This document shows, piece by piece, positions 1 to 64,000 of a DNA stretch of 64,000 nucleotides. The notes under the pieces are model-generated. The model was not told the DNA's origin and did no database searches. It was given only the letters and a program-made list of their open reading frames with translations. A program made the translations under genes and the position numbers. How positions within the stretch are numbered: the first letter of the stretch is position 1; each line of letters begins with the position of its first letter. The DNA is from Candidatus Parcubacteria bacterium (GTDB taxonomy: Bacteria; Patescibacteriota; Minisyncoccia; UBA6257; HR35), in contig BPJG01000001.1 in the NCBI GenBank assembly GCA_026004495.1, positions 70,470 to 134,469 on the forward strand, written 5' to 3'.

Positions 1-1
1 G

Positions 2-235
2 CTTCAAGGCTTAGCAGATGAAAGAAATGAATCAGTCAAAAAATTAATTAGTGAAGTAATTAGAAAATGTAAAGAAAAAGGAAAATATGTAGGAATTTGC
101 GGACAAGCACCAAGTGATTTTCCAGAAATTGTTGAATTATTGGTCAAAGAAGGAATTGAAAGTCTAAGTGTTAATAGCGATGTAGTGGTTAAAACGATTG
201 AAATGGTTAAAAAATTTGAAGATGAAAATAAATGA
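2..235 (+). CDS. 3' end of a PEP-utilizing enzyme (PEP synthase / pyruvate phosphate dikinase C-terminal domain), partial at the window edge
   Basis: Frame 2 translates to ...KGKYVGICGQAPSDFPEIVELLVKEGIESLSVNSDVV..., matching the conserved C-terminal PEP-binding domain (GICGQAPSD). It ends at TGA 233-235. Confidence 0.55.
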   Translation, partial: LQGLADERNESVKKLISEVIRKCKEKGKYVGICGQAPSDFPEIVELLVKEGIESLSVNSDVVVKTIEMVKKFEDENK

Positions 236-1502
236 TATAAAAGTAAATAAAATTTTAGACTCAAGAGGAGAATGGACAATTGATATTGAAATTGAAAGTG
301 AAGGAATAAAAGAAAAAGCCTCAATCCCTTCTGGAAAAAGTATTGGCTCTCATGAAGTTGTTTGTTTAGATTGTGAAAAAATTAAAAAGAACTTAGATGA
401 ATTGTTGAAAGATATAAAAAATAATGATTTTCAAAATCTAAAAGAATTAGATGAATTTTTAATTAAAAGAGCAGGGAAGAATAAAGAAAAATTAGGAGGT
501 AACTTTACTTTAGGAATTTCAATTAGTTTTGCTCGCGTTTTGGCTAAAAGCAAAAATTTGGAGTTGTTTGAATATTTAAAGAACGAATATGCTCTAATAA
601 TAGAAGATGAATTTAGACAAATACCAAGATTAATTTTAAATATTATTGGTGGTGGAGTACATTCTTTTAATAATTTAGATTTTCAGGAATATTGGTTGGT
701 GACGCAGAACTACGCTGAACTGACGCAGAACTACGCAGACAATAATAAAACGCAAACCAATGCGAACTATAAGCTAAATAACGCTAAATTTCAGGTGAAC
801 TTATCCGAAGGAGAAAATTATTATGAAACGCAAAGCGATAAGAACTTAATGCGACTCAAAGCAAATAAATATGAATTTCTTATTTTTTTAATCATAGAAA
901 TCATAAATATTATTAATCAACTTGAAAATAAACTACCTAAACCATTAGGAAGAAATGATGAAGGAGCATTTTGTACAAACTTTAGTGATGATTATGAACC
1001 ATTTTTATATTTAAAAGAAGTTAATAATTTTGAACTTGGAGCTGATATTGCCGCTAATCAAATAACAAAGGTAGTTAATTGGGAAAATGTTTATCGCAAA
1101 CTAAAAATTTTGGGTGTTAAATATTTAGAAGATCCTTATAGAGAAAATGAATTTGAAAAATTTGCTGAACTTCGAAAAGAAGGATTTAAAGTAATTGGCG
1201 ATGATTTAACAGTGACCAATATTGAAAGATTAAAAATTGCCTTAGATAAAAATTCTGTTGATGGTGTAATTGTTAAACCTAATCAAATTGGCACCATAAC
1301 TGAAGCATTTAATTTTGTTAAATTAGCCAAAACAAATAATTTATTTACAATTTTTTCTCATCGAAGTGGAGAAACTAATGATAATTGGATAATTGATTTA
1401 GGAATTGCTTTTGGAGCAGATTATTTTAAAATTGGTGTTCCTTTACAAGGCGAAAGAGTGGCAAAATATAATAGACTTTTAGAGATTTATGGTAAAATTT
1501 AA
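198..1502 (+). CDS. eno: Enolase (phosphopyruvate hydratase) carrying an in-frame repeat insertion around 700-790
   Basis: N-terminus INDIKVNKILDSRGEWTIDIEI...SIPSGKSIG. C-terminus SHRSGETND...GERVAKYNRLLEI. Internal NDEGAF matches enolase. The likely true start is ATG 222, which overlaps the upstream stop. Confidence 0.88.
   Translation: MKWLKNLKMKINDIKVNKILDSRGEWTIDIEIESEGIKEKASIPSGKSIGSHEVVCLDCEKIKKNLDELLKDIKNNDFQNLKELDEFLIKRAGKNKEKLGGNFTLGISISFARVLAKSKNLELFEYLKNEYALIIEDEFRQIPRLILNIIGGGVHSFNNLDFQEYWLVTQNYAELTQNYADNNKTQTNANYKLNNAKFQVNLSEGENYYETQSDKNLMRLKANKYEFLIFLIIEIINIINQLENKLPKPLGRNDEGAFCTNFSDDYEPFLYLKEVNNFELGADIAANQITKVVNWENVYRKLKILGVKYLEDPYRENEFEKFAELRKEGFKVIGDDLTVTNIERLKIALDKNSVDGVIVKPNQIGTITEAFNFVKLAKTNNLFTIFSHRSGETNDNWIIDLGIAFGADYFKIGVPLQGERVAKYNRLLEIYGKI
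700..790 (+). repeat. GC-rich dispersed repeat copy, in-frame inside eno (encodes TQNYAELTQNYADNNKTQTNANYKLNNAK)
   Basis: ACGCAGA-type motif repeated. The core 731-764 (CTACGCAGACAATAATAAAACGCAAACCAATGCG) matches copies at 1976-2010 and 2551-2585. Local GC is much higher than the surroundings. Confidence 0.7.
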
Positions 1503-1552
1503 TGATTTATATTAAAATTTAATTAAGGTCGAATTAAAAAAAATTTTAAAAA

Positions 1553-1951
1553 ATGACTTCAGATTATATTCTTTTACTTTCAAGAGTGATTTTAGGTCTT
1601 TATTTTTTATTTAGTGGTTTTGCTCATTTTAAAAATTTAAATATGATGTCGCAGTATGCTCAAAGTAAAAATGTGCCAGCTCCTAAATTGGCTGTTATTG
1701 TTACAGGTCTTTTACTTTTAGTTGGTGGTCTTTCAATTTTACTTGGTGCTTATATTCAAGTCGGGGTTTTAGCTTTAACAATTTTCTTTTTACCTGTTAG
1801 TTTTATGATGCATAATTTTTGGACTGTTCAAGATCCACAAATGAAGATGATGGAAATGATTAATTTTATGAAAAATATGGCTATCTGGGCAGGAGTTTTA
1901 GCTTTACTTTTTATCCCTCAGCCTTGGCCATTCAGTCTTAGTTTGTTCTAA
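1553..1951 (+). CDS. DoxX family membrane protein
   Basis: 132 aa with 4 TM helices. LGLYFLFSGFAHF and the overall pattern are typical of DoxX. Confidence 0.65.
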   Translation: MTSDYILLLSRVILGLYFLFSGFAHFKNLNMMSQYAQSKNVPAPKLAVIVTGLLLLVGGLSILLGAYIQVGVLALTIFFLPVSFMMHNFWTVQDPQMKMMEMINFMKNMAIWAGVLALLFIPQPWPFSLSLF

Positions 1952-1960
1952 TTTACGGTT

Positions 1961-2062
1961 ATAGACTAACGCAGACAATATTAAAACGCAAACTAATGCA
2001 AGCTGATGCGGCTAATGAAGGTATTCGCAACGGTTCGCGTGAAAGTTCGCATAGGTTCGCGA
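1961..2062. repeat. Intergenic copy of the GC-rich dispersed repeat (CTAACGCAGACAATATTAAAACGCAAACTAATGCA), followed by a GTTCGCG x3 tract
   Basis: Sequence identity of the core to copies at 731-764 and 2551-2585. Three GGTTCGCG repeats at 2032-2062. Confidence 0.7.
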
Positions 2063-2072
2063 CAAATAAAAA

Positions 2073-3941
2073 ATGAAGATATTAATTTTAGGTGGAGGAT
2101 TTGGAGGTACTTATACTTTAAAACATTTGCATAAGTTTTTTCATAATAAGAAGAAAGTAAAATTGGTATTGGTAAATAAAAAGAATTATTTTATTTTTAC
2201 GCCTTTGCTTCATGAAGTCGCTACTGGTGGAGTTTCAATCGATAATGCTTTAGAACCTATAAGAGAAATTATTAAATGTTGCGATTTTGATTTTATCCAT
2301 GGAGAAGTTGAAAAAATTGATTTAGAAAATAAAGTTGTTTATATAAATAAAGAAAGAGAAAATTATAATGTTGATTACGATTATTTAGTTATTGCTTTAG
2401 GTTCAAAAACAAATTATTATAATATTACAGGCGCTAAAGAATTTACCTTTTCTTTAAAAACAGTTGATGATGCCATAAGGCTGAAAAATAGATTTGTTCA
2501 TATGTTTGAATTAGCGAGTGTAGCGCAGACCTGCGCAGACTACACGCAGACTAACGCAGACAATATTAAGACGCAGACTGATGCGAACTACACGCAGGCT
2601 GATGCAGGCAATAATGTAGTGCAGACTAATGCAGAAAACAACGAGAATTTTCTTTATGAAGATTTAAGCTATAAAATTATAGGAATAGCTTATAAAATTA
2701 AAAAGAATTTAGGATTGGGACATAAAGAAAAAGTTTATACGAATTCCCTTGAACTTGAACTTAAAAAAGAAAATATCATTTATAAAAGAGAGGAAAAAAT
2801 CAGCGTGGTATATGATGGAAAAATAGTAGGAAACTATATACCAGATTTTGTAATAGAGGATAAAATTATTGTGGAATTAAAAACACTCCCCTTAATAGAT
2901 GAGAAGACAAAAAAGCAAATCTGGAATTATTTAAAGGGAACTAAATATAGACTTGCAATTTTGATTAATTTTGGCAAGAAAGATGTGGAAATATCTAGGA
3001 TAATTTATGATAAAGCAAGAAATTCTAATAGTCAGCAAGAGTCTGCGTCCAGTCAGAAGGTTGATAATAATGAAAGTCTGCAAAAGTCCGCGTCCAGTCT
3101 GCAAAAGTCTGAGTCTAATAAATATTTAACTTTTGTCATTGTCGGAGGTGGAGCAACTGGAGTTGAACTTGCTGGTGAAATGAGTGATTTGTTTTATAAA
3201 ACATTTAGTAAATTATATTCATCAGATTTAATTTCACAAGTTAAAATAATTCTAATCGAAAAAGGCAAAGAATTAATTCCTCAATTTTCTCCAAAATTAA
3301 GACAAAAAGCACTTGAAAGGTTAAAAAAATTAAAAGTTGATATTAGATTGGAAAGAGGAGTAATTGAAGTTGGTGAAGATTTTATTAAACTTGATGATGG
3401 TAATGTTATCGAAACAAAAACAGTTATTTGGGCAGCAGGAGTTGAAACTAATTTACCAGAAATTATTGGCAAGGTTGAAAAGGATAATAAAGGAAGATTA
3501 GTTGTAAATGAATATCTACAAGTAAAAAAGAAAATAGATATGTTAAGTCAGCAAGAATCTGCGTTAAGTCAGCAAGAGTCTGCGTACGATAATGTTTTTG
3601 CCATTGGTGATGTTTGTTGTTTTATTCAAGACCAAAAGCCTTTGCCACAATTAGCTCAAGTTGCAGTTAGACAAGTAAAAACAGTTTCTTTAAATATTAA
3701 AAATTCGATTGAAAATAAGACTTTACAAAAATTTGCTTACAAACATACTGGTGATTTAATTTCAGTTGGTAGATTTTATGCCCTAGGAGAAATTAAAGGA
3801 GTTGAATTTTCAGGTTTAATTAGTTGGTTTATTTGGAAAGGAGTTTATTTAAGCAAAATTATTTCTTTTCGAGATCAAATCAAAACATTTATTGATTGGC
3901 TTTTGAATTTATTTTTACCCAGAGATATTACTGAATTATAA
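2073..3941 (+). CDS. ndh: Type II NADH:quinone oxidoreductase (NDH-2). It is interrupted in-frame by a ~200-aa insertion (2519-3122) and a 14-aa repeat insertion (3542-3587)
   Basis: N-terminus MKILILGGGFGGTY...FTPLLHEVATGG. Second Rossmann motif LTFVIVGGGATGVELAGE. AIGDV near the C-terminus. At 622 aa it is about 200 aa longer than a typical ~420-aa NDH-2. Confidence 0.8.
   Translation: MKILILGGGFGGTYTLKHLHKFFHNKKKVKLVLVNKKNYFIFTPLLHEVATGGVSIDNALEPIREIIKCCDFDFIHGEVEKIDLENKVVYINKERENYNVDYDYLVIALGSKTNYYNITGAKEFTFSLKTVDDAIRLKNRFVHMFELASVAQTCADYTQTNADNIKTQTDANYTQADAGNNVVQTNAENNENFLYEDLSYKIIGIAYKIKKNLGLGHKEKVYTNSLELELKKENIIYKREEKISVVYDGKIVGNYIPDFVIEDKIIVELKTLPLIDEKTKKQIWNYLKGTKYRLAILINFGKKDVEISRIIYDKARNSNSQQESASSQKVDNNESLQKSASSLQKSESNKYLTFVIVGGGATGVELAGEMSDLFYKTFSKLYSSDLISQVKIILIEKGKELIPQFSPKLRQKALERLKKLKVDIRLERGVIEVGEDFIKLDDGNVIETKTVIWAAGVETNLPEIIGKVEKDNKGRLVVNEYLQVKKKIDMLSQQESALSQQESAYDNVFAIGDVCCFIQDQKPLPQLAQVAVRQVKTVSLNIKNSIENKTLQKFAYKHTGDLISVGRFYALGEIKGVEFSGLISWFIWKGVYLSKIISFRDQIKTFIDWLLNLFLPRDITEL
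2519..3122 (+). mobile_element. In-frame insertion module: left ACGCAGAC-type repeats (2519-2645), a GxxExxY / PD-(D/E)XK-like domain (about 2649-3020), then right inverted GTCTGCGT-type repeats (3031-3116)
   Basis: The domain sequence FLYEDLSYKIIGIAYKIKKNLGLGHKEKVYTNSLELELKK...IPDFVIEDKIIVELKTL...KQIWNYLKGTKYRLAILINFG matches the GxxExxY family. The flanks are reverse complements of each other (ACGCAGAC versus GTCTGCGT). The host NDH-2 resumes exactly in frame. Confidence 0.5.
3542..3587 (+). repeat. Tandem 21/22-bp repeat (GTTAAGTCAGCAAGARTCTGCG x2) inserted in-frame in ndh, encoding LSQQESALSQQESA
   Basis: Direct tandem duplication. It contains the TCTGCG(T) motif shared with the 3031-3116 repeats. 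Confidence 0.65.
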
Positions 3942-3949
3942 TTAAATTA

Positions 3950-5386
3950 ATGGAGCCTCTTTATCTATTTAACACCCTAAGTCGAAAAAAAGAAAAATTT
4001 AAACCTTTGAAAGATAAGATAGTAACGATGTATAATTGTGGACCGACTGTTTATGAAAGACCACATATTGGTAATTTAAGAGCCTATATTTTTGCTGATA
4101 CCCTAAGAAGAACGCTTGAATACAATAGCTATAAGGTCAAACAGATTATAAATATTACTGATGTTGGGCATTTAACTTCTGATGCTGATACTGGTGAAGA
4201 TAAAATTGAAAAAACTGCTCGAAAAAAAAGAAAAACTGCCTGGGAAATCTCTCACTATTTTGAAAAACTTTTTAAGGAAGATATTAAAAAATTAAATATT
4301 AAAAATCCTTTTAAGTTTCCTCGAGCAACTCAACATATAAAAGAAATAATTGAGCTTATAAAGATTCTAGAAAAAAAAGGCTATACTTACAAAATTTCTG
4401 ATGGTATCTATTTTGATACTTCTAAATTTAAAAATTATGGTGAATTAGCTGGCTTAAAGAAAAAAAAATTCATTGCCGGTGCTAGGGTTGAAATAAATCC
4501 TGAAAAAATAAATCCAACTGATTTTGCTTTGTGGAAATTCTCGCCTAAAGATATTAAAAGACAAATGGAATGGAAAAGTCCGTGGGGTATCGGTTTTCCT
4601 GGTTGGCATATTGAATGTTCAGCAATGTCAATGAAATATTTAGGTAAAACAATTGATATTCATACTGGGGGTATAGATCATATTAATATTCATCATACAA
4701 ATGAAATTGCTCAATCAGAAGCAGCAACTGGTAAAAAATTTGTTAACTATTGGCTTCATGTAAATTTTTTAAAAGTTGAAGGAGAAAAAATGTCAAAAAG
4801 TTTAGGAAATATTGTTACCCTAGAAGATATTGAGAAAAAAGGTTTTCAACCGCTTGCTTTCAAATATTTAGTTTTAACCTCCCATTATCGTTCAGAAATG
4901 AATTTCACTTGGCAAGCAATGGAATCAGCTCAAAAAGCATATAATTTAATTTTAGAAACAATCTCCAGTTTTAATCTTTCTATTAATTTGTATAAATCAC
5001 TATCTATCAACAGACAACTTTCAATTCTACATAGCTCTGCATCTAGGGAAATATTAAATATTATTAATGATGATCTTGATACTCCTCGATTAATTGCTAA
5101 ATTATGGGAAGTTTTAAGACTAAATGAAAATTTAAAATTTAAAAAAATTTTTGTTTTAAAAGCTGATAAAATTTTAGGATTGGGATTCAAAGAATTTTTA
5201 GTAAAACAAAAGTTACCAGCCAAAATTAAAAATAAAGTATTATTGAGAGAAAAGCTGAGAAAAGAAGGGAAATGGCAAGAAGCTGATAAGATTAGAGAAA
5301 AAATATTAAAAGCTGGTTATAAAATTGAAGATACTAAACAAGGCCCAATTATTAAAAAAGTCGTTATTAAAAAATTAATAAAATAA
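3950..5386 (+). CDS. cysS: Cysteinyl-tRNA synthetase
   Basis: YNCGPTVYERPHIGNLRAYIFADTLRR (HIGH region) and KMSKSLGN (KMSKS). Confidence 0.9.
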   Translation: MEPLYLFNTLSRKKEKFKPLKDKIVTMYNCGPTVYERPHIGNLRAYIFADTLRRTLEYNSYKVKQIINITDVGHLTSDADTGEDKIEKTARKKRKTAWEISHYFEKLFKEDIKKLNIKNPFKFPRATQHIKEIIELIKILEKKGYTYKISDGIYFDTSKFKNYGELAGLKKKKFIAGARVEINPEKINPTDFALWKFSPKDIKRQMEWKSPWGIGFPGWHIECSAMSMKYLGKTIDIHTGGIDHINIHHTNEIAQSEAATGKKFVNYWLHVNFLKVEGEKMSKSLGNIVTLEDIEKKGFQPLAFKYLVLTSHYRSEMNFTWQAMESAQKAYNLILETISSFNLSINLYKSLSINRQLSILHSSASREILNIINDDLDTPRLIAKLWEVLRLNENLKFKKIFVLKADKILGLGFKEFLVKQKLPAKIKNKVLLREKLRKEGKWQEADKIREKILKAGYKIEDTKQGPIIKKVVIKKLIK

Positions 5387-5387
5387 A

Positions 5388-5912
5388 ATGAATAAAAATT
5401 TACAAATAACTTTGGGACTTTTGCGTCTTTCATTGGGCTGGATATTTTTTTGGTCATTTTTAGATAAACTTTTTGGTTTAGGTTTTTCTACTTGCAGAAA
5501 TAGAGAAATAAATATAGTAGATTATTTTTGCCGAGATGCATGGATAAATGGTGGCTCACCAACTTTTGGCTTTTTAAAATTTGCAGTAAAGGGACCTTTT
5601 GCTGAAATTTTTAGATCAATGGCAGGTAACCCAGTTGTTGATTGGCTATTTATGTTAGGACTTTTAGGAGTTGGCTTAGGATTAATGTTAGGAATTTTTA
5701 TTAAACTTTCAACATTCTTTGGCGGATTAATGCTTGTTTTAATATATATTGCTGGCTTTATTTTGCCGGAACATAATCCATTTTTAGATGAACATTTAGT
5801 TTATACAATTTTAATGGGCTTGCTTTATCTTTCAGATTCAGGTAATTATTTAGGCTTAGGTAATTGGTGGCAAAATACAAAATTAGTTCAAAAATATAAA
5901 ATTTTAAAATAA
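5388..5912 (+). CDS. DoxX-like membrane protein (hypothetical)
   Basis: 174 aa with multiple TM helices and a LGWIFFWSFLDK motif. Confidence 0.45.
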   Translation: MNKNLQITLGLLRLSLGWIFFWSFLDKLFGLGFSTCRNREINIVDYFCRDAWINGGSPTFGFLKFAVKGPFAEIFRSMAGNPVVDWLFMLGLLGVGLGLMLGIFIKLSTFFGGLMLVLIYIAGFILPEHNPFLDEHLVYTILMGLLYLSDSGNYLGLGNWWQNTKLVQKYKILK

Positions 5913-5931
5913 ATTTTATTACCTTATTTTT

Positions 5932-6510
5932 CTAATATTTTATATGAGGGAAATTTTCAATCCTGCCTAATATTCTAACTTTTAATTTTTTAACGCCCCA
6001 TTTTATAGCTTCATCTACGTTATCAAAATAAACATCAATCTTGTTTCCTTTAACTGCACTGCCAGTATCTAATGCTATGGCATAACCATAATCTGGAATT
6101 TCTAAAACAGTTCCTAATGGAATAATCTCAGGATCGACTGCAACAGTACCCTTTAATGCAGGTAACCCAGAATAAGTAATACCATAATCTTTTCTACCAG
6201 GCATCTTACCCGTAGACTCAGGCCCAGAGGTATAAGCAGTCGCTACTACTTCTAAGGTTTTTAAATATTCAATATTTTTTTGTGAATTTTCTATTATTTC
6301 TTCTAGATCTTTTTTAACTTTCTCATACATTAATTGTTTTTCTTTTAATTCTTTTTCTTTTTCTTCAATTTCTTGCCTAAGATTAGATATTTCTTTGTTA
6401 TCTTTTATAGTTTTTAAACCAAATAAAACAGCTAAAGTCATAAAAAAAGATTTCTTTAAAAAGTCTCTTCTAGAAATTTTTTTATCAAAAAATTTAGGAG
6501 TCTTTTCCAT
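5932..6510 (-). CDS. 3D-domain (MltA-like) cell-wall binding protein with an N-terminal membrane anchor and a coiled coil
   Basis: C-terminus ATAYTSGPESTGKMPG...GTVAVDP.IIPLGT...ALDTGSAVKGNKIDVYF matches the 3D domain. Confidence 0.7.
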   Translation of the reverse strand: MEKTPKFFDKKISRRDFLKKSFFMTLAVLFGLKTIKDNKEISNLRQEIEEKEKELKEKQLMYEKVKKDLEEIIENSQKNIEYLKTLEVVATAYTSGPESTGKMPGRKDYGITYSGLPALKGTVAVDPEIIPLGTVLEIPDYGYAIALDTGSAVKGNKIDVYFDNVDEAIKWGVKKLKVRILGRIENFPHIKY

Positions 6511-6552
6511 TTTTATATAAAATTATAATTATATCAAAAAAAATTATAAATT

Positions 6553-7227
6553 ATGTCAAAGCTTAAAAAAAAGATTTTTCAAATTATTAAAAAAATTCCA
6601 TCTGGTCAATTTTTGACATATAAACAAGTTGCGATATTAGCTCATAATGAAAAAGCTTTTAGAGCGGTTGGCAATATTTTAAAATATAAGGCTAAATTAG
6701 GGAAACAATTTATAAATATTCCTTGTCATCGAGTAATTAAAGGTGATTATACTGTTGGTGGATACTTGGGTAGAAAAGATTTAAATTGGTTAAAAGCAGC
6801 TTTACTTTTAAGAGAAGGAGCAATCGGAGTTATTCCAACTGATACAATTTATGGCATTTGTACATCTGCTTTTAATAAAAAGTCTGTTGAAAAAATTTAT
6901 AAATTAAGAAAAAGAAATCCTAAAAAGCCTTGTATAATTTTGATTTCTAACTTAAACGATTTAAAGCTTTTTAAGGTTCAGCTTGAAAATTGGCAAAAAT
7001 ATATTTTAAAGAAAATTTGGCCAAGTAGAATAAGCGTCATTTTGTCTTGTAAATCGAAGAAATTTTCTTATCTTCATCGCGGAACAGAAACTTTAGCCCT
7101 TAGATTACCCAAAGATAAATTTATACTAAAAATTTTAAAAATTTCAGGACCATTAATTGCTCCATCAGCAAATTGGGAAGGGCATGAATCAGCAAAAACA
7201 ATAAATAAAGCAAAAAAAATATTTTAA
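6553..7227 (+). CDS. Fusion protein: MGMT-like DNA-binding domain (PCHRV motif) plus a YrdC/TsaC threonylcarbamoyl-AMP synthase domain. The C-terminus is frameshifted, and the tail continues in the +1 frame to TAG 7370-7372
   Basis: NIPCHRVIKGDYTVGGY (Ogt C-terminal signature) and GVIPTDTIYGIC...KKPCIILISN (YrdC). Downstream, the +1 frame encodes NHVFYLDRGKLISDPSNLIDLTHKEIKIIRKGADNDKLDKFL, which is the canonical YrdC C-terminus. An A8 run lies at 7212-7219. Confidence 0.7.
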   Translation: MSKLKKKIFQIIKKIPSGQFLTYKQVAILAHNEKAFRAVGNILKYKAKLGKQFINIPCHRVIKGDYTVGGYLGRKDLNWLKAALLLREGAIGVIPTDTIYGICTSAFNKKSVEKIYKLRKRNPKKPCIILISNLNDLKLFKVQLENWQKYILKKIWPSRISVILSCKSKKFSYLHRGTETLALRLPKDKFILKILKISGPLIAPSANWEGHESAKTINKAKKIF

Positions 7228-8044
7228 TAACCATGTATTTTATTTAGATAGAGGAAAACTAATTAGTGACCCCTCAAATTTAATCGATTTAACTCACAAA
7301 GAAATAAAAATCATAAGAAAGGGAGCTGATAATGATAAATTAGATAAATTTTTAAATTATAAATTAGTATAGACAGAATAACCCTGGGTATCATTTCTAC
7401 ATAGACATACCTTAAAGTTTATATCAATCTGTGATATATATTTTTTAGGTTTTTTGTTTTTAAATCTTGGAATTATTTTAATTAAAAAAGTTAAAATATA
7501 AAAATTCATAATTTCATTAGATTATTAAAATTATATCTATCAACATTATTAGGTGATTTATTAGAAACGTAATATTTTAATAAACTTAGTAACTAAAATT
7601 ATAATAGTAAGCTGTTGGAAGCAGATTATAAAAATTTATTTTAATAAAGATAAAATGTTTTTTTATGTACTATTTATAATATGTATATAAAGAAAGTCAA
7701 AGATAATTTTAATCCCTCAAGTTTGAGAAAATAGAAATTAGCCCTTAATAAAAGCATAGAAAAAATAAAACCAGAACATAGATCTTTTTGACTATATTAG
7801 AACATTTAAAAATTACATCATTAAAAGTATAATTATCTTATAAAATTAACCTTTCTTTAGTAATTATTTGATAGTCTTAAAGCTTCTATTGTATTAGTTT
7901 TATATTTTTTTACTTTTTTTAATATAAGAAATATTAAAATATCATTAAAAAAGGGGAATTCATAAAAATGAAACCAAAAGATAAAAGTTAAAATAAAATC
8001 AGAATTTTAGTTCAATGAAAATTTATAATAAAAAAAATTAATTT

Positions 8045-8182
8045 TTAAGATTCATCATTATTATCCTTATCTTTATCACATTTACAACATTCTGGACATT
8101 TATTGCATAAATCACATATATCTTTTTGTAATTTATAACATACCTTACAGAAATTAGATCTCTTTAATTTTTCTTCTTCCAT
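8045..8182 (-). CDS. Possible small Cys-rich (multi-CxxC) protein, 45 aa
   Basis: Manual translation of the minus strand gives MEEEKLKRSNFCKVCYKLQKDICDLCNKCPECCKCDKDKDNNDES. It was not in the ORF track because it is too short. Confidence 0.25.
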   Translation of the reverse strand: MEEEKLKRSNFCKVCYKLQKDICDLCNKCPECCKCDKDKDNNDES

Positions 8183-8231
8183 TAAATTATTTAAATATTA
8201 TAAAGAATTAATTATCGACCTAAAAATTTAT

Positions 8232-9650
8232 CTATTTAAATATTTTTGACCAATCAAAGTTCCACGGATCATCTTTTCTATCAGTAGCTATATCTTTATG
8301 ACCTAAAATGTATTTTATCTGATAGCGAGATTTAATATCATTAATTAATTCATTTAAAGCTTGATATTGTAATTCGTTAGGTGATTCATTTTTATGATAT
8401 ATTAACTCAATTCCTATTGAATATAAATTTACATTGGTTCTATTATCGGGCAATTTACTTTTACCAGCATGATAAGCAATTTTATCTTCAGATAATAATT
8501 TATATATGTTGCCCTGTCTATCAATTAAATAATGAGCTAAAACTTCATAATTTTTGTAAATATTAATAATTTTATTTACATTATAGTGATCTTTATCTAA
8601 TGAATTATAAGAAGAATGAATAATTATCGTGTCTATAAATCTTCGGTGATCATATTTAAATCCCCAATTTATATTTGCGGTTAAATTTTTTATTTTAATT
8701 TTACTATTTTCTTTAATTTCGCTCTTTACACTTTTTTCATTATTTTTATTAATAAATTTATTGATTTCTGAAATAAACTTAAGGGGATCAATAGAAATAT
8801 TATTAACTTTAATAGAAAAATGTAAATGGGGACCCAAAGAATAACCAGTATTACCTACCTCCCCAATTTTCTGACCTTTATTTACAATTTCATTTTCGTT
8901 AACAAAAAATTTATTTAAGTGCAGGTATAAAGAATAAATTCCTCCACCATGATCTATGATTATGGTTTTTCCATAATTAATTAAATCTTTTGCCAGGACA
9001 ACCTTACCATTATTAACTGCATAAATCAAATCTCCGATTTTACCATCTAAATCAACACCTAAATGTTGGACCTCATTTTTACCGCTTTTCCTTATATTCC
9101 CGTAATCTCCAACAATTATAATTTTATCTAATGGATAAATAAATTCTTCATTAAAATAAAGCTGAGTTGTAAATTTATTAACCTTATTTTCAATAATTTC
9201 ATTTTCATTTTTTAGATTATTAATTATATTAGGGATAGTGAATCCCTTTTTTTCTAATGAAGGAGTTGTTTTAAGCTGGGTTATGGGAAAAATTCTTTTT
9301 TTAATTCTAATTATCTTTTCAATTTTTTTACCATTATTAAATTCAATAGTTAATTTATATTTTCCTCCTTCTTCTTTGGGATCTATGCCTATAAAACTAA
9401 CGAATTCACCATTTTTTAAATTAACAAAGTTAATCTGATTATTTTTAAAATAAGAATTAGTTATCTTTAAACCATTATTAAGAACTAATTTAACCATCAT
9501 AACATCTCCAGAATAGAAATTTTCTTTATTAATTTCAAGAGAATAGTTTTGAGCAAAAGTTAAATTAAATAAAATAAATAAAAATAATATCACTAAGGTA
9601 ATTGTCCTTTTTAAAATAATTATTCCTTTAAACTTACTATAGCATTTCAT
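8232..9650 (-). CDS. Peptidoglycan hydrolase: M23 metallopeptidase domain plus an N-acetylmuramoyl-L-alanine amidase (Amidase_2) domain, with a signal anchor
   Basis: HLGVDLDG...GNTGYSLGPHLHF (M23). IIIHSS...AYHAG...SIGIELI..LGHKDI (Amidase_2). Confidence 0.78.
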   Translation of the reverse strand: MKCYSKFKGIIILKRTITLVILFLFILFNLTFAQNYSLEINKENFYSGDVMMVKLVLNNGLKITNSYFKNNQINFVNLKNGEFVSFIGIDPKEEGGKYKLTIEFNNGKKIEKIIRIKKRIFPITQLKTTPSLEKKGFTIPNIINNLKNENEIIENKVNKFTTQLYFNEEFIYPLDKIIIVGDYGNIRKSGKNEVQHLGVDLDGKIGDLIYAVNNGKVVLAKDLINYGKTIIIDHGGGIYSLYLHLNKFFVNENEIVNKGQKIGEVGNTGYSLGPHLHFSIKVNNISIDPLKFISEINKFINKNNEKSVKSEIKENSKIKIKNLTANINWGFKYDHRRFIDTIIIHSSYNSLDKDHYNVNKIINIYKNYEVLAHYLIDRQGNIYKLLSEDKIAYHAGKSKLPDNRTNVNLYSIGIELIYHKNESPNELQYQALNELINDIKSRYQIKYILGHKDIATDRKDDPWNFDWSKIFK

Positions 9651-9694
9651 TTTAATTAATTTTAAATTAAATTAAATGAATTTAAAAACTTAAT

Positions 9695-10339
9695 TTAACG
9701 ACAAATTTTTTTAAAATATTCTTTTAATTCTTGTGGTATATTCTGGCATAATTTATAGCAATAAACCTTACCCTTAAATTCACTTAATTTTTTATCATAT
9801 TCAAATAAATCCAAAAACTTATTGTAGCGATAATAATTTACCCTACAAAAATCTTTACTGCTATTATAAGCAAAATAACTTGCTTGATAAATAGCCCCTT
9901 CTTCTGGTAATAACTTAATAAAAAATCCATATTTTCCACCTCCTCCTGTTCCCTGTGATAAAACTAATTTCTTAATTTCACCATTTTCAGTTTTAAAATT
10001 TAAAATTTCTACATTATTATAGATTTTTAAAATATTATTAAAAAAAGATTTTTTGGTTATAAGAATATAATTATCAATAGCAACCCCTCCAAATCCTAAG
10101 CTTACTAAAGCTTCTTTAATACCATCTCGGGTTAAATCAATTTCACTTTCTATTTTTAAATTATCTAAACCTTCTTCTGTTATTTTATTGACAATAATTA
10201 ATTTCCTAATTTTCGGGATTAATTTTTCATAAGGCAATTCAATTCTTATTATAATTATTAAATAAATAATAATAAAGATAATTAATAGAAAAAGTAATCT
10301 AAAAATATATTTAAATTTAATTTTATTAAATAGATTCAT
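9695..10339 (-). CDS. Hypothetical membrane-anchored protein
   Basis: ORF of 214 aa with an N-terminal TM segment and no recognisable domain. Confidence 0.35.
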   Translation of the reverse strand: MNLFNKIKFKYIFRLLFLLIIFIIIYLIIIIRIELPYEKLIPKIRKLIIVNKITEEGLDNLKIESEIDLTRDGIKEALVSLGFGGVAIDNYILITKKSFFNNILKIYNNVEILNFKTENGEIKKLVLSQGTGGGGKYGFFIKLLPEEGAIYQASYFAYNSSKDFCRVNYYRYNKFLDLFEYDKKLSEFKGKVYCYKLCQNIPQELKEYFKKICR

Positions 10340-10985
10340 AATATTATTATAATCTTCAACTTATAGTTTAAAATCAGAAATTAATTAACCAAAACTTAAT
10401 TTAAAATTATAATTACTAAAAATATGAATAGAAAAATTAAGATATATAAAAATAAAAAACAAGCTAAAGGAAGAATATTATTTTTTCAAATTAAAAAATA
10501 TGAAAATACTTATAATCTCTTAAAATTAATGAAAAAAATACATTTTAGTTAGACTAAAAAATATTAAATAAAATACCTTAAGGATTTATAATTTGCAAAA
10601 AAATGAATAACCGGGAGTAAATGATATTTATTATTTAGAAAATAATTTATTTAGGGTTATTGATAAAATAGATAAAAAAACATAAAAAATATAATTTACA
10701 TTATTCAGTTATACTCCCCATACTTTTAATCATCAACATTTTAGCTTTAAAAATTTTAAAATAATATTTATAATAAGTTATTTATAACTAACAAAAACCT
10801 AAAAGAATTAAATATAGAGACATTGTTTTTATTATGATGCTAGAATTTATAAAAAATAATCATTATATAGTAATAATATATAGTTTTAATTTATATAAAT
10901 ATTGGATATGTAAATATTAGAAAAATTAAAATAACAAATAACCTTATTTAAATAAATCTTAGATTTAATTTAAAATTTATTTAAA

Positions 10986-12674
10986 ATGATAGAATTGCCA
11001 TTTATATTCAAATTATCAATATTATTTTTAATCTCCTTTATTTTAGGTTTTTTATTTAATTTAATAAAACAACCTTTAATAATCGCCTATATTATATCTG
11101 GAATTATAGCCGGAAATTATTTAATTGATTCTTTAGAAACTAAAAATATTTTAAGCATATTTTCAGAAATCGGTGTAGCTTTAATGCTTTTTATTGTTGG
11201 CTTAGAGTTAAAACTAAAAGTTATTAAGGATATTGGAAAAAATGTTGCAATCATAGCTATCTTGCAAGAACTATCAGTAATTATTTTGGGTTTTGTGATA
11301 TCCTTAATTTTAGGTTTTAACCATATAGAATCTCTTTATATAGGAATTGCCCTTTCTTTTAGTAGTACAATTATTATTATTAAATTACTTTCTGATAAGG
11401 GCGATTTAGAAAAATTTTATGGTAAATTAGCTATTGGTTTTTTAATTATCCAAGATATAATATCAATAATTTTAATATTATTAATTCCATTTTTTTCCCT
11501 TAATAAAAATTTTATAAACCTAGAAAACAATTTATTAATTATTAGTTTTGTAATATTATTAATATTTTTTACGGTTCGTTATTTAATTCCTAAATTAGAA
11601 AATTTAATTACCAAAACAAATGAATTGCTATTTATTTTCTCATTCTCCTTTGTTTTATTATTATCTTCATTATTTAAATTAGTGGGAATAGGATTAGAAA
11701 TTGGAGCTTTGATAGCTGGACTAATATTAGCTAATTATCAATTTAGTTCAGAAATTAATTTTAAGTTGAGGCCAATAAAAAATTTTTTCTTAATAATATT
11801 TTTTATATATTTAGGTTTAAATATTAAATTTCCTCAAATAGAAAATGAATTGTTTAAAATCTTAACATTTTCCTTTTTTATTTTGATAATTCAACCAATA
11901 ATCAGTTTTTTCTTATTAAAATTACTTAAAATAGGTAATAGGCAAGCTTTTAAATTTAGTTTGATTTCGGCACAAATAAGTGAATTCTCTTTTATTATTA
12001 TCGGTCTTGGAAATAAATTAGGTCAAATAGAAAATAATTTATTCTCAACAATTTCTTTTATCGGAATTATAACTATATTTCTTTCAATTTATATGTTTTA
12101 TTATTCAGACAAAATATACAATTTAATTTTTAAAAAAATATTAAAAATAAAAGATAGGGTTAATATTGATGAAGAAATAAAAAATAAAAATTTTAATATA
12201 CTTCTTATTGGTTGTGATAGAACAGGTTATAGTTTCTTACTAAGTATTAAGGAAAATAAAGAAAAGATTTTAATAATAGAAAATAATTATCAAAAAGTTT
12301 TAGAATTAAAAAAAATAAATTATAATGTTATCTATGGTGATATAGATGAATTTGAATTGTTAGATGAAATAAATCTTAAGCAGTTTAAAATAATAATTTC
12401 TACAATACCTGATTTTGAAACAAATTTAATACTATTAAGAAGATATAAAAAAGACAATCCCAAAGGAATATTTATTTGTAATTCTAATAAATTTAAAGAT
12501 AATTTAGAATTATACAAAAATGGAGCAAGTTTTGTTAACTTACCCCATTCTTTGGGAGGAGAAAAAATAGCTGATTTAGTTAATAATTTTGGTTTTGAAA
12601 TAGATGAATATGAAGCTATTAAAAAAGAAAATTTTGAAAAGATATATAAAATAATTAATTATTTAAAAATTTAA
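10986..12674 (+). CDS. Monovalent cation:proton antiporter (CPA2, Kef-type) with a C-terminal RCK/TrkA-N domain
   Basis: About 12 TM helices, followed by NILLIGCDRTGYSFLL, a Rossmann-like RCK motif. Confidence 0.75.
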   Translation: MIELPFIFKLSILFLISFILGFLFNLIKQPLIIAYIISGIIAGNYLIDSLETKNILSIFSEIGVALMLFIVGLELKLKVIKDIGKNVAIIAILQELSVIILGFVISLILGFNHIESLYIGIALSFSSTIIIIKLLSDKGDLEKFYGKLAIGFLIIQDIISIILILLIPFFSLNKNFINLENNLLIISFVILLIFFTVRYLIPKLENLITKTNELLFIFSFSFVLLLSSLFKLVGIGLEIGALIAGLILANYQFSSEINFKLRPIKNFFLIIFFIYLGLNIKFPQIENELFKILTFSFFILIIQPIISFFLLKLLKIGNRQAFKFSLISAQISEFSFIIIGLGNKLGQIENNLFSTISFIGIITIFLSIYMFYYSDKIYNLIFKKILKIKDRVNIDEEIKNKNFNILLIGCDRTGYSFLLSIKENKEKILIIENNYQKVLELKKINYNVIYGDIDEFELLDEINLKQFKIIISTIPDFETNLILLRRYKKDNPKGIFICNSNKFKDNLELYKNGASFVNLPHSLGGEKIADLVNNFGFEIDEYEAIKKENFEKIYKIINYLKI

Positions 12675-12684
12675 TAAATAAAAA

Positions 12685-14100
12685 ATGAATGAAGGTTTAA
12701 CCTTTGACGATGTTCTTTTAATTCCTAAAGTGTCAAAAATTAATTCAAGAAAAGATATTGATTTATCAATAAAACTTCACTCTAAAATAAATTTAAATCT
12801 ACCTATTATATCCTCACCAATGGATACTGTTACTGAATCTGAAATGTCTATTTCGATGGCAAGAAATGGAGGCCTGGGTATAATTCATAGATTTTGTTCT
12901 ATTGAAGAACAAGTAAAACAAGTAAAAAGAGTAAAAAGAGCAGAGAATTATTTAATTGAAAATCCTATTTGCATTTCTCCTCAAGCTACCCTAAAAGAGA
13001 TAAAAAATAAATCGATAGAATATGATTTTGAAACTTTTTTAGTTGTCGATGAAAATAAAAAACTTTTAGGATTAATTTCTAAACGAGATTATTTCTTAGA
13101 AGAAAATGAAAACAAAAAAGCATTTCAATTAATGACTCCTTTTGAAAAATTAATTGTTAGTTATAAGAAAATATCCTTAGCTGAAGCTAAAAATATTTTT
13201 AGAAAGTATAAGATTGAAAAAATACCAATAATTGATAAAAATAGAAAAATTGTTGGATTAATTACTTTTAGAGACTTTAAAAATTCTTTAAATAAAAAAG
13301 CAAGTCGCGATAAAAATGGTAAATTATTAGTTGGAGCAGCAATTGGAATAAGAGGAGATTATTTAGAACGAGCTAAAGAATTAGTAAGGGCAGGAGTTGA
13401 TATTTTATGTATTGATGTAGCTCATGGACATTTAGAAAAATCAATTAAAACCATAAAAGAAATTAAAAAATATTTTCCCGATATTCCATTAATTGCCGGA
13501 AATATAGCAACAACTGAGGGAGCTAAAGATTTGATAAAAGCAGGAGCAGATATCATTAAAGTTGGCATAGGTCCAGGAAGTGCTTGTACTACAAGAATTA
13601 TAGCAGGAGTTGGAGTCCCTCAATTATCAGCTATTATTAAAGCTAAAAGTGGATCTAAAAATATACCAATTATTGCTGATGGAGGTTGTCGCAATTCTGG
13701 TGATATAGTTAAAGCTTTAGCTGCAGGAGCAAGTGCAGTTATGTTAGGTTCATTATTGGCAGGAACAGATGAATCTCCAGGAGAAATTTTTTATCTTAAA
13801 AATAAAAGAGTTAAGGCTTTTAGAGGAATGTCTTCAGCTGAAGCTTATAAAAACAAATTAAAATCTACTAATGATAACCCAGAATATGAACCAATATCAG
13901 AAGGAATAAATTATGGTTTTATTGAATACAAAGGTTCAGTTAAAGAAGTTTTAACTAATTTAGAAAAGGGAATTAGATCTGGTTTTTCATATTGTGGAGC
14001 AATAAATATTAAAGAATTATGGCAAAGAGCTGAATTTATTAAAATTTCTGATAAAGGATACAAGGAAAGCTTACCTCATACTATTAATTTTCTTGATTAA
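12685..14100 (+). CDS. guaB: IMP dehydrogenase
   Basis: [20 protein letters not shown], a CBS pair, and [11 protein letters not shown] for the catalytic Cys loop. Confidence 0.9.
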
Positions 14101-14671
14101 AATAGCTTAATAAATCTAATTTGTTTTTAAAAATTTTAATAATAGGCTTTTGGTAACTAACTAATTTATCTTTAGCTTCATTTAAATTAAAATATTGAAC
14201 TTTATCAATTTCTGGTATAGTAATTTTTTTATTAGATTTTGGTGGCCAATTAATAATTATAAATTTTCCCCTCTTGTTTAATGTACTACCAAAATCCTTT
14301 TCTAAGATAAAAATATATAAGATTTTATTTCTGCCCCTTACTTCATCTAAATATAAAATTTTATCTTTATCTTCCTGCGATAATTTAAAACTTGTTTCTT
14401 CTTCAAATTCTCTAATGGCAGTATTTTTTAAATCTTCATCATCTTTTACCTCACCCTTGGGAATACTCCAGCTATTCAAATCTCTATTATGCCAAAATGG
14501 ACCGCCGGGATGAACTAAAAGAATTTCTATATTATTAAATTGATATGAATTAGAATTATTTTTAGCTGATATTGAATTTAATAAATTTAACGACTTACCT
14601 TTTTCTTTTTTTACTGTTTCAATATAAATATTATTTTTTCTATAGACTAAAATACCAGCAGATTTTTTCAT
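14084..14671 (-). CDS. NUDIX hydrolase
   Basis: Nudix box GEVKDDEDLKNTAIREFEEETSF. Confidence 0.72.
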   Translation of the reverse strand: MKKSAGILVYRKNNIYIETVKKEKGKSLNLLNSISAKNNSNSYQFNNIEILLVHPGGPFWHNRDLNSWSIPKGEVKDDEDLKNTAIREFEEETSFKLSQEDKDKILYLDEVRGRNKILYIFILEKDFGSTLNKRGKFIIINWPPKSNKKITIPEIDKVQYFNLNEAKDKLVSYQKPIIKIFKNKLDLLSYFNQEN

Positions 14672-14717
14672 AATTTTTTATATTTTTTTTATCTAAAATA
14701 GATAAAAAAACTAATTA

Positions 14718-15113
14718 TTAAGAATAGCTTATTTCTTTTATTTTCTTAATAATTTCTTCTAGACCTGACGATTTATAAATAATTCCTTTTAATCCTAAAG
14801 ATCTAACAAATTCATCATTTATTTCTTGACCATCATCTGTATATTTAAGGTTGGTAATAATAATAATATTAGGACATTTTGATCCCAGGTCTTTTTTAAG
14901 ATGAACCAAAAATTCTAATCCACTTATTTCCGGCATTGATATATCTAATAAAACTAAATCGGGTTTAATTTCAATTATTTTAAGTAAAGCTTCTTTGGGG
15001 TCATAAAAACATTCTATTTCGAAACCTTCTTTTTTTAGAGCAAAAGAAATTAAATCACAAAATGATTTTTCGTCATCAACTAATAATATTCTATAGGGCC
15101 TTTGTTCGGCCAT
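14718..15113 (-). CDS. Single-domain response regulator (CheY-like receiver)
   Basis: ILLVDDE...DLVLLDISMP... receiver motifs. Confidence 0.8.
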   Translation of the reverse strand: MAEQRPYRILLVDDEKSFCDLISFALKKEGFEIECFYDPKEALLKIIEIKPDLVLLDISMPEISGLEFLVHLKKDLGSKCPNIIIITNLKYTDDGQEINDEFVRSLGLKGIIYKSSGLEEIIKKIKEISYS

Positions 15114-15271
15114 AAAAAAATTATAATTTATAATAGAAAAACAATTTAAACCTTTGTGGATAAATAATTAAATTTTAAATATTATTTTTTTTTAAAAAAA
15201 TTTAGTAGTAAAATATTATATTATTTGAAAAATAAGATTAAAGATTAAAAATTAAAAAATTATGGTTATTT

Positions 15272-17161
15272 ATGTATAAAGAAAAAAATAAAAAAGAAAA
15301 AAGGAAAAGTGAATCAAGAAAAAAGGAAAATTTCTCTCAATTATTAAATCAAGAAATTTTGTCATTTAAAAATTTTAATGAATTCAATCCAACGCAAAAT
15401 ATTTTTGAAGTTAATTTAATGGAAAAATATATAATTAGGGAAATAAAAGGAGAAGATACTTTATTGCTAAGAAAAATTACTGATACAGAAGATTTAATCG
15501 ATGATAAAGAAACTGAAATAATCGAAGTTTTAAGTTTAAATTTTCCTGAAAGCGAAGAATACAAATTTCCAATAGAATACTGGATAAATTTATGGATAAA
15601 ATATGGCGGATGGATAGATCTTAATAATCTACCTCAAAAAAATGAGCTTTCAATAAAAGAAGCCAGAGAATTTTTTAGTAAAATTCCTTCAAAAACTGAA
15701 GTAATTTTTGATTATTATTTTTCTACTGAAGAAACATTATATAACTTTTGTAAATATAAATCCCAGCATTATTTATCAAGATATATTAGTTTCTTAAATA
15801 TCCATTTAGAAAACTTTAATTATGATATTGTAGGGATTAATTTAGATTATGAAAGATTTTTAGCCCTAAAAAGATATAAATTATTTGGCCGACCGATTCC
15901 TCTTGAAATTCTAAGCTTAGAAGAAATGAATTATTTATTAAGAAATGAAAGATTAAAAGAAGAATACCTTAGTAAAACAACAAAAAGAACATTTAATTGT
16001 GATTTAAATATACAAAATCCAACTTCAAATCAATACGCCGGAACTACAAGAATTATATATACAAAATTAAAAAATCCAGAATATTATCCTTATCACATTT
16101 TTTTAGGAAATCCTTCTGAAGAAGAAATAATAGAATATATTAAAGTATTATTAATTAAGAACTTAGTTTCATCATTTACCCAAAATCAATTTGATGAAAA
16201 TACAATAATTCAAAATTTAATTTTCAATTGTCAATTATATAAAATTTTAAAATCTGAAGATAAAATAATTCTTTTACCAACTGTTGCTACAATTCCTACA
16301 GCTTTTTTATTTAAATGGCTATTAAGGTATACAAAAAAAGAACTTATTAAAAGAGGTAGAGAAGATTTAGCAGAAAAAATTGTTATTCCTAAATTTTTAT
16401 TCATCAATAGTGAAAGTATATACTTAAGAGAAAATCTTAGTAATGAAGGAATTATGAATCAAATATTTCAAAATTTAAAAGAAGGATTAACAACTAAAAC
16501 ATTAGATGAAAAATTACAAGAACTAAAAAAAGAAATTGAAGAGAAGGGAAAAAATGAAGAAGAAAAGAAAAAATTAAATTTTTTAAAATATATTATCGAA
16601 TTTTCTTTGAATCTAAAAAAAAGATTGTATATAGTTAATAAAGAGTTATTTGATGATCTAAATATTGATAACCTAAGACAAAAATTATCAGAATTAAAAA
16701 TTTCTTTTTTAGATGATGCCACAGGAATGAAAGCTACATATTTTTTGTCCTATACATCTGCTTATTTGGCTATCTTAGATATATTAAAAGATAAACTTAA
16801 GAATGATTGGGATAAAATAAGAGATGAAATTTATGATATTTTGGAAAGGGAAATAATGCCCATTCAATTTACAGCTAATTTAGAATCATTAGATTATCAA
16901 ACTATTTATAATCAAAGTGCTAATAGATTTATTATTACAGAAAGATTGTTTATTGAATTACTTCCAATATTTAAAAGAAAAAAAGAAAAAAAGTCAGAAA
17001 ATCCAGAAATTATTTTAGAAAAACCAGATATAAAAACAGAAAAAATTTTGCACGACTTTAATACAAAAAAAATAGAAATATTAAAAGAAATATCTAAATA
17101 TTTATCTCCATTTTTAGCTGACTATATAATCACTTACCCAAATTTAGTTATCCCGAATTAA
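15272..17161 (+). CDS. Large hypothetical protein with a K/E-rich N-terminus
   Basis: 629-aa ORF with no recognisable motif. Confidence 0.4.
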   Translation: MYKEKNKKEKRKSESRKKENFSQLLNQEILSFKNFNEFNPTQNIFEVNLMEKYIIREIKGEDTLLLRKITDTEDLIDDKETEIIEVLSLNFPESEEYKFPIEYWINLWIKYGGWIDLNNLPQKNELSIKEAREFFSKIPSKTEVIFDYYFSTEETLYNFCKYKSQHYLSRYISFLNIHLENFNYDIVGINLDYERFLALKRYKLFGRPIPLEILSLEEMNYLLRNERLKEEYLSKTTKRTFNCDLNIQNPTSNQYAGTTRIIYTKLKNPEYYPYHIFLGNPSEEEIIEYIKVLLIKNLVSSFTQNQFDENTIIQNLIFNCQLYKILKSEDKIILLPTVATIPTAFLFKWLLRYTKKELIKRGREDLAEKIVIPKFLFINSESIYLRENLSNEGIMNQIFQNLKEGLTTKTLDEKLQELKKEIEEKGKNEEEKKKLNFLKYIIEFSLNLKKRLYIVNKELFDDLNIDNLRQKLSELKISFLDDATGMKATYFLSYTSAYLAILDILKDKLKNDWDKIRDEIYDILEREIMPIQFTANLESLDYQTIYNQSANRFIITERLFIELLPIFKRKKEKKSENPEIILEKPDIKTEKILHDFNTKKIEILKEISKYLSPFLADYIITYPNLVIPN

Positions 17162-18715
17162 CAAGCTAACAAAAAATTTACTTCCCCTACCTTCGCCTTC
17201 TGATTCGGCCCAAATTCTGCCTTGATGAGCTTCAACTAAATTTTTAACAATATAAAGACCTAAGCCAGTACCTCTAATTTCTTTTTTAATTGAAGGATCA
17301 CGAACAAATTCACCAAAAAGCTTACTTTGTAATTCTTTTGACATTCCAATTCCAGAATCACTAACACAAATTATTAATTCATTATTTTGTTTATAAACAC
17401 TTACCTTAACCCATCCTTGAGGAGTATATTTAATAGCATTATCAATTAAATTTTGTATGACTTGAGAAAATCTTAATTTATCAACTTTCAAAATTATTTG
17501 CTCAAGATTAGTTTCAAGACTTAGCTCTAAATTCTTTTCTTTGGCTAAAATAGTAAAATTATTTAAGATTTCTTTAATCAAACTAATAATTTCAACTTCC
17601 TCAAAATTAAGGTCCATTTTACCTTCTTCAATTCGTCGATAATCCATAAATTGTTCAATTAAAACCAAAAGCTTATCAACTGAATCTTTAATTTTTTTGG
17701 CAAAATCTTTTGCTTGTTCCGGCACATTTTCAATTCCATCAGCAATTAATTCAGCATAGCCTTTAACAACAGCCATCGGTGCTTTTACCTGATGCGACGC
17801 AAACGAAAGAAACTCCGATTTAATTCTATTTAATTTTTCCAATTTTTCTCTTAATTCAACTTCTTTTCTTACAGATTGTATAGTTATTAAAGAAACAATT
17901 AATATGAAAATAAATATTATTATTCTAATTAAAATTTCGATAAAATTAATGCTTATTAATATTTGGAATGCTGTTAAAATTAATAATATACTAATTAAAA
18001 TATCAATTAAAATAAATTTAATATTTAAGAATTGATAACGAACTATTGCTAAAAAAGTAAGTAAAATTAGGGGTATAGAATATAAAATACCAAATTGAAT
18101 ATATTTAGCGTTGCCAAATACATTAGGAAATATAAAATTAAAAATTATATGTAAGGTGAAAGTAACCAAAGCTCCGATAAATATTAAGATGGCGGAATAT
18201 TTTAGATTTGTCTCTTTAACAGAATAAATTTTTTTAATAAAACCAACAAAAAAGCTAATTAACAAACCTATTGTGGTTATACCAAATAATACTATACCAA
18301 TATTAGTTTTTACGCTTCCTATAGTGCCGTCAGGTTTAAATGAAATAATTTTTTCGAAAACTAACGGCGTTAATGTGAGTATCGAAACAAAAATAGTAAG
18401 TGGTAATAAAACATATTTAAAAGTTTTAGAATAATTAAAAGAAATATTAGGAAAAGCATAATACAAATTAAATATTGAGAAAGCGTACCAAATAGCAAAA
18501 AACATGTGTATCCTTAAAAAAATAAGTGCAAGGTTATTTAAATGCGGTTGATTGTATAAAAAATTGAAAATACCCCATAAAATAGTGCTTAGACTTAAGA
18601 GTAAATATGCAAAATTAGTAGCACCTTTTCTATTTTGGTTATAAATTATAAAACCTAATACTCCCATAGCACTAGCTACCCAACCTAAGATTATAAATAT
18701 GAAATTTTGGCTCAT
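17144..18715 (-). CDS. Sensor histidine kinase with a ~7-TM N-terminal domain
   Basis: H-box FLSFASHQVKAPM and HATPase_c GTGLGLYIVKNLVEAHQGRIWAESEGEGRGSKFF. Its start overlaps the upstream MTase stop (ATGA). Confidence 0.8.
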   Translation of the reverse strand: MSQNFIFIILGWVASAMGVLGFIIYNQNRKGATNFAYLLLSLSTILWGIFNFLYNQPHLNNLALIFLRIHMFFAIWYAFSIFNLYYAFPNISFNYSKTFKYVLLPLTIFVSILTLTPLVFEKIISFKPDGTIGSVKTNIGIVLFGITTIGLLISFFVGFIKKIYSVKETNLKYSAILIFIGALVTFTLHIIFNFIFPNVFGNAKYIQFGILYSIPLILLTFLAIVRYQFLNIKFILIDILISILLILTAFQILISINFIEILIRIIIFIFILIVSLITIQSVRKEVELREKLEKLNRIKSEFLSFASHQVKAPMAVVKGYAELIADGIENVPEQAKDFAKKIKDSVDKLLVLIEQFMDYRRIEEGKMDLNFEEVEIISLIKEILNNFTILAKEKNLELSLETNLEQIILKVDKLRFSQVIQNLIDNAIKYTPQGWVKVSVYKQNNELIICVSDSGIGMSKELQSKLFGEFVRDPSIKKEIRGTGLGLYIVKNLVEAHQGRIWAESEGEGRGSKFFVSLLIRDN

Positions 18716-19464
18716 TTCTTTATGATTATTAAAATATACCTTGATCTGAAAGTATTTTTTAGATCTTTAAAGTCAATACCTAAATTTTTATATTTTTCTT
18801 TAATTTTTCTAGTAAGTCTTCTAATAAAGAGATAATATTTCTTGATCCCGATTTTTTTTAAAATTTTTTTTATTTCTGATGGTAAATAAGCTGCTCGAGC
18901 TGAATAATAAATTAATTTTTTACTTAGATTATCAGGCGGTATAACCATTTTTAAAAGATAATAAGGTACATCTCTTCTTAAATCTTGAATATAAATTAAA
19001 CTATTTTGTTTTGTCACCCTTAGCATTTCTTTTATTGCTTTAGAAGTATTTTTAAATTGATGCAAACTATCTTTACACACAACAATGTCAAAATAATTAT
19101 TAGGAAAATTTAATTTATGAATATCATCTGAGATAAATTTTGTATTTTTGCAACCCTTACAGTTTTTCTTTGCCAATTGAAGTGCAAATTTAGTGTTGTC
19201 TATTCCGATAATTAAAGCATTTGGAAACCTTAAAGCAAGCTCTTTGCATAAAAACCCAGGACCACAACCTACATCAAGAATTTTAATTTTTTTATTGGTA
19301 TCTATTTTTGTTTTGGCAAATTCAATTAAATTATCAACAAGCGGAATTATCCACTTTTTATAATTTATTGTTGACATTTTCTCAAATTCTTTATGCTCAT
19401 TAATACCCATTTCTTTAGGTTCGGGAATCCTCTTTTTAAAAAATAGTTTTACTTTATTACCCAT
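18712..19464 (-). CDS. Class I SAM-dependent methyltransferase
   Basis: Motif I ILDVGCGPGFLCKEL and post-I IIGIDN. Confidence 0.75.
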   Translation of the reverse strand: MGNKVKLFFKKRIPEPKEMGINEHKEFEKMSTINYKKWIIPLVDNLIEFAKTKIDTNKKIKILDVGCGPGFLCKELALRFPNALIIGIDNTKFALQLAKKNCKGCKNTKFISDDIHKLNFPNNYFDIVVCKDSLHQFKNTSKAIKEMLRVTKQNSLIYIQDLRRDVPYYLLKMVIPPDNLSKKLIYYSARAAYLPSEIKKILKKIGIKKYYLFIRRLTRKIKEKYKNLGIDFKDLKNTFRSRYILIIIKK

Positions 19465-20987
19465 TTTTGTTTAATACCTGCCTTAAAATAAATTGGATCT
19501 TCGTAGGGGTGAAGGAAAATTTCTGGTTCTAATTGTTTTTTATATTTTTCTGAAGCCGTTGAATAAAGATGATTATATTCTGTTGAATGTTTAATTAAGG
19601 AGTTTACTACTTCTTTTTTAATTCGTTCTTTTAATTTAAAAGCCGGTTTTATATTCTTTTTCATCTCTATATGAATATGCAATTTTTGATTGTAATTTTT
19701 ATCATAGACAACTTGCATTGTAAATTTACCTGTAATATATTTTTGTAGTTCTGATTTTAATAAAGCTTGTCTAATATATTCAGGATATAAAATAATTCCA
19801 AACAAGGATACAGTAAAGTCAGATCTTTCATAAACATATACGAATGGCAATTTAAGAATTTTATCTTTTATTTTCAACTTCTCAGATTCTTTAAAGATAT
19901 CGATGCCTACTTCTTTTAATCTTTTTATCATTTCATCAAAATAAATAACCCCTCCATAATCAGGGAAACTATATCTTAGAATAGGAATTGAATCTCCATG
20001 TCCCGAGGCCAAGATTAAGCCATCTTTTTCTTCAAACCAAACAATATAAGGATGGTATTGAGCTAAAGTAGGAGTTCTGGTAGCGTCTCTAAAGAGATTT
20101 CTAAAAACTTTATCTTTTTCAACAGCAATGTGCCTTATTAGGTTGGAAAAAGCTGTTTCATGTGCCATAGTTCCAAGTTCAACTGTACCATAAATATTGA
20201 TATTATCATTAAGCATATTTTCAAGATTGACCTTATTAGCGATATACTTTCTAAAGCTTTCAGGAAAGCTTTCAGCAGCATTTAAGATTCTTATTTTGAA
20301 TTTTTTAAATTGAACCCCGGCTGATACTGCTTCGTCGACTAAATCCTTGACAGAAGGAGGATAACCAACAAGAATTATTTGATCGTAATAAAATGATAGT
20401 TTTTGGAAAGTTTTTAATATTAATTCTTTATTTACTCCTATAGGAGCAACTGTTAATGGATATTTTTCGCTGAGTCTGTAGTAAACATAATAATTATGTA
20501 ACCCCCCAATCCATATACCTAATCCAAAGCTCAAAATAACTAAAGTATTAAATTTATTAATACCCCATTGATTTAAAAAGGCAGTTTCTAGTACATACAA
20601 TCCCTGTTCATCCAAATTTTCTCCTCTAATAAAATAAAAAGGCTCACCAGTAGAGCCCGAAGTTGCTGAAATTGTTGTTAGATTTAAATTTTCATTTGGA
20701 TAGAGTTGTTGATAAGGATATTGGCGAAGATAATTATTTTTATTCATAATTGGTAATTTAGCTAAGTCTCTAAAACCAGTAATTTCTCGATAATTAATTC
20801 CATTTTCTTTTAAGAATTGTTTATAAGCTGGTGTTGTTTCAATGGTAAATTTTACTAGTCTATCTATTTGTTTTTTGCCTAAATTCAACCAATAATCAGG
20901 TGGTCGTGTTTTTAATTCCTTCAATCTTTTATCTATGTTTTTGGGATATTTAAAATATATAAATTTTTTGTCCATTATGTTTCCCAT
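19449..20987 (-). CDS. PaaK / coenzyme F390 synthetase-like adenylate-forming ligase
   Basis: TISATSGSTGEPFYF (the SSGTTG-type AMP-binding loop) and PaaK-like N-terminal context. Confidence 0.65.
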   Translation of the reverse strand: MGNIMDKKFIYFKYPKNIDKRLKELKTRPPDYWLNLGKKQIDRLVKFTIETTPAYKQFLKENGINYREITGFRDLAKLPIMNKNNYLRQYPYQQLYPNENLNLTTISATSGSTGEPFYFIRGENLDEQGLYVLETAFLNQWGINKFNTLVILSFGLGIWIGGLHNYYVYYRLSEKYPLTVAPIGVNKELILKTFQKLSFYYDQIILVGYPPSVKDLVDEAVSAGVQFKKFKIRILNAAESFPESFRKYIANKVNLENMLNDNINIYGTVELGTMAHETAFSNLIRHIAVEKDKVFRNLFRDATRTPTLAQYHPYIVWFEEKDGLILASGHGDSIPILRYSFPDYGGVIYFDEMIKRLKEVGIDIFKESEKLKIKDKILKLPFVYVYERSDFTVSLFGIILYPEYIRQALLKSELQKYITGKFTMQVVYDKNYNQKLHIHIEMKKNIKPAFKLKERIKKEVVNSLIKHSTEYNHLYSTASEKYKKQLEPEIFLHPYEDPIYFKAGIKQKWVIK

Positions 20988-22072
20988 TGTATAAAGGGTG
21001 GTTTTTTAACCGAGATGGCCGATGGTGGATCAGCTTTTCCTATTCTCATTACTGCGGTTAAAATATAATTATTTTTATCTACTTTAAATAATTCACATAA
21101 TTTTTGATAAGAATTATTAATAATGTTTAGCTCTTCTTCATTAAAAATATTTTTGTTTCCAAAATTAGCCTGTTGCCAAAAGAAAAATATTCCTGTAATT
21201 AGATGACAAGCTAAGTTTAACTTTGTAGCTCTAAGCCAAATATTTTCTATAAGCCTACCAAGATTTATAAATTCCTTATCATTATTAATAATAGAAAAAC
21301 CAATCATTGTGTTAGTAGCTGAATACATTTTAACTGTGTCTTTATAAATAGTTCTTACGATTCCTAATTTCTTCATTAATTTAAAGAAAGTAGTATTCCT
21401 TAAAAGTTTAATCATTAATATTTGAGGTGGTTTAAACTCCATTGTTTTGATATATAATCCCCTTTCTCCCTTTTGAGCTTTTTCTTTATCAAAAATGATC
21501 TCATTAAAAAGCAATTTTCTAAGATGGTCATTGTTAAAATTCAAATAAGTGTCATAAGCCAATAAACTGCCAATTTCATTTATTAAATCACCTTCAATTA
21601 TTGAAACCTTACAATTAGAGAAAAAATTAACTTCATTTAATAAATATTTTTTTTCTTCTTCTGTTAAGGCCTCTTTTTTGTAATGGTTTCTATTGGTTGT
21701 TCTTTTTTTAATATATTCATATAAGTCATCTTTCTCTTCAACGCCTGACTTTTCTAAAATAATTGAGGCTATGATATTATTTTCAAATTTCTCATTTATT
21801 GTTATTATGGGATTTAATTTATAATGCTTGGCTGTAATTACTATATTTTCAATTAAAGCCCCACAAGCAATTAAAGTACCTCTATTATTGTAATTTAATA
21901 TTGGATGATCTTTTTCTGGTAAATATCTTATTTTTATCGTATTTTGAGAAGCAATAAATTCCCATGGTTGAGAATTGCTTCCAGATGGAGCATTTAAGCT
22001 TTCTTTTAAAATATTTTCTATTAAAGATTTTTCAGGCATTTTTATTAATAATATTTTACAGCATATAATCAA
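20975..22072 (-). CDS. Nitroreductase-superfamily protein, double length (SagB/ThcOx-like dehydrogenase candidate)
   Basis: LNAPSGSNSQPWEF near the N-terminus and a second RTTNR-type motif mid-protein. 365 aa against ~200 aa for a simple nitroreductase. Confidence 0.6.
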   Translation of the reverse strand: MIICCKILLIKMPEKSLIENILKESLNAPSGSNSQPWEFIASQNTIKIRYLPEKDHPILNYNNRGTLIACGALIENIVITAKHYKLNPIITINEKFENNIIASIILEKSGVEEKDDLYEYIKKRTTNRNHYKKEALTEEEKKYLLNEVNFFSNCKVSIIEGDLINEIGSLLAYDTYLNFNNDHLRKLLFNEIIFDKEKAQKGERGLYIKTMEFKPPQILMIKLLRNTTFFKLMKKLGIVRTIYKDTVKMYSATNTMIGFSIINNDKEFINLGRLIENIWLRATKLNLACHLITGIFFFWQQANFGNKNIFNEEELNIINNSYQKLCELFKVDKNNYILTAVMRIGKADPPSAISVKKPPFIQWET

Positions 22073-22075
22073 TAT

Positions 22076-23188
22076 TTACAATTTTTTTAATTTTTTGAGG
22101 AAATATTTTTGTTGTTTTTTAAAATCTTTAGGTAAAATCGATAACATTTTATCAATATTTAATAAAATTCTTCCTTCTTTAATTTTTCCACCAAGAATAA
22201 TTTTTTTTGATAAATAAGAAACAGCTACACCGCATAAAGTTGCAGCATTACCTAATTGTGGCCAAGAATAAATTGTTTTTCCAACTTCTATTAATGAATA
22301 TAACATTCTTGGCGTTGCTAAATTAGCGCCTGCAATTTTGGCTGTAATCTTTATCATATCTTGAGGATTTAAATTTTTTAGATTTTCGGAAGATAAATTT
22401 CCCAAAAGACCATGAAGAATAGGATAATTAGGATTTAAATCGTATCTTTCGATGTCAATTAAAATATTATCGGCATGGTCTGTTGCCATAATTACAGGAA
22501 TTCTATATTTTTTAGCTTTCTCTCTTATTTTTATTTTGAGATAGAGATTATCCATTTCTTCAATTAAAACATCAATTTTAGGTTTAAGTAAAAAATTATC
22601 TATATTTTTATAAGTAATACCTTCTGAATAAATTTTCAAGCTTGCATAAGGATTTATTTCATAAATTTGTTGAGCACAATAAATTGCTTTATTAATTCCA
22701 ATCGACGAAATAGGATAACGTAATCTATTTAAATTAGATAAAGAAATTTCATCATTATCAGCTATTTTCATATATCTAGCTCCACCTATCATTGCGAGTG
22801 TTAAGGCTATATGAGAACCCACACTAAGACCTGCTATCCCTATTCTTGATTTATAAAACTTTATTTGTTCATCTTTGGTTAGAAGGTAAATATTTCTCGC
22901 AGTTTTAGTTTCAAAAAATTCTTTTTCATCTAAACAGTGAATTAATTTTTTATTCCAGGGGAAATATATCCATTTACCAACTTTATCTAATGTTTTATTT
23001 TTTAATTTTTTCTTTAAAAAATTTTCAAAATCTTGTTGATATTCTTTGATAAATTTATATTTAGGATTTTTAATTAAAAAATAATCTTCTAATTGTTTTT
23101 CGTAATTATCTATGATTTCTGATGGGTTTAATCTCTTTTTTAATAGCTCTAAACTTATATGATGAGCGTTAAAAATTAATGGCTTCAT
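22076..23188 (-). CDS. E1-like ThiF/MoeB/HesA family adenylyltransferase with a ~100-aa N-terminal extension
   Basis: IGIAGLSVGSHIALTLAMIGGARYMKIADNDEISLSNLNRL, a Gly-rich nucleotide loop plus the D-x-D...SNLNR motif. Confidence 0.75.
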   Translation of the reverse strand: MKPLIFNAHHISLELLKKRLNPSEIIDNYEKQLEDYFLIKNPKYKFIKEYQQDFENFLKKKLKNKTLDKVGKWIYFPWNKKLIHCLDEKEFFETKTARNIYLLTKDEQIKFYKSRIGIAGLSVGSHIALTLAMIGGARYMKIADNDEISLSNLNRLRYPISSIGINKAIYCAQQIYEINPYASLKIYSEGITYKNIDNFLLKPKIDVLIEEMDNLYLKIKIREKAKKYRIPVIMATDHADNILIDIERYDLNPNYPILHGLLGNLSSENLKNLNPQDMIKITAKIAGANLATPRMLYSLIEVGKTIYSWPQLGNAATLCGVAVSYLSKKIILGGKIKEGRILLNIDKMLSILPKDFKKQQKYFLKKLKKL

Positions 23189-23212
23189 TGTCTAATTTGA
23201 ATATTATTTTAA

Positions 23213-23223
23213 ATTATATCACA
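23213..23223 (-). promoter_or_regulatory. Extended -10 element (TGATATAAT on the minus strand), about 25 nt upstream of the E1-like gene start
   Basis: Reverse complement of plus-strand 23213-23223 is TGTGATATAAT. Confidence 0.4.
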
Positions 23224-23272
23224 ATCAATATAGTTTTTAAAAAATTATTTATTTTTTACTTATTTATTTCTC

Positions 23273-23288
23273 AATTTCTTAAGAAATT
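23273..23288. promoter_or_regulatory. 16-bp perfect palindrome AATTTCTTAAGAAATT, a candidate operator upstream of the operon promoter
   Basis: Perfect dyad symmetry read directly from the sequence. Confidence 0.35.
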
Positions 23289-23427
23289 AAGAAAAACAAA
23301 ATTTTCTAATTTAATACATACGATGTCTTATTAATTTTTTTCATTATTCATCTCTATAGCAGAAAATAATGAAAATGCTTTGGAGTTTTGGAAAAATAAT
23401 AAAAACTTTGAATAAGGAGGTAAGACC

Positions 23428-23580
23428 ATGAGAGCCGTTCGAGTTGAAGAGCTAGAAATAATTTGTCACGAAGTAAGGCGCCGGATGTTCCAAACCATCC
23501 TCAATGCGGGAAGCGGTCATCTCTGTAGTTCGTCTTCCTCTGTGGAATGCATTTTTAGAAGTCTACAGAAATTTATAAAT
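23428..23580 (+). pseudogene. Transketolase / DXP-synthase N-terminal fragment (~45 aa of homology) behind a strong AAGGAGGT SD, then degenerate
   Basis: MRAVRVEELEIICHEVRRRMFQTILNAGSGHLCSSSSSVECIF resembles the SGHxGxSLSxxEI motif of transketolase N-termini. The ORF stops after 76 aa. Confidence 0.4.
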
Positions 23581-23893
23581 CTATATGTCTTCTGTTTAAT
23601 TTGTTTTGGTAATGTAAAATCCCATTCAGAATCTATACCCGGAGAACTGAAAGTATAAAGAAGTGATAGTCTGCTGTTTATAGAACTAGTAATTTCAAGA
23701 AGATGAGATAGAGTCATCCCATATCCGATAGAAGCAGAAACTGGTTTCTGGCTATTGTAATTGATCCCAAAAAGAAGTATTCTGCTGTCGATAAATTGTG
23801 TGGTAGTAAAATTGCTTCCGTGTATATTCTTTTGCCTACCCAGTTTTGTAGATGCCTCTCGACAAAAAATATATCAACGGCTAAAATTTATTG

Positions 23894-24723
23894 CTAAATT
23901 GAATAAAGCTCGTTGGCAATTGATGAAACCTTTTCATTTGGGTTTTTTATTTTGTGTAAAAACTCCTTGAAAACACCTCGCGCATTTGACTGATTGATTT
24001 CTAAATTTTTTAAGTAAGGGTATATTGCATTAAAAATACTAAGAAATTCTGAGTCAAACATTTGATCTATAACGCGGTCGCTCATGTTTGTACCAATTCA
24101 ATTATATCTCTCAAATGACCATTCGTCGTCTAGTTTTTCTAATGAGTCAGCAACCATGGCTTTTGCACCTGGAGGCGAAAATTTTTTTCATTTAGTTGCT
24201 TTACAGCTGGATCTTTGAATAACGGGTTAGGATAATTTAATGATTTTTCTCCGTTATGTTTAACGATAAATCTTTTCTCCTTGTAGATATCAAAGACCGA
24301 ACGAACGAATTCCTGATACAATTTGTTGTTTGTATTGAAGTAATTGTCGTAATCACAGCTTATCTGAATACTTTTCAAATCTTTCAGAATTACATCGCTA
24401 AAATAATTCAGAACGCTTATTGGTTCAGTAAATTTATACAAGTGACTTTTCGGGATCTTATAAAAATTGAAAATAAGATCTAATGTTCTTTGATCTGTAT
24501 CATTTAGTTTTCGTTTTTGTAGAAAATTTGATACTGCATTGGCAATTTTAAAAACGGTAGAACCGCTATAATGCATGCAAATTGGGAATCGAACAGAAAA
24601 TCCCTGTTTTCGTTTCCATCTAGCCCAAACGTCAGCCAATACAAAAATCCTTGCATGACTTAAACTCAGCGGGCACACCGGATGCATGTGAGCAATATCA
24701 ATAAAATATTTTTTATCTTCCAT
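23894..24723 (-). pseudogene. N-terminal fragment of a class I aminoacyl-tRNA synthetase (MetRS-like), split by a frameshift/stop near 24086-24139, with a degenerate HIGH motif
   Basis: LADVWARWKRKQGFSVRFPICMHYSGST matches MetRS ADVWVRYQRMRGHEVNF. CDYDNYFNTNNKLYQEFVRSVFDIYKEKRFI matches MetRS YDNYHSTHSEEN...GFI. Only ~260 aa are present, against more than 500 expected. GC is higher than the surroundings. Confidence 0.5.
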
Positions 24724-24726
24724 AGC

Positions 24727-25341
24727 TTATATAAATAACGGTTTTATTTTTTCAAAAATTTTTCGGTGCCCAATTTCGTTAGGATGAATACCATCTTCGG
24801 AAAGCAACCCTAGATAATCAGACCTTAGCCATTCTTCAGCAATACTCAAAAAGGCGATATTCTTTTTTTTACACTCATCGCCAATGATCTTTTCATACGT
24901 TACGATTTTTTCATTCAAAAAATATACATTGTCCAATGGTGTTGTTTTTCGTTCGTCAACCGGGGTTAAACCAACGAAAATAATGTGATTGGTGTATTTA
25001 CTTGCGTTCTTAATGAGAAGTCTTATATTGTTTTTGAAGCCTTCTGCATTTGTAATAGGGTTGTCTATGGATTCGACGCATTTTGTATCGTTGATACCTA
25101 CTGCGAAAATGATAGAGGAATGATCGTCGGGATAAATTTTTCTACATCTTGCTTCAGCCTCAATTGGAAGTCGTTTAATAACTTCATTGGTTGATTCACC
25201 CGAGATGCTTAAATTATGGGTAAGAGTAAAATCTTTATCTTTTTTATCAAATTGTTGAATTAAAAGAGAGGGCCAAGATTTTATTTTTTCCACTTTTCTA
25301 CCCGCCGCTATGCTGTCTCCAAAAATTAGTATGTTGTACAT
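24727..25341 (-). CDS. SGNH/GDSL-family hydrolase
   Basis: N-terminus IFGDSIA (GDS motif) and C-terminus DGIHPN (catalytic His block). Confidence 0.68.
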   Translation of the reverse strand: MYNILIFGDSIAAGRKVEKIKSWPSLLIQQFDKKDKDFTLTHNLSISGESTNEVIKRLPIEAEARCRKIYPDDHSSIIFAVGINDTKCVESIDNPITNAEGFKNNIRLLIKNASKYTNHIIFVGLTPVDERKTTPLDNVYFLNEKIVTYEKIIGDECKKKNIAFLSIAEEWLRSDYLGLLSEDGIHPNEIGHRKIFEKIKPLFI

Positions 25342-25412
25342 TAATTATTTTAAATTAAGTTTAATTTTTTATTTGTACGAATTATCTAATATAATAATGA
25401 CCTAATTATAAC

Positions 25413-26177
25413 TTAAAAATCAATAAATTTAAAAAGGAAAGGGAAAGATGGTGATCCAAGAAATATAGAAGTGCGTAAGTCCTCAAATCGCACCCCTTTT
25501 TCATTACTTTGAATGATTAACTTATATTTTTTGAGGTTCCAATAAGTCTTTATAAAGTTTCTTATTGCTTCTCGTCTGATTTGTTCTATAATCTTTTCAT
25601 AATAATTATCTAGAAATAATTTCTTAAAATAAAATAAAGCGTAAAGATTATCAAGAAAATAATCTCGAGGATCATCCATAACCAAATTGTTTCTATTAAT
25701 CAAATATTTTTTAATTAACTTAATTTCTTCAACTTCAGGTAGAATTTTTATTTCATTAAAAATAATATTTAAAATCTCCCTAATATTTTTTAGATCACTG
25801 CTAAATTCTATATAAACATAACCAAAATTATTGCCAGCTAGATAAGATCCAGAATAAACATCATAAATCAGACCATTTTCTTGTCTTAAAATTTTAAATA
25901 ATCTACTATTTTGCGGACCAGCTAATGTATTTAAAATAACCCCTTGTAAAATTGAATTCTCAACCCCAGTTTTTCTACTAATAGAAGGAATAATTAGACT
26001 AACACTTATGGTTTTTAGGTTGTGGTTGTGATTAAAAGCAAAATTTTTATTAAACCAATCTTTAGAATTAATGTGGATATCAATAGCTTTGGGATTTTTC
26101 TCAATATTATCAAATTGTTTATTCAATATATTTTTTAATTTATTAATCTTAAAGCCCCCTGTTATTGCTAAAATCAA
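25413..26177 (-). pseudogene. C-terminal (inactive-domain) half of an M16 family peptidase. It starts at TTG and the N-terminal catalytic half is absent
   Basis: ILNTLAGPQNSRLFKILRQENGLIYDVYSGSY..GNNFGYVYIEFSSDLKNIREI matches the M16 C-terminal domain consensus (GGGMSSRLFQELRE..GLAYSVYS). Confidence 0.45.
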
Positions 26178-26497
26178 TTGACTTCTCGAAATAATCTAAT
26201 ACAGTTACTACTGTCCCTTCTTTCGCCATCAAGGAAGATTCGTAACCTCCGCCACAACCGCATTCTATGCATTTTAAATTTATAAAATTTCCTATTATCG
26301 ATTTATAGTGATTATTTAATGCTTCGTTACAATAAAAATCCCATTTATCATTAATTTCAAATATATCGCCATGTTTTTTATAATAATTTAATCATTTTTT
26401 CCCAGTGATTATCCCAAAAGCGTCTTTCATCTAAAGCAAAGTCTTTTCGATGAAAAAATAATAAATCTATTATTTTTGTTAGCCATCTGTTAATCAT
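26170..26497 (-). pseudogene. Frameshifted N-terminal fragment of a class I SAM-dependent methyltransferase
   Basis: Two frames together read MINRWLTKIIDLLFFHRKDFALDERRFWDNHWEK... and ...CIECGCGGGYESSLMAKEGTVVTVLDYFEKSI (motif I), then terminate. Confidence 0.4.
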
Positions 26498-26860
26498 TTT
26501 TTTATTAATCTTTTTATTATTTTTAGGGGCCTAAAATTTCTACTTATTTCTTCAAAATTTTTTTTACATATATCTCTATTATCTTTTGGGTAGTTACAAA
26601 GATAAATATCTAAAGTAAGGTAATTCAATTCAGGCCAAGTATGAATAGTAATGTGAGATTCAACCAAGCTAATCGGATCAGTGAAACCACCAGCAGAAAA
26701 TTTATAATAAAAGGATCCTAATTCGTGTATATTATATTTTTTAACAATGTTGTGAATGTATTTTTTCGTTTGATTTAAAGATTTCAGTTCTTCAACTTCT
26801 TTTGTGGTAATTTCTCCTAATATATGAAGTCTGGTAAATGGTCCGTTCTTGTTTTATTCA
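26494..26860 (-). pseudogene. Second S-adenosylmethionine decarboxylase (speH-type) copy with a 1-nt frameshift near its 5' end
   Basis: LVESHITIHTWPELNYLTLDIYLCNYP carries the AdoMetDC signature. The ATG at 26858-26860 is in the +1 frame relative to the body (MNKTRTDHLPDFIY* versus NGPFTRLHILGEITTKE). Confidence 0.5.
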
Positions 26861-26885
26861 TACACATCCTTTTATTGAATGATAA

Positions 26886-27920
26886 CTAATGTGTTCCTTT
26901 TTCTACAATTTCAAAAAGGTTTTTTGAGCAATCAATTACGGCCTTAACACCTAATGGTATTGTAAGTATAGGATCAGTATGGCCTATATCAACATTAGCA
27001 AGAATTGGAAATTTATAACCAGTAGTTCTTATTTTAACTAATCTTATGGCTTCTTTTTTTTCTTTATCAGAATAACCAAAAAACCTTCCAATTATCATTC
27101 CTTTGACTTTTTTAAAAATACCAGATAACTCAAGATCAGTTAAATAAGAATCTATATTTTCTATTCTTTCTCCTCTTGTAAAGTCATTATCACTCTCTGG
27201 TATCTCCCAAAAAAGAATTTTGTTAGTAAAATCAGGCCAATATTTTGTCCCTCTTAAATGCATCATTGAAGTAATACAGCCACCCAAAATTGGTCCTTCT
27301 ACTTTACCTTGTTTTAACCATTGCCAACCTTTGTTCTTTTTCATTTTTCTTGGTCTTCTTAGATCTTCTTTTTTAAACCAATCAAGAATTTCATAGGTCC
27401 AACAAGAAGAAGGCTTAATCACACCGATAGGTTTGTCTTCCATTAATGCTTTTTTAAAATATTCTTCAGTATAAGGGAGTATTCTTGGGTTTTCTGCAAA
27501 TTGAGTAAGAGCTGCTGGCCCATAAAATGTTATTAAATTTGCCTGGGTATAAAACGCAAAATGTAAAACTGTAGCGTCGGAATAACCAACAAAAATTTTT
27601 GGGTTTTTCTTTATGAGATTAAAATCTAAATATTTTAAAACTTGATTAGAGTGATTTCCTCCTATAAAACAAATTATTGCTTTAACTTCTTTATCTTTAA
27701 AAAATAAATTAATATCTTCTGCTCTTTCCTTAGGCGAACCGGCAGTATAACCAGTAATATTTAAAGCATTTTTACCAATTTTAACTTTAAATCCCATATT
27801 GTTTAACATTTTAATAGCTCTTTTTGTTCTGTGTGGTACTAAACCAGCAAGTGGGGCTGATGGACTTATTAATCCGATTGTATCTCCTAATTTAAGTTTT
27901 GGTGGTTTAATTAATTTCAT
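26886..27920 (-). CDS. LD-carboxypeptidase (peptidase S66, LdcA/MccF family)
   Basis: LKLGDTIGLISPS... layout and length (344 aa) are typical of S66. Confidence 0.75.
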   Translation of the reverse strand: MKLIKPPKLKLGDTIGLISPSAPLAGLVPHRTKRAIKMLNNMGFKVKIGKNALNITGYTAGSPKERAEDINLFFKDKEVKAIICFIGGNHSNQVLKYLDFNLIKKNPKIFVGYSDATVLHFAFYTQANLITFYGPAALTQFAENPRILPYTEEYFKKALMEDKPIGVIKPSSCWTYEILDWFKKEDLRRPRKMKKNKGWQWLKQGKVEGPILGGCITSMMHLRGTKYWPDFTNKILFWEIPESDNDFTRGERIENIDSYLTDLELSGIFKKVKGMIIGRFFGYSDKEKKEAIRLVKIRTTGYKFPILANVDIGHTDPILTIPLGVKAVIDCSKNLFEIVEKGTH

Positions 27921-27933
27921 ACCTATTTTAAAG

Positions 27934-28227
27934 CTATTGGAAAATTATGGATGAATTTGACCCTCTACACATAGGAATGGTTTTGTTTCCCAGATAAAAG
28001 GTAATTTTAAAATTACCTGGATAAATCTTTCTATCCCCATTCCCCAACCGCAGTGAATTTTTTGTTTTTTTACTACTCTTGAATCGATATATGGTTGATA
28101 ATCTGTATAACATAGCCCCTTTATATATAACAAAATCTTTGTCTTTAATAATATCTAAAATTACTCCTCTTAATTCATTGTAGGCTATATCAGTGCAGTC
28201 AGTTATAAAAACAATTCGCTTTTTCAT
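27934..28227 (-). pseudogene. Chimeric remnant: DUF62 (SAM hydroxide adenosyltransferase) N-terminus in one frame and a class II aaRS (Asp/Asn/Lys-type) motif-3 C-terminus in the overlapping frame
   Basis: MKKRIVFITDCTDIAYNELRGVILDII resembles DUF62 TDFG..D.YVG..KGVIL. The overlapping 62-aa frame has HCGWGMGIERFIQVIL, matching class II motif 3 (GGFGLGLERLV). Confidence 0.4.
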
Positions 28228-28229
28228 AA

Positions 28230-29027
28230 TTAAATTAAATTTAAATTAATTATTCGTTTTTTATCAAAAAGTTTTTTAAAATCGTGTCCAATCTTGTCCA
28301 TCAAAAAAACTTTTGCTTTAGAACATTTTGTTCTTTGAAAAAAAATAGAACTGGTGTAGTTAATTGTTTCATCTGATTTACCGTGAAATATAATGATGTT
28401 AGGGTAATTTTTATCCATTTTGATAAAAGAGTCAGCCTCCTTGCCGGAAAAATATTTATCCCAACATTTATTTTCTATTCCCCTGAAAGCAAATTTATAA
28501 CCTCTTCTAAGAAATTCGAGGAAAGATATATTGAATTCATAAAATGCTTCTATATTTTTTGGGTTTTCTAGATATGCTAAAACCTCTTTTTTATGTAAAA
28601 ATAGTAAAGGAGCAAATAATAAAACATTCTTTACATCATTTTTGGATACTTTTGCAGAGATAACCGGATTACCAGCAAAACTGTAACCAATTAAATGTAG
28701 ATTTTTGTAATTCCAATATATCTCTTTATTGTCAAAAGTTTTTATCCCTTTTTTCTTTTTTACGAACTCAACTGCTAATTCTACAGTTTTTTTGCAGTTC
28801 TTATAGGTAAAACTGCCTCCACTTAACCAGCTTCCCAGATAATAAACGCTGAAGAAAGCAGTTTTTTTATCTACCTTATCAATAAAAAAATCTTTATCGA
28901 TTATTTGCGGTAACCCAGGGAAATAAATAAAAATATTTTCGACATTTACCTTGCCATTGTTAAAACTATCTTTTGTATAGTAGAAATGCAGTGCTACATT
29001 TTTATAGATAAAAAGTTCTAATTCCAT
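28230..29027 (-). CDS. Alpha/beta-hydrolase fold protein
   Basis: GYSFAG nucleophile elbow, FHGKSDE and GHDF blocks. Confidence 0.6.
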   Translation of the reverse strand: MELELFIYKNVALHFYYTKDSFNNGKVNVENIFIYFPGLPQIIDKDFFIDKVDKKTAFFSVYYLGSWLSGGSFTYKNCKKTVELAVEFVKKKKGIKTFDNKEIYWNYKNLHLIGYSFAGNPVISAKVSKNDVKNVLLFAPLLFLHKKEVLAYLENPKNIEAFYEFNISFLEFLRRGYKFAFRGIENKCWDKYFSGKEADSFIKMDKNYPNIIIFHGKSDETINYTSSIFFQRTKCSKAKVFLMDKIGHDFKKLFDKKRIINLNLI

Positions 29028-29890
29028 ATTTTTTTAAGCTAATAAATATTTTTCCCTTTACCGCATCGATAATAATTTTTTTATTTCTATAGTTATCAAT
29101 TTTTCCTTTGATTATTTTTGATTCTACAAGACAAAAAATATTAAACTCTCTCGCTATGACTGCTATGTGTAAAAGAATGCCTCCAGTTATTATTAATCCA
29201 TTAATAAATGGAATTTTTTTAATCAACGAAATGTCCAGATTGCGTTTTACTAAAACAATATCATTTTATATTTATTTTATCATAATCTTCAATGTTTTTA
29301 ATTATTTTTAAAAATCAACTTGCGATACCCTTGTAAGCAATATTTCCTGTTCCTATGATTTTACTTTTGTCAAAAGTATAATTTATAATTTGGGGATATT
29401 TGTTCAGAGTTGTAATATTTCTACTTTGGAAAATATAAATTTCCTTACCGTCCCATCCCCATTCAATATCTAAGTATTCCCAAATATACCTTCAAGATTT
29501 AATGCTATCTTTGACAATTTTTTCAAAAATTTAGATTTCAGGTTATTTATTTTGGCTTTTTCAATTACCTTGATAATTGGTTTTTTATGACAACTAACAA
29601 CAGAATCTCCCAAGTCTTGGGTATATTCTACAATCATCTTATTGATATTTTGATTAAATGGATCGGCAGTAAATATCACTCCCGCAACACCTACGGGAAT
29701 CAATTCTTGAATGGCAATAGCCATACTTTCAAATTCCAGTCTGATATCATTTATTCGCGCGTATATTTTAGCATTATCACTAAATAAAGATCGATAACAT
29801 AATATAATTGCCTTTATAATATTTTCTTCCCCTTTTATATTTAAGAAGCTTGAATATTGACCAGCAAAGCTGAAAAAAGGGGGGATCCTC
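29002..29890 (-). pseudogene. PEP synthase (ppsA-like) N-terminal and phospho-His region, broken by several frameshifts
   Basis: SFAGQYSSFLNIKGEENIIKAIILCYRSLFSDNAKIYAR (PpsA SFAGQQETFLNV...ASLFNDRAISYR), MAIAIQELIPVGVAGVIFTADP (PpsA MAVGVQRMV..SGVMFS) and GGILLHIAVIAREFNI (phospho-His loop GGRTSHAAIIARE) lie in three different frames. Confidence 0.5.
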
Positions 29891-30073
29891 TACCCACACT
29901 TTTCTTTGATTATTTTTATTTTTTTGGATTTAGTTCCTACTTCTAAATTATCATAATCTTCTATAAGTTTTATATTATGGTAAATGAAATGTTTATCACA
30001 CATTAGCTTTAAAACCTCTTCTTTTAAAAAGTTCCTTTCATCTTGGATTAATCAAATATTATTTTATAGGTCC

Positions 30074-30163
30074 TTATTTTTCCCAACGATAAATAGTAAT
30101 ATATCTAACATTAAGTAATTTCGCTATTTCAATTGTGGTCAAATAAACGTTCTTATTTTTCAT
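30074..30163 (-). CDS. Very small HTH protein (AlpA/Xis-like), 29 aa
   Basis: Manual translation gives MKNKNVYLTTIEIAKLLNVRYITIYRWEK, which matches the excisionase-type HTH signature ...LLxVxxxTIYRW. Confidence 0.3.
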   Translation of the reverse strand: MKNKNVYLTTIEIAKLLNVRYITIYRWEK

Positions 30164-30558
30164 ACAATTCATATCATTAAATGACTTTGTTATACTTATA
30201 ATATAATTGCTGAACACTTTGCTAATGGTTTAGTATAATAATAGTAAAGGTCGAACACATCACAAACTATCTACTAAAACAGTTATCATAACTAATTATA
30301 ATAAAAAAGCTTTTATTCAAGAACAAGGGTCAAATGTTCTTGACATGGGCGGATTAAAAATAAAAATCAAAAATTAGAAGAAATAGAGAGATTAGAAGAA
30401 ATAGAGAGATTAGAAATCAAATATCTTTACATCAGACCTTGACGACCTCATAACGAGTTTAATAAAAGGGCTATCTAAATATGGAAAAAGATATTTTAGA
30501 TATGTTTTATTAGTTTTAGATGATAAATAGTTTTATATAATAAAATATTTATATACAA

Positions 30559-31020
30559 ATGAATGATTACTATAAAATATATAATTATTTTTTGACCGCC
30601 ATTAAAAAAGATAATCCTTATGGTACTCCCCCAAAAATTAGTGGAGGAAATACAAAAAATATTAAAAATGCTTTATTAAAATTTTTAATTACCCTCGAAA
30701 AAATAACAACTTCGTCAAAATTAAAATATCAAGATATTTCTATATTTGTTTTAACTGACCCCAAATTTTTCTTTCCTCATAAAAAATCGAACATTACATT
30801 AGATGATTATGGAGCGCATTTAAAAGTAAGTACCAAGGGTTTGTTGTATCAAATCTTTCAAGCTTTGGATTTATCTAGACATTTTAATTTAGTCATAAAA
30901 TTATATAATCTACTTTCAGATTTACATTTATACTTATCAATGAATGATATCCCCTCAGTAGAAATATATAAAAATAAAACTTTGAAATTATTGAAAAAGT
31001 TAAAAGAATTGGTAATTTGA
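30559..31020 (+). CDS. Hypothetical protein
   Basis: 153-aa ORF with no motif. Confidence 0.35.
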   Translation: MNDYYKIYNYFLTAIKKDNPYGTPPKISGGNTKNIKNALLKFLITLEKITTSSKLKYQDISIFVLTDPKFFFPHKKSNITLDDYGAHLKVSTKGLLYQIFQALDLSRHFNLVIKLYNLLSDLHLYLSMNDIPSVEIYKNKTLKLLKKLKELVI

Positions 31021-31308
31021 GAGTTGTTCTAATGAATTTTCAAGAAATTTTACAAAATTTAAACTTGACGGAGGAGTATTTTGATATTCAAAGAAGGATA
31101 AAAAAATTTAAGAGTTGATCAAATTTGTTCTTTAAGTGAATTGGTTGGGGGTCAAATTTAAAAGGTTAAATTTAAAAGAGAAGATTTAGAAAAGATAGCA
31201 AAATTAATTAAAGAAACAGACTCTGTTAATTTAGATACTATAATAACAGAAGCAAATTCAATTAAAGATCTTATTTTTTGGTTAGAAATTTTTGAAAAAT
31301 ATAAATAA

Positions 31309-31878
31309 ATGTATATTTCTCAGGGTAGATTTTGTTATATTGAAGAACTAACAACAGCCAATGATAAAGAATTATTTGAATTAATGAAAGAAAATGAAGA
31401 AGAGTATAGAAATTTAATTAGTGATCAACCCCTACCTCAAACTTATGAAGAATTTCGGGAAACATTGAAAACTTGGTTTACTCATGGAAGAAATTTTCAG
31501 TTTTTAGTCAGAAAAAGAGAAGGAGACAAAGTTATAGGTACTTTTTTCTTTTATTTTTGGGATCAAGAAAATAAAACAACTAAAATATCAGCCTATTTTA
31601 TTCCTGAAGTAAGAAAGACACCATTAATTGAAGAAGCATTAGGATTAGCTTTGATGTTTGCTTATAAAATAATGCATGTAGAAAAAGTAGAATTTTATGT
31701 TTATAGAGAAAACACTGAAATGCTTAACTTAGTTAAAAAATATAAGATTAATAAAGTATGTGAATCTCAAAGCGAAGTTAATCCTGAAAGAACATTAATA
31801 AACTTAGAAATCTCAAAAGAACAATTACAAGAAATATATAAAAAATTAAGAAGATTTTATGAGAGAAAGATAAGGTAA
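31309..31878 (+). CDS. GNAT-family N-acetyltransferase (probable)
   Basis: Length and pattern (VIGTFFFYFWD..., ALGLALMFAYKIMHVEKVEFYVYRENTEMLNLVKKYKI) resemble RimJ/RimL-like GNATs. Confidence 0.5.
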   Translation: MYISQGRFCYIEELTTANDKELFELMKENEEEYRNLISDQPLPQTYEEFRETLKTWFTHGRNFQFLVRKREGDKVIGTFFFYFWDQENKTTKISAYFIPEVRKTPLIEEALGLALMFAYKIMHVEKVEFYVYRENTEMLNLVKKYKINKVCESQSEVNPERTLINLEISKEQLQEIYKKLRRFYERKIR

Positions 31879-32140
31879 AAACCTGAATTTTTCTTAAATT
31901 TTTAACCTCCATCCAACCCCTGATAAATTGATTCTTGACCCGAATCCCATTAGAAGAAGCAAAAAAATTTATTCCATTTTGAAATTAAATTTAAAATAAA
32001 AGGTTATAAATAAAGAAAATTCTTGAATTAAAAAGTTTGATTTTAAGTAAAAAATTAAAAAAAAGAAGTATATAATATATAAAAAATTTTTCAGTTGATT
32101 AAAAAAGATTAAGAAAAGAAATTATTTGAATCAGTTATTT

Positions 32141-32309
32141 ATGGAAAAAAGAAACATTCTCAATAAATATCAAAAAAGATATATTTTCTCAAGATAACTT
32201 AAGTAAAAATTTCTATTTAACTGGTGGAACAGCCTTATCAAATTTATTAGTAACTTTTTATTTAAATAATAAAATTGATGAAAATTTAGATTTTTATATC
32301 AGAAATTGA
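32141..32309 (+). pseudogene. Frameshifted N-terminal fragment of an AbiEii/AbiGii-family nucleotidyltransferase toxin
   Basis: Two frames read MEKRNILNKYQKRYIFS / QDNLSKNFYLTGGTALSNLL...DENLDFYIRN*, matching the FxLKGGTAL and SEDIDF motifs of AbiEii. Confidence 0.35.
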
Positions 32310-32362
32310 TTTTACGTGATAAAATAATTACATATATTTTTTTTAATAAATTATAATTTTTT

Positions 32363-33409
32363 ATGATAAAAGAATTTAAAAGAGATCAACATAAAAATCA
32401 AACTTTATTTGAAAGATTCTTTGAATATAGACAACAAATAAAGAATTTATTTTTTCTATTAAAAAGAATTTTAACGATACCTATTATATACTATGATTAT
32501 CCGAGTGAAAAGATAAAAAATAGTCTTCAAAGAATTATTGACAACTTAGAAAAGAAGTACCCAGGTGATCAATGTCGTAAATATTTAACCTATCTTTTAC
32601 TAAAAGAAAATATAATTGGAGAAAGGGGAATAGTTCCTAAAAAAAGTGAGATTGAAAAGTTTGATTTTAAAGGCGAAGATTCTATTATTTATCAACTACA
32701 ATTATTTATTAAAAACTGGCAAAAAGAAAATGAGGAAATAATAAAACTTAGAAAAGAAAAAAATTTTAAGTCATATTTAGAATTATTAAAATTAACCGAG
32801 AATAATTTAAAAAATAAAAAAATTTTAGATATTGGAACAGGAGAAAATTATTTTATTGACTATTTATATGATAAAGAATTAACAAGTGGTTCTTATGGGT
32901 TAGATATTAAACCTCCAATATTAAATGAGGGACATTTTTTTATTGGTAAATTAGAAGAATTATCTTTTCAATCGGAATCCTTCGATTTGGTCACTTGTGT
33001 AAGTTCTTATCCTGGAATTTTTGTTTTTGAACTAATAGAATCAGAAGAAGTAAATGAATTAAATGAAGAAAAAATAAGAGAATTAATTAGGCAAGGATTA
33101 GAAGAAATGCTAAGAGTAACTAAAAAAGGTGGTGAAATAAGAATTACTCCATTTGCAAAAGAAATTATTTTTGATGAAGAAAAAATTAAGAAATACAAAA
33201 AAATTTATGAAAGATTAATTAAACAAAAAAAGCTAAATGAAATTATAATAGAGGAAATTGAAAATTATTGTAAGGAAACTCAAGCAAAATTAGAAATGGA
33301 ATTTCTTAAAAAAGAAAAATGTCCTATTTATATTAATAAAGATAACCAACCATTTAAAACAAAAAATTATTATATTGCTAATAATTATGTAATTATCATT
33401 AAAAAATAA
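32363..33409 (+). CDS. SAM-dependent methyltransferase-domain protein with a K/E-rich C-terminal extension
   Basis: ILDIGTGENYFIDYL (motif I), GLDIKP and FDLVTC. Confidence 0.55.
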   Translation: MIKEFKRDQHKNQTLFERFFEYRQQIKNLFFLLKRILTIPIIYYDYPSEKIKNSLQRIIDNLEKKYPGDQCRKYLTYLLLKENIIGERGIVPKKSEIEKFDFKGEDSIIYQLQLFIKNWQKENEEIIKLRKEKNFKSYLELLKLTENNLKNKKILDIGTGENYFIDYLYDKELTSGSYGLDIKPPILNEGHFFIGKLEELSFQSESFDLVTCVSSYPGIFVFELIESEEVNELNEEKIRELIRQGLEEMLRVTKKGGEIRITPFAKEIIFDEEKIKKYKKIYERLIKQKKLNEIIIEEIENYCKETQAKLEMEFLKKEKCPIYINKDNQPFKTKNYYIANNYVIIIKK

Positions 33410-33428
33410 AAAAAGAATAAATTTACTC

Positions 33429-33456
33429 TTGACAAATTTTTTTATTGAGGTATAAT
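33429..33456 (+). promoter_or_regulatory. Sigma70-type promoter for tandem unit 1 (TTGACA, 16-nt spacer, TATAAT)
   Basis: Both hexamers match the consensus: 33429-33434 and 33451-33456. Confidence 0.55.
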
Positions 33457-33462
33457 TATTAT

Positions 33463-33527
33463 CGGCTCTAACCCCTATGTCCTCGTCTCTGATATGGAAT
33501 GGAAGCTCCTGCTTCCATTTTTTTTTA
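33463..33527 (+). ncRNA. Candidate small RNA, unit 1 (a ~60-nt transcript ending in an intrinsic terminator)
   Basis: Consensus promoter, then a ~37-nt unique core, then a GGAAGC-TCCT-GCTTCC hairpin and a T9 run (33501-33526). Confidence 0.35.
33495..33527 (+). terminator. Rho-independent terminator (hairpin GGAAGCTCCTGCTTCC plus T-run)
   Basis: A 6-8 bp GC-containing stem with a 4-nt loop, followed by TTTTTTTTT. Confidence 0.6.
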
Positions 33528-33576
33528 TTCGTGTATTAAATTTAGATTTTCATGATATAATAATTAAAAAAATATC

Positions 33577-33604
33577 TTGACAAATTTTTTTATTGAGGTA
33601 TAAT
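33577..33604 (+). promoter_or_regulatory. Sigma70-type promoter for tandem unit 2 (identical to unit 1)
   Basis: TTGACA 33577-33582 and TATAAT 33599-33604. Confidence 0.55.
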
Positions 33605-33610
33605 TATTAT

Positions 33611-33672
33611 TAGTCTTGCCATAACCGTATCCGAATCACCTAAATTTGGAAGCTCCTGCTTCCATTTTTTTT
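33611..33672 (+). ncRNA. Candidate small RNA, unit 2 (diverged core, identical terminator)
   Basis: Same architecture as unit 1. The core is TAGTCTTGCCATAACCGTATCCGAATCACCTAAATT. Hairpin 33648-33663 and T-run 33665-33672. Confidence 0.35.
33642..33672 (+). terminator. Rho-independent terminator of unit 2
   Basis: GGAAGCTCCTGCTTCC followed by T8. Confidence 0.6.
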
Positions 33673-33767
33673 ATTCGTGTATTAAATTTAGATTTACATG
33701 ATATAATAATTAAAAAATAAAACTTTTTATGTTTTTAAATAAATTTTATAATATAAAAAAATAGAAA

Positions 33768-34502
33768 ATGGATAAAACTTTAAGGAATTCAATCATAGTT
33801 TTTTTATTTTCCTTTTTAATAATATGTTTTTGGTTTGCTTATGAATACTCAAAAAATGTTAAAGTCAAAAGATTAATTACTGTAATCGGCGAAGGGGAAG
33901 AAATTGTTACGCCTAACATTGCCGAAATAAGAATTGGAATAATTACGAAGGGTGAAGATTTAAAAACTATTCAAGAAGAAAATGATAATAAAATAAATAA
34001 AATTATAGATTTTATAAAGTCAAATGGAATTGATAGTAAAGATATTAAAACAGAAAATTATACAATTCATCCAGATTATGATTATAATACTTATCCTTCT
34101 CAAATTATTGGCTATAGCATAAGTCAAAATTTGAAAGTTAAAATTAGAGATTTGAATAAAATAAGCAATATTTTAAAAAAAGTAGTGTCTGAATATGGTG
34201 CTAATGATGTTTATGGACCTGATTTTACTGTTGACGAAATAGAAAATTATTTAGAAAAAGCAAAAGAAAAAGCAATTTTAAATGCCAAAGAAAAAGCTGA
34301 AAAAATTGCAAAAACAGCTGGAGTTAAATTAGGTAGAATAATAAGTATAAGCGAATCTTCAATATCTGGTAGAGACTTAAGTTCATTTTATAATTCCGCT
34401 GGTCGAGGAGGTGGTGAGTATATTATACAATCATCTCCCAAAATAGAACCTGGGTCTCAAGAAATAAAAACTCAAGTAAGCGTAATTTTCGAAATTAAAT
34501 GA
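33768..34502 (+). CDS. SIMPL-domain (DUF541, BP26/OMP28-like) protein with a signal anchor
   Basis: The pattern ...IHPDYDYN...YSISQNLKVKIRDLNKISNIL...AKEKAILNAKEKAEKIAK is typical of the SIMPL family. Confidence 0.65.
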   Translation: MDKTLRNSIIVFLFSFLIICFWFAYEYSKNVKVKRLITVIGEGEEIVTPNIAEIRIGIITKGEDLKTIQEENDNKINKIIDFIKSNGIDSKDIKTENYTIHPDYDYNTYPSQIIGYSISQNLKVKIRDLNKISNILKKVVSEYGANDVYGPDFTVDEIENYLEKAKEKAILNAKEKAEKIAKTAGVKLGRIISISESSISGRDLSSFYNSAGRGGGEYIIQSSPKIEPGSQEIKTQVSVIFEIK

Positions 34503-34551
34503 ATATTCTTTAAAAAAATAAATATTTTAAAATAGTAACCTAAATAATTAT

Positions 34552-35388
34552 TTACTTATATTTGCTTTTATAAAGTAAAGGGGCGGCTAAAAAAATAGAA
34601 GAGTAGGTACCAATAACAATTCCAATCTGAATTGATAGAATAAAAGGTCTTAAATCTTGAATTAGAATAGATAGAGGTACAATAGATATAATTGTAGATA
34701 GTGAAGTAAAAATAGATCTTCTTAATGTCTGATTAATACTTAAATTGAATATTTCAGCAGTATTTTTGCCTGTCTTTAAAATATTTTCCCTCAAACGATC
34801 GAAAACAACAATTGTATCATGTACAGAAAAACCAGCAATAATTAATAAGGCAGTAATAAATCTAAAATCTAAATCAAAATTATAAAACTTAGAAAGAAAA
34901 ATATAAAAACCAGTTGTAGCTATAACATCATGAAAAAGAGTAATAATAACAATAAAACCCAAGAAGAAAGGGGAAAATTGATTTTTTAATTTATAGAAAG
35001 AAAAAGAAACATAAGAGCCAATTGCTAATAAAACCAAAACAATCATTAAAAATGCCTTACGTCTTAACTCTGAGCTTAAGCTACTACTAATAGATTCAAA
35101 TTTTATCTGTTCACTTTGATTATCTCGATTTTTAATTTCTTGCCAAACAATATTTAAATCTTGTTGACTCTTAATTATATATCCCTCTTCAGTTGGATAA
35201 TAAATTGCCTTTAATTTTAAATTATTAATAATTAAAGGAACATCAGCTTTGGTTTTAATTTCAAGAATATTGCCACCAACTAAATCAATACCTAAATTAG
35301 GATTAAAAAGATAAAAACTTAAAACTCCAAAAATAACTAAAATTAAACTTAAAAAATAAAAATAATAACGATATTTAATAAAGTCCAT
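34552..35388 (-). CDS. secF: Protein translocase subunit SecF
   Basis: GIDLVGGNILEI and ITALLIIAGFSVHDTIVVFDRLREN (SecF signature). Confidence 0.8.
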   Translation of the reverse strand: MDFIKYRYYFYFLSLILVIFGVLSFYLFNPNLGIDLVGGNILEIKTKADVPLIINNLKLKAIYYPTEEGYIIKSQQDLNIVWQEIKNRDNQSEQIKFESISSSLSSELRRKAFLMIVLVLLAIGSYVSFSFYKLKNQFSPFFLGFIVIITLFHDVIATTGFYIFLSKFYNFDLDFRFITALLIIAGFSVHDTIVVFDRLRENILKTGKNTAEIFNLSINQTLRRSIFTSLSTIISIVPLSILIQDLRPFILSIQIGIVIGTYSSIFLAAPLLYKSKYK

Positions 35389-35899
35389 ATTATAAATTTA
35401 ATTTAACATATAAGAAAATTTAATTATAACTTAATTCTAAATTATTTTAAATGATTTCAAAAATTTTTATAATTAAAATAATTTTAAAAAAATCGATAAA
35501 AATGATTATAAAAAAATTAAAATAATTATCAACAATTATTAGTTAGTAAATTAAATAAATAAATAAATATGTAATTTTTTTATTTTATATAATTAATACA
35601 ACATTAACCATAATACTCTATAGAGTTTACACTTCCAAAAAAAGCTTTAAATATTTTTTAAATAGACGGGTTTAATCAACTAAAAAAAGAAGAGAATGTA
35701 GGGCGAATAATTAATTTCTAAATTAAAAGAAGACTTAAAAAACCTAAAATCAGATTAAGAAATAAATTAAAAAATAAAATATACTTCATTATTTGGTTAA
35801 ATCAATAAAAATTTTTATTATAGAATAGTTGAAAAATAAAAATAGTAAAAATAAAAATAATTCTCATTAAAATGAATATAAACAAAGAAATGACATAAT

Positions 35900-36289
35900 T
35901 CAGATTATTTTTAATATAATTTCTCTTTCTCTTGGTCCGTCAAATTCAATTAAAATTACTTTTTGCCAAGTTCCCAAAATTAAGTTCTTGTTTTCAAATG
36001 GAATAAAAAGAGAAACACCAATAAGTGAAGATAAAAAATGATCGGGAAAATGTTCAGGATTATGAGGATGAATATAATTTGCTCGAGGGGTAATTTTTTC
36101 AAAGGCAGTTAAATAATCTTTATTAGCACCAGGGTCTAGATCAGCAACAGTTAAAGCGCAGGTTGTATGTAGGGCAAAAAGGAAAACTAAGCTATTTTCT
36201 TTTTCTTGGTTGGTTAAAATTTTATTTATTTCTTCAGTAATATCAATAATTTCTTTTTTTTTATTAGTTCTAATAATTAATTTAAACAT
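35900..36289 (-). CDS. YjbQ/UPF0047 family protein (secondary thiamine-phosphate synthase-like)
   Basis: HTTCALTVADLDPGANKDY...HPHNPEHFPDHFLSSLIGVSLFIPFENKNLILGTWQKVILIEFDGPRER. Confidence 0.72.
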   Translation of the reverse strand: MFKLIIRTNKKKEIIDITEEINKILTNQEKENSLVFLFALHTTCALTVADLDPGANKDYLTAFEKITPRANYIHPHNPEHFPDHFLSSLIGVSLFIPFENKNLILGTWQKVILIEFDGPREREIILKII

Positions 36290-36843
36290 TACTGATTTAT
36301 CTCTTCATTAATTTCAATAATTTTAAATTTTAATTTATCAGGATCAATATTTAGAACTTCAATAGATTTAGGCAGATTAATTAGATTATTTCTATTAATA
36401 GAAATATTATAATTACTAGGCTCTAAATCAGATAAATCAATTACTGCTTTAATATTTTCAGTTTTAAAATTTTTAAAATCAAGTTCATTGCCAGAAATTA
36501 AAACTTTTATTTTTGAAATATTTAAATTAGACACACTTAAATTATCTTTAAGGTTAATAAATTCAATTGGAACTTCAACGATTTTTTGAATCTTTGTTTT
36601 GTTATAATTATTAACTATCCAAATTGAAAAAGAAATAAATAAAGCTAAAAAGCCAAAACCAATATTTTTTATTATTTTGCTATAATCAGACTTAAAAAGA
36701 TCATTAAAGGAATTTTGAAAATAATAATTTTTTAATTCTTTTATAATCTTGTCTTCGCTAATATTAAAAAATAATTTAGTATCTTTAACAAAAGAAATTT
36801 TTCCAGTTTCTTCAGAGATAATAATAATTAAAGCATCAGATGA
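36289..36843 (-). CDS. CdaR/YbbR-like regulator region, in the same reading frame as cdaA but separated from it by one in-frame TAA
   Basis: The continuation of the cdaA frame reads SSDALIIIISEETGKISFVKD... (CdaA C-terminus), then a TM segment and YbbR-like repeats (...KIKVLISGNELDFKNFKTENIKAVIDLSDL...). Confidence 0.45.
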   Translation of the reverse strand, partial: SSDALIIIISEETGKISFVKDTKLFFNISEDKIIKELKNYYFQNSFNDLFKSDYSKIIKNIGFGFLALFISFSIWIVNNYNKTKIQKIVEVPIEFINLKDNLSVSNLNISKIKVLISGNELDFKNFKTENIKAVIDLSDLEPSNYNISINRNNLINLPKSIEVLNIDPDKLKFKIIEINEEINQ

Positions 36844-37491
36844 TTAAGATAAACCTATGGCTGATCTATGACGAGTGCCTAATCTTTGATTATAATCATA
36901 AAAATCAGGCAACGGTAAATGAGCTGAAGCATATTTAATTTTATCATTTTTAATAATAATTGCGCCATCATGGAGCGGTGAGTTTTTATTGAAAATAGTT
37001 ATTATTAGTTCTGTGCTTATTTCACTGTTAAGTAGCTTTGCACCTTGGATAATAGAATCTAGAGTGATATTTTTTTCAAAAACTAAGATGGCTCCTATTT
37101 TATTTTGAGACAAATATTTTATAGCATTTAAGATGTTATCAATTAAAACATCTTTATTATTGAGATTTTTCTTTCTTTTTGGTACAATAATAGCAATCTG
37201 TTCTAAAAAAATCCTAAGCTCTCTCTGAAAAATTACGATTAAACTTAAAATTACAAAAGGTAGATAAAATTGAAGCAAATTTTTAGTTAGAGTAAGGTTT
37301 ACCCAATTAGCTACAAGAAATAAAAATACAAGAATTGAAAAACCAAAAATGATTTTATAAGAACGTGTTTTATTAATTATAGATATAGTAAAAAATACAA
37401 GAATACTTAATAAGAAAATATCTATAACATCTTTAATATAGATATTTTTAATTAAATAAATTAATTTTTGATAATCAATAAAATTATTCAT
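36844..37491 (-). CDS. cdaA: Diadenylate cyclase CdaA (TM plus DAC domain), terminated prematurely by an in-frame TAA at 36844-36846
   Basis: Motifs HDGAIII, AAHLPL and LGTRHRSAIGLS. The stop replaces the conserved E of ...GLSE.TDA... Confidence 0.72.
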   Translation of the reverse strand: MNNFIDYQKLIYLIKNIYIKDVIDIFLLSILVFFTISIINKTRSYKIIFGFSILVFLFLVANWVNLTLTKNLLQFYLPFVILSLIVIFQRELRIFLEQIAIIVPKRKKNLNNKDVLIDNILNAIKYLSQNKIGAILVFEKNITLDSIIQGAKLLNSEISTELIITIFNKNSPLHDGAIIIKNDKIKYASAHLPLPDFYDYNQRLGTRHRSAIGLS

Positions 37492-37521
37492 TTTAAATTA
37501 TATTATAATTAAAAAATTGAA

Positions 37522-38325
37522 ATGCCTGAGCTTCCTGAAATTGAAACTATTAAAAGATATTTAGAAAAAGAAATTATAGATCAAAAAATAAAAAATATTG
37601 AAATTTTTAATAAAAGAAGTTTTAAGGGTAATAAGAAAAATATTCAAGGAGCGAAAGTTATAAGACTCGAAAGAAAAGGCAAAGTGTTAGTTTTTGTTTT
37701 AAGTAATGGTTATAATCTGATGTTTCATTTAAAGATGACAGGACAAATTTTATTTTTCAATTTCTTAAAAAAATTAGCAATAGACAAATCAACGAGAGTT
37801 ATTTTTATTTTAGATAATAGCTATCTTGTTTTTAATGACATTCGTAAGTTTGGTTGGGTAAAAGTTGTTGATGATAAAAATTTAAGAGAAGAGATAAAAA
37901 GGTTGGGCATTGATGCTTTAAATTTAACTTTTGATAATCTGAAAAGAATTCTAAATAACACTAAAAGGCCAATTAAATTGGTTTTAATGGATCAAGCAAA
38001 AATCGCTGGAATTGGAAATATTTATGCAAACGAATCATTATTTTTAGCTAAAATTAATCCTCAAACTCCAGCAAATAAAATATCTGAAGAAAAAATAAAA
38101 GAATTATTAAAGGCAATTATAAAAATTTTGAAAAAAGCAATTAAATATGGAGGGACAAGTTTTAGTCTTTACCTCAAACCAGATGAGTCTAAAGGAAAAT
38201 ATCAAGAAAAATTTTTAGTTTATAAAAGAGAAGATAAAAAATGTTGGCGATGTCATAAAAATATAAAAAGAATAATTTTAGGAGGAAGAAGTACTTTCTA
38301 TTGCCTTAATTGTCAAAAATTATAA
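37522..38325 (+). CDS. mutM: Formamidopyrimidine-DNA glycosylase
   Basis: MPELPEIETIKRYL at the N-terminus and a C-terminal zinc finger CWRC...CLNC. Confidence 0.85.
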   Translation: MPELPEIETIKRYLEKEIIDQKIKNIEIFNKRSFKGNKKNIQGAKVIRLERKGKVLVFVLSNGYNLMFHLKMTGQILFFNFLKKLAIDKSTRVIFILDNSYLVFNDIRKFGWVKVVDDKNLREEIKRLGIDALNLTFDNLKRILNNTKRPIKLVLMDQAKIAGIGNIYANESLFLAKINPQTPANKISEEKIKELLKAIIKILKKAIKYGGTSFSLYLKPDESKGKYQEKFLVYKREDKKCWRCHKNIKRIILGGRSTFYCLNCQKL

Positions 38326-38368
38326 TTTAAATACTGCAATTAATTAATTTTTTCAATTAATCTTTGTT

Positions 38369-38695
38369 TTAATCTAAACCTAATTCTTCTATAGTTTTAT
38401 CTAAATATTGTTCAATTGAATCTTCACCAGGGAGATCAATATCTTTAATTTGTTCCTCAATTGGCGTACTGCCTATTAAGATATGGTAAGCCGAGTATTT
38501 TAATAATTCATCTTGTCCATATTTTTCTTCAAGTTTCTTACAAAATTGGGTTATTATTCTATGATATTCTTCTCTAAAGTTTTTAGATTGTAATATATGT
38601 TTATTAAAAATAATTTCTATTTTTTTTCTAATCCGCTCATTGATTTCTTTGTTATTGTCATTTCTTTCTAAATTAAAATTAAATTTATCTTTCAT
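38369..38695 (-). CDS. Hypothetical protein
   Basis: 108-aa ORF. Confidence 0.35.
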   Translation of the reverse strand: MKDKFNFNLERNDNNKEINERIRKKIEIIFNKHILQSKNFREEYHRIITQFCKKLEEKYGQDELLKYSAYHILIGSTPIEEQIKDIDLPGEDSIEQYLDKTIEELGLD

Positions 38696-38765
38696 TATTT
38701 TTATTAATTTATAATAATTTAAATATTATTATAAAATAATAACTTAAAATATTAAAATTATAATT

Positions 38766-39155
38766 ATGCCAGGTGAAAAACATAGACAACCTGAAAGAAA
38801 AAGACAAGAAAAAGAAGAATATAACAAAGAAAGAAGAGAATTTTTAAAATATTTATTAGGTTTTGGTTTAACTAGTACATTAACATTAGGAGGTTTATTT
38901 CTTCTATTGAAAAATTTACCTAAAAAAGAAAGAAGAAAATTTATTTTAAAAGAAATAATAAAAAAAAGACAAGAAAATATCAATAAAATAGAGAAAATTA
39001 GTAAATTTAATCCTAATGAAAAAATTAAAGTAGAAATAAATTCTGAATTAAAGAAATTCTTGAAAGAAACAAAAATAAGTGGATTAATAGAATATTATTT
39101 TCCTGAGACAATTGACGATAAAATATCTCCTAGGCTTATTTTAGATAATTTATGA
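38766..39155 (+). CDS. Hypothetical K/E-rich membrane protein
   Basis: 129-aa ORF with one TM segment. Confidence 0.35.
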   Translation: MPGEKHRQPERKRQEKEEYNKERREFLKYLLGFGLTSTLTLGGLFLLLKNLPKKERRKFILKEIIKKRQENINKIEKISKFNPNEKIKVEINSELKKFLKETKISGLIEYYFPETIDDKISPRLILDNL

Positions 39156-39344
39156 GAAGAAAAAAATAATAAATTTAGTGAAAATAAAGAATTAGAAGAA
39201 TCTTTTCGAGAATTAAAATTAGATATCTTAGAAAATTATGAAAAAGAACCAGGTGAAAAAACTAATATTGAAAATTTCATTAATTATCTTATTTTTTGTC
39301 TCATTAAAAGTATATTAATTTTAAATATAAAAAAATTATCTGAC

Positions 39345-40106
39345 TTGTTTATATTTCCTAAAAAAGAAGAGAATTTATCAACCGAAGAAAGAAATTTACT
39401 AAAAGAAAAGAGGGAATTATTAGAATTTATTTTAAACGATGATTCATTTTATCAATATTTATTACTAACTTTAGTTGTTATTATTTTAAATGAAATATGT
39501 TTTGCCTCCGAAAATAATCCTGAAATAAATTTAAATATCTTAGAATATTTGATTTCAAATTTTGGTATTAATTTTATAAGCTGTATCCCTGCAATTTATG
39601 ATAAAAGGTTATCATTTGGTCCGTTTCAATTAACTGATTTAGTTGTCGGCAAAAATACGGCTGAAAAAATATATCCTATTACTACAATTAATCTATGTTT
39701 ATCAGATAAATTTGAAGATTACAAATTACCCAATAATTTAGCTGAATTTAGAAACCAGGATCATTATCAAGGAGTGATCTTTTTATGTATTTATTATTTA
39801 TGTAAATATATAAAAAACCTAGATGAAACGAAAATTAAAGAATTAAAAGACTTAACAAAACAAACTGCTCATATAAGAGAAGAATTCTATAAAAAATTAT
39901 CGTTAATGTTTTGTAGTTGCCATCATAATGGTGAAGCACAAATTAAAAAATTTATAGAAGATAGATTAGAATTAGATAAAGATGAATACCTAGAACGTTC
40001 AATAAAGAATTTCGAAATCGTTGAACAAAATTTGAGAAAAAAAGTTAAAGAATTAATTAATAAAATCATGAAAGAAATAAAGGAAGAAATGAAATCATTT
40101 GAATAA
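39345..40106 (+). CDS. Hypothetical protein
   Basis: 253-aa ORF. Confidence 0.35.
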   Translation: MFIFPKKEENLSTEERNLLKEKRELLEFILNDDSFYQYLLLTLVVIILNEICFASENNPEINLNILEYLISNFGINFISCIPAIYDKRLSFGPFQLTDLVVGKNTAEKIYPITTINLCLSDKFEDYKLPNNLAEFRNQDHYQGVIFLCIYYLCKYIKNLDETKIKELKDLTKQTAHIREEFYKKLSLMFCSCHHNGEAQIKKFIEDRLELDKDEYLERSIKNFEIVEQNLRKKVKELINKIMKEIKEEMKSFE

Positions 40107-40135
40107 ATAAATTATAATTATTAAAAATAACTAAA

Positions 40136-40960
40136 ATGAAAAATAAAGAAATAAAAACGAAAACTTTATTAGATTTTTCTATAAAAACAGCTCATAGTGT
40201 TGGAATTATATTAGAAAAACTTTTTAGAAAAGAAAATCCATTTATTCGTGGCACTTCAAAGGAAATAAAAACATTTTATGATGAATTAACAGATAAAATT
40301 ATTAAAAAATCAATTGAGAAAAATTTTAAAAATCATTCCTATTTAACTGAAGAAACTGGCTTAGTTGATAAACATTCAGATTATCTTTGGATCATTGATC
40401 CATTAGATGGAACTGGTAATTTTGTTAATCATAATCCATTTTTTTCTGTTTCTATTGCTTTATGGTATAAAGGTGAGCCATTATTAGGAGTTATCGAAGC
40501 CCCAATATTAAAAGAAAGATTTATTGCTATAAAAAATAAAGGTTCTTTTCATTATGATTTAAATAAAAAAAATAAAAAAAATGAAGCGAAATTATCAGAT
40601 ATAAATCATTTAAAAGAAAGTTATGTTGTCTACTGTGAAGGCAGTGAAAAAAATAAATTAAGGATCGTCAATTTATTTGATAAAATTTATCCTCAAGTAA
40701 AAGAAGTTAGAAAATTAGGTTCGGCTGCTCTCGAATTAGCCTGGATAGCCTTAGGTAGGGCAGATATATATTTTACTACCCAAATTTCGCTTTGGGATAT
40801 AGCAAGTGGATTAATTTTTACTTCTGAAGCTGGAGCAAAATTATTTAAGTTTAACGGAGAAGAATATAAATTTAAAGAATTTTACAATAACTTATTAAAT
40901 AAATTTGATTTGATTGCAGGTAAAGATTTTTTAGTAAAAAAATTTTTAAAGTTGATTTAA
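40136..40960 (+). CDS. Inositol monophosphatase family protein
   Basis: WIIDPLDGTGNFVNHNPFFSVSIAL. Confidence 0.8.
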   Translation: MKNKEIKTKTLLDFSIKTAHSVGIILEKLFRKENPFIRGTSKEIKTFYDELTDKIIKKSIEKNFKNHSYLTEETGLVDKHSDYLWIIDPLDGTGNFVNHNPFFSVSIALWYKGEPLLGVIEAPILKERFIAIKNKGSFHYDLNKKNKKNEAKLSDINHLKESYVVYCEGSEKNKLRIVNLFDKIYPQVKEVRKLGSAALELAWIALGRADIYFTTQISLWDIASGLIFTSEAGAKLFKFNGEEYKFKEFYNNLLNKFDLIAGKDFLVKKFLKLI

Positions 40961-41358
40961 ATATCTAGAGAAAGTTGATCCTCATTATTTTGCTGATTTT
41001 CAGCTCGTAATCTTCTTTGGTAATCTTTGTAAATTGCTAAAGCTCGGTTGAGCATATCTTTAAAACATTTGTTAGAAATCTCAGTATAAGCCTTAAAATC
41101 ATTAGAAATATTTACACCAACAGGACTCTCGCTTGAGATTATTTTTGTCGATACCCTTCCTTCATTATTAAAAATAAACCTTTTAACTATAACTACATTA
41201 TGCCTATTAATTACCTCAAAGTCAACAATAAAATTATTGTTATAATCATAGCCAATATATTTAGGTTGCCTTTTAACTTTTTCAAAAGGAGTAATCTGAT
41301 CCCAGCCTTCGAGTTCATCAGAATTGTCATAAAAATTAAATCTAAGTTGTTCTCTCAT
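40957..41358 (-). CDS. Hypothetical protein
   Basis: 133-aa ORF. Confidence 0.35.
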   Translation of the reverse strand: MREQLRFNFYDNSDELEGWDQITPFEKVKRQPKYIGYDYNNNFIVDFEVINRHNVVIVKRFIFNNEGRVSTKIISSESPVGVNISNDFKAYTEISNKCFKDMLNRALAIYKDYQRRLRAENQQNNEDQLSLDI

Positions 41359-41410
41359 AATTAATTAATTTTATAATATAATTAATAATTTTAAAAATTA
41401 ATTTTTAATT

Positions 41411-42226
41411 ATGAAATTTTTTGACACTCACTGTCATCTTAATATTCCACCATTAAGAGAAATTTATAAAGAAATAATTGAATCAGCACAAAAAAATAAT
41501 ATTGACTATATAGTTATTCCAGGTACCAATTATGAGGACAGTATTTTTGCCATAGAAATTGCTAATAGTTTCAATAATATATATTGTGCCTTAGGATTTC
41601 ATCCTAATGAAATTATAGAATTATCTTTAAAGGAGATAATAATAAAATTAGATAAGTTAAAAAATAATTTAAATGAAGATAAAGTAATAGCAATTGGAGA
41701 AATAGGTTTAGATAAAAAAGCGGGAAATTTTGATTTTCAAAAAGAAATTTTTATTTTACAAATAAGATTAGCTAAAAAATATAACAAACCTTTAATAATT
41801 CACAATCGAGAATTAAGCAATGATTTATTAAAAATATTAAAACAAGAATGGAACGATTATTTTGAAAATAATATAGTCTTCCATTGCACTGAGCCAAATG
41901 AAGAAATATTAGAATTTGCTAAAATTAAAAAATTATATTTAGGTTTTGATGGTGATTTAACTTATAGAAAAGATAAACAGGAATTTATAAAAAAAGTTCC
42001 ATTGGATTTGATAGTGATGGAAACAGACTCACCATTTCTTCTGCCTGAACCATTAAGAACATTTATTAAACACCAAACTCGTAATAAGGAAGAAAACTTT
42101 TTCCCTAATAAGCCTGAAAATTTAATTTTAATCTTCAATAAGATTGTCGAGATTTTAAATCTTGATAAAGAAATATTAGCTCAAAAATTATTAGAAAATA
42201 GTCTAAGATTGTTCAATTTAAAATAA
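41411..42226 (+). CDS. TatD family metal-dependent hydrolase
   Basis: FDTHCHLN, AIGEIGLD and IIHNRE. Confidence 0.85.
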   Translation: MKFFDTHCHLNIPPLREIYKEIIESAQKNNIDYIVIPGTNYEDSIFAIEIANSFNNIYCALGFHPNEIIELSLKEIIIKLDKLKNNLNEDKVIAIGEIGLDKKAGNFDFQKEIFILQIRLAKKYNKPLIIHNRELSNDLLKILKQEWNDYFENNIVFHCTEPNEEILEFAKIKKLYLGFDGDLTYRKDKQEFIKKVPLDLIVMETDSPFLLPEPLRTFIKHQTRNKEENFFPNKPENLILIFNKIVEILNLDKEILAQKLLENSLRLFNLK

Positions 42227-42312
42227 ATATTCTTTTAAAGAATTATTAAGCAGTTAATATTTCAAGAGATTAATAATTAATTTATTTTTAATTTATATTT
42301 ATAATAATTTTT

Positions 42313-43518
42313 ATGAGAAAAATAATATTTATTCTAATAGATGGATTAGCAGACATCGCAACCAAAAATACTCCTTTAAGATTGGCATCAAAAATATTTT
42401 TGGATTCACTCAAAGGTAGAATTCATTTATCATATATTTATCCTTTAAAAAAAGAGTATTGGCCTAAAGGTGGTAATTATAGTGTTAGTGGATTAGCTAA
42501 TTTTCACTTGTTAGGATATAAATTAAAGATTAAACAATTTAAACGTGGCCCTTATGAAGCAATTGGAAGTAATATTAAGTTTAAAAATGGTTGGTTAGCC
42601 TTTAGAGTTAACTTTGCAACAGTTGATGAAAAATCATATGTTATAGATAGAAGAGCAGGAAGAAATATTTATGGTTTAGAAAAATTAACTAAAGAAATAA
42701 ATTCAATCAAATTTAAAATACCCTTTGAACTTTATCACATTGCTGGCCATCGAGGAGTTTTAATTTTTAAAACCAAACTTTCAGAAAATATTTCAGAAAA
42801 TGATCCTTATAAAACAAATTTAAGAATAAAAAAGATTAAACCCTCAAAAAAAGATTATTTATCAAAAAAAACAGCTGAATTAATTAATAATTTTTTAGAG
42901 ATAGCTTATGAAAAAATAAAAATTAGCAAAATAAATTTAGAAAGGCAAAAAAGAAATATTTTACCCGCAAATTATCTTTTAATAAGAGAGCCAGGAAATA
43001 AAATATTGAAGTTAAAAAATTTTTTTAGAAAATATAGCTTTAAAAATGGCCTTATAATAGCAACTAATGGAGTTGATAAAGGAACTTGCTTAAGTGTAGG
43101 TTTTAAAAAGTATGACCTTAATTATCCTAACAGTATTATTAATGAATTAAATAATTTAACTAAAGCTATATTTAATTTAGGAGATAAATATCAATTACTC
43201 TATTGTCATCTTAAAAAGGCAGATGAATTAAGTCATGATAAAAATTTCAATGGTAAAAAAGAATTTTTTGAAAAATTTGATGATTTTTTAAAAAAGATAT
43301 TCGCTAAATTTAAAAATGATATTTTTGTTATCACCGGTGATCATATTACTAATACTCAATCCGGCGAACATATGTTTGGTCCAGTACCTTTAATTATTAT
43401 TAACTCAAATCTAATTAATAAACCCAAAGAGATTAGTGAAATTGAAGCTATAAAATTGGGCGAGTATTTTAAAAATACTAATGATTTATGGAAATTTTTA
43501 AAACAAAATGTTAGCTAA
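42313..43518 (+). CDS. apgM: Cofactor-independent phosphoglycerate mutase, archaeal-type (ApgM family)
   Basis: ILIDGLADI at the N-terminus, VITGDH at the C-terminus, and a length of 401 aa. Confidence 0.7.
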   Translation: MRKIIFILIDGLADIATKNTPLRLASKIFLDSLKGRIHLSYIYPLKKEYWPKGGNYSVSGLANFHLLGYKLKIKQFKRGPYEAIGSNIKFKNGWLAFRVNFATVDEKSYVIDRRAGRNIYGLEKLTKEINSIKFKIPFELYHIAGHRGVLIFKTKLSENISENDPYKTNLRIKKIKPSKKDYLSKKTAELINNFLEIAYEKIKISKINLERQKRNILPANYLLIREPGNKILKLKNFFRKYSFKNGLIIATNGVDKGTCLSVGFKKYDLNYPNSIINELNNLTKAIFNLGDKYQLLYCHLKKADELSHDKNFNGKKEFFEKFDDFLKKIFAKFKNDIFVITGDHITNTQSGEHMFGPVPLIIINSNLINKPKEISEIEAIKLGEYFKNTNDLWKFLKQNVS

Positions 43519-45169
43519 AAGAATAGAAAACAGATTAAAAATTTTAGGCAGAAAATTAATTGATAAAGATTTTAATGATTTGAAAAAAAATTTATTTATT
43601 TCTCACTGCGATAATTTAGATCATGGTGACTACTATTCTAATTTTATATTTTTATTAGCAAATAAAACAAAATTAAGCGCTAGGGAAATATTTGAAAAAA
43701 CTAAAGATTATTTAGAAAAACTATCCTATATTAAAAAGGTTGAACTTATTAACGGTTATCTTAATATTTTTATTCAAAAAAAAGTTTTTTTTGAAGACTA
43801 TAAAAAAGTTTTATTAAAAAAAGAAAATTTTTTAAAGAATAACTGGGGAAGAAATAAGAAATTAATAATTGAATATATTTCAGCTAATCCAACTGGACCT
43901 TTACACATAGGTAATGGTAGAGGAGCAGTTTTAGGAGATATTTTAACTAATGTACTTAAACTATCAAACTTTAGGGTAACTAAAGAATATTATGTTAACG
44001 ATAGAGGTAATCAAATAGATTTATTGGTAAAATCTGTTTTACATTATCTAGGTAAAATTTCAAATGAAGAAAATATTTATAAGGGTGATTATCTTAAAGA
44101 ATTTGCCTTTAAATATAAGAAAGAATTAGAAAATATGTCAATTGAAGAAATTAAAAAATTTACCGTTAAATATATCTTATCTAAATTAATTAAACAAACA
44201 TTAAAAAATTTTGGCACTAATTTTGATAATTTTTATTTTGAAACTGATCTTTATTCTAAAAATACAGATAAAGAAGTAATAAAAATTTTAACTAAAAAAG
44301 GATTAATTTATGAAAAAGATGGAGCTACTTGGCTTAACTTAAAAAAATTTAATGAAGCTAAAGATGAAGTATTAATTAAAAATAATGGCGAACAAACTTA
44401 TTTTTTATCTGATATTATTTATAACTATGATAAATTTTTTATCAGAAAGTTTCACTATTCAATTATGATTGTCGGTAGTGATCATCATGATCATATTAGA
44501 AGATTACAAAAAACATTTGAATATATTTTTAATGTTGAAGCCAAAAGATTTAAATTTATTGAATATCAAATGGTTCATCTGTATAAACAGGGTGAAAAAA
44601 TTAAAATGTCAAAAAGAAAGGGTGAATTTGTAACCCTTGATGAATTAATTAAAGAAGTAGGAGTTGAACCAATAAGATTTTATTTTGCTAAATATTCACC
44701 TGAAATTACTATTAATTTTGATTTAAATGTGGTCAAGAAAGAAAATATTAATAATCAAATTTGGTATTTAATGTATACCTACGCCAGATTTAATAAGATT
44801 TTAGAAAAAGCAAAAGAAAAAAAATTTAAATTTGATTATCGACAAAACTTAAAAACTAATCTAACTAAAAGTTTCATTTATTTAATAAATCAAGATAATT
44901 ACTTAAAAATATTTAGAAGAATAAATCAATTTCCTTTAGTAATTTTAAATTCAGCAATCAATCTAAGGCAAAATTATGTAATTAGTTATTTACTAAAATT
45001 AGCAGATGAACTTAATAGTTTTTATGAAAAAGAAATAATAATTAAAGGCGATTCAAAAGAAATTAGATATAAACTTATTTTTATCTATTATCTCAAAAAT
45101 ATTCTTGATTTAGGCCTTCATCTTATTAATATAAAGCCTAAAAAAGAATTGCATAACCCGATAAGTTAA
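43508..45169 (+). CDS. argS: Arginyl-tRNA synthetase
   Basis: SANPTGPLHIGNGRGAVLGD and KMSKRKG. Confidence 0.9.
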   Translation: MLAKRIENRLKILGRKLIDKDFNDLKKNLFISHCDNLDHGDYYSNFIFLLANKTKLSAREIFEKTKDYLEKLSYIKKVELINGYLNIFIQKKVFFEDYKKVLLKKENFLKNNWGRNKKLIIEYISANPTGPLHIGNGRGAVLGDILTNVLKLSNFRVTKEYYVNDRGNQIDLLVKSVLHYLGKISNEENIYKGDYLKEFAFKYKKELENMSIEEIKKFTVKYILSKLIKQTLKNFGTNFDNFYFETDLYSKNTDKEVIKILTKKGLIYEKDGATWLNLKKFNEAKDEVLIKNNGEQTYFLSDIIYNYDKFFIRKFHYSIMIVGSDHHDHIRRLQKTFEYIFNVEAKRFKFIEYQMVHLYKQGEKIKMSKRKGEFVTLDELIKEVGVEPIRFYFAKYSPEITINFDLNVVKKENINNQIWYLMYTYARFNKILEKAKEKKFKFDYRQNLKTNLTKSFIYLINQDNYLKIFRRINQFPLVILNSAINLRQNYVISYLLKLADELNSFYEKEIIIKGDSKEIRYKLIFIYYLKNILDLGLHLINIKPKKELHNPIS

Positions 45170-45634
45170 ATAAAAACATATAAAGGCTATAATAATTCCA
45201 AAAATTATATCAATTGGCCAATGCATTAATGATAACCAACTTAAAATTGCTATCAAAATTGATAAAATAAATAAAAAGAATCCTAATTGAATATTAGAAA
45301 TTAAAGTTACGAATGAAATAGCAAAGGATAAGGTTGTGTGTCTTGAGGGGAAACTATCTAATCTTTGCTCCTCAAAAGGAAAAAAATAACTTATTGGCCT
45401 TAAGGACTTAAATTGACCATTGATTAAAATAATAAAAATAAAAGAAAAGAAAAGAACTATTACTAACTCTAAAAGGTAGATTTTATTTAATTTTTTATTA
45501 TGAATAAAAGATAAAATAATATTACCAAAAGAAAAAATGAAAACTAATCCAAGTAAAAAATCTCTTAAAACATCAAAAAAGTATATTAAGTTATAATTAT
45601 CTTTTAAAATTAAAAAAATGAATTCTGTGGCCAT
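45110..45634 (-). CDS. PAP2-family phosphatase (membrane)
   Basis: SFPSRHTT and the later H..D block. Confidence 0.62.
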   Translation of the reverse strand: MATEFIFLILKDNYNLIYFFDVLRDFLLGLVFIFSFGNIILSFIHNKKLNKIYLLELVIVLFFSFIFIILINGQFKSLRPISYFFPFEEQRLDSFPSRHTTLSFAISFVTLISNIQLGFFLFILSILIAILSWLSLMHWPIDIIFGIIIAFICFYLTYRVMQFFFRLYINKMKA

Positions 45635-47108
45635 TAATAAAATTATAAATATATTTTTAAAAAATTTAACTTTTAATCAAACAATAATTAAAAATAGTTT
45701 TTGGCTTATTGCTGGTAAATTAATAAGTGGAATATTAAGGGCTTTATTAGTTATTTTTTCAGCCAGATTATTAGGAACAAGTGAATATGGAAGTTTTTCT
45801 TTGGCAATGAATTTTGTTCTCCTATTTTCATTCTTGCCCGAATTAGGATTAACCTCAATTTTAACTAGAGAATTATCTAAAACTGAAGACAAAAAAGAAA
45901 GACAAATTATTTTTAATAATATATTCATAATCTCTTTAATCTTAAGCTTCATATCTTATTTATTGATATTTTTTTTAGGACAATTATTTTTAAAAGACGA
46001 ATTAGCTAAAATAATTTTACCCATATTATCTTTAATGTTAATTTTTGATATCTTTAGGGAATTTTCTTATGCTATTTATAGATCAGAACTAAAAAGTGAA
46101 TTACAAGGAATTTTTCATTTTCTAACAAATCTTTTGCTTTTTATTGGTGGTTTAATAAGCTTATATTTATTTCGGAAAGCAATTTATTTATCGTGGGCCT
46201 ATTTAATAACCATAACTATTGGATTTATAATAAGCAATATTTTTCTTATTGACTACTTTAAAAAATTTAAATTAGTTCTTGATTATAAAAAATGGATATA
46301 TTATTTTAATTCATCCTGGCCAATCGCTATTGCTAATGCTTTATACTTATTATTACTTTTTATAGATTCAATAATATTAGGTTGGTATTTTCCCAGTAAC
46401 ATAGTGGGAATTTATACCTCTTCAGTCAAAGTAAATGAATTTTTAATAATTTTTCCCACAGGAATTTCGTTAGCTCTTTTACCTATATTTTCAAAAAATA
46501 CTCTAGATAAAGAAAAATTAAAAACTACTTTAGAGCTAGGCCTAAGATTAACCTATATTTTAATTTTACCAATAATATTTGGCGGCATTTTACTTTCTGA
46601 AAATTTAATTAATTTTATATTTGGAAAAGAATACTCGGATTCACATTATGCCTTTAAAATTTTAATTCCTTCACTAATAGCTACTTCAATTTTTATGATA
46701 TTATCCCAACTATTAATTGCTCTAAACAAAAGAAAAGAATTATTAATATACGAGTTTTTTATATTTTTGATCAATCTAATAGGTAATATAATATTAATTC
46801 CATCTTTAAGCTTTATGGGTGCTGCCTATATGACAACCATAAGTAATTTCTTAGGGCTAATATTAATCATTTTAATAACCAATAAATATTTAAATTTTGA
46901 TATCTATTTCGGTATAAAAAAACCCTTTTTAGCTTCGGTTTTGATGAGTTTAATAATTTTAGCTTTAAATAAAATTAACTTTTTATTAGCAATTATAGTG
47001 GGCAGCATTTTATATTTTATAGTACTAATTTTAATAAGAGAAGAACTTATAATTAAAATAATTAATAACATTATAACTATCATTAAGTTTAAAAAATATG
47101 ATAATTAG
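45618..47108 (+). CDS. Wzx/MurJ-type polysaccharide or lipid-linked oligosaccharide flippase
   Basis: About 14 TM helices and 496 aa, with an N-terminal pattern typical of polysaccharide biosynthesis proteins. Confidence 0.6.
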   Translation: MNSVAINKIINIFLKNLTFNQTIIKNSFWLIAGKLISGILRALLVIFSARLLGTSEYGSFSLAMNFVLLFSFLPELGLTSILTRELSKTEDKKERQIIFNNIFIISLILSFISYLLIFFLGQLFLKDELAKIILPILSLMLIFDIFREFSYAIYRSELKSELQGIFHFLTNLLLFIGGLISLYLFRKAIYLSWAYLITITIGFIISNIFLIDYFKKFKLVLDYKKWIYYFNSSWPIAIANALYLLLLFIDSIILGWYFPSNIVGIYTSSVKVNEFLIIFPTGISLALLPIFSKNTLDKEKLKTTLELGLRLTYILILPIIFGGILLSENLINFIFGKEYSDSHYAFKILIPSLIATSIFMILSQLLIALNKRKELLIYEFFIFLINLIGNIILIPSLSFMGAAYMTTISNFLGLILIILITNKYLNFDIYFGIKKPFLASVLMSLIILALNKINFLLAIIVGSILYFIVLILIREELIIKIINNIITIIKFKKYDN

Positions 47109-48666
47109 TTTATTATTATCCTTAATATTTTTTTTAGTTATTGGTATAAATTTTTTAAGATTAGTCCAAATAAAAGATTATTTTTTTCCATCAATCTTAG
47201 CCTATTTTGATTATCCTTCAAATTATCGTCATTTTTTTAGACTATATGAATTAATTTTAATTATAATTTGGTTATTTTTAATTTTTTTTTCTTTTAAAAA
47301 TGGGAAGATATATATTAATGAAAATATTTTATTGTTAATTTTATTAATTTTTGGCATTTTAATATATTTAAGAAAAGATCAAATAAAAAAAATAAGGTGG
47401 AATCTTAAAGGTTTATTTATTTTTTATTTAACTACTTTAATTAACTACAGAATTTTATCAGCAACCAATAATGATTTAACTATTGTCATCATTCTTTTAA
47501 CATCAGCAATTCAATTTTCAATAGTAATTTTTTCGACTTTTATAGCTAATATTATTACTAAAGTTTATGCTGAATATTTATTTAAGATAACAAAAAATAA
47601 AATTTCAAAATGGCTAAAAAAAGATAAAAATAGATTAGTTATTGGTATCTCAGGTAGCTATGGGAAAACATCGACTAAAGAAATCTTATCACAACTTTTA
47701 GAAGAAAAATTTAAAGTTTTAAAATCACCACTTAGACTTAATGCCGAAATAGGTTTAGCAAAATTTATTTTAAAGAGTCAATTAAAAAATTATGATATCT
47801 TAGTTTTAGAATTAGGATCCAGAAAGCTGGGTGAAATTTCAAAAATGGTAGATATTTTTCAGCCTAAATGTGTTTTTTTAACAGGCCTAGGTCCACAACA
47901 CATTGCTACTTTTGGCTCCTTTGAAAATATGATTAAGGGAGAAACTGAAATATTTAAAAAAATAGATGATAGTGGGATAGCATTTTTAAATATTAAGGAT
48001 AGATGGATAAAAGAATATGAAAAAAAATTGAATATAAAAAATAAATATCTTTATGGTGACAAGGATGGGAATTTTTATTTTAAAGAAGAAATTTTAACTT
48101 TAGATGGCTCAGAATTTATTTTTGTCTATCCCGAAGGAGAAGAAAAATTATTTACCAATATCGTTGGTAATCAATTTTTAGAAAACTTATGTGGAGCCTT
48201 GGGATTGTGTTATATATTAGGCATTCAACCCTATCAATTAAAAGAAAAATTAAAAAATCTTAAATTACTTTCAAATCAATTTGAAATCGTAAAAAGAGCC
48301 AATCCTTTAATTATTAATGATTCTTATAATGCTAATTTAATTGGGGTTCAAAGGGGAATTGAATTTTTTAATAAAATTTTTAAGGGTAAAAAAATATTAT
48401 TTTTTGGAGGAATATTAGAATTAGGAGAGGAAACAGAAAAAATTTACCAACAATTAATAGAATATTTTAAAATATTTGATTTGATAATTTTAACTTTTAA
48501 TGATTTTAGTGAAATATTCCTTAAAAATATTGAAAATGAAAAAATTTTAATTTATGATAATCAAGAATTAGATAAAATTATAAAATTTTATGATTTAAAC
48601 GATTTGGGATTATTAATTTTAGGAAGAATTCCAGAAAAATTATTAAATAGAATTAAAGAATTATGA
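47098..48666 (+). CDS. Mur ligase family protein (MurF-like) with a ~170-aa N-terminal membrane domain
   Basis: LVIGISGSYGKTSTKEIL (P-loop) and IINDSYNANLIG (MurF C-terminal motif). 4-5 TM helices precede the ligase domain. Confidence 0.62.
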   Translation: MIISLLLSLIFFLVIGINFLRLVQIKDYFFPSILAYFDYPSNYRHFFRLYELILIIIWLFLIFFSFKNGKIYINENILLLILLIFGILIYLRKDQIKKIRWNLKGLFIFYLTTLINYRILSATNNDLTIVIILLTSAIQFSIVIFSTFIANIITKVYAEYLFKITKNKISKWLKKDKNRLVIGISGSYGKTSTKEILSQLLEEKFKVLKSPLRLNAEIGLAKFILKSQLKNYDILVLELGSRKLGEISKMVDIFQPKCVFLTGLGPQHIATFGSFENMIKGETEIFKKIDDSGIAFLNIKDRWIKEYEKKLNIKNKYLYGDKDGNFYFKEEILTLDGSEFIFVYPEGEEKLFTNIVGNQFLENLCGALGLCYILGIQPYQLKEKLKNLKLLSNQFEIVKRANPLIINDSYNANLIGVQRGIEFFNKIFKGKKILFFGGILELGEETEKIYQQLIEYFKIFDLIILTFNDFSEIFLKNIENEKILIYDNQELDKIIKFYDLNDLGLLILGRIPEKLLNRIKEL

Positions 48667-49901
48667 ACAAAAAATTGATTTCGACAGATTTTTTCCCAAA
48701 TTTTGAAGATGATGATTATTTATTGATAAAAAAAATTTTAAAAAATAAGAACAGCTGGCAAGAGGGAAGGGAATTAGAAATTTTAGAATATGAATTAAAA
48801 AAATTTTTTCCCAAAGGAGAAATATTTTTATTTACTACCGAAAGAGGTGCCTTAGAATATTTTTTGAAATTTTATTTAAAAAAAACAAAACATAAAAAAG
48901 TAGCTACCCAAGCCTTTACTTGTTTTGTAATACCCAAATCAATTATCAATGCTGGTGGAATTCCTATTTATATTGATATATCTGAAGGTTATTTAAATTT
49001 TACTCAAAAAGAATTAGAAAAAGTATTTAAAAATAACCAAGATATTTCAGTGATTATTCTACAAAATACATTTGGGGTTCCTAACGATTTAAATAAAATT
49101 TTAGGCTTTTTAAAAGACAAAAATTGTTTAATTATTGAAAACTTAGCTCATAGTTTTGGAGCTAAATTTAACAGTTATTATTTAGGAAATTTTGGTGATA
49201 TTGCCTTAATTAGTTTTGGTAGAAGCAAGGTTATATCTTCAATTTTTGGAGGCGTATTAATAATTAATGACAAACAATTAGCTGAGGAATTTAAAAACTA
49301 CTATAAAGAATTAGACTATCCTTCAAAATCATTCATTATTAAATGCTTGATCTATGCCTTAAATATGGGACATTTAAGGAATAATTTTACTATTTATGGT
49401 AAATATTTAATGTATTTAATTAGAAAATTAAATTTAGCTGTTTTAGAAATTTCAACAAAAGAAAAAAATGGTTTAACAGAAAATTATTCAATTAAAAAAT
49501 TACCTAATTCTTTTGCTATTATAGCGCTCAATCAATTAAAAAAAATTTTTAAATTCAGTGATCATCGTAAAAAAATTTCTAAAATTTATATTAAAGAAGG
49601 GTTAATACCTTATGGCGAAGTTTATAATGAAGCTGAATATTATTACTTAAGATTACCCCTAACAAATGTTAAACCACAAAAATTAATTGATAGCCTTAAA
49701 AAATATAACATCTATTTAGGTAATTGGTATAATTCAGCCCTAGCTCCACTTACACGAAGATTAGACAGATTTGGTTATTATTATGGAATGTGTCCTAATG
49801 CAGAAAAATTAGCTTTATCAATTTATAATTTACCTACCAACATTTTAACAACCCCAGATGATGCTTATTTAATAGTAGAATTAATTAAAAAATGGAATTA
49901 A
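48663..49901 (+). CDS. DegT/DnrJ/EryC1/StrS-family PLP-dependent aminotransferase
   Basis: ISFGRSKVIS (the Lys-containing block) and the general layout. Confidence 0.72.
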   Translation: MNKKLISTDFFPNFEDDDYLLIKKILKNKNSWQEGRELEILEYELKKFFPKGEIFLFTTERGALEYFLKFYLKKTKHKKVATQAFTCFVIPKSIINAGGIPIYIDISEGYLNFTQKELEKVFKNNQDISVIILQNTFGVPNDLNKILGFLKDKNCLIIENLAHSFGAKFNSYYLGNFGDIALISFGRSKVISSIFGGVLIINDKQLAEEFKNYYKELDYPSKSFIIKCLIYALNMGHLRNNFTIYGKYLMYLIRKLNLAVLEISTKEKNGLTENYSIKKLPNSFAIIALNQLKKIFKFSDHRKKISKIYIKEGLIPYGEVYNEAEYYYLRLPLTNVKPQKLIDSLKKYNIYLGNWYNSALAPLTRRLDRFGYYYGMCPNAEKLALSIYNLPTNILTTPDDAYLIVELIKKWN

Positions 49902-50905
49902 AAGATATATCAGAAAAAGATTATAAAAATTTTATTAAAGAACAGAAACCAATATCTTTTCTCCATAATTATGAATGGGGTGAGGTAGAAAAAAAATTAG
50001 GTAAAGAATTTTTTAGATTTGGAATTTATAAATCTCAAACTCTTATTGCTGTAGTTCAAATTATAGGTCATAAATCTAAGAGAGGTAATTTTTTAACAAT
50101 TTCTCATGGTCCTATAATTAATCCAAATTTTAAAGAAAATTTCTTAGAAATAATTGATTTAATTATAGAAAAAATTAAAAAATTAAATTTGAAAAAAAAA
50201 TATTCATTTCTAAGAGTAAATTTTTTATTTGAAAATTCAGAAGAAATTTTAAAAAATTTGATAGTCAGAAAATTTAAATTAGCTCCACGCTGGTTTGTAA
50301 GTGAAAATTTTTGGATTAAAGAAATAGATAAAACAGAAGAAGATTTACTAAAAGAAATGGATAATAATCACCGAAAGCAAATTTTAGATTCACTAACAAA
50401 GCCATATTTAGAAATAGAGAAATCAGATAAAATTGAAACAATAAAAATATTTTGGGATTTATATAAGAATTTAGCTAAAGAAAAAAATTTTATTCCGTAT
50501 AGCTACAATCTTATAAAAAATGAATTTGAAATATTTACTAAAGAAGATAAAGCCCTCTGGTATTTAGGTAAAATTGAAAATAAGTATTATTCAGCAGCTC
50601 TAATAATTTTTGATAATAATTTTGCCTATTATCATCATTCTGCTTCTATAAAAATAAAAGAGCCATTAAACTATAAATTGCAATGGCAAATTATCTTAGA
50701 CGCTAGACAAAGAGGGTGTAAATTTTATAATATGTGGGGAATAACAAATCAAGGTAAAGAACATCCTTGGTATGGTTTAACTCAATTTAAAAAAGGTTTT
50801 GGTGGAAAAATGATTAATTTCTTGCCGACATTAGATTTTCGCTTAAACTGGAAATATTATTTAACTTATGCTTACGAAAAAATATATAAAAAAATAAAAA
50901 ATTAA
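49892..50905 (+). CDS. FemAB-family peptidyltransferase (peptidoglycan interpeptide bridge formation)
   Basis: ...YYHHSASIK...LQWQIILDARQRGCKFYNMWGI...LTQFKKGFGG. Confidence 0.72.
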   Translation: MELKDISEKDYKNFIKEQKPISFLHNYEWGEVEKKLGKEFFRFGIYKSQTLIAVVQIIGHKSKRGNFLTISHGPIINPNFKENFLEIIDLIIEKIKKLNLKKKYSFLRVNFLFENSEEILKNLIVRKFKLAPRWFVSENFWIKEIDKTEEDLLKEMDNNHRKQILDSLTKPYLEIEKSDKIETIKIFWDLYKNLAKEKNFIPYSYNLIKNEFEIFTKEDKALWYLGKIENKYYSAALIIFDNNFAYYHHSASIKIKEPLNYKLQWQIILDARQRGCKFYNMWGITNQGKEHPWYGLTQFKKGFGGKMINFLPTLDFRLNWKYYLTYAYEKIYKKIKN

Positions 50906-50953
50906 TATTAAAAATAGATTATGGTATAATAATATAAAAATTGTAAATTTTCT

Positions 50954-51038
50954 GCCCGGGTGGCGGAATTGGAAGACGCGTATGACTCAAAATCATATGG
51001 GTGAAAACCTGTGTGGGTTCGAGTCCCACCCCGGGCAA
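50954..51038 (+). tRNA. tRNA-Leu (anticodon CAA), long variable arm, no encoded CCA
   Basis: Manual cloverleaf: acceptor GCCCGGG/CCCGGGC, anticodon loop CUCAAAA, T-arm GTGGG-TTCGAGT-CCCAC. Confidence 0.85.
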
Positions 51039-51091
51039 TTAAATTTTAATTTTTAAAATAACATTGATAAAATAAAAAATAGTTAATAAAA

Positions 51092-51164
51092 GCCCCCATA
51101 GCTCAATTGGTAGAGCAGCTGGCTCTTAACCAGAAGGCTGGAGGTTCAAATCCTCCTGGGGGCA
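51092..51164 (+). tRNA. tRNA-Lys (anticodon CUU)
   Basis: Acceptor GCCCCCA/TGGGGGC, D-arm GCTC-AATTGGTA-GAGC, anticodon loop CUCUUAA, T-arm GGAGG-TTCAAAT-CCTCC. Confidence 0.85.
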
Positions 51165-51182
51165 AAGTAGATTAAGAATAAA

Positions 51183-52190
51183 ATGGAAAATAAATTTAAA
51201 AATATAAAAAGACAATTAGAAAATATTATTAAAAAAAATCCCTACTTAGGTAGTCTTTATGATTATTTTCTTAATTTAATCTACAAAGAAAGAAGAAATA
51301 TAGAAGAAGCTCAAGATATAGCAAATGTCATTAGATATTTATTTAACCCTCTTGAAAGTCATATAAAAGATTTAAATATTATATTAGAAAATTTTAGTAG
51401 TCTACCATACTTCAACGAGCAAGAAAAATTAATTATAAATAAATTAAAAAATGATTTACAAATTATATATCCACCAACTAAAATCTTGAAATTTATTACT
51501 AATTTTTCTGAAAAAATTTATTTTCTTTTTAGAAAATATGAAGATGAAATAAATAAAATTAATCAAGAAACTATTCCTTGGAGTGAATTTTATCCAACTT
51601 TAAATAACTTGATAGACGATTATTTTAAAGATTTAGATAGTATAGTTAAAAATGAACTTCAAAAAGAAAGGCGGTGTATATATATCGTTTATAGGTTATT
51701 AAAAAATACAATTCAAGAAATAAAAAATTTATTTAATTCAAAAAATGCTGAAGTTAAAAATATTTTAAGACAACAAATAGAAGCAATAGAATTAGAATCA
51801 AACGATTATTTAACTTTAAACATTATTGAAAATAATTTTAAAAATAGAATTGATGATCTTTTAAAGGAGCCTATAAATTATTTAATTTTAGATAAAGCAT
51901 TAGAAAATGAAACTATTGGACCATCCCAAGAGCATCTTTTTAGTTTAATCAAAGAAGGTAAAGATTTAGAAATGGATCAAGAATATCTAGATAAGCTAAG
52001 AATTGAATCTAATATTGAAGAAAATTTAAGACAATTGAATGTTTCTTATATAATTGATAAAATAAAAGATGAATTCTTAATTATACAATCTTATTTTTGG
52101 TATGGCACGGATTTAGATACATTCAATGACATTACATATATAACATTAGATCAAAAATTAAGATTATTAAAAGAATTAATAGAAGAATAG
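51183..52190 (+). CDS. Hypothetical protein
   Basis: 335-aa ORF. Confidence 0.35.
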   Translation: MENKFKNIKRQLENIIKKNPYLGSLYDYFLNLIYKERRNIEEAQDIANVIRYLFNPLESHIKDLNIILENFSSLPYFNEQEKLIINKLKNDLQIIYPPTKILKFITNFSEKIYFLFRKYEDEINKINQETIPWSEFYPTLNNLIDDYFKDLDSIVKNELQKERRCIYIVYRLLKNTIQEIKNLFNSKNAEVKNILRQQIEAIELESNDYLTLNIIENNFKNRIDDLLKEPINYLILDKALENETIGPSQEHLFSLIKEGKDLEMDQEYLDKLRIESNIEENLRQLNVSYIIDKIKDEFLIIQSYFWYGTDLDTFNDITYITLDQKLRLLKELIEE

Positions 52191-52216
52191 AAAAACAATA
52201 ATTTATTTTAATTAAT

Positions 52217-53026
52217 TTATAAACCTAAAACTTTAATTTCTTCTATTATTTTTTTAATTTTATTGGTATCTATTTTTGTTTTCTGAGAAATATTTTCTAT
52301 ACTATCTCTTAGTAAATCATTTGTTAAAACATAATGATTTTCGATAAATTTCTTTATTATAAATTTATTGGCATTGAGAATTATAGTTACTGGATATAAA
52401 TTTTTATCTTCTATTAATCTTTCTAAAGATTCGTCTGGGGGGTAATGCCAGGCAGTTAATCTTATATTTCGACAATTAGCGAAATTAATTGCCTCGGCTG
52501 AAATTTGAGTATTGGTAACTAACCATGGAATCAAATAGGGATACTTTTCATTTATATCAATCCATCTACCATAAATATATAAAACATTTTTTAGGTCTGA
52601 TCTTATTTCAAAAGAATTGTGAAATTTACATTCAATTATATATTTTTTTTCTTCTTTAATAGCAACTATATCTATTTCGTAATTTAAACATTTACCTTCA
52701 ATAAATTCGTTAATTATGGTATCATAACCATATTCAGCCAAAATTTTAGCAAAATACTGCTCAAAGGGATAGCCCGTAGGTCCCAAATCAAAAATGGCTC
52801 TCTTTAAATTATAACGAAGTGCATAATAATGATTAATTTTTTTTAATTCTTTTATGGTCAATTTGAAAATATCAGAACTTTTAGATACTAAAGGTAATTT
52901 ATTATAGATTCTACGACAAATATTATTAGCAGCTGGATAATCAATCCCGATCCTGCTTAAACTATTACAAAATTTTTCTTCATTAAAAATTTCTTCTTCG
53001 CCAAATTTTTTAATTATTTTTTTCAT
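52217..53026 (-). CDS. ATP-cone domain fused to a PD-(D/E)XK (Mrr-like) restriction-endonuclease-like domain
   Basis: The N-terminus (GEEEIFNEEKFCNSLSRIGI) is ATP-cone-like. The core EIDIVAIKEEKKYIIECKF has a D...E.K nuclease motif. Confidence 0.55.
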   Translation of the reverse strand: MKKIIKKFGEEEIFNEEKFCNSLSRIGIDYPAANNICRRIYNKLPLVSKSSDIFKLTIKELKKINHYYALRYNLKRAIFDLGPTGYPFEQYFAKILAEYGYDTIINEFIEGKCLNYEIDIVAIKEEKKYIIECKFHNSFEIRSDLKNVLYIYGRWIDINEKYPYLIPWLVTNTQISAEAINFANCRNIRLTAWHYPPDESLERLIEDKNLYPVTIILNANKFIIKKFIENHYVLTNDLLRDSIENISQKTKIDTNKIKKIIEEIKVLGL

Positions 53027-53784
53027 TTTTTTTTAAAAATAAAAAACATATCGAAAATTTCTTTGAGCGATAAATTTCTTGGTCTTTTTAAAAGTAAATT
53101 TTTATCTTTAATTTTATATATTTCTTTTGAATAAAATCTTTTTAAATTATTGAGAACAGTTCTTTTATTATTAATAAAAAATCTTTTAAGAAACATTTCA
53201 AAATCTTCAACTTCTGAAATGAGAGGCTGTGAATAAAAAGAAAATTTAAGAGCTATTGAATCAACCTTGGGGGTAGGGAAGAAATATTTATTTTTGATTA
53301 CCATAATTTTTTTTATTTCAGTAAAATTTCTTATAAAACAGTGTAAAAAATTATTACCATTTTCACCTAAAATTTTTTGACCATATTCTTTCTGTAAAAC
53401 CAAAACAGCTATTTTAGGATGATTATCTTTATTAAATATTTTTCTTAAAATCTTGCCAGTAATAAAATAAGGTATATTACCTATGAGCAAAAAATCATTA
53501 TTAAATTTCTTTAAATTGCTTTTTAAAAAATCTTTATTAATTATTTTTACATTTTTATAGTTCTTAAATCTTTCTTCTAAAAATTTTGATAAATTTTTAT
53601 CAATTTCATAAACTATTAATTTTTTTGCTGATAATAAAAATTGAGTTAAATTACCACTACCACCTCCTATTTCAATAATTGTTTCGTTGTGGATAACTCC
53701 CAAGCTATTAGCTAAAAACATCAAAAATTTAGTATTTTTTAAAAAATATTGACCCAATGTTTTTTTTAACCTAAATCTTATCAT
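53023..53784 (-). CDS. rsmA: 16S rRNA (adenine1518/1519-N6)-dimethyltransferase
   Basis: LGQYFLKN... and IIEIGGGSGNLTQFL. Confidence 0.85.
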   Translation of the reverse strand: MIRFRLKKTLGQYFLKNTKFLMFLANSLGVIHNETIIEIGGGSGNLTQFLLSAKKLIVYEIDKNLSKFLEERFKNYKNVKIINKDFLKSNLKKFNNDFLLIGNIPYFITGKILRKIFNKDNHPKIAVLVLQKEYGQKILGENGNNFLHCFIRNFTEIKKIMVIKNKYFFPTPKVDSIALKFSFYSQPLISEVEDFEMFLKRFFINNKRTVLNNLKRFYSKEIYKIKDKNLLLKRPRNLSLKEIFDMFFIFKKK

Positions 53785-54144
53785 AAATTAATTATATGTT
53801 ATAATAGTATTTATCAGAAAATTTTAAATAAAATTAATAATATTTTAATTATAGGTAATTGTCGAAATTAAATTCTAAGAATAAAGAAAATTAGTAGGTT
53901 ACTAGTTTTTATTTTAATTTTAACAATCTATTTTACAATTAATTTTGATAAAGAATCATCTTTACCTGATGAAAATATAAGTTATTCGAGTAATAATTAT
54001 GAAAATTTTATTATAGATAGTAATTTTAACAACGATTTAATATCAATAGATAACCAATCTATTGAAATTAGTTCAGATATTGCTTATTTAGTTAATAGCA
54101 ATATAAATAATAATTATTTTATTGAAAATAAGAAAAAATTAGAA

Positions 54145-54759
54145 ATGTCAATTGCCGAAAATCTAGTCATTAATAATAATAAATATTTAAAGTATATGGT
54201 TAAAAAGGGAGATAATTTAGAAAAAATAGCTAAATCATTTGGTTTAAGCGTAAAAGAAATAAAAAATATTAACAATTTAAAAAATGATAAGATAATAGCA
54301 GGAAAAATATTATTAATACCATCAAACGTAAAAATAACGGCTAAAATTAATAATAATGAAAAAAAGTATAAAATTAAACCAGAATATGTATCAGCCCTAA
54401 CAGAAATTAATGGTTTATTAATACCAACAGATGGTATTAACCAAAAACATGTCCATTCCAACAATGGAGTAGATATTTCAACAGATTGTGGAATGCCAGT
54501 ATATTCAGCTGCAGATGGAATAGTTATTAAAGCCGAATCAAGCGGTTATAATGGTGGTTATGGAAATTATATACTTATCCAACACAGAAATTTTGAAACA
54601 TTATATGGTCATTTGTCAAGAGTTTTTGTAAATTCAGGAGATAATGTTTCTAAGGGAGAATTAATAGGATTAGTAGGCAATACAGGATATACAATTGGAT
54701 TAACAGGTTGCCATCTTCATTTTGAAACCCGTGGCTTAAAAAACCCTTTATCTAAATAA
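54145..54759 (+). CDS. LysM-domain M23 peptidase. The true start is probably upstream: an in-frame TM segment lies at 53872-54144 without a canonical start codon
   Basis: LysM YMVKKGDNLEKIAKSFGLSVKEIKNIN. M23 HSNNGVDI...GNTGYTIGLTGCHLHFE. Confidence 0.72.
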   Translation: MSIAENLVINNNKYLKYMVKKGDNLEKIAKSFGLSVKEIKNINNLKNDKIIAGKILLIPSNVKITAKINNNEKKYKIKPEYVSALTEINGLLIPTDGINQKHVHSNNGVDISTDCGMPVYSAADGIVIKAESSGYNGGYGNYILIQHRNFETLYGHLSRVFVNSGDNVSKGELIGLVGNTGYTIGLTGCHLHFETRGLKNPLSK

Positions 54760-54775
54760 TATAAAATAAATATTT

Positions 54776-54846
54776 TGCCCTCGCCAGGAATCGAACCTGG
54801 ATCTTAACCTCCGCAGGGTTACGTTTTTCCGTTAAACTACAAGGGC
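54776..54846 (-). tRNA. tRNA-Arg (anticodon GCG as read)
   Basis: The reverse complement folds as acceptor GCCCTTG/CGAGGGC, D-arm GTTT-AACGGAA-AAAC, anticodon stem TAACC/GGTTA with loop CUGCGGA, and T-arm CCAGG-TTCGATT-CCTGG. Confidence 0.7.
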
Positions 54847-55081
54847 TATTATTTTAAAATTAGAATTAAATTAATTATAAATTATCTCTTATAATCATAG
54901 AATTTTAACTAATTAAATTATAAATTTTTATAAATTTAAATTATAAATTAATTTTAGAATTAAATAGTTAAATATTTAAATATTTTTTATTTTTATTTTT
55001 TAATAATTTTAATTATAATTTAATTATATTTTAAAAAAATAATTAAAAATATTAATAAAAAATAATAAATTATCGAATAAT

Positions 55082-55152
55082 CGGGGTGTAGTATAGCGGC
55101 AGTACGCACCCTTGGGGTGGGTGTAGGCCGGGTTCAATTCCCGGCACCCCGA
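55082..55152 (+). tRNA. tRNA-Pro (anticodon GGG)
   Basis: Acceptor CGGGGTG/CACCCCG, anticodon stem CACCC/GGGTG with loop UUGGGGU, T-arm CCGGG-TTCAATT-CCCGG. Confidence 0.8.
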
Positions 55153-55308
55153 AAAATATTAGTAAAAAGATAAAATAGTAAATATATATAAAATATAATA
55201 AAAATATAAATATAAAATAAGATATTTTTATTAATTATTTTTTAGTTCGCAAAAGATATATTTTGCGAACTAAAAATTAAAGCTAAAATTAAATAAAATA
55301 TCCCTTGA

Positions 55309-56166
55309 TTAAACATAATAAAATAATCTCTGGTAAAGTATTATTTTTCTTTTTAATTTTTCTATTATCTTATCTAAAATTTTATAAGGAATAACAGTTT
55401 TTTCTTTAATCAATTTTGATAATTCTTCTTTCCAAATTTTTCTAAATTCGGTATTAATATGAATAATAGAAATACCATTATTAATTGCCTTAATAAAATC
55501 TTTTTTTGTTAATCCAGAGCCTCCATGTAAAACTAACGGTAGATTAACTTTATTTTTTATTTCTTTAATTAAATTAAAATTTAAAGTTATTTTTTTAAAT
55601 TCTTTATTTTTAAATTTTATTTTTTGGGGTATACCATGGACATTACCTACTGATATTGCCAGTAAATCAACTTTAGTTTGATCGACAAATTCTTTGGCTA
55701 AATCAGGTGAAGTAAAATATTCTTCTTTTAATTCAATAGTATTTTCAATATCTGAGTGGCCAGTTAAATAACCCAATTCTCCTTCAATTAAACTTTTTTT
55801 ATTATTTTTATTCCTATAATTAACAACTTTTTGAGTAATCAAAATATTTTTTTTAAAACTTAATTCGCTACCATCAAATAAAACAAAATCAAAATCATAA
55901 TCTATAGCTTCGTAAGCTTTTTTAATATTTTTAGTGTGATCAGCATTTGAATAAACTTTAATTCCCCTTTCTTTCGCTTCATCAATTAAATCTTCAAAAT
56001 AATTTATACCCCAAAACTTTCTTTCACCTTCAGAAACTCCAATAATTAAGGGAATCTTTGATTCTTTAACAGCTTCAATCCCTGCCTTAAATTGTTCAAA
56101 GGTAGAAACATTAATATGTAAAATGGCTTTCTTTTTTTTGCCTTGAAAAATATTTAAAACTTCCAT
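55309..56166 (-). CDS. fba: Class II fructose/ketose-bisphosphate aldolase
   Basis: NADHTKN (zinc-ligand block), GELGYLTGHS and VLHGGSG. Confidence 0.8.
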   Translation of the reverse strand: MEVLNIFQGKKKKAILHINVSTFEQFKAGIEAVKESKIPLIIGVSEGERKFWGINYFEDLIDEAKERGIKVYSNADHTKNIKKAYEAIDYDFDFVLFDGSELSFKKNILITQKVVNYRNKNNKKSLIEGELGYLTGHSDIENTIELKEEYFTSPDLAKEFVDQTKVDLLAISVGNVHGIPQKIKFKNKEFKKITLNFNLIKEIKNKVNLPLVLHGGSGLTKKDFIKAINNGISIIHINTEFRKIWKEELSKLIKEKTVIPYKILDKIIEKLKRKIILYQRLFYYV

Positions 56167-56376
56167 TTATTTTCTAAATATAATCCACAATATTAATGAA
56201 ATAAATAAACTTATTATTAAACTCGTAGCCAAAGGAAAATAAAAAGTAAAATTTTCCTTTTTAATTAATATATCCCCAGGAAGTAGGGGCAAGTTTATAA
56301 TTTTTGATTCAATCAACTTAATTAAAATTCCTATTCCTAATAAAATTAAAGAAAAATAAATTATTAAATTACCCAT
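56167..56376 (-). CDS. Small two-TM membrane protein (hypothetical)
   Basis: 69-aa hydrophobic ORF, adjacent to and co-directional with fba. Confidence 0.3.
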   Translation of the reverse strand: MGNLIIYFSLILLGIGILIKLIESKIINLPLLPGDILIKKENFTFYFPLATSLIISLFISLILWIIFRK

Positions 56377-56384
56377 TATTTTGT

Positions 56385-56753
56385 TTATGTTATCCTAATA
56401 ATTTTTTTAAAAATAGTTTTTTTAGGTTTTAATAATTTTTTAAAGTCTTTATAAGAATTTAATATCTGCTGATGATAATTTTTAGTAAAATTACAAATAA
56501 ATAAATCTAAATTAACTAAATTTTTTTCGGGCCAAGTATGAATTGAAAGATGAGAATTAGACAAAATAAATACTATTGTTGTTCCATTATTTTTTTTAAA
56601 TGTATGATAAAGATATTTAATAAATTTTATTTTGTTTATTTTGAGAATTTTTTTTATTTCTGTTAAAAAATAATTAAATTTAACTAAGTTAAAATCACAA
56701 TTAATAAAATCTACAGAAATTTGATAACTTCTTGAAAACTTTGTTGTTTTCAT
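56385..56753 (-). CDS. speH: S-adenosylmethionine decarboxylase proenzyme (SpeH/SpeD type); the intact copy
   Basis: ILSNSHLSIHTWPEKNLVNLDLFIC carries the AdoMetDC signature (ESHxSIHTWPE). Confidence 0.7.
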   Translation of the reverse strand: MKTTKFSRSYQISVDFINCDFNLVKFNYFLTEIKKILKINKIKFIKYLYHTFKKNNGTTIVFILSNSHLSIHTWPEKNLVNLDLFICNFTKNYHQQILNSYKDFKKLLKPKKTIFKKIIRIT

Positions 56754-56883
56754 ACAGTGTTAAGTTAAAATTAATTATATAAATAGTTTAAATATTAATT
56801 TAAAAAATTTAACTGAAATTAAAATAACCACTAAATTAGAATTATAATTTAAAAAAAATTAAAAAGCAAATAAAAATTTAAAA

Positions 56884-57375
56884 ATGCTAGCAGGAAGTCA
56901 TATTATTTTTGCTAATGCAATTTTTTCCAATTTAACTCAAAATAATTTTTCTGCTTTTATTTTAGGAATTATTTCTCATCATATAGCCGATAGATTACCT
57001 CATTTAGATTTAAATTTAATTAGACATACAAAATTTAATAATTTAGATTTTTTTAAACTTCCTCTCAAAATCCAATTAATTGTTTATGCAGAATTTTTAT
57101 TAGGTATATTTTTTGTTTATTATTATTTCATTGATAATTATAAAATAAACAATTTAATAGTATTTTATTTAAGCTTAGGAGCCATTTTCCCAGATCTAAT
57201 TAATATTTTTTTAAAAAATAAATTAGAAAAAATTCCGTTGATAAATTATTATGTAAAATTTCATAAAAATTTCCATTTTAAGCTAAAGGAAAATAGTAAA
57301 ACTAAAATTCTATTTTTACAAATAGTAGTTTTGTTATTTTCATTGTTTTTCTTCAGGTTAACATTAACTAATTAA
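56884..57375 (+). CDS. YdjM/DUF457-like membrane-bound metal-dependent hydrolase (probable)
   Basis: MLAGSHIIFANAIF...GIISHHIADRLPH. Confidence 0.45.
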   Translation: MLAGSHIIFANAIFSNLTQNNFSAFILGIISHHIADRLPHLDLNLIRHTKFNNLDFFKLPLKIQLIVYAEFLLGIFFVYYYFIDNYKINNLIVFYLSLGAIFPDLINIFLKNKLEKIPLINYYVKFHKNFHFKLKENSKTKILFLQIVVLLFSLFFFRLTLTN

Positions 57376-58351
57376 TATAATTTTTTACAATATTTAAACA
57401 ATCATTTTTATTTTTTACCCAAATTAAATCTTTCATTTTTATTAACTCTCTATACTGTTTGCGAGCAAATCTTCTTATATCACGATAGCAATTTTCGAAA
57501 ATATTTTGATAAAAATTATCTCTTTTTAGAATTATGAATTTATTATAATCAAAACTTTTTATTTCTAAATTTTTTACTAATAAACCAAACCAACGATATT
57601 CAAGACCAAAATTAATTATTCTTTCAAAACTTAATCCCCTTCTCTTTAATTTTAAAATCTCTAAAATTATTCTAAAGCTTCTTACCTTTAATCTTTTTTT
57701 TATTTTATTTTCTAATTTATTCCAATCAAAATCTGGAGCTATAGTTAAAATATTATATTTAGGTGTCTTAACTAATTCTGGTATTGATCCTTGTTGTTTT
57801 ATTATTTCAATAGCTCTAATTAGTCTTCGCTTATTATTTTTGTCTATATTTTTAGCTCTTTCTTTATTTAAGCTGATCAAATATTTATAAAGTTCATCAA
57901 CTGATAATTTTTCCAATTCTTTTCTTAGATTATAATTAGGTTTTACCTTAGGTAATTGCCAGCCTTCTTTTAATGCCCTTAAATAAAGTATAGTTCCCCC
58001 ACAAATAATTATCTTTTTTGCTTTATTGTTTATATATCCTATTAATAAATCAATGTCTTCTAGCCATTTACCTAAGGAATAATTATATTTAGGATGTTGT
58101 TGGGAAATTAAATAATGAGGAATATTAAATTTTTTTGAATAACAGATAATAAACTTTTTATTTTTAAATCTAATTTCTTTTAGTTTATCTATTTCTATTT
58201 TTCCGCTTCCAACATCTAAAAATTTATAAACTTGCCTTGAATCTGCATTTATAATTTCTCCATCTATTTTTTTAGCCAACCAAATGGCTAAATCTGATTT
58301 GCCACTTGCTGTTAAGCCTGTAATAAAAATTAAATTAATATTATTCATCAC
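57368..58351 (-). CDS. miaA: tRNA dimethylallyltransferase
   Basis: IFITGLTASGKSDLAIWLAKKIDGEIINADSRQVYKFLDVGSGK. Confidence 0.85.
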   Translation of the reverse strand: MMNNINLIFITGLTASGKSDLAIWLAKKIDGEIINADSRQVYKFLDVGSGKIEIDKLKEIRFKNKKFIICYSKKFNIPHYLISQQHPKYNYSLGKWLEDIDLLIGYINNKAKKIIICGGTILYLRALKEGWQLPKVKPNYNLRKELEKLSVDELYKYLISLNKERAKNIDKNNKRRLIRAIEIIKQQGSIPELVKTPKYNILTIAPDFDWNKLENKIKKRLKVRSFRIILEILKLKRRGLSFERIINFGLEYRWFGLLVKNLEIKSFDYNKFIILKRDNFYQNIFENCYRDIRRFARKQYRELIKMKDLIWVKNKNDCLNIVKNYIN

Positions 58352-60153
58352 TTTATTTTTAAAACTTTTATTATTACATCATTAGGTACCTTGACTCTAC
58401 CCTTGCCTAATATTGTTAATTTTTTCTTGCCTTCTTTTTGTTTTTGCCATAATTTCATTTTTCTCGTAATGTCTCCCCCGTATAGCCAACCAGCAACATC
58501 TTTTTTAAGTGCTGGTATTGTCTCTCTAGCTATTATTTTACCCCCTATAGCTGCTTGAAGTTTAACTGGAAATTGTTGTTTGGGTAATATTTTTTTTAAT
58601 TCTAAAATTATTTTTCTTCCAACCTCTTCTGCCTTTTCTTTTACTACTAATCTACTTAAGGAAGAATGAATTTCTTCAGCTATTAAGATATCTAATTTTA
58701 CTAAATTTGATTTGCGATAATCTAAAAATTTCCAATTAAGACTTGCGTAACCCGAGGTAATTGATTTTAAATCATCATAAAAACCCGAAACTAACTCTTC
58801 GAGTGGCATTTCGGCTTTAATTATTAAAAAAGAAGATAACATATCTTGACTTTTTATTGTTCCCCTTCTCTTTTTTATTAAATTAGAAACAAGCTCAACA
58901 TAATTAAATTGAGTAAATATCTCAATTTCTAACCATGGCTCATTAATTTCTAAAATTTTAGAAAATTCAGGCAGTTCATTAATATTTTCGATTTCAATTT
59001 TTTGTCCATTTTTCAAAATAACTTGATATTTTACTGAGGGTGAAGTTATAATAACCTCAGTATTAAATTCTCTTTTTAATCTTTCATAAAATATTTCTAA
59101 ATGAAGTAATCCTAAACAACCAACCTTATAACCCCTACCCAAAATATTTGAAAAGCATGGTTCTATTTTTAATGACCAATCATTTAATTTTAATTTAAAC
59201 ATATTATCTTTGAATTTTTCATAACTTATTTCTTCTGAGGGATAAACATTAGCAAAAACTACTGCTAAGGGTTCTCTATAACTATTAATTGCCTGAATTT
59301 CTATATCATTAACTATCGTATCGCCTATTTTAACAAGGCTTGATATCTTATCTTTATCACCAAATAATTCTTTTATACCTGTAGCAATATAACCAATTTC
59401 TCCTACCTTTAAAGAATCAACTTTTTTTATTTCAGGAGTAAAAAATCCTACCTCAAAAGATTTAAAGCTATAATTATTTGATTTAAAAAAATAAATATTT
59501 CCAGCCTTAAATTCCCCACTTATAACTCTAATGTATGCTAAAATACCCTTATAGGGATCGAAATAAGAATCAAAAATTAAAGCTTGACATTTATTATTAA
59601 CAGATAAGATACGAGGTGAGGGTATTTTTTTAATAACTCCATCTAATAATTCTTCAACTCCTAAACCAGTTTTAGCAGAAATTAAATAAATATCTTTCTC
59701 CTCACAACCAACCAGCTTCTTTATATCATTAATAAGATAATCTAAATCAATAATATTCAAATCTATTTTATTTATAGCTGGAATAATTATTAAACCTAAA
59801 TCTTGAGCTAATTTGAGATTATAGAAAGTTTGAGCCTGTATTCCTTGCGTTCCATCAATTAATAAAATAACACCCTCAACACATGACAAAGCGCGAGAAA
59901 CTTCATAAGAAAAATCACTATGTCCCGGAGTATCAATTAAATTTAAAACATAGCCATTATATTCCATTCTTACCGGTTGCATTTTAATCGTAATTCCCTT
60001 CTCTCTTTCCAATGATAATCTATCTAAATATTGTGGGATTAACTTATCTTTAGGAACAGTTTTGGTAATTTCTAAAAATCTATCCGCTAAAGTTGATTTG
60101 CCATGATCAATATGTGCAATGATAGCAAAATTTCTTATTTTGTCTATATTCAT
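58348..60153 (-). CDS. lepA: Elongation factor 4
   Basis: IRNFAIIAHIDHGKSTLADR, the GTPase motifs, and a length of 601 aa. Confidence 0.93.
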   Translation of the reverse strand: MNIDKIRNFAIIAHIDHGKSTLADRFLEITKTVPKDKLIPQYLDRLSLEREKGITIKMQPVRMEYNGYVLNLIDTPGHSDFSYEVSRALSCVEGVILLIDGTQGIQAQTFYNLKLAQDLGLIIIPAINKIDLNIIDLDYLINDIKKLVGCEEKDIYLISAKTGLGVEELLDGVIKKIPSPRILSVNNKCQALIFDSYFDPYKGILAYIRVISGEFKAGNIYFFKSNNYSFKSFEVGFFTPEIKKVDSLKVGEIGYIATGIKELFGDKDKISSLVKIGDTIVNDIEIQAINSYREPLAVVFANVYPSEEISYEKFKDNMFKLKLNDWSLKIEPCFSNILGRGYKVGCLGLLHLEIFYERLKREFNTEVIITSPSVKYQVILKNGQKIEIENINELPEFSKILEINEPWLEIEIFTQFNYVELVSNLIKKRRGTIKSQDMLSSFLIIKAEMPLEELVSGFYDDLKSITSGYASLNWKFLDYRKSNLVKLDILIAEEIHSSLSRLVVKEKAEEVGRKIILELKKILPKQQFPVKLQAAIGGKIIARETIPALKKDVAGWLYGGDITRKMKLWQKQKEGKKKLTILGKGRVKVPNDVIIKVLKIK

Positions 60154-60250
60154 TTTATTTTTTTTAGTTTATTAACCCTTAGCTTACTTTTAGTATTAAC
60201 TAAAGTAAAACTAAGGATAATTTTAAAAAATTATATTAAAATTTTATTAA

Positions 60251-61111
60251 ATGTATGATGGGATAAAAAAACCTTTATTAAAGATATTTTTAATATTAGA
60301 AAATATTTTAATATCTGTATTAATATTCTACTTTATTATAAATAATTTTAAAGATTTTAATAAGAGTTTTTTTTACTATTTATACATTTTCGATATATTT
60401 ATCTCAGAAAATTATTTATTTTTCTTCATTAGTTTGCTCTTTTCTATTTTAGTTTTATTATCCCAAGCATTATTATGGAAAAAAATCTTTGAAATTAACA
60501 ATATAAATATAAAGTACTTATCTTCTTTAAATTTATTTTCTCTTATTCATTTTAAAAGATTATTTTCCCCTTTTGGTCCAATTTCACCTATTTTAAATAT
60601 AGGCGGAGATATTAAAAAATCTACTTTTATATATTCTACTTATATAATTTTTATAACATTAGGTTCGATATTTTTTTTCTTTTCAGCCCTTGCTTCAATT
60701 TATCCTAATTTAATTATTCTTTTTTCTTTATTATTTTTTTTAATCTTAAAATTATTAACCAAAAGAAAATTAGGTAATTTAAACTTTAAAAATTTTTTTA
60801 TCTTAATCTTCCTATCTTATCTGAATGAATTTTTTAGTTACGCGACATTTTTATTTTCTTTAAAAATTTTTTCATTAAACATTGATTTCTATAACAGCTT
60901 GTTTATATATTTAACCTGGGTAATAGTAAGTAGTTTATTTCCCTTCCTTTATGGAACTGGTTCAAGTGAATTAACTTCTATCTACCTGGCTAATTATTTA
61001 GGTTATGATAGTGCTTTATTTGCCTTAGGAATTATTTTTTATAGAATTATAATCACTTACTTCCCTATATTATTTTTAATACTAACAAAAATTATTAAAT
61101 TAAGAAAATAA
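60251..61111 (+). CDS. Hypothetical polytopic membrane protein
   Basis: 286 aa with about 8 TM helices. Confidence 0.4.
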   Translation: MYDGIKKPLLKIFLILENILISVLIFYFIINNFKDFNKSFFYYLYIFDIFISENYLFFFISLLFSILVLLSQALLWKKIFEINNINIKYLSSLNLFSLIHFKRLFSPFGPISPILNIGGDIKKSTFIYSTYIIFITLGSIFFFFSALASIYPNLIILFSLLFFLILKLLTKRKLGNLNFKNFFILIFLSYLNEFFSYATFLFSLKIFSLNIDFYNSLFIYLTWVIVSSLFPFLYGTGSSELTSIYLANYLGYDSALFALGIIFYRIIITYFPILFLILTKIIKLRK

Positions 61112-61256
61112 ATTTATTTATTTAGAATTTTTAAAATTAAATTTATCTTACAAAATTTAGAAATTAAAATTCCCACAATTAAAATAATTCTCACTTAAGG
61201 TAGGAATTATTTTATATATTTTGAAATTTTAAAAAATAATTTTAAAATTAAAAATT

Positions 61257-63053
61257 ATGAAAATTGATAAATTATATAAAATTCGTCATTCTCTAGCACA
61301 TCTTTTGGCAACTGCTATCCTAGAAATAGATCCTAAAGCAAAATTCGGTATTGGCCCAGTTACTGAAAATGGATTTTATTATGATTTTTTACTATCGAAA
61401 AAAATCGAGCAAAAAGATTTACCATTAATTGAAAACAAAATTAAAGAATTAATTAAAAAGAATATAAAATTTGAAAGAAAAAAAATAAGTTTAACTAAAG
61501 CTAAAAAATTTTTCAAAAATCTTAATCAACCATTTAAGTTAGAATTAATTAATGATTTACAAAAATATAGCACAACTGAATATGAAAAAATTTTAGATAT
61601 CAAAGACAAAAAAATAAAACCTAAAAAAATAAATTATGTAACTTTATATAAAACTTATAAATTTATAGATCTTTGTCGAGGTGGACACGTATCCAAGTCA
61701 TCAGAAATAAACCTTGAATCTTTTAAATTAACTAAAATAGCTGGAGCTCATTGGAGAGGAAACGAAAATAATCCAATGTTAACTAGGATCTATGGAGTTG
61801 CTTTTGAAACTAAAGAACAATTAGAAAGCTATCTTAAATGGGAAGAAGAAGTTCAAAAAAGGGATCATCGTATATTAGGTCAAGAATTAGAGTTATTTAC
61901 CGTTGATGAAAATGTAGGATCAGGTTTAATTTTATGGCTACCCAAAGGAGCAATAATTAGACAAACTATTCAAGAATTTATAATAGATATTTATAAAAAA
62001 AATAATTATCAATTAGTATTTACCCCTCATATTACTAAACAAAAATTATTTGAAATTTCAGGTCACCTTTCTTATTATCAAGAAAATATGTATTATCCTA
62101 TAAAAATTGAGGGAGAAAATTATTATCTTAAACCAATGAATTGTCCTTTTCATTTAACTATTTATAAACAAAAAACTAAAAGCTATCGTGATTTACCAAT
62201 TCGTTATGCTGAATTGGGAACTGTTTATCGTTACGAAAGATCAGGTACCCTTTCAGGTTTAACTCGAGTTAGAGGTTTTACCCAAGATGATGGTCATATA
62301 ATTTGCACCTTCAATCAGCTACCGGAAGAAATACATAATTGCTTAAATTTAGTTAAATTTATTTTAGAAAAATTTGGTTTTAAAGATTTTAAGGTCTTTT
62401 TAAGTATCTGGGATAAATCAAATAAGAAAAAATATTTAGGCACAAATAAAGAATGGCAATTTGCTATTGAAAGTTTAAAAAAATCGGTTGAAAAATTAAA
62501 TTGGCAATATGAAATAATGAAGGGAGAGGCAGCTTTTTATGGACCTAAAATTGATGTTGTTGTTAAAGATGCCCTCGGAAGAGATTGGCAAATTTCAACT
62601 ATTCAATTAGACTTTAACTTAACCAAAAAATTTGATTTAGCTTATATTGATAAAGATAATAAAACCAAGAAGCCTTATTTAATTCACCGAGCTTTATTAG
62701 GTTCAATTGAAAGATTTATTGGTTTATTAATAGAGCATTATGAAGGAAATTTACCCTTTTGGCTTTCGCCTATTCAAATTGCTATCATTCCCGTGAATAT
62801 AAATCATCTAAGTTACGCAGAAAAATTATTAGAATTATTAAAGGAAAAAAATTATCGTGTAAAAATATTAGAAGCAACAGAAAGTTTATCTAAAAGAATA
62901 CTTATTGCTGAAAAAGAAAAAATTCCCTATATGATTATAATCGGTGATAAAGAAATAAAAGAAAATAAAATATCTATTAGAAAACATAAGATAGGTAATA
63001 TTGGAACATTAAGTTTAAATAAATTTTTACAAATTATCAGTAAAGAATATTGA
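61257..63053 (+). CDS. thrS: Threonyl-tRNA synthetase lacking the N-terminal TGS domain
   Basis: RHSLAHLLATAILEI, class II motifs (FRYERSGTLSGLTRVRGFTQDDGHIIC) and a C-terminal anticodon-binding domain. Confidence 0.9.
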   Translation: MKIDKLYKIRHSLAHLLATAILEIDPKAKFGIGPVTENGFYYDFLLSKKIEQKDLPLIENKIKELIKKNIKFERKKISLTKAKKFFKNLNQPFKLELINDLQKYSTTEYEKILDIKDKKIKPKKINYVTLYKTYKFIDLCRGGHVSKSSEINLESFKLTKIAGAHWRGNENNPMLTRIYGVAFETKEQLESYLKWEEEVQKRDHRILGQELELFTVDENVGSGLILWLPKGAIIRQTIQEFIIDIYKKNNYQLVFTPHITKQKLFEISGHLSYYQENMYYPIKIEGENYYLKPMNCPFHLTIYKQKTKSYRDLPIRYAELGTVYRYERSGTLSGLTRVRGFTQDDGHIICTFNQLPEEIHNCLNLVKFILEKFGFKDFKVFLSIWDKSNKKKYLGTNKEWQFAIESLKKSVEKLNWQYEIMKGEAAFYGPKIDVVVKDALGRDWQISTIQLDFNLTKKFDLAYIDKDNKTKKPYLIHRALLGSIERFIGLLIEHYEGNLPFWLSPIQIAIIPVNINHLSYAEKLLELLKEKNYRVKILEATESLSKRILIAEKEKIPYMIIIGDKEIKENKISIRKHKIGNIGTLSLNKFLQIISKEY

Positions 63054-63056
63054 TTT

Positions 63057-63656
63057 TTATTTTCTTTGATAAATTCTTACAGTAGCCGAACCCCAAGAAA
63101 AAGGATATAAACCTTCGTTAATCATTTCAAAATTTGAATTATCATTTATTTTCTTGGTTAAAATTATCAACCTGCTACCCTTCTTAAGCTCTAATGACAT
63201 ATTGACAATCCTTTCTAATTGTTCATCATTAAAACAAGTTGAATTAACAAAAACCAAATCACCATCACTAAAATCATTATCAAAAATATCACCCTTAATA
63301 AATTCGATAGAATTTTCGTCTTTTAAATTAAAAATATCTTTAAATCTACTATAGGCTAATTGACTTGCTTCTATAAGAGATTCAAGATACTCTATACCGA
63401 TTGATTTTTTAACATCAAAAATCAATTTAGCTAATATTACTGCCTTGCCAGTGCCAGAACCTAAATCATAAAAGATAGAATATTTATCTGCATGAGCTTT
63501 TTCTAATATTTCACAAAAACCTTCTGGTATTATTTCTCCATAAACAAAAGATTTATCATTAATGCCCCTTTTACTTCTTTCTGACAATGAAAGACTAAAA
63601 CCATCAATATCTTTATATATTTCGTTAAAAATTTTAATTTTTTCTTCCTTAGTCAT
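63057..63656 (-). CDS. Class I SAM-dependent methyltransferase (DOT1-like fold)
   Basis: FYDLGSGTGKAVILAKLI (motif I), IGIEY and GDIF. Confidence 0.55.
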   Translation of the reverse strand: MTKEEKIKIFNEIYKDIDGFSLSLSERSKRGINDKSFVYGEIIPEGFCEILEKAHADKYSIFYDLGSGTGKAVILAKLIFDVKKSIGIEYLESLIEASQLAYSRFKDIFNLKDENSIEFIKGDIFDNDFSDGDLVFVNSTCFNDEQLERIVNMSLELKKGSRLIILTKKINDNSNFEMINEGLYPFSWGSATVRIYQRK

Positions 63657-63800
63657 TTTTATATTATTATAATTATTTAATTAAATTATATTGAAAGAAT
63701 ATTTAGTGATATGATATAATATTATAATCTATTGTCAATATTAAGGTCGTTAATTTAATTAAATTATTAATTTAAATTTAAGATATTAATAAGAAATACA

Positions 63801-64000
63801 ATGCAAAATTTTTTAAATCTATTATTTATTTTAATCTTGTTATCTCTTTTAATAAGTGGTTTTTTTAATATTATACCTTGGAAATTTAATATTTCAGCTT
63901 TAATTGTAGGAATTATTCTCTGGTTGATTTTGATTTACAATTCATTTATATCGCTTAATCAAAGAGTTAAAGAAGCTGAAAGCGATATTGAGGTTCAAAT
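63801..64000 (+). CDS. LemA family protein, 5' part (runs off the window)
   Basis: An N-terminal TM segment followed by LNQRVKEAESDIEVQ, the LemA signature. Confidence 0.55.
   Translation, partial: MQNFLNLLFILILLSLLISGFFNIIPWKFNISALIVGIILWLILIYNSFISLNQRVKEAESDIEVQ

What the first reader, a model, noticed from the sequence alone, without database searches (positions are those of the whole stretch)
7205..7372. Frameshift in an A8 tract truncates an unusual MGMT-DBD / YrdC(TsaC) fusion gene
ORF 6553-7227 ends ...AKTINKAKKIF*. The +1 frame immediately continues with NHVFYLDRGKLISDPSNLIDLTHKEIKIIRKGADNDKLDKFLNYKLV*, which is the conserved YrdC C-terminus (ending at 7372). The switch is at AAAAAAAA (7212-7219). 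This is either a homopolymer sequencing error or slippage-prone pseudogenisation of the essential t6A enzyme. Separately, the N-terminal fusion of an O6-alkylguanine-transferase-like DNA-binding domain (active-site PCHRV retained) to TsaC is a notable architecture.
Basis: partly seen in the sequence, partly recalled or inferred. Interest (0 to 1): 0.55.

Follow-up and report, generated by a model that had tools for sequence, protein, structure and literature searches.

The report
Frameshifted tsaC fusion gene, probably real
One extra A in a run of As breaks the gene for a tRNA-modification enzyme (TsaC, fused to a DNA-repair domain) in a tiny hot-spring bacterium; it looks like a real recent mutation rather than a sequencing slip, and the fusion is normal for this group.

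Summary
ORF 6553-7227 stops three codons after an A8 tract (7212-7219). The +1 frame then carries the rest of the YrdC/TsaC domain to 7372. Removing one A gives a 272-aa protein, not 273, with Pfam PF01035 plus a complete PF01300. Relatives have A6 or A7 here, always in frame, encoding AKKYF, so the lesion is A7 plus one A.

The 224-aa product lacks two core strands and the threonine-binding Ser241 and Arg255, so it cannot be an active TsaC.

The source is MAG KatS3mg094 (Paceibacteria, family HR35), assembled from PacBio HiFi reads only at 21.6x. An independent k-mer (Logan) assembly of run DRR290133 gives the same A8. Of the 52 A/T runs of 8 or more inside ORFs, this is the only one that breaks a gene. 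The window also holds a cdaA nonsense codon and multi-frame pseudogenes.

I favour a genuine, very recent insertion (about 0.6) over a consensus error (about 0.2). Reads were not available to settle it. Nothing suggests programmed recoding.

The MGMT-TsaC fusion is real and catalytically intact, but common in this clade: all of the 120 best database hits carry both domains, as do 36 of the 80 best species-level loci.

The parts
6553..7372 (+). Whole tsaC fusion gene (MGMT/Ogt C-terminal domain plus YrdC/TsaC domain), interrupted by a +1 frameshift. It is 272 codons if one A is removed.
   Evidence: It is 78/75/71% identical to the full-length homologs P0002, P0005 and P0003.
6553..7227 (+). 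ORF as encoded (224 aa). This is GenBank GIW65554.1, KatS3mg094_073, annotated 'hypothetical protein'.
6565..6819 (+). O6-alkylguanine alkyltransferase C-terminal (DNA-binding/active-site) domain, aa 5-89. There is no N-terminal Ogt domain.
   Evidence: Pfam PF01035 at 65 bits. TIGR00589 at 51.1 bits against a cut-off of 46.4. Foldseek hits to hAGT, Ada-C and Atl1.
6721..6735 (+). PCHRV active-site motif, with Cys58 at 6724-6726.
   Evidence: BLASTP against human MGMT aligns C58 with C145, Y23 with Y114, R37 with R128 and Y71 with Y158. C58, R60 and V61 are invariant and H59 nearly invariant in 62 family members.
6805..7324 (+). YrdC/TsaC catalytic domain (aa 85-257 of the frame-corrected protein), split by the frameshift.
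   Evidence: Pfam PF01300 2-178/178. Foldseek to Pa-Sua5 6f89 and Tm TsaC2 9dsv, rmsd about 2 A.
7212..7219 (+). A8 tract, the frameshift site. Relatives have GCA AAA AAA TAT (A7), GCT AAA AAA TAT (A6) or interrupted versions, all encoding A-K-K-Y-F.
7225..7227 (+). Premature TAA stop in the 0 frame.
7220..7372 (+). The +1-frame continuation (aa 223-272 plus TAG). It has no ATG, GTG or TTG codon, so it cannot be translated on its own. It carries Ser241 (7274-7276) and Arg255 (7316-7318).
   Evidence: The phmmer alignment to 6f89 maps S241 to S181 and R255 to R195. These residues H-bond L-threonine and HCO3- in Pa-Sua5 (PMC6004061; PMC10321239).
7333..7395 (-). Remnant of the convergent DUF72 gene that overlaps the tsaC 3' end in relatives. 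Only about 21 codons survive, with an internal stop.
   Evidence: tblastn with the L005 DUF72 protein, E = 0.26, at the syntenic position. Synteny shown.

Best explanation
This is the tsaC gene (L-threonylcarbamoyl-AMP synthase, first step of tRNA t6A37 synthesis) of a Paceibacteria bacterium (family HR35, MAG KatS3mg094). It has the form typical of that clade. An ~85-aa Ogt/MGMT alkyltransferase domain with its catalytic Cys is fused directly onto the YrdC domain, and the last MGMT helix serves as the first YrdC helix.

In this genome the A7 tract encoding Lys-Lys in the conserved AKKYF motif has gained one A. I take this to be a real and evolutionarily very recent replication-slippage mutation in the dominant genotype.

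The encoded 224-aa product keeps the alkyltransferase domain. It loses half a helix, two core beta-strands, the C-terminal helix and the substrate-binding Ser241 and Arg255. It therefore cannot make TC-AMP.

Full-length enzyme could arise only from rare, unprogrammed events. One is a +1 P-site slip of tRNA-Lys from AAA(7216-18) to AAA(7217-19). The other is an RNA polymerase slip giving A7 or A10 in the mRNA. The allele is thus null or strongly hypomorphic. It sits in a genome that is visibly accumulating inactivating mutations.

Shown here: the lesion, what it removes, its uniqueness among relatives, and agreement between two assemblies. Inferred: that the reads truly carry A8, that the mutation is recent, and that any rescue is weak.
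For: Lesion and loss. establish the frameshift. Relatives carry A6/A7 in frame and never A8. S241 and R255 map to Pa-Sua5 S181 and R195, which bind threonine and bicarbonate and are required for activity. The AlphaFold model (pLDDT 94.5, pTM 0.91) puts strands 241-245 and 252-255 and helix 260-271 after the break.

Real rather than artefact. An independent Logan de Bruijn assembly of run DRR290133 matches the window over 8,072 bp with no mismatch, including the A8. Logan discards 31-mers seen only once. The MAG coverage is 21.6x. Of 64 A/T runs of 8 or more, 52 lie inside ORFs and only this one breaks a gene. No A7 or A10 version of the protein exists among about 15 billion proteins.

Genome context of decay. 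cdaA carries an in-frame TAA splitting its DAC domain (profile 2-94, then 97-118), and the Logan assembly shows the same. A PPDK-like gene lies in three frames. The neighbouring DUF72 gene is reduced to a remnant. tsaC is dispensable in part of the CPR.

Weak hints of relaxed constraint downstream. N242 replaces a Thr/Ser found in 119 of 119 homologs. Singleton residues are 4/40 downstream against 8/222 upstream.
Against: The assembly is HiFi-only (metaFlye 2.8.3, no short-read polishing), and homopolymer indels are the typical residual HiFi error. The Logan assembly uses the same reads, so a read-level systematic bias would be shared.

The 50 downstream codons are intact, and all 15 strongly conserved downstream columns are kept. 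That is what an artefact would look like. The singleton test is not significant (p = 0.09).

All other relatives retrieved (120 protein clusters, 80 loci) have an intact gene. I could not see the other 570 kb of the genome to check for a second Sua5/TsaC copy or for tsaD/B/E.
Confidence: 0.6

Rival explanations
1. Homopolymer consensus or sequencing error. The organism really has A7 and an intact 272-aa TsaC fusion, and the extra A is a PacBio HiFi/assembly artefact.
For: The assembly is HiFi-only with no short-read polishing, at 21.6x coverage. The break lies exactly in a long homopolymer. Removing one A recreates the family-consensus AKKYF exactly. The downstream frame is perfectly preserved. 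One error per 64 kb is within the range I would expect for such assemblies (my own knowledge).
Against: Two assemblers with unrelated algorithms agree on A8 and on all 22 runs of 7 or more in the shared 8 kb. Logan keeps only k-mers seen at least twice. The other 51 long runs inside ORFs are in frame. A majority of about 21 accurate reads being wrong at an 8-mer is unlikely (inference). The same assembly shows a non-indel disruption, the cdaA nonsense codon, so real lesions do occur here.
Confidence: 0.2
2. Population polymorphism. Both A7 (functional) and A8 (broken) alleles coexist in the hot-spring population. The consensus shows the commoner A8, while function persists in A7 cells.
For: A7/A8 tracts are replication-slippage hot spots. 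The gene shows no further decay. Metagenome consensus hides minority alleles.
Against: The Logan contig runs unbranched through the site for 8 kb. No intact version of the protein is in any assembly in the collection. There is no direct evidence for a second allele.
Confidence: 0.12
3. Programmed recoding. The A8 tract is a designed +1 ribosomal frameshift or transcriptional slippage site that regulates the ratio of a short (alkyltransferase-only) product to a long (TsaC-active) product.
For: tRNA-Lys can re-pair perfectly one base downstream on A8. Loss of t6A raises +1 frameshifting in yeast and human cells.
Against: The site is not conserved. All relatives are in frame with A7 or shorter, and no hit is truncated at aa 222. 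There is no Shine-Dalgarno-like element near the site, and the 0-frame stop is two codons away. The next codon, ATA, is common at 43.6 per 1000. The downstream RNA has no unusual structure (z = -0.72). At 8 nt the run is below the roughly 9-nt hybrid length, and runs of 9 or more are strongly depleted here (7 seen, about 45 expected). E. coli RNA polymerase gave no deletion-type slippage on poly(A) runs of up to 8 (PMC6260861). The genome carries 44 sense-strand A8+ runs inside ORFs, so slippage at A8 must be rare.
Confidence: 0.03

Closest known systems
TsaC / YrdC (E. coli TsaC, PDB 1HRU/2MX1; NCBIfam TIGR00057)
   Same: Single YrdC-fold catalytic domain without a SUA5 domain. The SxN motif and the Thr/Ser/Arg substrate-binding residues are present in the corrected sequence. 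It scores above the equivalog cut-off.
   Different: It carries an N-terminal alkyltransferase domain in place of the first ~12 profile positions. The K of the KxR motif is Arg (R119-K-R121). The gene is frameshifted here.
Sua5 / TsaC2 (P. abyssi 6F87/6F89, T. maritima 9DSQ, S. tokodaii 3AJE)
   Same: Best structural and sequence matches to the catalytic domain (E = 1e-16, rmsd about 2 A, 27-30% identity).
   Different: It has no C-terminal SUA5 domain or gating linker. The protein ends about 15 residues after the YrdC domain.
O6-alkylguanine-DNA alkyltransferase (human MGMT, E. coli Ogt/Ada-C)
   Same: C-terminal domain fold, PCHRV cysteine, Tyr114, the Arg128 finger and Tyr158 equivalents are all conserved across the fusion family.
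   Different: It lacks the N-terminal Ogt domain and is fused without a linker to TsaC. Activity has not been tested.
Alkyltransferase-like (ATL) proteins (S. pombe Atl1, 3GVA)
   Same: Stand-alone-sized version of the MGMT C-terminal domain. Foldseek TM-score normalised to the target is 0.66-0.72.
   Different: ATLs lack the acceptor cysteine; this domain keeps it.
Frameshifts in poly(A) tracts of AT-rich reduced genomes (Buchnera and Blochmannia, proposed transcriptional-slippage rescue) and the Oenothera atpB oligo-A insertion corrected by ribosomal frameshifting (PMC8254509)
   Same: Single-A insertion in an oligo-A run of an important gene in a small, AT-rich genome, with the downstream frame intact.
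   Different: The tract is only 8 nt and needs a -1 or +2 correction. Genome-wide data in E. coli and Buchnera show mostly +1 insertions at such runs and no frame-restoring events (PMC5574713). No RNA or protein data exist here.
prfB (RF2) programmed +1 frameshift
   Same: A +1 shift is required, and the gene product could in principle influence shifting at its own site.
   Different: There is no conserved shift site, no upstream SD stimulator and no stop codon in the A site.

Membership tests
TsaC/YrdC L-threonylcarbamoyladenylate synthase (TIGR00057, PF01300) | Full-length match above the curated cut-off | tested here: met
   The frame-corrected protein scores 145.6 bits against a cut-off of 123.2 for TIGR00057 and covers PF01300 2-178/178. 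The ORF as encoded covers only 2-141/178.
TsaC/YrdC L-threonylcarbamoyladenylate synthase (TIGR00057, PF01300) | ATP-binding motifs KxR and SxN | tested here: inconclusive
   SxN is present as S205-A-N207. The KxR position reads R119-K-R121, with Arg in place of Lys, throughout this family.
TsaC/YrdC L-threonylcarbamoyladenylate synthase (TIGR00057, PF01300) | Threonine/bicarbonate-binding Ser181 and Arg195 (Pa-Sua5 numbering) in the translated product | tested here: not met
   S241 and R255 exist only in the +1 frame, after the break. The 224-aa product lacks them. They are present if one A is removed.
TsaC/YrdC L-threonylcarbamoyladenylate synthase (TIGR00057, PF01300) | TC-AMP synthesis activity / t6A in tRNA | not testable with these tools
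   Needs an enzyme assay or tRNA LC-MS.
Sua5 (TsaC2) | C-terminal SUA5 domain | tested here: not met
   There is no such Pfam hit, and the protein ends at aa 272.
MGMT/Ogt alkyltransferase (PF01035, TIGR00589) | C-terminal domain above cut-off with the PCHRV acceptor cysteine, Arg finger and Tyr114 | tested here: met
   65 bits against 27, and 51.1 against 46.4. C58, R37 and Y23 align to C145, R128 and Y114 and are invariant in the family.
MGMT/Ogt alkyltransferase (PF01035, TIGR00589) | N-terminal Ogt/MGMT domain | tested here: not met
   The domain starts at aa 5, and there is no N-terminal-domain Pfam hit.
Alkyltransferase-like (ATL) proteins | Active-site Cys replaced (Trp/Ala) | tested here: not met
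   Cys58 is retained and invariant.
Programmed +1 ribosomal frameshift (prfB type) | Shift site conserved in orthologs, with a stimulatory SD and a slow or stop codon in the A site | tested here: not met
   Relatives are in frame with A7 or shorter. There is no SD near the site, the next codon ATA is common, and there is no RNA structure.
Programmed transcriptional slippage (T. thermophilus dnaX, IS elements) | A/T run of about 9 or more, conserved in orthologs | tested here: not met
   The run is 8 nt and unique to this genome.
Sequencing/assembly homopolymer artefact | Run length not supported by the majority of reads | not testable with these tools
The indirect test, an independent Logan assembly of run DRR290133, agrees with A8.

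The most novel reading that the evidence does not exclude
The frameshift is genuine and is buffered by an accidental feedback loop. The shift site consists of AAA Lys codons read by tRNA-Lys(UUU), one of the ANN-decoding tRNAs that carry the very t6A37 modification TsaC initiates. When t6A falls, hypomodified tRNA-Lys slips +1 on A-AAA-AAA-A more often. That restores the tsaC frame and raises TsaC, giving a prfB-like homeostat that makes the mutation tolerable.

Literature support is partial. Loss of t6A raises +1 frameshifting in yeast, and at AUU in human cells. However, no +1 shifting was seen at AAA in the human reporter.
Probability: 0.06. Interest if true: 0.7.

Novelty: new member of a known kind. 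Interest (0 to 1): 0.3.

Why it matters
If the insertion is real, this is a CPR bacterium caught just after disabling the first enzyme of the near-universal t6A pathway. Together with the cdaA nonsense codon and several decaying genes in the same 64 kb, it points to ongoing gene loss in a 0.63-Mb genome.

It is also a practical warning. HiFi-only MAGs of AT-rich organisms need read-level checks at A7/A8 tracts before a missing tsaC is scored as a biological loss.

Separately, the alkyltransferase-TsaC fusion is conserved in at least 120 protein clusters (90% identity). Its catalytic Cys is invariant among the 62 members aligned, and AlphaFold predicts a rigid two-domain architecture. It is an uncharacterised partner for a well-studied tRNA-modification enzyme and may merit a biochemical look. 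Does it repair DNA? Does it bind tRNA? Or does it couple alkylation damage to t6A synthesis?

Tried and rejected
(1) Relaxed-selection test on the downstream segment. Singleton residues are 4/40 downstream against 8/222 upstream, Fisher p = 0.09, and the window deviates at none of the 15 strongly conserved downstream columns (0/15). This is suggestive only.

(2) Window-wide scan for other frame switches. Most hits were ordinary adjacent genes. One other true break was found (the PPDK-like gene), and no other homopolymer break in an otherwise intact gene.

(3) Search for recoding signals. No SD element, no rare codon and no RNA structure were found. A -1 shift on A_AAA_AAA leads into a frame with early stops.

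(4) Looking for an intact allele. The exact A7 and A10 proteins are absent from the 15-billion-protein collection.

(5) GTDB genome scan. The source genome itself is not in that collection, so I could not test for a second tsaC/sua5 copy or for tsaD/B/E. None of these is in the window.

(6) The afdb50 fold library was unavailable.

(7) Four literature searches for an MGMT/Ogt-TsaC/Sua5 fusion found nothing relevant.

(8) A separate MGMT gene next to tsaC in unfused relatives, as a possible origin of the fusion. A motif search found none within 2.5 kb (crude regex).

Full report
OBSERVATION. The window reads GCAAAAAAAATAT at 7210-7222, with the A8 tract at 7212-7219. ORF 6553-7227 encodes 224 aa ending ...AKTINKAKKIF*. 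The frame one base downstream is open from 7205 to the TAG at 7370-7372. It reads ...KKYFNNHVFYLDRGKLISDPSNLIDLTHKEIKIIRKGADNDKLDKFLNYKLV*, and the third frame is full of stops. The open stretch contains no ATG, GTG or TTG, so it cannot be a separate gene. Deleting one A gives a 272-aa protein, and adding two gives 273 aa. With the extension, the Pfam YrdC match grows from profile positions 2-141/178 (114 bits) to 2-178/178 (137 bits). The protein also passes the NCBIfam TsaC equivalog cut-off, 145.6 against 123.2 bits.

WHAT THE GENE IS. The protein has two domains. Residues 5-89 form an O6-alkylguanine alkyltransferase C-terminal domain (PF01035 at 65 bits; TIGR00589 above its cut-off). Residues 85-257 form a YrdC/TsaC domain. 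In a 62-member family alignment, C58, R60, V61, Y23, R37 and E88 are invariant. An AlphaFold model built on that alignment is very confident (pLDDT 94.5, pTM 0.91). The last MGMT helix (75-87) runs straight into the first YrdC strand (92-95) without a linker. Foldseek matches the YrdC part to P. abyssi Sua5 and T. maritima TsaC2 (rmsd about 2 A over about 196 columns). It matches the N-terminal part to human AGT, Ada-C and the ATL protein Atl1. No solved chain contains both parts. There is no SUA5 domain, so this is a TsaC-type rather than a Sua5-type enzyme.

THE LESION. The three closest relatives for which I fetched DNA encode A-K-K-Y-F-N-N at this point. Their codons are GCA AAA AAA TAT (A7), GCT AAA AAA TAT (A6) or GCA AAG AAA TAT. 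Across 86 fetched loci the run is A6 (29 loci), A7 (11) or shorter. It is never A8 and always in frame. The window is therefore A7 plus one A. The phmmer alignment to Pa-Sua5 (6f89) maps S205-A-N207 to the SxN motif, which lies upstream of the break. It maps S241 to Ser181 and R255 to Arg195, both downstream. In Pa-Sua5 these two residues H-bond L-threonine, and Arg195 also holds bicarbonate (PMC6004061). They are reported as required for TC-AMP synthesis (PMC10321239, citing Wan 2013). The model shows that the break also removes half of helix 217-227, strands 241-245 and 252-255, and helix 260-271. The 224-aa product can therefore keep an alkyltransferase domain but cannot be an active TsaC.

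REAL OR ARTEFACT. The ORF is GIW65554.1 (KatS3mg094_073) from a Candidatus Parcubacteria MAG. The source paper used PacBio Sequel II HiFi reads only (above Q20), assembled with metaFlye 2.8.3 and no short-read polishing (PMC9671151). Its Table S3 lists KatS3mg094 with 21.6x coverage and one linear contig of 634,165 bp. It has 623 CDS, 25.6% GC and the GTDB placement Patescibacteria; Paceibacteria; UBA6257; HR35. Homopolymer indels are the main residual HiFi error, so an artefact is a serious rival.

Four things argue against an artefact:
- A Logan contig assembled independently from run DRR290133 equals window 5867-13938 with zero mismatches over 8,072 bp, including the A8. The method is a 31-mer de Bruijn graph that discards k-mers seen once and applies Minia3 simplification (PMC12424806).
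- Of the window's 64 A/T runs of 8 or more, 52 lie inside ORFs of at least 80 aa, and only this one breaks a gene.
- Neither the A7 nor the A10 version of the protein exists among about 15 billion proteins.
- The same genome carries lesions that are not indels (next paragraph).

Two things favour an artefact. The downstream 50 codons are undamaged, and all 15 strongly conserved downstream columns are kept. There are weak hints of relaxed constraint. N242 replaces a Thr/Ser present in 119 of 119 homologs. Singleton residues are 4/40 downstream against 8/222 upstream, but p = 0.09. My estimates are: real insertion in the dominant genotype about 0.6, a mixed A7/A8 population about 0.12, and an artefact about 0.2. 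Only read counts can decide.

CONTEXT. The window contains other disrupted genes:
- cdaA (37491-36847, minus strand) ends at an in-frame TAA that splits its DAC domain (profile 2-94 before, 97-118 after). The Logan assembly has the same stop.
- A pyruvate-phosphate-dikinase-like gene lies in three frames at about 29005-29889. It has PPDK_N 117-224 and 287-315 and a PEP-utilizers domain, and the first ~116 profile positions are missing.
- The DUF72 gene that overlaps the tsaC 3' end in relatives is reduced to about 21 codons at 7333-7395. It is followed by about 850 nt of non-coding DNA.
- There is also an N-terminally truncated M16 peptidase and a fragmented class-I synthetase-like gene.

This genome is therefore losing genes, which raises the prior for a real tsaC lesion. 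A recent survey lists tsaC among genes only 10-90% conserved in CPR bacteria (PMC12641178).

COULD IT STILL BE EXPRESSED? Restoring the frame needs an mRNA with A7 or A10, or a +1 ribosomal shift. A P-site slip of tRNA-Lys from AAA(7216-18) to AAA(7217-19) re-pairs perfectly and would give exactly AKKYF. A -1 shift enters a frame with early stops. Nothing suggests design:
- The site is not conserved.
- There is no Shine-Dalgarno-like element nearby.
- The next codon, ATA, is common (43.6 per 1000).
- The downstream RNA is unstructured (z = -0.72).

Transcriptional slippage at A/T runs gives mainly +1 insertions and rises with run length. No frame-restoring events were seen in E. coli or Buchnera (PMC5574713). 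E. coli RNA polymerase gave no deletion-type rescue on poly(A) runs of up to 8 (PMC6260861). The window holds 44 sense-strand A8+ runs inside ORFs. Runs of 9 or more are sharply depleted, with 7 observed against about 45 extrapolated. This suggests that 8 is the longest run the cell tolerates precisely because it slips little. Any rescue is therefore likely to be low-level and unprogrammed.

One speculative twist remains. The shift codons are read by a t6A-dependent tRNA, and t6A loss raises +1 frameshifting in yeast and at AUU in human cells. However, it did not do so at AAA in the human reporter.

THE FUSION. All 120 best hits of 1,878 (E <= 1e-10) carry both Pfam domains. Among GTDB species representatives, 334 loci encode a relative. 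Of the best 80, 36 match from residue 19 or earlier, meaning they are fused. The other 44 match only from about residue 71-88 onward, meaning TsaC alone. Nearly all (78 of the 80) are Patescibacteria-type MAGs or unclassified bins. The exceptions are one 3.5-kb contig labelled Aenigmatarchaeota (L039) and about nine bins auto-labelled 'uncultured Gammaproteobacteria'. I suspect these are mislabelled or mis-binned but did not check. The architecture is thus a conserved clade trait with intact catalytic residues. It is not a peculiarity of this gene. I found no paper that mentions it. Its function is open. It could be independent DNA repair, nucleic-acid binding that helps TsaC, or coupling of alkylation damage to t6A synthesis.

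VERDICT. The fusion is genuine but ordinary for the lineage. The kind of event is well known, so novelty is low. Interest is modest at 0.3. It comes mostly from the undescribed fusion and from the pseudogene-rich context.

Noticed in passing
window 36844-37491 (-), stop codon at 36844-36846: cdaA (c-di-AMP synthase) is cut by an in-frame TAA inside the DAC domain ('GTRHRSAIGLS*SSDALIIIISEETG'; Pfam DAC 2-94 before, 97-118 after). The frame stays open into the YbbR/CdaR part. The Logan assembly of DRR290133 has the same stop.
   Followed up: partly
window ~29005-30051 (-): Pyruvate-phosphate-dikinase/PpsA-like pseudogene in three frames: PPDK_N 117-224 at 29889-29473, PPDK_N 287-315 at 29491-29318, and PEP-utilizers at 29265-29005. 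One junction sits at a C6T6 run, there are in-frame TGA stops, and the first ~116 profile positions are missing.
   Followed up: partly
window 7333-7395 (-) and 7373-8231: Only the last ~21 codons of the convergent DUF72 gene survive (it is 249-265 aa in relatives and overlaps the tsaC 3' end). They are followed by about 850 nt of AT-rich non-coding DNA. KatS3mg096 also keeps only a 63-aa DUF72 fragment.
   Followed up: partly
window 23520-24726 (-): A class-I aminoacyl-tRNA-synthetase-like ORF (195 aa, weak tRNA-synt_1g hit) is followed by open pieces in other frames within a 950-nt 'gap'. This is probably another multi-frame pseudogene.
   Followed up: partly
window 25413-26391 (-): A Peptidase_M16_C-only ORF lacks the catalytic N-terminal M16 domain. 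It is preceded by an 80-aa SAM-methyltransferase-like fragment.
   Followed up: no
window 2073-3941 (+), insertion about 2661-2999: The NDH-2-type NADH dehydrogenase (622 aa) carries an in-frame PD-(D/E)XK nuclease domain (PDDEXK_3, E = 1.6e-32) at aa 197-309, inside Pyr_redox_2. The homolog in KatS3mg096 is 467 aa.
   Followed up: no
whole window: A/T homopolymer lengths fall geometrically up to 8 (674, 347, 132, 57 for lengths 5-8) and then collapse. Seven runs of 9 and none longer are seen, against about 45 runs of 9 or more extrapolated. This is consistent with selection against slippage-prone tracts.
   Followed up: partly
homologs P0032, P0035, P0037, P0039-P0050 and others: Many members of the fusion family carry 20-90-aa low-complexity insertions (for example RIKRPNILPESSDR...) between 'SVILS' and 'YLHRGT' of the YrdC domain.
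   Followed up: no
window 63057-63656 (-): DOT1-like methyltransferase domain (PF08123, E = 4e-21) in a Patescibacteria genome.
   Followed up: no
window 198-1502 (+): Enolase in which about 165 residues between Enolase_N (aa 11-127) and the matched part of Enolase_C (aa 295-431, profile 138-278) have no Pfam match.
   Followed up: no
window 8045-8182 (-): A 45-aa Cys-rich ORF (CKVCYKLQKDICDLCNKCPECCKCDKD) with no Pfam match. It is also called as a gene on the Logan contig.
   Followed up: no
window 26497-26853 (-) and 56385-56753 (-): Two separate small S-adenosylmethionine decarboxylase (AdoMet_dc) genes lie in one 64-kb window.
   Followed up: no

What the first reader, a model, noticed from the sequence alone, without database searches (positions are those of the whole stretch)
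17144..23188. Five-gene overlapping operon: E1/ThiF-like adenylyltransferase, double-length nitroreductase-like protein, PaaK/F390-synthetase-like ligase, SAM methyltransferase and a 7-TM histidine kinase
All five genes are on the minus strand, with a gap of about 3 nt between the first two and 4-16 nt overlaps (ATGA type) between the rest, so they are likely co-transcribed and translationally coupled. An E1-like enzyme with an intact Gly-rich ATP loop, together with an FMN nitroreductase-fold dehydrogenase (SagB/ThcOx-like), is the enzymatic core of azoline/azole-forming or C-terminal-activating peptide modification systems. Here it is combined with an acyl-adenylate-forming ligase and a methyltransferase instead of a YcaO partner. 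No precursor peptide ORF is evident upstream. Coupling to a membrane sensor kinase suggests a signal-linked small-molecule or peptide-modification pathway. I do not recognise this combination as a characterised system.
Basis: partly seen in the sequence, partly recalled or inferred. Interest (0 to 1): 0.78.

Follow-up and report, generated by a model that had tools for sequence, protein, structure and literature searches.

The report
Oxazolone-synthetase-like operon with sensor kinase
This five-gene operon from a tiny-genome Parcubacteria (CPR) bacterium is a split, re-tooled version of the recently discovered oxazolone-making enzymes of Mycobacterium and Pseudoalteromonas; it sits next to its own membrane sensor kinase in most of about 160 related loci sampled from many CPR lineages, which suggests, but does not prove, a small-molecule signalling module.

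Summary
Five tightly packed minus-strand genes (17144-23188) encode a ThiF-like enzyme, a double nitroreductase-fold flavoprotein, a PaaK-fold adenylating ligase, a SAM methyltransferase and a multi-TM histidine kinase.

The peptide-modification reading is not supported. The ThiF and nitroreductase proteins match the N- and C-halves of NCBIfam 'Rv1355c family' (E 3.5e-97 and 7e-42). Rv1355c is TrzS, a ThiF-cyclase/flavin-oxidase fusion that turns N-acyl amino acids into oxazolones (OxzB and TyzBC are relatives). No YcaO gene, SagB-type match or conserved small ORF was found.

What differs from the known systems:
- The FeeM-like N-acyltransferase is absent, and a PaaK-family ligase is the conserved third enzyme.
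- A HisKA_7TM kinase is co-clustered. All four genes occur in 49 of 80 ThiF-anchored genome loci. In 50 evaluable ligase-anchored metagenome loci, ThiF occurs in 46 and the kinase in 41, despite shuffled gene order.
- Many loci add an aromatic-amino-acid dehydrogenase, aminotransferase or tyrosine ammonia-lyase just upstream of the ligase.
- The methyltransferase is an occasional insert before the kinase.

Best model (about 0.5): ATP-dependent, possibly CoA-independent, assembly of an acyl-amino acid, then cyclodehydration and desaturation to an oxazolone-type molecule that the kinase senses. I rate it a new variant of a known kind. No description was found in the searchable literature.

The parts
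23213..23241 (-). Promoter-like site (TTTAAA-17-TATAAT with TG; TGTGATATAAT ends about 25 nt before the ThiF ATG), inside a 239-bp, 11-21% GC divergent intergenic region
   Evidence: This is weak evidence: promoter-like hits in this AT-rich region are at chance level overall (64 found against 69 expected). The position is consistent with the start of the operon.
22076..23188 (-). ThiF-like adenylating cyclodehydratase; counterpart of the N-terminal half of TrzS/Rv1355c (TyzB-like)
20975..22039 (-). Flavin-dependent oxidase of the nitroreductase superfamily (Acg-type double domain); counterpart of the C-terminal half of TrzS (TyzC-like). The longest ORF starts at TTG 22072
   Evidence: NF005901 E 7.1e-42 on profile 372-713; NF047509 Acg family E 4.9e-28. 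Residues present in at least 95% of a 54-sequence alignment: APSGxNxQPW, R113, N116, R117, W268, R332. Orthologues are 354 aa.
19449..20987 (-). PaaK-family (ANL superfamily) adenylate-forming ligase, well below the curated PaaK cut-off. Proposed to activate the acyl or aryl acid
   Evidence: TIGR02155 53.8 bits against a cut-off of 646. PDB sequence hits are PaaK only. AF2 pLDDT 87.7; Foldseek hits PaaK1/2 and BT_0428 at E about 1e-22, then NatL2, HCL and ClxA. Conserved SATSGSTGEP, YGTVE, D339, R384/D386 and K502.
18712..19464 (-). Class I SAM-dependent methyltransferase; an accessory tailoring gene found only in some lineages, always just upstream of the kinase
   Evidence: PF13847 E 1e-28. 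Best NCBIfam hits are BioC, UbiE and UbiG, all below cut-off. Present at the same position in L081, L083, L086, L146 and L164, and absent from most loci.
17144..18715 (-). Sensor histidine kinase: multi-TM HisKA_7TM-type N-terminal domain plus HisKA and HATPase_c
   Evidence: PF00512 and PF02518. H308, N-box 422, G1 453 and G2 482 are intact; 7 hydrophobic segments plus about 2 more. 35 of 37 orthologous N-termini hit PF16927, while the window's own copy falls below E 0.1. Full-length orthologues lie next to the enzymes in most related loci.
14718..15113 (-). Stand-alone receiver-domain protein; candidate phosphorylation partner of the kinase (inferred, not contiguous with the operon)
   Evidence: PF00072 E 8.9e-19. 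DD13-14, D57, T87 and K113 are present. Similar stand-alone REC genes (E<=1e-20) lie within the fetched flanks of about 20 of the 80 genome loci and next to the paralogous FeeM-HK modules.

Best explanation
The operon encodes a CPR-specific variant of the oxazolone (azlactone) synthetase pathway together with its own two-component sensor.

Shown here:
- The ThiF-like and nitroreductase-fold proteins are the two halves of a split TrzS/OxzB-type enzyme.
- The ATP-binding and Mg-Asp motifs, and the FMN-type motifs, are conserved.
- The PaaK-fold protein has a complete adenylation motif set.
- The kinase has intact catalytic boxes.
- These four genes stay clustered across many CPR lineages.

Inferred mechanism:
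1. The PaaK-like ligase adenylates a carboxylic acid. In many relatives this would be the product of an adjacent ScyB-like aromatic amino-acid dehydrogenase, aminotransferase or FlxA-like tyrosine ammonia-lyase, that is, an arylpyruvate or coumarate-type acid. In this window no such gene is present, so the acid would come from elsewhere.
2. The ligase couples the acid to an amino acid, giving an N-acyl amino acid. This replaces the acyl-CoA-dependent FeeM-like acyltransferase of the known systems.
3. The ThiF-like enzyme adenylates the amino-acid carboxylate, and the amide oxygen closes the oxazol-5-one ring.
4. The flavoprotein desaturates C-alpha-C-beta.
5. In this lineage the methyltransferase adds a methyl group to the product or an intermediate.
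6. The hydrophobic product, or a precursor, is sensed in the membrane by the HisKA_7TM kinase. The kinase then phosphorylates a stand-alone receiver protein. Together this would form a self-contained signal-production and sensing module.
For: - Homology to Rv1355c/TrzS: E 3.5e-97 and 7.1e-42, covering profile positions 36-349 and 372-713. The two scores sum to 469.9 bits against the 476-bit cut-off set for the fused protein.
- Fused ThiF-FDO forms occur inside the same clade: CPR L034 scores 450.5 bits and Algoriphagus L064 scores 747.7 bits.
- Biochemistry of TrzS, TyzBC and OxzB is established (PMC12856293, PMC10404671, bioRxiv 10.1101/2020.06.11.147165).
- D213 is invariant, and in the phmmer alignment to AclA (9egb) it sits opposite an Asp of that ThiF-type structure. 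That this is the ThiF adenylation-motif Asp, which is D217 in TrzS, is inferred.
- FDO motifs are conserved.
- The ligase has a PaaK fold. PaaK-family members NatL2 and ClxA form ester or amide bonds, and I know of no CoA requirement for them. The ANL motifs, including K502, are conserved.
- Clustering: all four genes in 49 of 80 ThiF-anchored genome loci. In 50 evaluable PaaK-anchored metagenome loci, ThiF in 46, HK in 41 and NTR in 39. Median gaps are 3-10 nt, and several different gene orders occur.
- Aromatic amino-acid-deaminating genes lie directly upstream of the ligase. Genome loci: dehydrogenase in 29, with a few each of aminotransferase and ammonia-lyase. Evaluable metagenome loci: dehydrogenase in 22 and aminotransferase in 6.
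- No FeeM-like gene occurs in the window or in the 80 genome loci.
- Link to signalling: paralogous HisKA_7TM kinases follow FeeM-like N-acyl amino acid synthases plus a methyltransferase in 3 of 3 CPR contexts examined. Bacteroidota ThiF-FDO fusions sit next to 7TMR-DISM kinases in 10 of 10 loci. Published work suspects, but has not shown, a signalling role for oxazolones.
Against: - No product, substrate or activity is known for any CPR member.
- The ThiF/FDO pair scores just below the curated family cut-off, so its substrate may differ from N-acyl aromatic amino acids.
- The defining acyltransferase partner is missing, and the amide-forming role of the PaaK-like enzyme is pure inference. 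It could be an ordinary CoA ligase, or it could act elsewhere in the pathway.
- The neighbouring dehydrogenase, aminotransferase or lyase could supply an amino acid rather than an acid.
- This window lacks those genes altogether.
- The known FDOs use O2, whereas many CPR bacteria are anaerobes.
- Adjacency of a kinase does not show that it senses the product. There is no DNA-binding regulator or exporter nearby.
- The window's own sensor domain does not reach the Pfam HisKA_7TM threshold.
Confidence: 0.5

Rival explanations
1. Same chemistry, but not a signal. The enzymes make an oxazolone-type or related metabolite with a structural or protective role (envelope lipid, pigment, antioxidant or reactive acylating agent). 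The neighbouring kinase senses an unrelated external or membrane cue and merely controls, or is only co-inherited with, the operon.
For: In M. tuberculosis the tyz genes are linked to oxidative-stress resistance and macrophage survival rather than to signalling, and tryptazolones accumulate inside cells. No exporter or DNA-binding regulator is present in the operon. Some loci lack the kinase.
Against: The kinase, including its sensor domain, is retained next to the enzymes across many CPR lineages despite gene-order shuffling. Paralogous kinases pair with an independent N-acyl amino acid synthase module. In Bacteroidota, the same enzyme family sits next to 7TM kinases.
Confidence: 0.3
2. One reading: an E1-like enzyme plus a SagB-like dehydrogenase modify a ribosomal peptide or a protein C-terminus (azoline/azole, MccB/PaaA-like or ubiquitin-like activation). 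The ligase and methyltransferase act as tailoring enzymes.
Against: The N-terminal extension is itself part of the Rv1355c/TrzS profile match, and TrzS is a small-molecule enzyme. There is no YcaO gene, no SagB/ThcOx family hit, no protease or ABC exporter, and no conserved small ORF in the window or in related loci, where the junctions are only a few nt. There is no invariant Cys for thioester or sulfur chemistry. The accessory genes are amino-acid-metabolising enzymes, which is typical of small-molecule assembly.
Confidence: 0.06
3. A cofactor, sulfur-carrier or tRNA-modification pathway: ThiS/MoaD activation, or TcdA-like cyclisation of t6A, as some automatic annotations suggest.
For: JGI names for homologues include 'molybdopterin/thiamine biosynthesis adenylyltransferase' and 'tRNA threonylcarbamoyladenosine dehydratase'. 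There are weak NCBIfam hits to ThiF, MoeB and TcdA.
Against: Those hits are 40-75 bits against cut-offs of 150-650, compared with 326 bits for the Rv1355c family. No ThiS/MoaD-like or rhodanese gene was seen among the annotated neighbours. No Cys is conserved. The constant partners are a flavin oxidase, an ANL ligase and a kinase.
Confidence: 0.03

Closest known systems
TrzAS of Mycobacterium tuberculosis/smegmatis (TrzS = Rv1355c, NCBIfam NF005901), an N-acyl tryptazolone synthetase (Kleetz et al. 2025, PMC12856293)
   Same: A ThiF-like cyclase, including its N-terminal extension, plus an Acg-type flavin-dependent oxidase. Both window proteins align across the respective halves of the family profile. 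An invariant Asp (D213) probably corresponds to the ThiF adenylation-motif Asp (TrzS D217). The trzAS locus is also adjacent to signalling genes (c-di-GMP turnover genes in Mtb).
   Different: Here the two domains are separate proteins. The combined score is just under the curated cut-off. No TrzA-type (FeeM/AHL-synthase-like) acyltransferase is present; instead there is a PaaK-family ATP-dependent ligase, a methyltransferase and a dedicated 7TM histidine kinase. The host is a CPR bacterium, not an actinomycete.
TyzACB of M. tuberculosis (Grigg et al. 2023, PMC10404671)
   Same: A split architecture: separate ThiF homologue (TyzB) and single-polypeptide FDO of about 370 aa (TyzC) in one operon, as in the window.
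   Different: The acyl amino acid comes from TyzA using acyl-CoA. There is no ligase, methyltransferase or kinase.
OxzAB oxazolone synthetase of Pseudoalteromonas rubra (de Rond et al., bioRxiv 10.1101/2020.06.11.147165)
   Same: ThiF plus nitroreductase chemistry: ATP-dependent cyclisation and oxidation of N-acyl-Tyr or N-acyl-Phe to tyrazolones or phenazolones. The authors suggested a signalling role.
   Different: OxzB is a fusion protein with an OxzA N-acyltransferase partner. It was reported only in proteobacteria, and no receptor is known.
PaaK-family ligases: PaaK1/2 (2Y27, 2Y4O), BT_0428, NatL2 (6TM4), ClxA (9S3L); also FlxA/FlxY of flexirubin biosynthesis
   Same: The same two-domain ANL/PaaK fold and motifs. 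NatL2 and ClxA show that the family can form ester or amide bonds; to my knowledge they need no CoA. A tyrosine ammonia-lyase paired with a PaaK-like ligase recurs in some CPR loci, as in FlxA/FlxY.
   Different: About 15-17% identity, roughly 70 residues longer, and far below the PaaK equivalog cut-off. The substrate and acceptor are unknown.
Synthase-plus-sensor-kinase signalling pairs such as Ralstonia PhcB (methyltransferase)/PhcS; and the FeeM-like-synthase + methyltransferase + HisKA_7TM kinase + REC modules seen here in sister Parcubacteria (L081, L084, L085)
   Same: Small-molecule biosynthetic genes, including a SAM methyltransferase, sit immediately next to a membrane histidine kinase and a receiver protein.
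   Different: The Phc comparison rests on my own knowledge, is an analogy only, and involves no homology that was tested. The CPR FeeM modules are uncharacterised.

Membership tests
Oxazolone synthetase (TrzS/Rv1355c, OxzB, TyzB+TyzC; NCBIfam NF005901) | ThiF-like adenylating domain with the family-specific N-terminal extension | tested here: met
   E 3.5e-97, 326.4 bits, residues 23-359 on profile 36-349. The next best ThiF model scores 75.6 bits.
Oxazolone synthetase (TrzS/Rv1355c, OxzB, TyzB+TyzC; NCBIfam NF005901) | Flavin-dependent oxidase of the nitroreductase superfamily (FDO, Acg-like double domain), fused to or adjacent to the ThiF domain | tested here: met
   E 7.1e-42 on profile 372-713; NF047509 E 4.9e-28. 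The gene is adjacent, and it is fused in CPR relatives L034, L054, L058, L062 and L068.
Oxazolone synthetase (TrzS/Rv1355c, OxzB, TyzB+TyzC; NCBIfam NF005901) | Score above NCBI's curated equivalog cut-off (476 bits for the fused protein) | tested here: inconclusive
   The split proteins score 326.4 + 143.5 = 469.9 bits. CPR fusion L034 scores 450.5. Algoriphagus fusion L064 scores 747.7 and passes.
Oxazolone synthetase (TrzS/Rv1355c, OxzB, TyzB+TyzC; NCBIfam NF005901) | Catalytic residues: adenylation-motif Asp (TrzS D217); FDO Arg540 and Gln651 | tested here: inconclusive
   D213 is invariant and faces an Asp of the ThiF-type structure AclA (9egb) in the phmmer alignment. Equivalence to TrzS D217 is inferred. 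R113, R117 and R332 are present in at least 95% of the FDO alignment. No TrzS sequence was available, so R540 and Q651 could not be mapped.
Oxazolone synthetase (TrzS/Rv1355c, OxzB, TyzB+TyzC; NCBIfam NF005901) | Partner N-acyltransferase of the FeeM/AHL-synthase fold (OxzA/TyzA/TrzA) supplying the N-acyl amino acid | tested here: not met
   tblastn with a CPR FeeM-like protein finds nothing in the 64-kb window or in the 80 genome loci. The Pfam scans of the five operon proteins and ten neighbouring ORFs show no FeeM or Autoind_synth hit. A PaaK-like ligase is the conserved third enzyme instead.
Oxazolone synthetase (TrzS/Rv1355c, OxzB, TyzB+TyzC; NCBIfam NF005901) | The product is a 4-alkylidene/arylidene oxazol-5-one | not testable with these tools
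   Requires expression and LC-MS/UV analysis.
TOMM / azoline-azole RiPP machinery (SagBCD, McbBCD, ThcOx) | YcaO cyclodehydratase, SagB-type dehydrogenase and a precursor peptide gene | tested here: not met
   No YcaO gene appears in the operon or among the neighbours scanned. The NTR protein hits Acg/Rv1355c models, and no SagB-type family appears among its NCBIfam or Pfam matches. No conserved small ORF was found, and junctions are only a few nt in relatives.
MccB/PaaA-type peptide-adenylating ThiF enzymes | Cognate short precursor peptide and a peptide-clamp domain | tested here: not met
ThiF/MoeB sulfur-carrier activation; TcdA | Equivalog-level similarity; a ThiS/MoaD partner; conserved Cys or rhodanese domain | tested here: not met
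   Scores are 25-76 bits against cut-offs of 150-650. There is no invariant Cys. No ThiS/MoaD gene was seen among the annotated neighbours.
Phenylacetate-CoA ligase PaaK (TIGR02155) | Equivalog score; PaaK fold with ANL motifs | tested here: not met
   53.8 bits against a cut-off of 646.3. The fold and motifs are present. It is therefore a PaaK-family member, but not PaaK itself.
HisKA_7TM sensor histidine kinases (PF16927) | N-terminal 7TM domain matching PF16927, followed by HisKA and HATPase_c | tested here: inconclusive
   The window's own N-terminus gives no hit at E<=1. However, 35 of 37 aligned orthologues do hit (best E 3.9e-15), and the window's kinase is 32% identical over 496 aa to a PF16927 kinase in L081. 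The kinase core is met.

The most novel reading that the evidence does not exclude
Many CPR/Patescibacteria lineages carry a previously unrecognised autoinducer-type system. In it, an aromatic-amino-acid-derived oxazolone (or its methylated or ring-opened derivative) is built by an ATP-only, CoA-independent route (PaaK-like amide ligase, then ThiF cyclase, then flavin desaturase). The molecule is detected by a cognate HisKA_7TM histidine kinase that signals to a stand-alone receiver. This would give these ultra-small episymbionts a private chemical channel, and it would identify the first receptor class for oxazolone natural products.
Probability: 0.3. Interest if true: 0.85.

Novelty: new variant of a known kind. 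Interest (0 to 1): 0.66.

Why it matters
- **Open question about oxazolones.** They were discovered as natural products only in 2020-2025, and their biological role is unknown. The authors speculate about signalling, but no receptor is known. A gene cassette that keeps the oxazolone-synthetase core next to a dedicated 7TM sensor kinase, in CPR bacteria and again in Bacteroidota, gives a concrete receptor candidate that can be tested.
- **Unusual investment for a CPR genome.** CPR bacteria have genomes of about 0.6-1 Mb with very little biosynthesis. A four-gene small-molecule cassette retained in many CPR lineages implies an important function, possibly in communication among themselves or with their host.
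- **New enzymology.** A PaaK-family ligase replacing the acyl-CoA-dependent acyltransferase would be a new ATP-driven route to N-acyl amino acids, and a potentially useful biocatalyst set.

Tried and rejected
1. **Alternative genetic code (UGA sense).** I considered this because the window is 24% GC and has fragmented ORFs nearby. The five genes are intact under code 11 and 14 of 69 long ORFs end in TGA, so it was not pursued.
2. **Structured RNA or riboswitch upstream.** Rfam finds nothing at 23000-24400 at E<=0.1, and only four tRNAs in the whole window.
3. **Precursor-peptide search.** The small ORFs at 23189-23430 (51, 32 and 20 aa) are not Cys/Ser/Thr-rich or GG-terminated, and have no conserved counterparts next to the clusters in 85 loci.
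4. **FeeM/OxzA-like acyltransferase.** Searched for in the window and loci; none found.
5. **The Bacteroidota 230-aa neighbour (c5).** I suspected an OxzA analogue, but it has no Pfam, NCBIfam or PDB match and no hhalign similarity to FeeM-like proteins. It is left unassigned.
6. **Function of AclA (PDB 9egb), the closest solved structure to the ThiF protein.** Three literature searches found nothing.
7. **AFDB fold search.** The library was unavailable, so TrzS and OxzB models could not be compared directly, and TrzS R540/Q651 could not be mapped.
8. **Promoter and terminator scans.** At chance level in this AT-rich DNA. Only the position of the TGnTATAAT element upstream of the first gene is noted.
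9. **Literature on this cassette in CPR.** None found.

Full report
**Source and context.** The window is about 24% GC. The first protein of the finding is 100% identical to 'hypothetical protein KatS3mg094_088 [Candidatus Parcubacteria bacterium]', which lies on a 634-kb contig. The window therefore comes from a CPR/Patescibacteria genome.

**Observation.** The junctions read from the sequence are:
- ThiF TAA, then 3 nt, then TTG. More likely the next gene starts at an ATG at 22039, which gives a 36-nt gap and a 354-aa product, the length of the orthologues.
- NTR/ligase: 13-nt overlap, or a 1-nt TAATG overlap from the start NCBI uses.
- Ligase/methyltransferase: 16-nt overlap.
- Methyltransferase/kinase: ATGA.

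The operon is bounded as follows:
- Upstream lies a 239-bp intergenic region of 11-21% GC. It contains a TGnTATAAT element about 25 nt before the ThiF ATG, and a divergent plus-strand ORF with an AAGGAGG ribosome-binding site.
- Downstream, a convergent 629-aa ORF overlaps the kinase stop by 18 nt.

The only refinements are the likely NTR start, and that the kinase has seven hydrophobic segments plus about two more.

**Identity of the two core enzymes.**
- NCBIfam places the ThiF-like protein on positions 36-349, and the nitroreductase-fold protein on positions 372-713, of the 722-residue model NF005901 'Rv1355c family protein'. The E-values are 3.5e-97 and 7.1e-42. All ThiF, MoeB and TcdA models score 25-76 bits, far below their cut-offs.
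- The second protein also hits the Acg-family FMN oxidoreductase model (4.9e-28). No SagB/ThcOx-type family appears among its matches.
[quoted passage not shown] TrzS converts N-acyl-tryptophan, made by the FeeM/AHL-synthase-like acyltransferase TrzA, into N-acyl tryptazolones by ATP-dependent cyclisation followed by O2-dependent desaturation (PMC12856293).
- The related TyzACB system has separate ThiF (TyzB) and FDO (TyzC) proteins (PMC10404671). OxzAB of Pseudoalteromonas rubra is the founding oxazolone synthetase (bioRxiv 10.1101/2020.06.11.147165).
- The window therefore carries a split homologue of this enzyme pair.
- Sequence features agree. In 20 diverse homologues the Gly-rich loop (GLSVGS), D144/D146, the NLNRxR motif, K167 and D213 are invariant, and no cysteine is. 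In the phmmer alignment to the ThiF-type structure AclA (9egb), D213 faces an Asp of the target. I infer that this is the ThiF adenylation-motif Asp whose counterpart in TrzS (D217) is required for cyclisation.
- In a 54-sequence FDO alignment, APSGxNxQPW, R113, N116, R117, W268 and R332 are present in at least 95% of sequences.
- The N-terminal ~95 residues have a winged-helix-like order of secondary-structure elements. This region lies within the match to the Rv1355c/TrzS profile (profile positions 36 onward), so it does not by itself argue for a peptide substrate.

**The other three proteins.**
- *Ligase.* The 508/512-aa protein passes no Pfam family threshold and reaches only 53.8 bits on the PaaK equivalog, whose cut-off is 646. 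Its AlphaFold model (pLDDT 87.7) matches PaaK1/PaaK2 and BT_0428 at E about 1e-22. Next come NatL2, 2-hydroxyisobutyryl-CoA ligase and ClxA. NatL2 and ClxA are PaaK-family enzymes that form ester or amide bonds in benzoxazole biosynthesis (PMC7204872, PMC12519233). That they need no CoA is from my own knowledge, not from the abstracts retrieved. The ANL motifs are conserved: SATSGSTGEP, YGTVE, D339, R384/D386 and the C-terminal K502.
- *Methyltransferase.* It is a generic class I SAM enzyme. The best sub-threshold hits are BioC, UbiE and UbiG.
- *Kinase.* It has an intact H-box (H308), N-box, G1 and G2. Its own N-terminus matches no Pfam family, but 35 of 37 aligned orthologues match PF16927 HisKA_7TM, with a best E of 3.9e-15.

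**Conservation of the neighbourhood.** This is the decisive evidence for functional linkage.
- *Scan anchored on ThiF.* A scan of one genome per species found at least 574 relatives, and I examined the best 80 loci. tblastn with the window's proteins plus ORF clustering show the ligase in 63 loci, the FDO in 65 (separate or fused), the kinase in 68, and all four in 49. Many of the remaining loci are truncated contigs.
- *Taxa.* The loci carry labels including Paceibacterota, Liptonbacteria, Wolfebacteria, Kaiserbacteria, Doudnabacteria, Magasanikbacteria, Yanofskybacteria, Berkelbacteria, Levyibacteriota and Saccharimonadales.
- *Spacing and order.* Median intergenic gaps are 3-10 nt. The usual order is ligase-ThiF-FDO-kinase. 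The window and a few others have ThiF-FDO-ligase or ThiF-ligase-FDO orders.
- *Scan anchored on the ligase.* An independent scan of metagenome contigs gave 50 evaluable loci: ThiF in 46, kinase in 41, FDO in 39. Further orders appear here, including divergent arrangements. Retention of the cluster through rearrangement indicates selection for linkage.
- *Fusions.* ThiF-FDO fusions of 731-765 aa occur within the CPR clade (L034, L054, L058, L062, L068). L034 scores 450.5 bits and L062 381.8 bits on NF005901.

**Accessory genes.** They point to small-molecule, aromatic amino-acid chemistry.
- Immediately upstream of the ligase, many loci carry a ~350-aa Glu/Leu/Phe/Val-family dehydrogenase. It is present in 29 genome loci and 22 of the 50 evaluable metagenome loci. 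Its best match is the tryptophan dehydrogenase ScyB (E 5.8e-74, below cut-off).
- Others carry a class I/II aminotransferase instead (about 5 genome loci and 6 metagenome loci).
- Others carry an aromatic ammonia-lyase whose best match is the flexirubin tyrosine ammonia-lyase FlxA (E 5.7e-188; about 4 loci).
- These are three non-homologous ways of deaminating, or interconverting, an aromatic amino acid. They sit next to an acid-activating enzyme.
- The window has none of these genes.
- The methyltransferase is not general. It is absent from the 80 genome loci at E<1e-8. It is present, always between the FDO and the kinase, in the closest relatives (L081 at 76% and L083 at 71% ThiF identity) and in three metagenome loci (L086, L146, L164).
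- A FeeM-like acyltransferase, the defining partner in OxzAB, TyzACB and TrzAS, is absent from the window and from the 80 genome loci.

**Links to signalling.**
- *Receiver proteins.* Stand-alone receiver proteins similar to the window's (14718-15113; DD, D57, T87 and K113 present) occur within the fetched flanks of about 20 of the 80 genome loci.
- *A parallel module in sister Parcubacteria.* FeeM-like N-acyl amino acid synthases are rare in these organisms, with 7 homologues in 5.8 billion proteins. In all three contexts examined they lie in the order methyltransferase, FeeM-like synthase, HisKA_7TM kinase, and in two of the three a receiver gene follows (L081, L084, L085). The L081 kinase is a 32%-identical paralogue of the window's kinase. 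Thus two different routes to acyl-amino-acid-type molecules are each paired with this kinase family.
- *Bacteroidota.* In Algoriphagus, Sphingobacterium and relatives, a bona fide Rv1355c-family fusion (747.7 bits) is followed by a conserved 230-aa protein of unknown family, then a 7TMR-DISM histidine kinase and a REC-kinase hybrid. This holds in 10 of 10 loci.
- *Published hints.* Work on Mtb notes c-di-GMP genes next to trzAS, and structural similarity of oxazolones to quorum signals. No receptor is known.

**Mechanistic model.** Steps 1 to 5 below are inferred. What is shown is summarised after them.
1. The PaaK-like ligase adenylates a carboxylic acid. In many relatives this would be an arylpyruvate or coumarate-type acid made next door. 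In this window the acid would come from elsewhere.
2. The ligase couples the acid to an amino acid. This replaces the acyl-CoA-dependent acyltransferase, a plausible adaptation in organisms with little lipid or CoA metabolism.
3. The ThiF-like enzyme cyclodehydrates the N-acyl amino acid to an oxazol-5-one, and the FDO desaturates it.
4. The methyltransferase tailors the product in this lineage.
5. The kinase senses the hydrophobic product and signals to a receiver protein.

Shown here are the homology, the motif integrity and the conserved clustering. I put about 0.5 on this composite. Within it, homology to oxazolone synthetases is near-certain, and the oxazolone-type chemistry is likely (about 0.65). 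The ligase's amide-forming role and the kinase-as-receptor idea are each roughly even odds.

**Rivals.**
- *Same chemistry, non-signalling product.* The kinase would respond to something else (0.3). This is supported by the Mtb stress phenotypes and the intracellular accumulation of tryptazolones.
It lacks a YcaO gene, a SagB-type enzyme, a precursor, a protease and a transporter.
- *Sulfur-carrier, cofactor or tRNA roles* (0.03). These are excluded by the scores, by the lack of partners and by the lack of conserved Cys.

**Caveats.**
- No TrzS or OxzB sequence was available, so a direct phylogeny and the mapping of R540/Q651 were not possible.
- The AFDB library was unavailable.
- The function of AclA is unknown to me.
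- The known FDOs need O2, whereas many CPR bacteria are anaerobes.
- The upstream dehydrogenase, aminotransferase or lyase could supply the amino acid rather than the acid. MIO-dependent enzymes of the ammonia-lyase family also include aminomutases.

**Novelty and verdict.**
- The enzymatic core is a known kind (oxazolone synthetase, 2020-2025).
- The CPR cassette is a new variant in three respects: a PaaK-family ligase replaces the acyltransferase, the distribution across CPR is wide, and the cassette is conserved next to a HisKA_7TM kinase.
- I found no description of it in the searchable literature.
- Interest is moderately high (0.66). It offers a testable receptor candidate for oxazolones, and it hints at chemical signalling in ultra-small symbiotic bacteria. 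Everything beyond homology and synteny still needs experiments.

Noticed in passing
window 23428-24138 (+) and 24139-24723 (-): A ~700-bp stretch of about 35% GC has no long ORF. A plus-strand ORF at 23428 has a strong AAGGAGG ribosome-binding site, and its 76-aa product resembles the N-terminus of TPP enzymes (transketolase/DXS; AGSGH motif; PF13292 E 0.029) before the frame breaks. The adjacent 194-aa minus-strand ORF matches only a fragment of class I (Met) tRNA synthetase. These look like decayed gene remnants, or assembly frameshifts, directly upstream of the operon.
   Followed up: partly
window 15272-17161 (+): A 629-aa Lys/Glu-rich ORF with no Pfam family. It is convergent with the kinase gene and overlaps its stop by 18 nt. 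It separates the kinase from the stand-alone receiver gene, and it has no counterpart in any of the 80 genome loci.
   Followed up: partly
L081 3561-7109; L084 6276-10647; L085 6262-9358: Sister Parcubacteria carry a second, parallel module: SAM methyltransferase, then a FeeM/AHL-synthase-like N-acyl amino acid synthase (two copies in L084), then a HisKA_7TM histidine kinase, followed in L081 and L084 by a stand-alone receiver. In L081 it lies only about 2 kb upstream of the ThiF operon. Such synthases are very rare in CPR (7 homologues found).
   Followed up: partly
L060, L063, L064, L072, L074, L076-L080 (for example L064 7884-14054): In Bacteroidota (Algoriphagus, Sphingobacterium and relatives), a full Rv1355c-family ThiF-FDO fusion is followed by a conserved ~230-aa protein with no detectable family, a 7TMR-DISM histidine kinase and a REC-kinase hybrid, with a small REC protein upstream. 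The ~230-aa protein may be an unrecognised acyltransferase analogue.
   Followed up: partly
L006, L018, L031, L041, L055 (between the FDO and the kinase): Several CPR loci carry a second, divergent FDO-like paralogue of about 305-325 aa in tandem after the first.
   Followed up: no
window 25413-26177 (-): A 254-aa ORF with a TTG start matches only the inactive C-terminal domain of M16 peptidases. It may be truncated or mis-started.
   Followed up: no
L083 13509-18131: A 1540-aa RtcB RNA ligase interrupted by intein and LAGLIDADG domains lies just downstream of the cluster in a close relative.
   Followed up: no
PDB 9egb/9egc/9egd: The closest solved structure to the ThiF-like protein is 'AclA from Tenacibaculum discolor in complex with substrate' (released 2025). 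I could not find what it acts on. Its substrate could bear on the chemistry proposed here.
   Followed up: partly

What the first reader, a model, noticed from the sequence alone, without database searches (positions are those of the whole stretch)
23428..30200. Seven-kb graveyard of gene fragments and pseudogenes, partly with foreign (higher GC) composition
Between the operon and about 30.2 kb, almost every reading frame is a remnant. There is a transketolase N-terminus (~45 aa) behind a perfect SD. A MetRS-like N-terminal ~260 aa is split in two. An M16 peptidase C-terminal half starts at TTG. A methyltransferase N-terminus is split over two frames. A second speH copy has a 5' frameshift. 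A chimeric ORF reads as a DUF62 N-terminus in one frame and a class-II aaRS motif 3 in the other. A PEP synthase is shredded over three frames. An Xis-like 29-aa HTH is present. Between these sit three apparently intact hydrolases (SGNH, S66 LD-carboxypeptidase, alpha/beta). The 23.43-24.72 kb segment is visibly GC-richer than the rest of the window. This is the signature of a decaying laterally acquired island, or of a duplicated backup region, not of random noise. Intact paralogs of speH (56385-56753) and of the PEP-utilising enzyme (2-235) exist in the same window.
Basis: partly seen in the sequence, partly recalled or inferred. Interest (0 to 1): 0.7.

Follow-up and report, generated by a model that had tools for sequence, protein, structure and literature searches.

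The report
Decaying patchwork of acquired accessory operons
A 6.8-kb stretch of a tiny hot-spring Parcubacteria genome is the wreck of three accessory operons that survive intact in other Patescibacteria; deletions, frameshifts and stop codons have killed most genes and left three hydrolase genes whole, an ordinary kind of decay reconstructed here in detail.

Summary
Window 23428-30178 contains eight gene remnants and only three full-length genes. The host is a Candidatus Parcubacteria MAG (KatS3mg094).

Each remnant maps onto an operon found intact in other Patescibacteria metagenomes:
- A: SGNH esterase, LeuRS-like paralog, methyltransferase and a convergent transketolase (L025).
- B: AsnRS-core paralog, MccF-type S66 hydrolase, SpeH and methyltransferases (about 20 loci).
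- C: HTH-PPDK_N-swivel kinase, 263-aa protein and DUF62 (L023, L024).

In the window these are cut by four deletion junctions, and the remnants carry at least 16 further lesions. One roughly 2.9-kb deletion fuses the LeuRS-like gene to transketolase codon 41.

- "MetRS-like" is an archaeal-type LeuRS paralog lacking the editing domain.
- The "Xis HTH" is the N-terminus of the dead kinase.
- The alpha/beta-hydrolase label is unverified.

Third-position GC is 0.31-0.46 in module A against 0.150±0.028 in host genes, but S66 and the M16 half look host-like. The duplicated-backup idea fails: the broken speH is 34% identical to the host copy and 74% to the cluster type. An independent assembly reproduces 8,068 bases exactly. 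No mobility gene, att site or sister genome was found.

This is a known kind of thing. The recurrent aaRS-paralog clusters are the interesting lead.

The parts
23428..23547 (+). Transketolase N-terminal remnant (codons 1 to about 40 of about 648), with its own Shine-Dalgarno AAGGAGG at 23414-23420. The called 76-aa ORF reads on into the antisense of the LeuRS-like remnant.
   Evidence: tblastn of the L025 transketolase: aa 4-41, 66% identity, E 2.6e-10. Pfam DXP_synthase_N E 0.012. GC 49%, GC3 0.46.
23535..24723 (-). Pseudogene of a LeuRS-like paralog. The family is 475-499 aa, related to archaeal-type LeuRS, lacks the CP1 editing domain, and has SLSH in place of HIGH. The window keeps aa 5-397 in three frames: frameshifts near 24180 and 23750, in-frame TGA at 24100-24098, TAG at 23896-23894, TAA at 23890-23888, and the last 78 codons deleted.
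   Evidence: tblastn of intact P0132. Stop codons listed. PDB 1wkb/1wz2 LeuRS E 2e-14. NCBIfam leuS_arch E 3e-33 for P0132. GC3 0.32.
24727..25341 (-). Intact SGNH/GDSL hydrolase gene (204 aa), the conserved upstream partner of the LeuRS-like gene.
   Evidence: Pfam Lipase_GDSL_2 E 1e-18. 70-72% identical to the partner gene in L020, L021, L022 and L025. omega about 0.10. GC3 0.31, z = 5.7.
25413..26195 (-). C-terminal half of an M16 peptidase. The ORF starts at TTG 26177; the catalytic N-terminal domain is missing. It abuts the truncated methyltransferase, and its composition is host-like.
   Evidence: Pfam Peptidase_M16_C E 2.7e-18, profile 20-162/181 starting at residue 1. GC3 0.18. No relative with E <= 1e-10 apart from the self-match.
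26167..26497 (-). Pseudogene of the cluster methyltransferase MT1. Only aa 1 to about 110 of 261 remain, with one frameshift near 26390. It is 3'-truncated at the junction with the M16 half.
   Evidence: tblastn of L031 MT1: aa 6-37 at 26482-26387 and aa 36-110 at 26391-26167, 68% identity. Weak Pfam methyltransferase hits. Sequence read.
26494..26860 (-). Pseudogene of a cluster-type SpeH (S-adenosylmethionine decarboxylase). It is complete, and the ES/H self-cleavage motif is intact, but a 2-nt insertion 12-18 nt after the ATG puts the start out of frame.
   Evidence: Pfam AdoMet_dc E 5.8e-19 on the stop-to-stop frame. DNA alignment with five orthologues shows the insertion. 74% identical to L031 SpeH against 34-36% to the host speH.
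26886..27920 (-). Intact S66 serine hydrolase of the MccF type (344 aa). It is the most persistently retained gene of module B.
   Evidence: Pfam Peptidase_S66 and S66C. PDB best hits are MccF and MccF-like proteins, E 1e-53 to 1e-62, against LD-carboxypeptidases at 1e-9 to 1e-20. 64-83% identical copies occur in about 40 loci. omega 0.11-0.18.
27945..28115 (-). 3' remnant (last 55 codons, with motif 3 and the native stop) of the AsnRS-core-like class-II aaRS paralog that precedes S66 in intact clusters.
   Evidence: tblastn of L031 aaRS2: aa 313-367 of 367, 70% identity, E 1e-19. Pfam tRNA-synt_2 E 0.0018. The intact L031 protein matches the AsnRS core and AsnA in NCBIfam.
28126..28227 (-). 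5' remnant (codons 1-34 of about 248) of a DUF62/SAM_HAT_N gene. It is fused by a deletion to the aaRS remnant, and together they give the chimeric 97-aa ORF 28227-27934.
   Evidence: tblastn of L023 and L024 DUF62: aa 1-34, 74% identity, E 1e-10 to 4e-11. Same gene order as in L023 and L024.
28230..29027 (-). Intact 265-aa ORF, the conserved middle gene of module C. It is possibly a serine hydrolase, but the family is unassigned.
   Evidence: 70-72% identical over its full length to the 263-aa gene in L023 and L024. omega 0.11. No Pfam, NCBIfam or PDB sequence match. Invariant GYSF[AS]G, HGKSD and GHD motifs. The single-sequence AF2 model is unusable, pLDDT 41.
29035..30178 (-). Pseudogene of an HTH_17-PPDK_N-PEP_utilizers (swivel-His) kinase, a family of about 441-449 aa. 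Lesions: stops TAA 30076, TAA 30061, TGA 30040 and TAG 29892; frameshifts near 30028, 29480 and 29300; a 64-codon internal deletion at 29880/29881. The 'Xis-like HTH' ORF (30217-30074) is its N-terminus.
   Evidence: tblastn of P0009 and P0022. Stops listed. Architecture of about 60 homologues. Pfam PPDK_N E 2e-22 and PEP-utilizers E 6e-7. PDB rifampin-phosphotransferase-type 'PEP synthase' E 2e-19.

Best explanation
Window 23428-30178 is a non-functional relic. Three accessory operons typical of Patescibacteria landed side by side in this Parcubacteria chromosome next to an M16 peptidase gene, and they are now being erased by the usual bacterial deletion bias.

Shown:
- Each module has an intact counterpart elsewhere.
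- Four deletion junctions are visible: LeuRS-like|transketolase at about 23540, MT1|M16 at about 26180, DUF62|aaRS2 at about 28120, and a 64-codon deletion inside the kinase at 29880.
- The remnants also carry at least 16 point lesions: 7 in-frame stops of all three kinds, 7 frameshifts, the internal deletion and the 2-nt insertion in speH.
- A single deletion of about 2.9 kb in an L025-like block (SGNH, LeuRS-like, methyltransferase, convergent transketolase) reproduces the window's odd convergent junction exactly.

Inferred:
- The modules were acquired laterally from other Patescibacteria. Module A and the transketolase piece are the most recent or come from the most GC-rich donor.
- Inactivation is recent relative to divergence from sampled relatives. 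Pseudogene pieces still show dN/dS of 0.06-0.25.
- The three uninterrupted hydrolase genes (MccF-type S66, SGNH, 265-aa ORF) are still kept by selection because each is useful alone, while their partner genes are not.
For: - Host identity: (MAG KatS3mg094, 634-kb contig).
- Remnant identities and lesion map.
- Module C intact in L023 and L024 with the same gene order.
- Module A intact in L025, including the convergent transketolase. Independent lesions in L020, L021 and L022.
- Module B in about 20 loci, in many states of decay.
- Composition: host GC3 0.150±0.028 (n=50, max 0.218). Island values are 0.32, 0.31 and 0.46 for module A and the transketolase piece, 0.24-0.25 for module C, and 0.165-0.18 for S66 and M16_C. 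GC 34.3% against 23.5%.
- dN/dS of remnants 0.04-0.25, similar to the intact genes at 0.10-0.18.
- Lesion density 16 per 3.0 kb gives P = 2e-6 for three lesion-free hydrolase ORFs.
- An independent Logan assembly of run DRR290133 reproduces 23322-31389 at 100%, across all internal junctions.
- Mobile-element hints in related loci: a large serine recombinase beside module B in L031, 91% identical to a fragment beside module C in L024; a tRNA abutting the module B remnant in L005; GIY-YIG genes in L021 and L006.
- Literature: Patescibacteria carry many genomic islands, mostly exchanged among themselves (PMC12455944).
Against: - The window has no recombinase, transposase, tRNA or direct repeats at the borders.
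- No sister genome was found, so there is no empty-site proof of insertion.
- S66 and the M16 half have host-like GC3. Part of the region may be old or native.
- The left junction (23296-23321) is not covered by the independent assembly, and the reads are from the same sample.
- The Poisson argument assumes one lesion rate for modules that may differ in age.
- Low dN/dS between lineages does not prove that the intact ORFs are functional now.
Confidence: 0.8

Rival explanations
1. In-situ reductive decay of vertically inherited genes. The three operons were ancestral in this Parcubacteria lineage and are simply being lost, with no lateral transfer.
For: All modules are typical of Patescibacteria. 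S66 and M16_C have host-like GC3 of 0.165-0.18. No mobility genes or att sites occur in the window.
Against: GC3 of SGNH and the LeuRS-like gene is 5.7-6.3 SD above 50 host genes, and the short transketolase piece is about 11 SD above. GC3 of the 265-aa ORF is 3.4 SD above. In an AT-driven genome, old residents should have ameliorated. The modules sit in unrelated contexts in every other locus, and no other sampled locus has all three together. Related loci show recombinase and tRNA associations.
Confidence: 0.12
2. Assembly chimera. Reads from several co-occurring Patescibacteria were joined into one contig, producing false junctions and apparent fragments.
For: The data come from a metagenome. 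The modules have differing GC. The 26 nt between Logan contigs L002 and L001 at the left border are not independently covered.
Against: An independent k-mer assembly gives one unbranched 8,068-nt contig, 100% identical across all four internal junctions and 1.2 kb into the right flank. A chimera cannot explain 7 in-frame stops and 7 frameshifts inside otherwise colinear genes. The LeuRS-like|transketolase junction has exactly the geometry expected from one deletion in a real gene block.
Confidence: 0.04
3. Duplicated backup copies of host genes (speH, PEP-utilising enzyme, aaRSs) that became redundant and decayed.
For: An intact speH (56385-56753) and a PEP-utilizers_C gene end (2-235) exist in the window.
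Against: The broken speH is 34-36% identical to the host speH but 74% identical to cluster-type SpeH elsewhere. tblastx of the region against the rest of the window finds no other paralogy. The kinase family has no PEP-utilizers_C domain. The aaRS-like genes are truncated paralog families with degenerate motifs, not copies of housekeeping synthetases.
Confidence: 0.02
4. The genes are functional despite appearances, through an alternative genetic code, programmed frameshifting or naturally split genes.
For: Several homologues of the LeuRS-like gene in other metagenomes also end near residue 170-195. Every locus with sequence there keeps an uninterrupted N-terminal reading frame of about 170-300 residues, except L022.
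Against: The in-frame stops are a mix of TAA, TAG and TGA. The rest of the window reads cleanly in code 11. Lesions lie at different positions in each locus. Whole domains are deleted: 64 kinase codons, 78 LeuRS-like codons, about 214 DUF62 codons and about 310 aaRS2 codons. Intact 441-499-aa versions exist.
Confidence: 0.02

Closest known systems
Genomic islands of Patescibacteria (Candidate Phyla Radiation), as surveyed in aquifer MAGs (PMC12455944)
   Same: An accessory block with atypical composition inside a very small genome. Its genes have their closest relatives in other Patescibacteria. It includes 'translation'-category genes (aaRS-like), a category that paper reports as enriched in islands.
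   Different: This one is mostly dead, with 8 of 11 features being remnants. It is a composite of at least three operons and carries no mobility gene. That paper does not mention pseudogenes.
Pseudogene decay by deletion bias in bacterial genomes (general knowledge: bacterial pseudogenes are short-lived and removed by deletions)
   Same: A mix of frameshifts, nonsense codons and deletions that fuse neighbouring remnants. Remnants keep recognisable coding signatures.
   Different: The decay is concentrated in one 6.8-kb patch of an otherwise densely coding 64-kb window. Intact hydrolase genes are interleaved between the dead partners.
MccF, the S66 serine peptidase that gives self-immunity to microcin C, and its stand-alone homologues (PDB 3TLA, 3GJZ, 4E5S, 5F5X)
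   Same: The window's S66 protein is the same length class (344 aa). It matches MccF-type structures far better than LD-carboxypeptidases. In the alignment it keeps the GYSD, E and GHT positions. Like many MccF homologues, it occurs without a producer operon.
   Different: No mcc operon is present (no MccA, MccB, MccC, MccD or MccE). In intact relatives the neighbours are an AsnRS-core paralog, SpeH, methyltransferases and AlaRS-core paralogs. The substrate is unknown, and the activity was not tested.
PEP synthase / rifampin phosphotransferase superfamily (ATP-grasp PPDK_N plus swivel phosphohistidine domain)
   Same: The dead gene has PPDK_N and PEP-utilizers domains, and its best PDB hit is the Listeria rifampin phosphotransferase entry.
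   Different: The family is only about 445 aa. It has an N-terminal HTH_17 domain and neither a PEP-binding TIM barrel nor a rifampin-binding domain. It is always followed by a 263-aa protein and DUF62.
Truncated aminoacyl-tRNA synthetase paralogs (archaeal AsnA-type asparagine synthetase derived from AsnRS; non-canonical LeuRS duplicates)
   Same: The AsnRS-core paralog lacks the anticodon-binding domain and also scores against AsnA models. The LeuRS-like paralog keeps the Rossmann fold but lacks CP1.
   Different: In the LeuRS-like family the position of the HIGH signature reads SLSH in every member examined, so aminoacylation activity is doubtful. None of these paralogs is intact in the window.

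Membership tests
Horizontally acquired genomic island | Base or codon composition deviating from the host genome | tested here: met
   GC3 is 0.31-0.46 for module A and the transketolase piece and 0.24-0.25 for module C, against 0.150±0.028 in the host. It is not met for S66 and M16_C (0.165-0.18).
Horizontally acquired genomic island | Mobility genes (integrase, recombinase or transposase) within or at the border | tested here: not met
   tblastn with the L031 serine recombinase and the GIY-YIG genes finds nothing in the window. The HTH ORF is part of the kinase gene.
Horizontally acquired genomic island | Insertion next to a tRNA gene and/or flanking direct repeats | tested here: not met
   The nearest tRNAs are at 50.9-55.2 kb. 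Only short AT-rich chance repeats flank the region. A tRNA abuts the related remnant in L005.
Horizontally acquired genomic island | Absent from closely related genomes (empty site); patchy distribution | tested here: inconclusive
   The patchy distribution in unrelated contexts is shown. No sister genome of the host was among 62 loci, so no empty site is available.
Pseudogene (remnant of a protein-coding gene) | Significant similarity to a full-length gene family, with disrupted or partial coverage | tested here: met
   Eight remnants were mapped onto intact references with coordinates and lesions.
Pseudogene (remnant of a protein-coding gene) | Lesions are real, not sequencing or assembly artefacts | tested here: inconclusive
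   An independent assembly of the same run gives the identical sequence. No reads or second sample were available.
MccF-type S66 peptidase | Peptidase_S66 N- and C-terminal domains, full length | tested here: met
   Pfam E 1.4e-40 and 1.4e-28.
MccF-type S66 peptidase | Closer to MccF than to LD-carboxypeptidase LdcA | tested here: met
   PDB: MccF and MccF-like E 1e-53 to 1e-62; LdcA-type 1e-9 to 1e-20. The NCBIfam LdcA model scores 99.9 bits against a cutoff of 378.
MccF-type S66 peptidase | Ser-His-Glu catalytic triad | tested here: met
   GYSD, WEIPE and GHTDP align with the corresponding positions of the B. anthracis homologue. This is alignment-based only.
MccF-type S66 peptidase | Hydrolysis of aminoacyl-nucleotide (processed microcin C or aminoacyl-sulfamoyl-adenosine) substrates | not testable with these tools
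   Needs a biochemical assay.
Alpha/beta-fold serine hydrolase (265-aa ORF) | Recognisable alpha/beta hydrolase fold or family match | tested here: inconclusive
   No match in Pfam, NCBIfam or PDB, by single sequence or by 3-sequence profile. AF2 pLDDT 41. Only the ordered invariant motifs GYSF[AS]G ... HGKSD ... GHD point that way.
Leucyl-tRNA synthetase (functional) | HIGH and KMSKS signatures, CP1 editing domain, full length of about 800-950 aa | tested here: not met
   The family is 475-499 aa, matches only LeuRS residues about 31-180 and weakly about 630-709, and has SLSH for HIGH. Scores are 115-126 bits against cutoffs of 648-677.

The most novel reading that the evidence does not exclude
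The wreck preserves the outline of undescribed Patescibacteria gene clusters. These pair truncated aaRS paralogs (AsnRS core, two AlaRS cores, CP1-less LeuRS) with SAM-using enzymes (SpeH, two methyltransferases, DUF62 SAM hydrolase) and with hydrolases (MccF-type S66, SGNH, the 265-aa ORF, and HIT in L006).

The most novel reading not excluded is that module B makes or modifies an aminoacyl-nucleotide toxin, by a logic like microcin C or the aminoacyl-sulfamoyl-adenosines but built from aaRS paralogs rather than a ribosomal peptide and MccB. S66 would then be the immunity gene. Genomes such as this one would keep only the immunity or detoxifying hydrolases after losing production, an 'orphan immunity' pattern. 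That would explain why S66 is the best-retained gene across about 40 loci.
Probability: 0.15. Interest if true: 0.7.

Novelty: new member of a known kind. Interest (0 to 1): 0.4.

Why it matters
For this genome the result is mainly housekeeping. About 3.4 kb of called or callable ORFs are remnants and should not be counted as metabolic capacity. These include the 76-aa 'transketolase', the 194-aa 'hypothetical' LeuRS-like piece, the 97-aa chimera and the HTH ORF.

More generally, the case shows in unusual detail how a roughly 1-Mb-class streamlined genome takes up accessory operons from its relatives and discards them.

The by-product is probably the more valuable lead. Three recurrent, widely distributed and frequently decaying operons combine synthetase paralogs with an MccF-type hydrolase and SAM enzymes. 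I found no description of them in the searched literature.

Tried and rejected
- Att sites and direct repeats around the region: only short AT-rich chance matches.
- Promoter and terminator scan: no enrichment over shuffles.
- Rfam and tRNA scan of the window: nothing in or next to the region.
- Phage carriage: S66, the LeuRS-like protein and the kinase have no relatives in IMG/VR viral contigs.
- Sister genome or empty site: none of 62 fetched loci shares host flanking genes in synteny.
- Verifying DUF62 and transketolase by PDB or Pfam alone failed because the fragments are too short. Synteny-guided tblastn settled both.
- Alpha/beta-hydrolase assignment of the 265-aa ORF could not be settled: Pfam, NCBIfam, PDB phmmer, a PDB profile search and single-sequence AlphaFold (pLDDT 41) were all uninformative. 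Only window sequences and homologous-protein hits may be submitted for folding, so no alignment could be used.
- I first thought the frameshift near LeuRS-like residue 325 was shared between the window and L022, which would mean an ancestral pseudogene. Comparison with intact P0132 showed the two shifts are several codons apart and independent.
- My last homologous-protein run, on M16_C, used too strict an E-value (1e-10) and returned only the self-hit.
- Alternative genetic code: rejected, because all three stop codons occur in frame.
- The idea that the upstream ThiF-like gene is MccB-like was dropped. It is the N-terminal half of a split Rv1355c-family protein.

Full report
SOURCE AND SETTING

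The window is bacterial. It encodes LepA, a bacterial-type ThrRS and an M23/AmpD murein hydrolase, and it is extremely AT-rich at 24.2% GC.

The 194-aa ORF at 24139-24723 is identical to 'hypothetical protein KatS3mg094_089 [Candidatus Parcubacteria bacterium]' on a 634-kb contig. The M16 half is KatS3mg094_091.

A Logan assembly of run DRR290133 contains an 8,068-nt contig that is 100% identical to window 23322-31389. Neighbouring Logan contigs cover 20881-23295 and 32208-33456. A 26-nt gap at the left border is therefore not independently covered.

CHECK OF THE OBSERVATION

Pfam scans of ORFs and of stop-to-stop frames confirmed these items:
- a class-I aaRS-like piece;
- an SGNH hydrolase;
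- an M16_C-only ORF;
- an AdoMet decarboxylase domain lacking an in-frame start;
- an S66 peptidase;
- a class-II aaRS motif-3 piece;
- PPDK_N and PEP-utilizers pieces;
- a weak methyltransferase N-terminus;
- a weak HTH.

GC of 23428-24723 is 34.3%. Outside the region, 1.3-kb windows average 23.5±2.9% with a maximum of 31.6%.

Third-position GC is more telling. Fifty host ORFs average 0.150±0.028, maximum 0.218. Values inside the region are:
- LeuRS-like ORF 0.32;
- SGNH 0.31;
- transketolase piece 0.46;
- 265-aa ORF 0.24;
- kinase pieces 0.18-0.25;
- S66 0.165;
- M16_C 0.18.

So the 'foreign composition' is real but confined to part of the region.

WHAT THE FRAGMENTS ARE

Related loci allowed every remnant to be placed in an ancestral operon.

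Module C. The closest homologues of the 'PEP synthase' pieces are about 60 proteins of 441-449 aa. Their architecture is HTH_17/MerR, PPDK_N and PEP-utilizers, and they come from Patescibacteria.

Mapping P0009 onto the window shows one gene from 30178 to 29035. It has:
- three stops in the HTH linker;
- a frameshift near 30028;
- a TAG at 29892;
- a clean 64-codon deletion at 29880/29881;
- two more frameshifts near 29480 and 29300.

The 'Xis-like HTH' is therefore this gene's N-terminus.

In a Nealsonbacteria MAG (L023) and a JGI contig (L024), the kinase is followed by a 263-aa protein and a 248-aa DUF62/SAM_HAT_N gene. The window's intact 265-aa ORF is 70-72% identical to that middle gene. 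Window 28227-28126 is DUF62 residues 1-34.

Module B. S66 homologues of 64-83% identity occur in about 40 loci from genomes and metagenomes. In about 20 of them the order is:
- HD hydrolase;
- AsnRS-core paralog (367 aa);
- S66;
- SpeH (122 aa);
- MT1 (261 aa);
- MT2 (268 aa);
- one or two AlaRS-core paralogs on the other strand.

The window keeps:
- residues 313-367 of the AsnRS-core paralog, down to its native stop;
- S66, intact;
- SpeH with a 2-nt insertion just after the ATG, relative to five orthologues;
- MT1 residues 6-110 with one frameshift.

The DUF62 stump of module C is fused directly to the aaRS stump of module B at about 28120.

MT1 ends at about 26170, where an M16 peptidase gene begins in mid-protein at the start of its M16_C domain.

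Module A. The 'MetRS-like' ORF belongs to a small family whose JGI name is 'leucyl-tRNA synthetase'. An exhaustive search with the downstream frame found intact members of 475-499 aa.

Archaeal-type LeuRS is the best match by PDB (1WKB/1WZ2, residues 34-180 and weakly 629-709) and by NCBIfam. The CP1 editing domain is absent, and HIGH reads SLSH in all members.

The window holds residues 5-397 in three frames, with TGA, TAG and TAA in frame.

The gene always follows the SGNH gene (L020, L021, L022, L025). In L025 the block is:
- SGNH;
- LeuRS-like (475 aa, intact);
- methyltransferase (264 aa);
- a convergent 648-aa transketolase.

The window's + strand fragment 23434-23547 is residues 4-41 of that transketolase. 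One deletion of about 2.9 kb accounts for the window's geometry. It removes the last 78 LeuRS-like codons, the methyltransferase and 94% of the transketolase.

HOW IT DECAYED

The other three loci with module A also carry broken LeuRS-like genes:
- L022: a CGA to TGA change plus two frameshifts.
- L021: the reading frame ends after about residue 300, followed directly by a GIY-YIG gene.
- L020: truncated after about residue 172-185.

All of these lesions lie at positions different from the window's.

Module B shows the same picture across loci. There are frameshifts or stops in aaRS2, SpeH or MT1 in at least nine loci, S66-only loci, and a few broken S66 copies.

Yet dN/dS between the window's remnants and intact orthologues is 0.04-0.25. 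The intact genes give 0.10-0.18. The only higher value is 0.53, for the last LeuRS-like segment. Most of the divergence (dS about 1) therefore accrued under purifying selection, and inactivation is recent in each lineage.

This fits a source-sink picture. The operons are maintained somewhere, spread among Patescibacteria, and decay where they are not needed.

Hints of the vehicle come only from related loci:
- a large serine recombinase beside module B in L031, 91% identical over residues 47-157 to a fragment beside module C in L024;
- a tRNA gene abutting the module B stump in L005;
- GIY-YIG genes in L021 and L006;
- an HD-gene stump of module B directly upstream of module A in L021.

No relatives were found on viral contigs.

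WHAT STILL WORKS

The remnants carry 16 lesions in 3.0 kb. At that density, the chance that S66, the 265-aa ORF and SGNH (2.4 kb together) are all lesion-free is about 2e-6. This is a crude estimate, because the modules may differ in age.

I infer that these three genes are still under selection.

S66 is of the MccF type. PDB E-values are 1e-53 to 1e-62 for MccF and MccF-like proteins, against 1e-9 to 1e-20 for LD-carboxypeptidases. The GYSD, E and GHT positions are aligned. In L006, L033 and L034 it sits next to a HIT-family gene.

Its likely role is hydrolysis of an aminoacyl- or peptidyl-nucleotide-like compound. That rests on analogy with MccF and is not a test.

The 265-aa ORF could not be assigned to any family.

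RIVALS

- Assembly chimera. This is unlikely, because an independent assembly reproduces all internal junctions, and a chimera cannot create stops and frameshifts inside colinear genes.
- Duplicated host genes. This is rejected by identities and by domain content.
- Recoding or programmed frameshifting. This is rejected by the mix of stop codons, the non-conserved lesion sites and the deleted domains.
- Vertical inheritance followed by loss. This remains possible for S66 and the M16 half, whose composition is host-like. It is unlikely for module A.

NOVELTY

Genomic islands exchanged among Patescibacteria are documented, at up to 13% of genome length (PMC12455944). Pseudogene decay by deletion is textbook knowledge. 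The finding is therefore a well-resolved new example of a known phenomenon.

The operons themselves are less ordinary. They are synthetase paralogs coupled to an MccF-type hydrolase, SpeH, methyltransferases and DUF62. Searches for MccF with Patescibacteria returned nothing, and searches on orphan MccF homologues and on aaRS paralogs returned nothing relevant.

Noticed in passing
L031:326-9328 (also L026, L027, L032, L035, L042-L044, L049): A conserved cluster of about 8 kb in many Patescibacteria metagenomes: RelA/SpoT-type HD hydrolase, AsnRS-core paralog, MccF-type S66, SpeH, two methyltransferases, and two AlaRS catalytic-core paralogs on the opposite strand. It lies next to a large serine recombinase in L031. 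Many copies carry stops or frameshifts.
   Followed up: partly
L021:1770-2180: The LeuRS-like reading frame ends after about residue 300 and a GIY-YIG endonuclease gene follows directly. This may be a homing-endonuclease insertion that splits the gene. A related GIY-YIG gene sits upstream of HIT and S66 in L006, L033 and L034.
   Followed up: partly
L024:8983-13326: Next to intact module C lie a B12-binding radical SAM gene, a 340-aa TyrRS/TrpRS-like (tRNA-synt_1b) gene and a serine recombinase fragment 91% identical to the one in L031. This is another synthetase paralog in the same kind of neighbourhood.
   Followed up: no
window 17144-23188 (- strand): The operon upstream of the finding encodes a ThiF-like protein and a double nitroreductase that together match the two halves of the Rv1355c family (a split gene). 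It also encodes a PaaK-like adenylating enzyme, a methyltransferase and a histidine kinase. GC3 is slightly above the host mean.
   Followed up: partly
window 2073-3941 (+): A 622-aa pyridine nucleotide-disulfide oxidoreductase has a complete GxxExxY (TIGR04256) domain at residues 198-311, between its N- and C-terminal halves. This looks like a domain or gene insertion that preserves the frame.
   Followed up: no
window 198-1502 (+): An enolase-like ORF scores well below the TIGR01060 cutoff (214 against 300 bits) and matches in two stretches. It may be a divergent or insertion-bearing enolase.
   Followed up: no
L022:5327-5329: TGA replaces a conserved CGA (Arg) codon in the LeuRS-like gene of this JGI contig. 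It was read as a nonsense mutation, not as recoding.
   Followed up: partly
window 30373-30408: A perfect tandem duplication of an 18-nt unit (ATTAGAAGAAATAGAGAG) lies in the 340-nt non-coding gap between the dead kinase and the 153-aa ORF of unknown family at 30559-31020.
   Followed up: no
L005:7699-8025: The module B remnant (aaRS2, S66, and a SpeH stump of about 45 codons) ends right next to a tRNA gene. The record is labelled Pacearchaeota although its genes resemble those of Patescibacteria. L008 is labelled Aenigmatarchaeota. These may be mis-binned contigs or cross-domain transfer.
   Followed up: no
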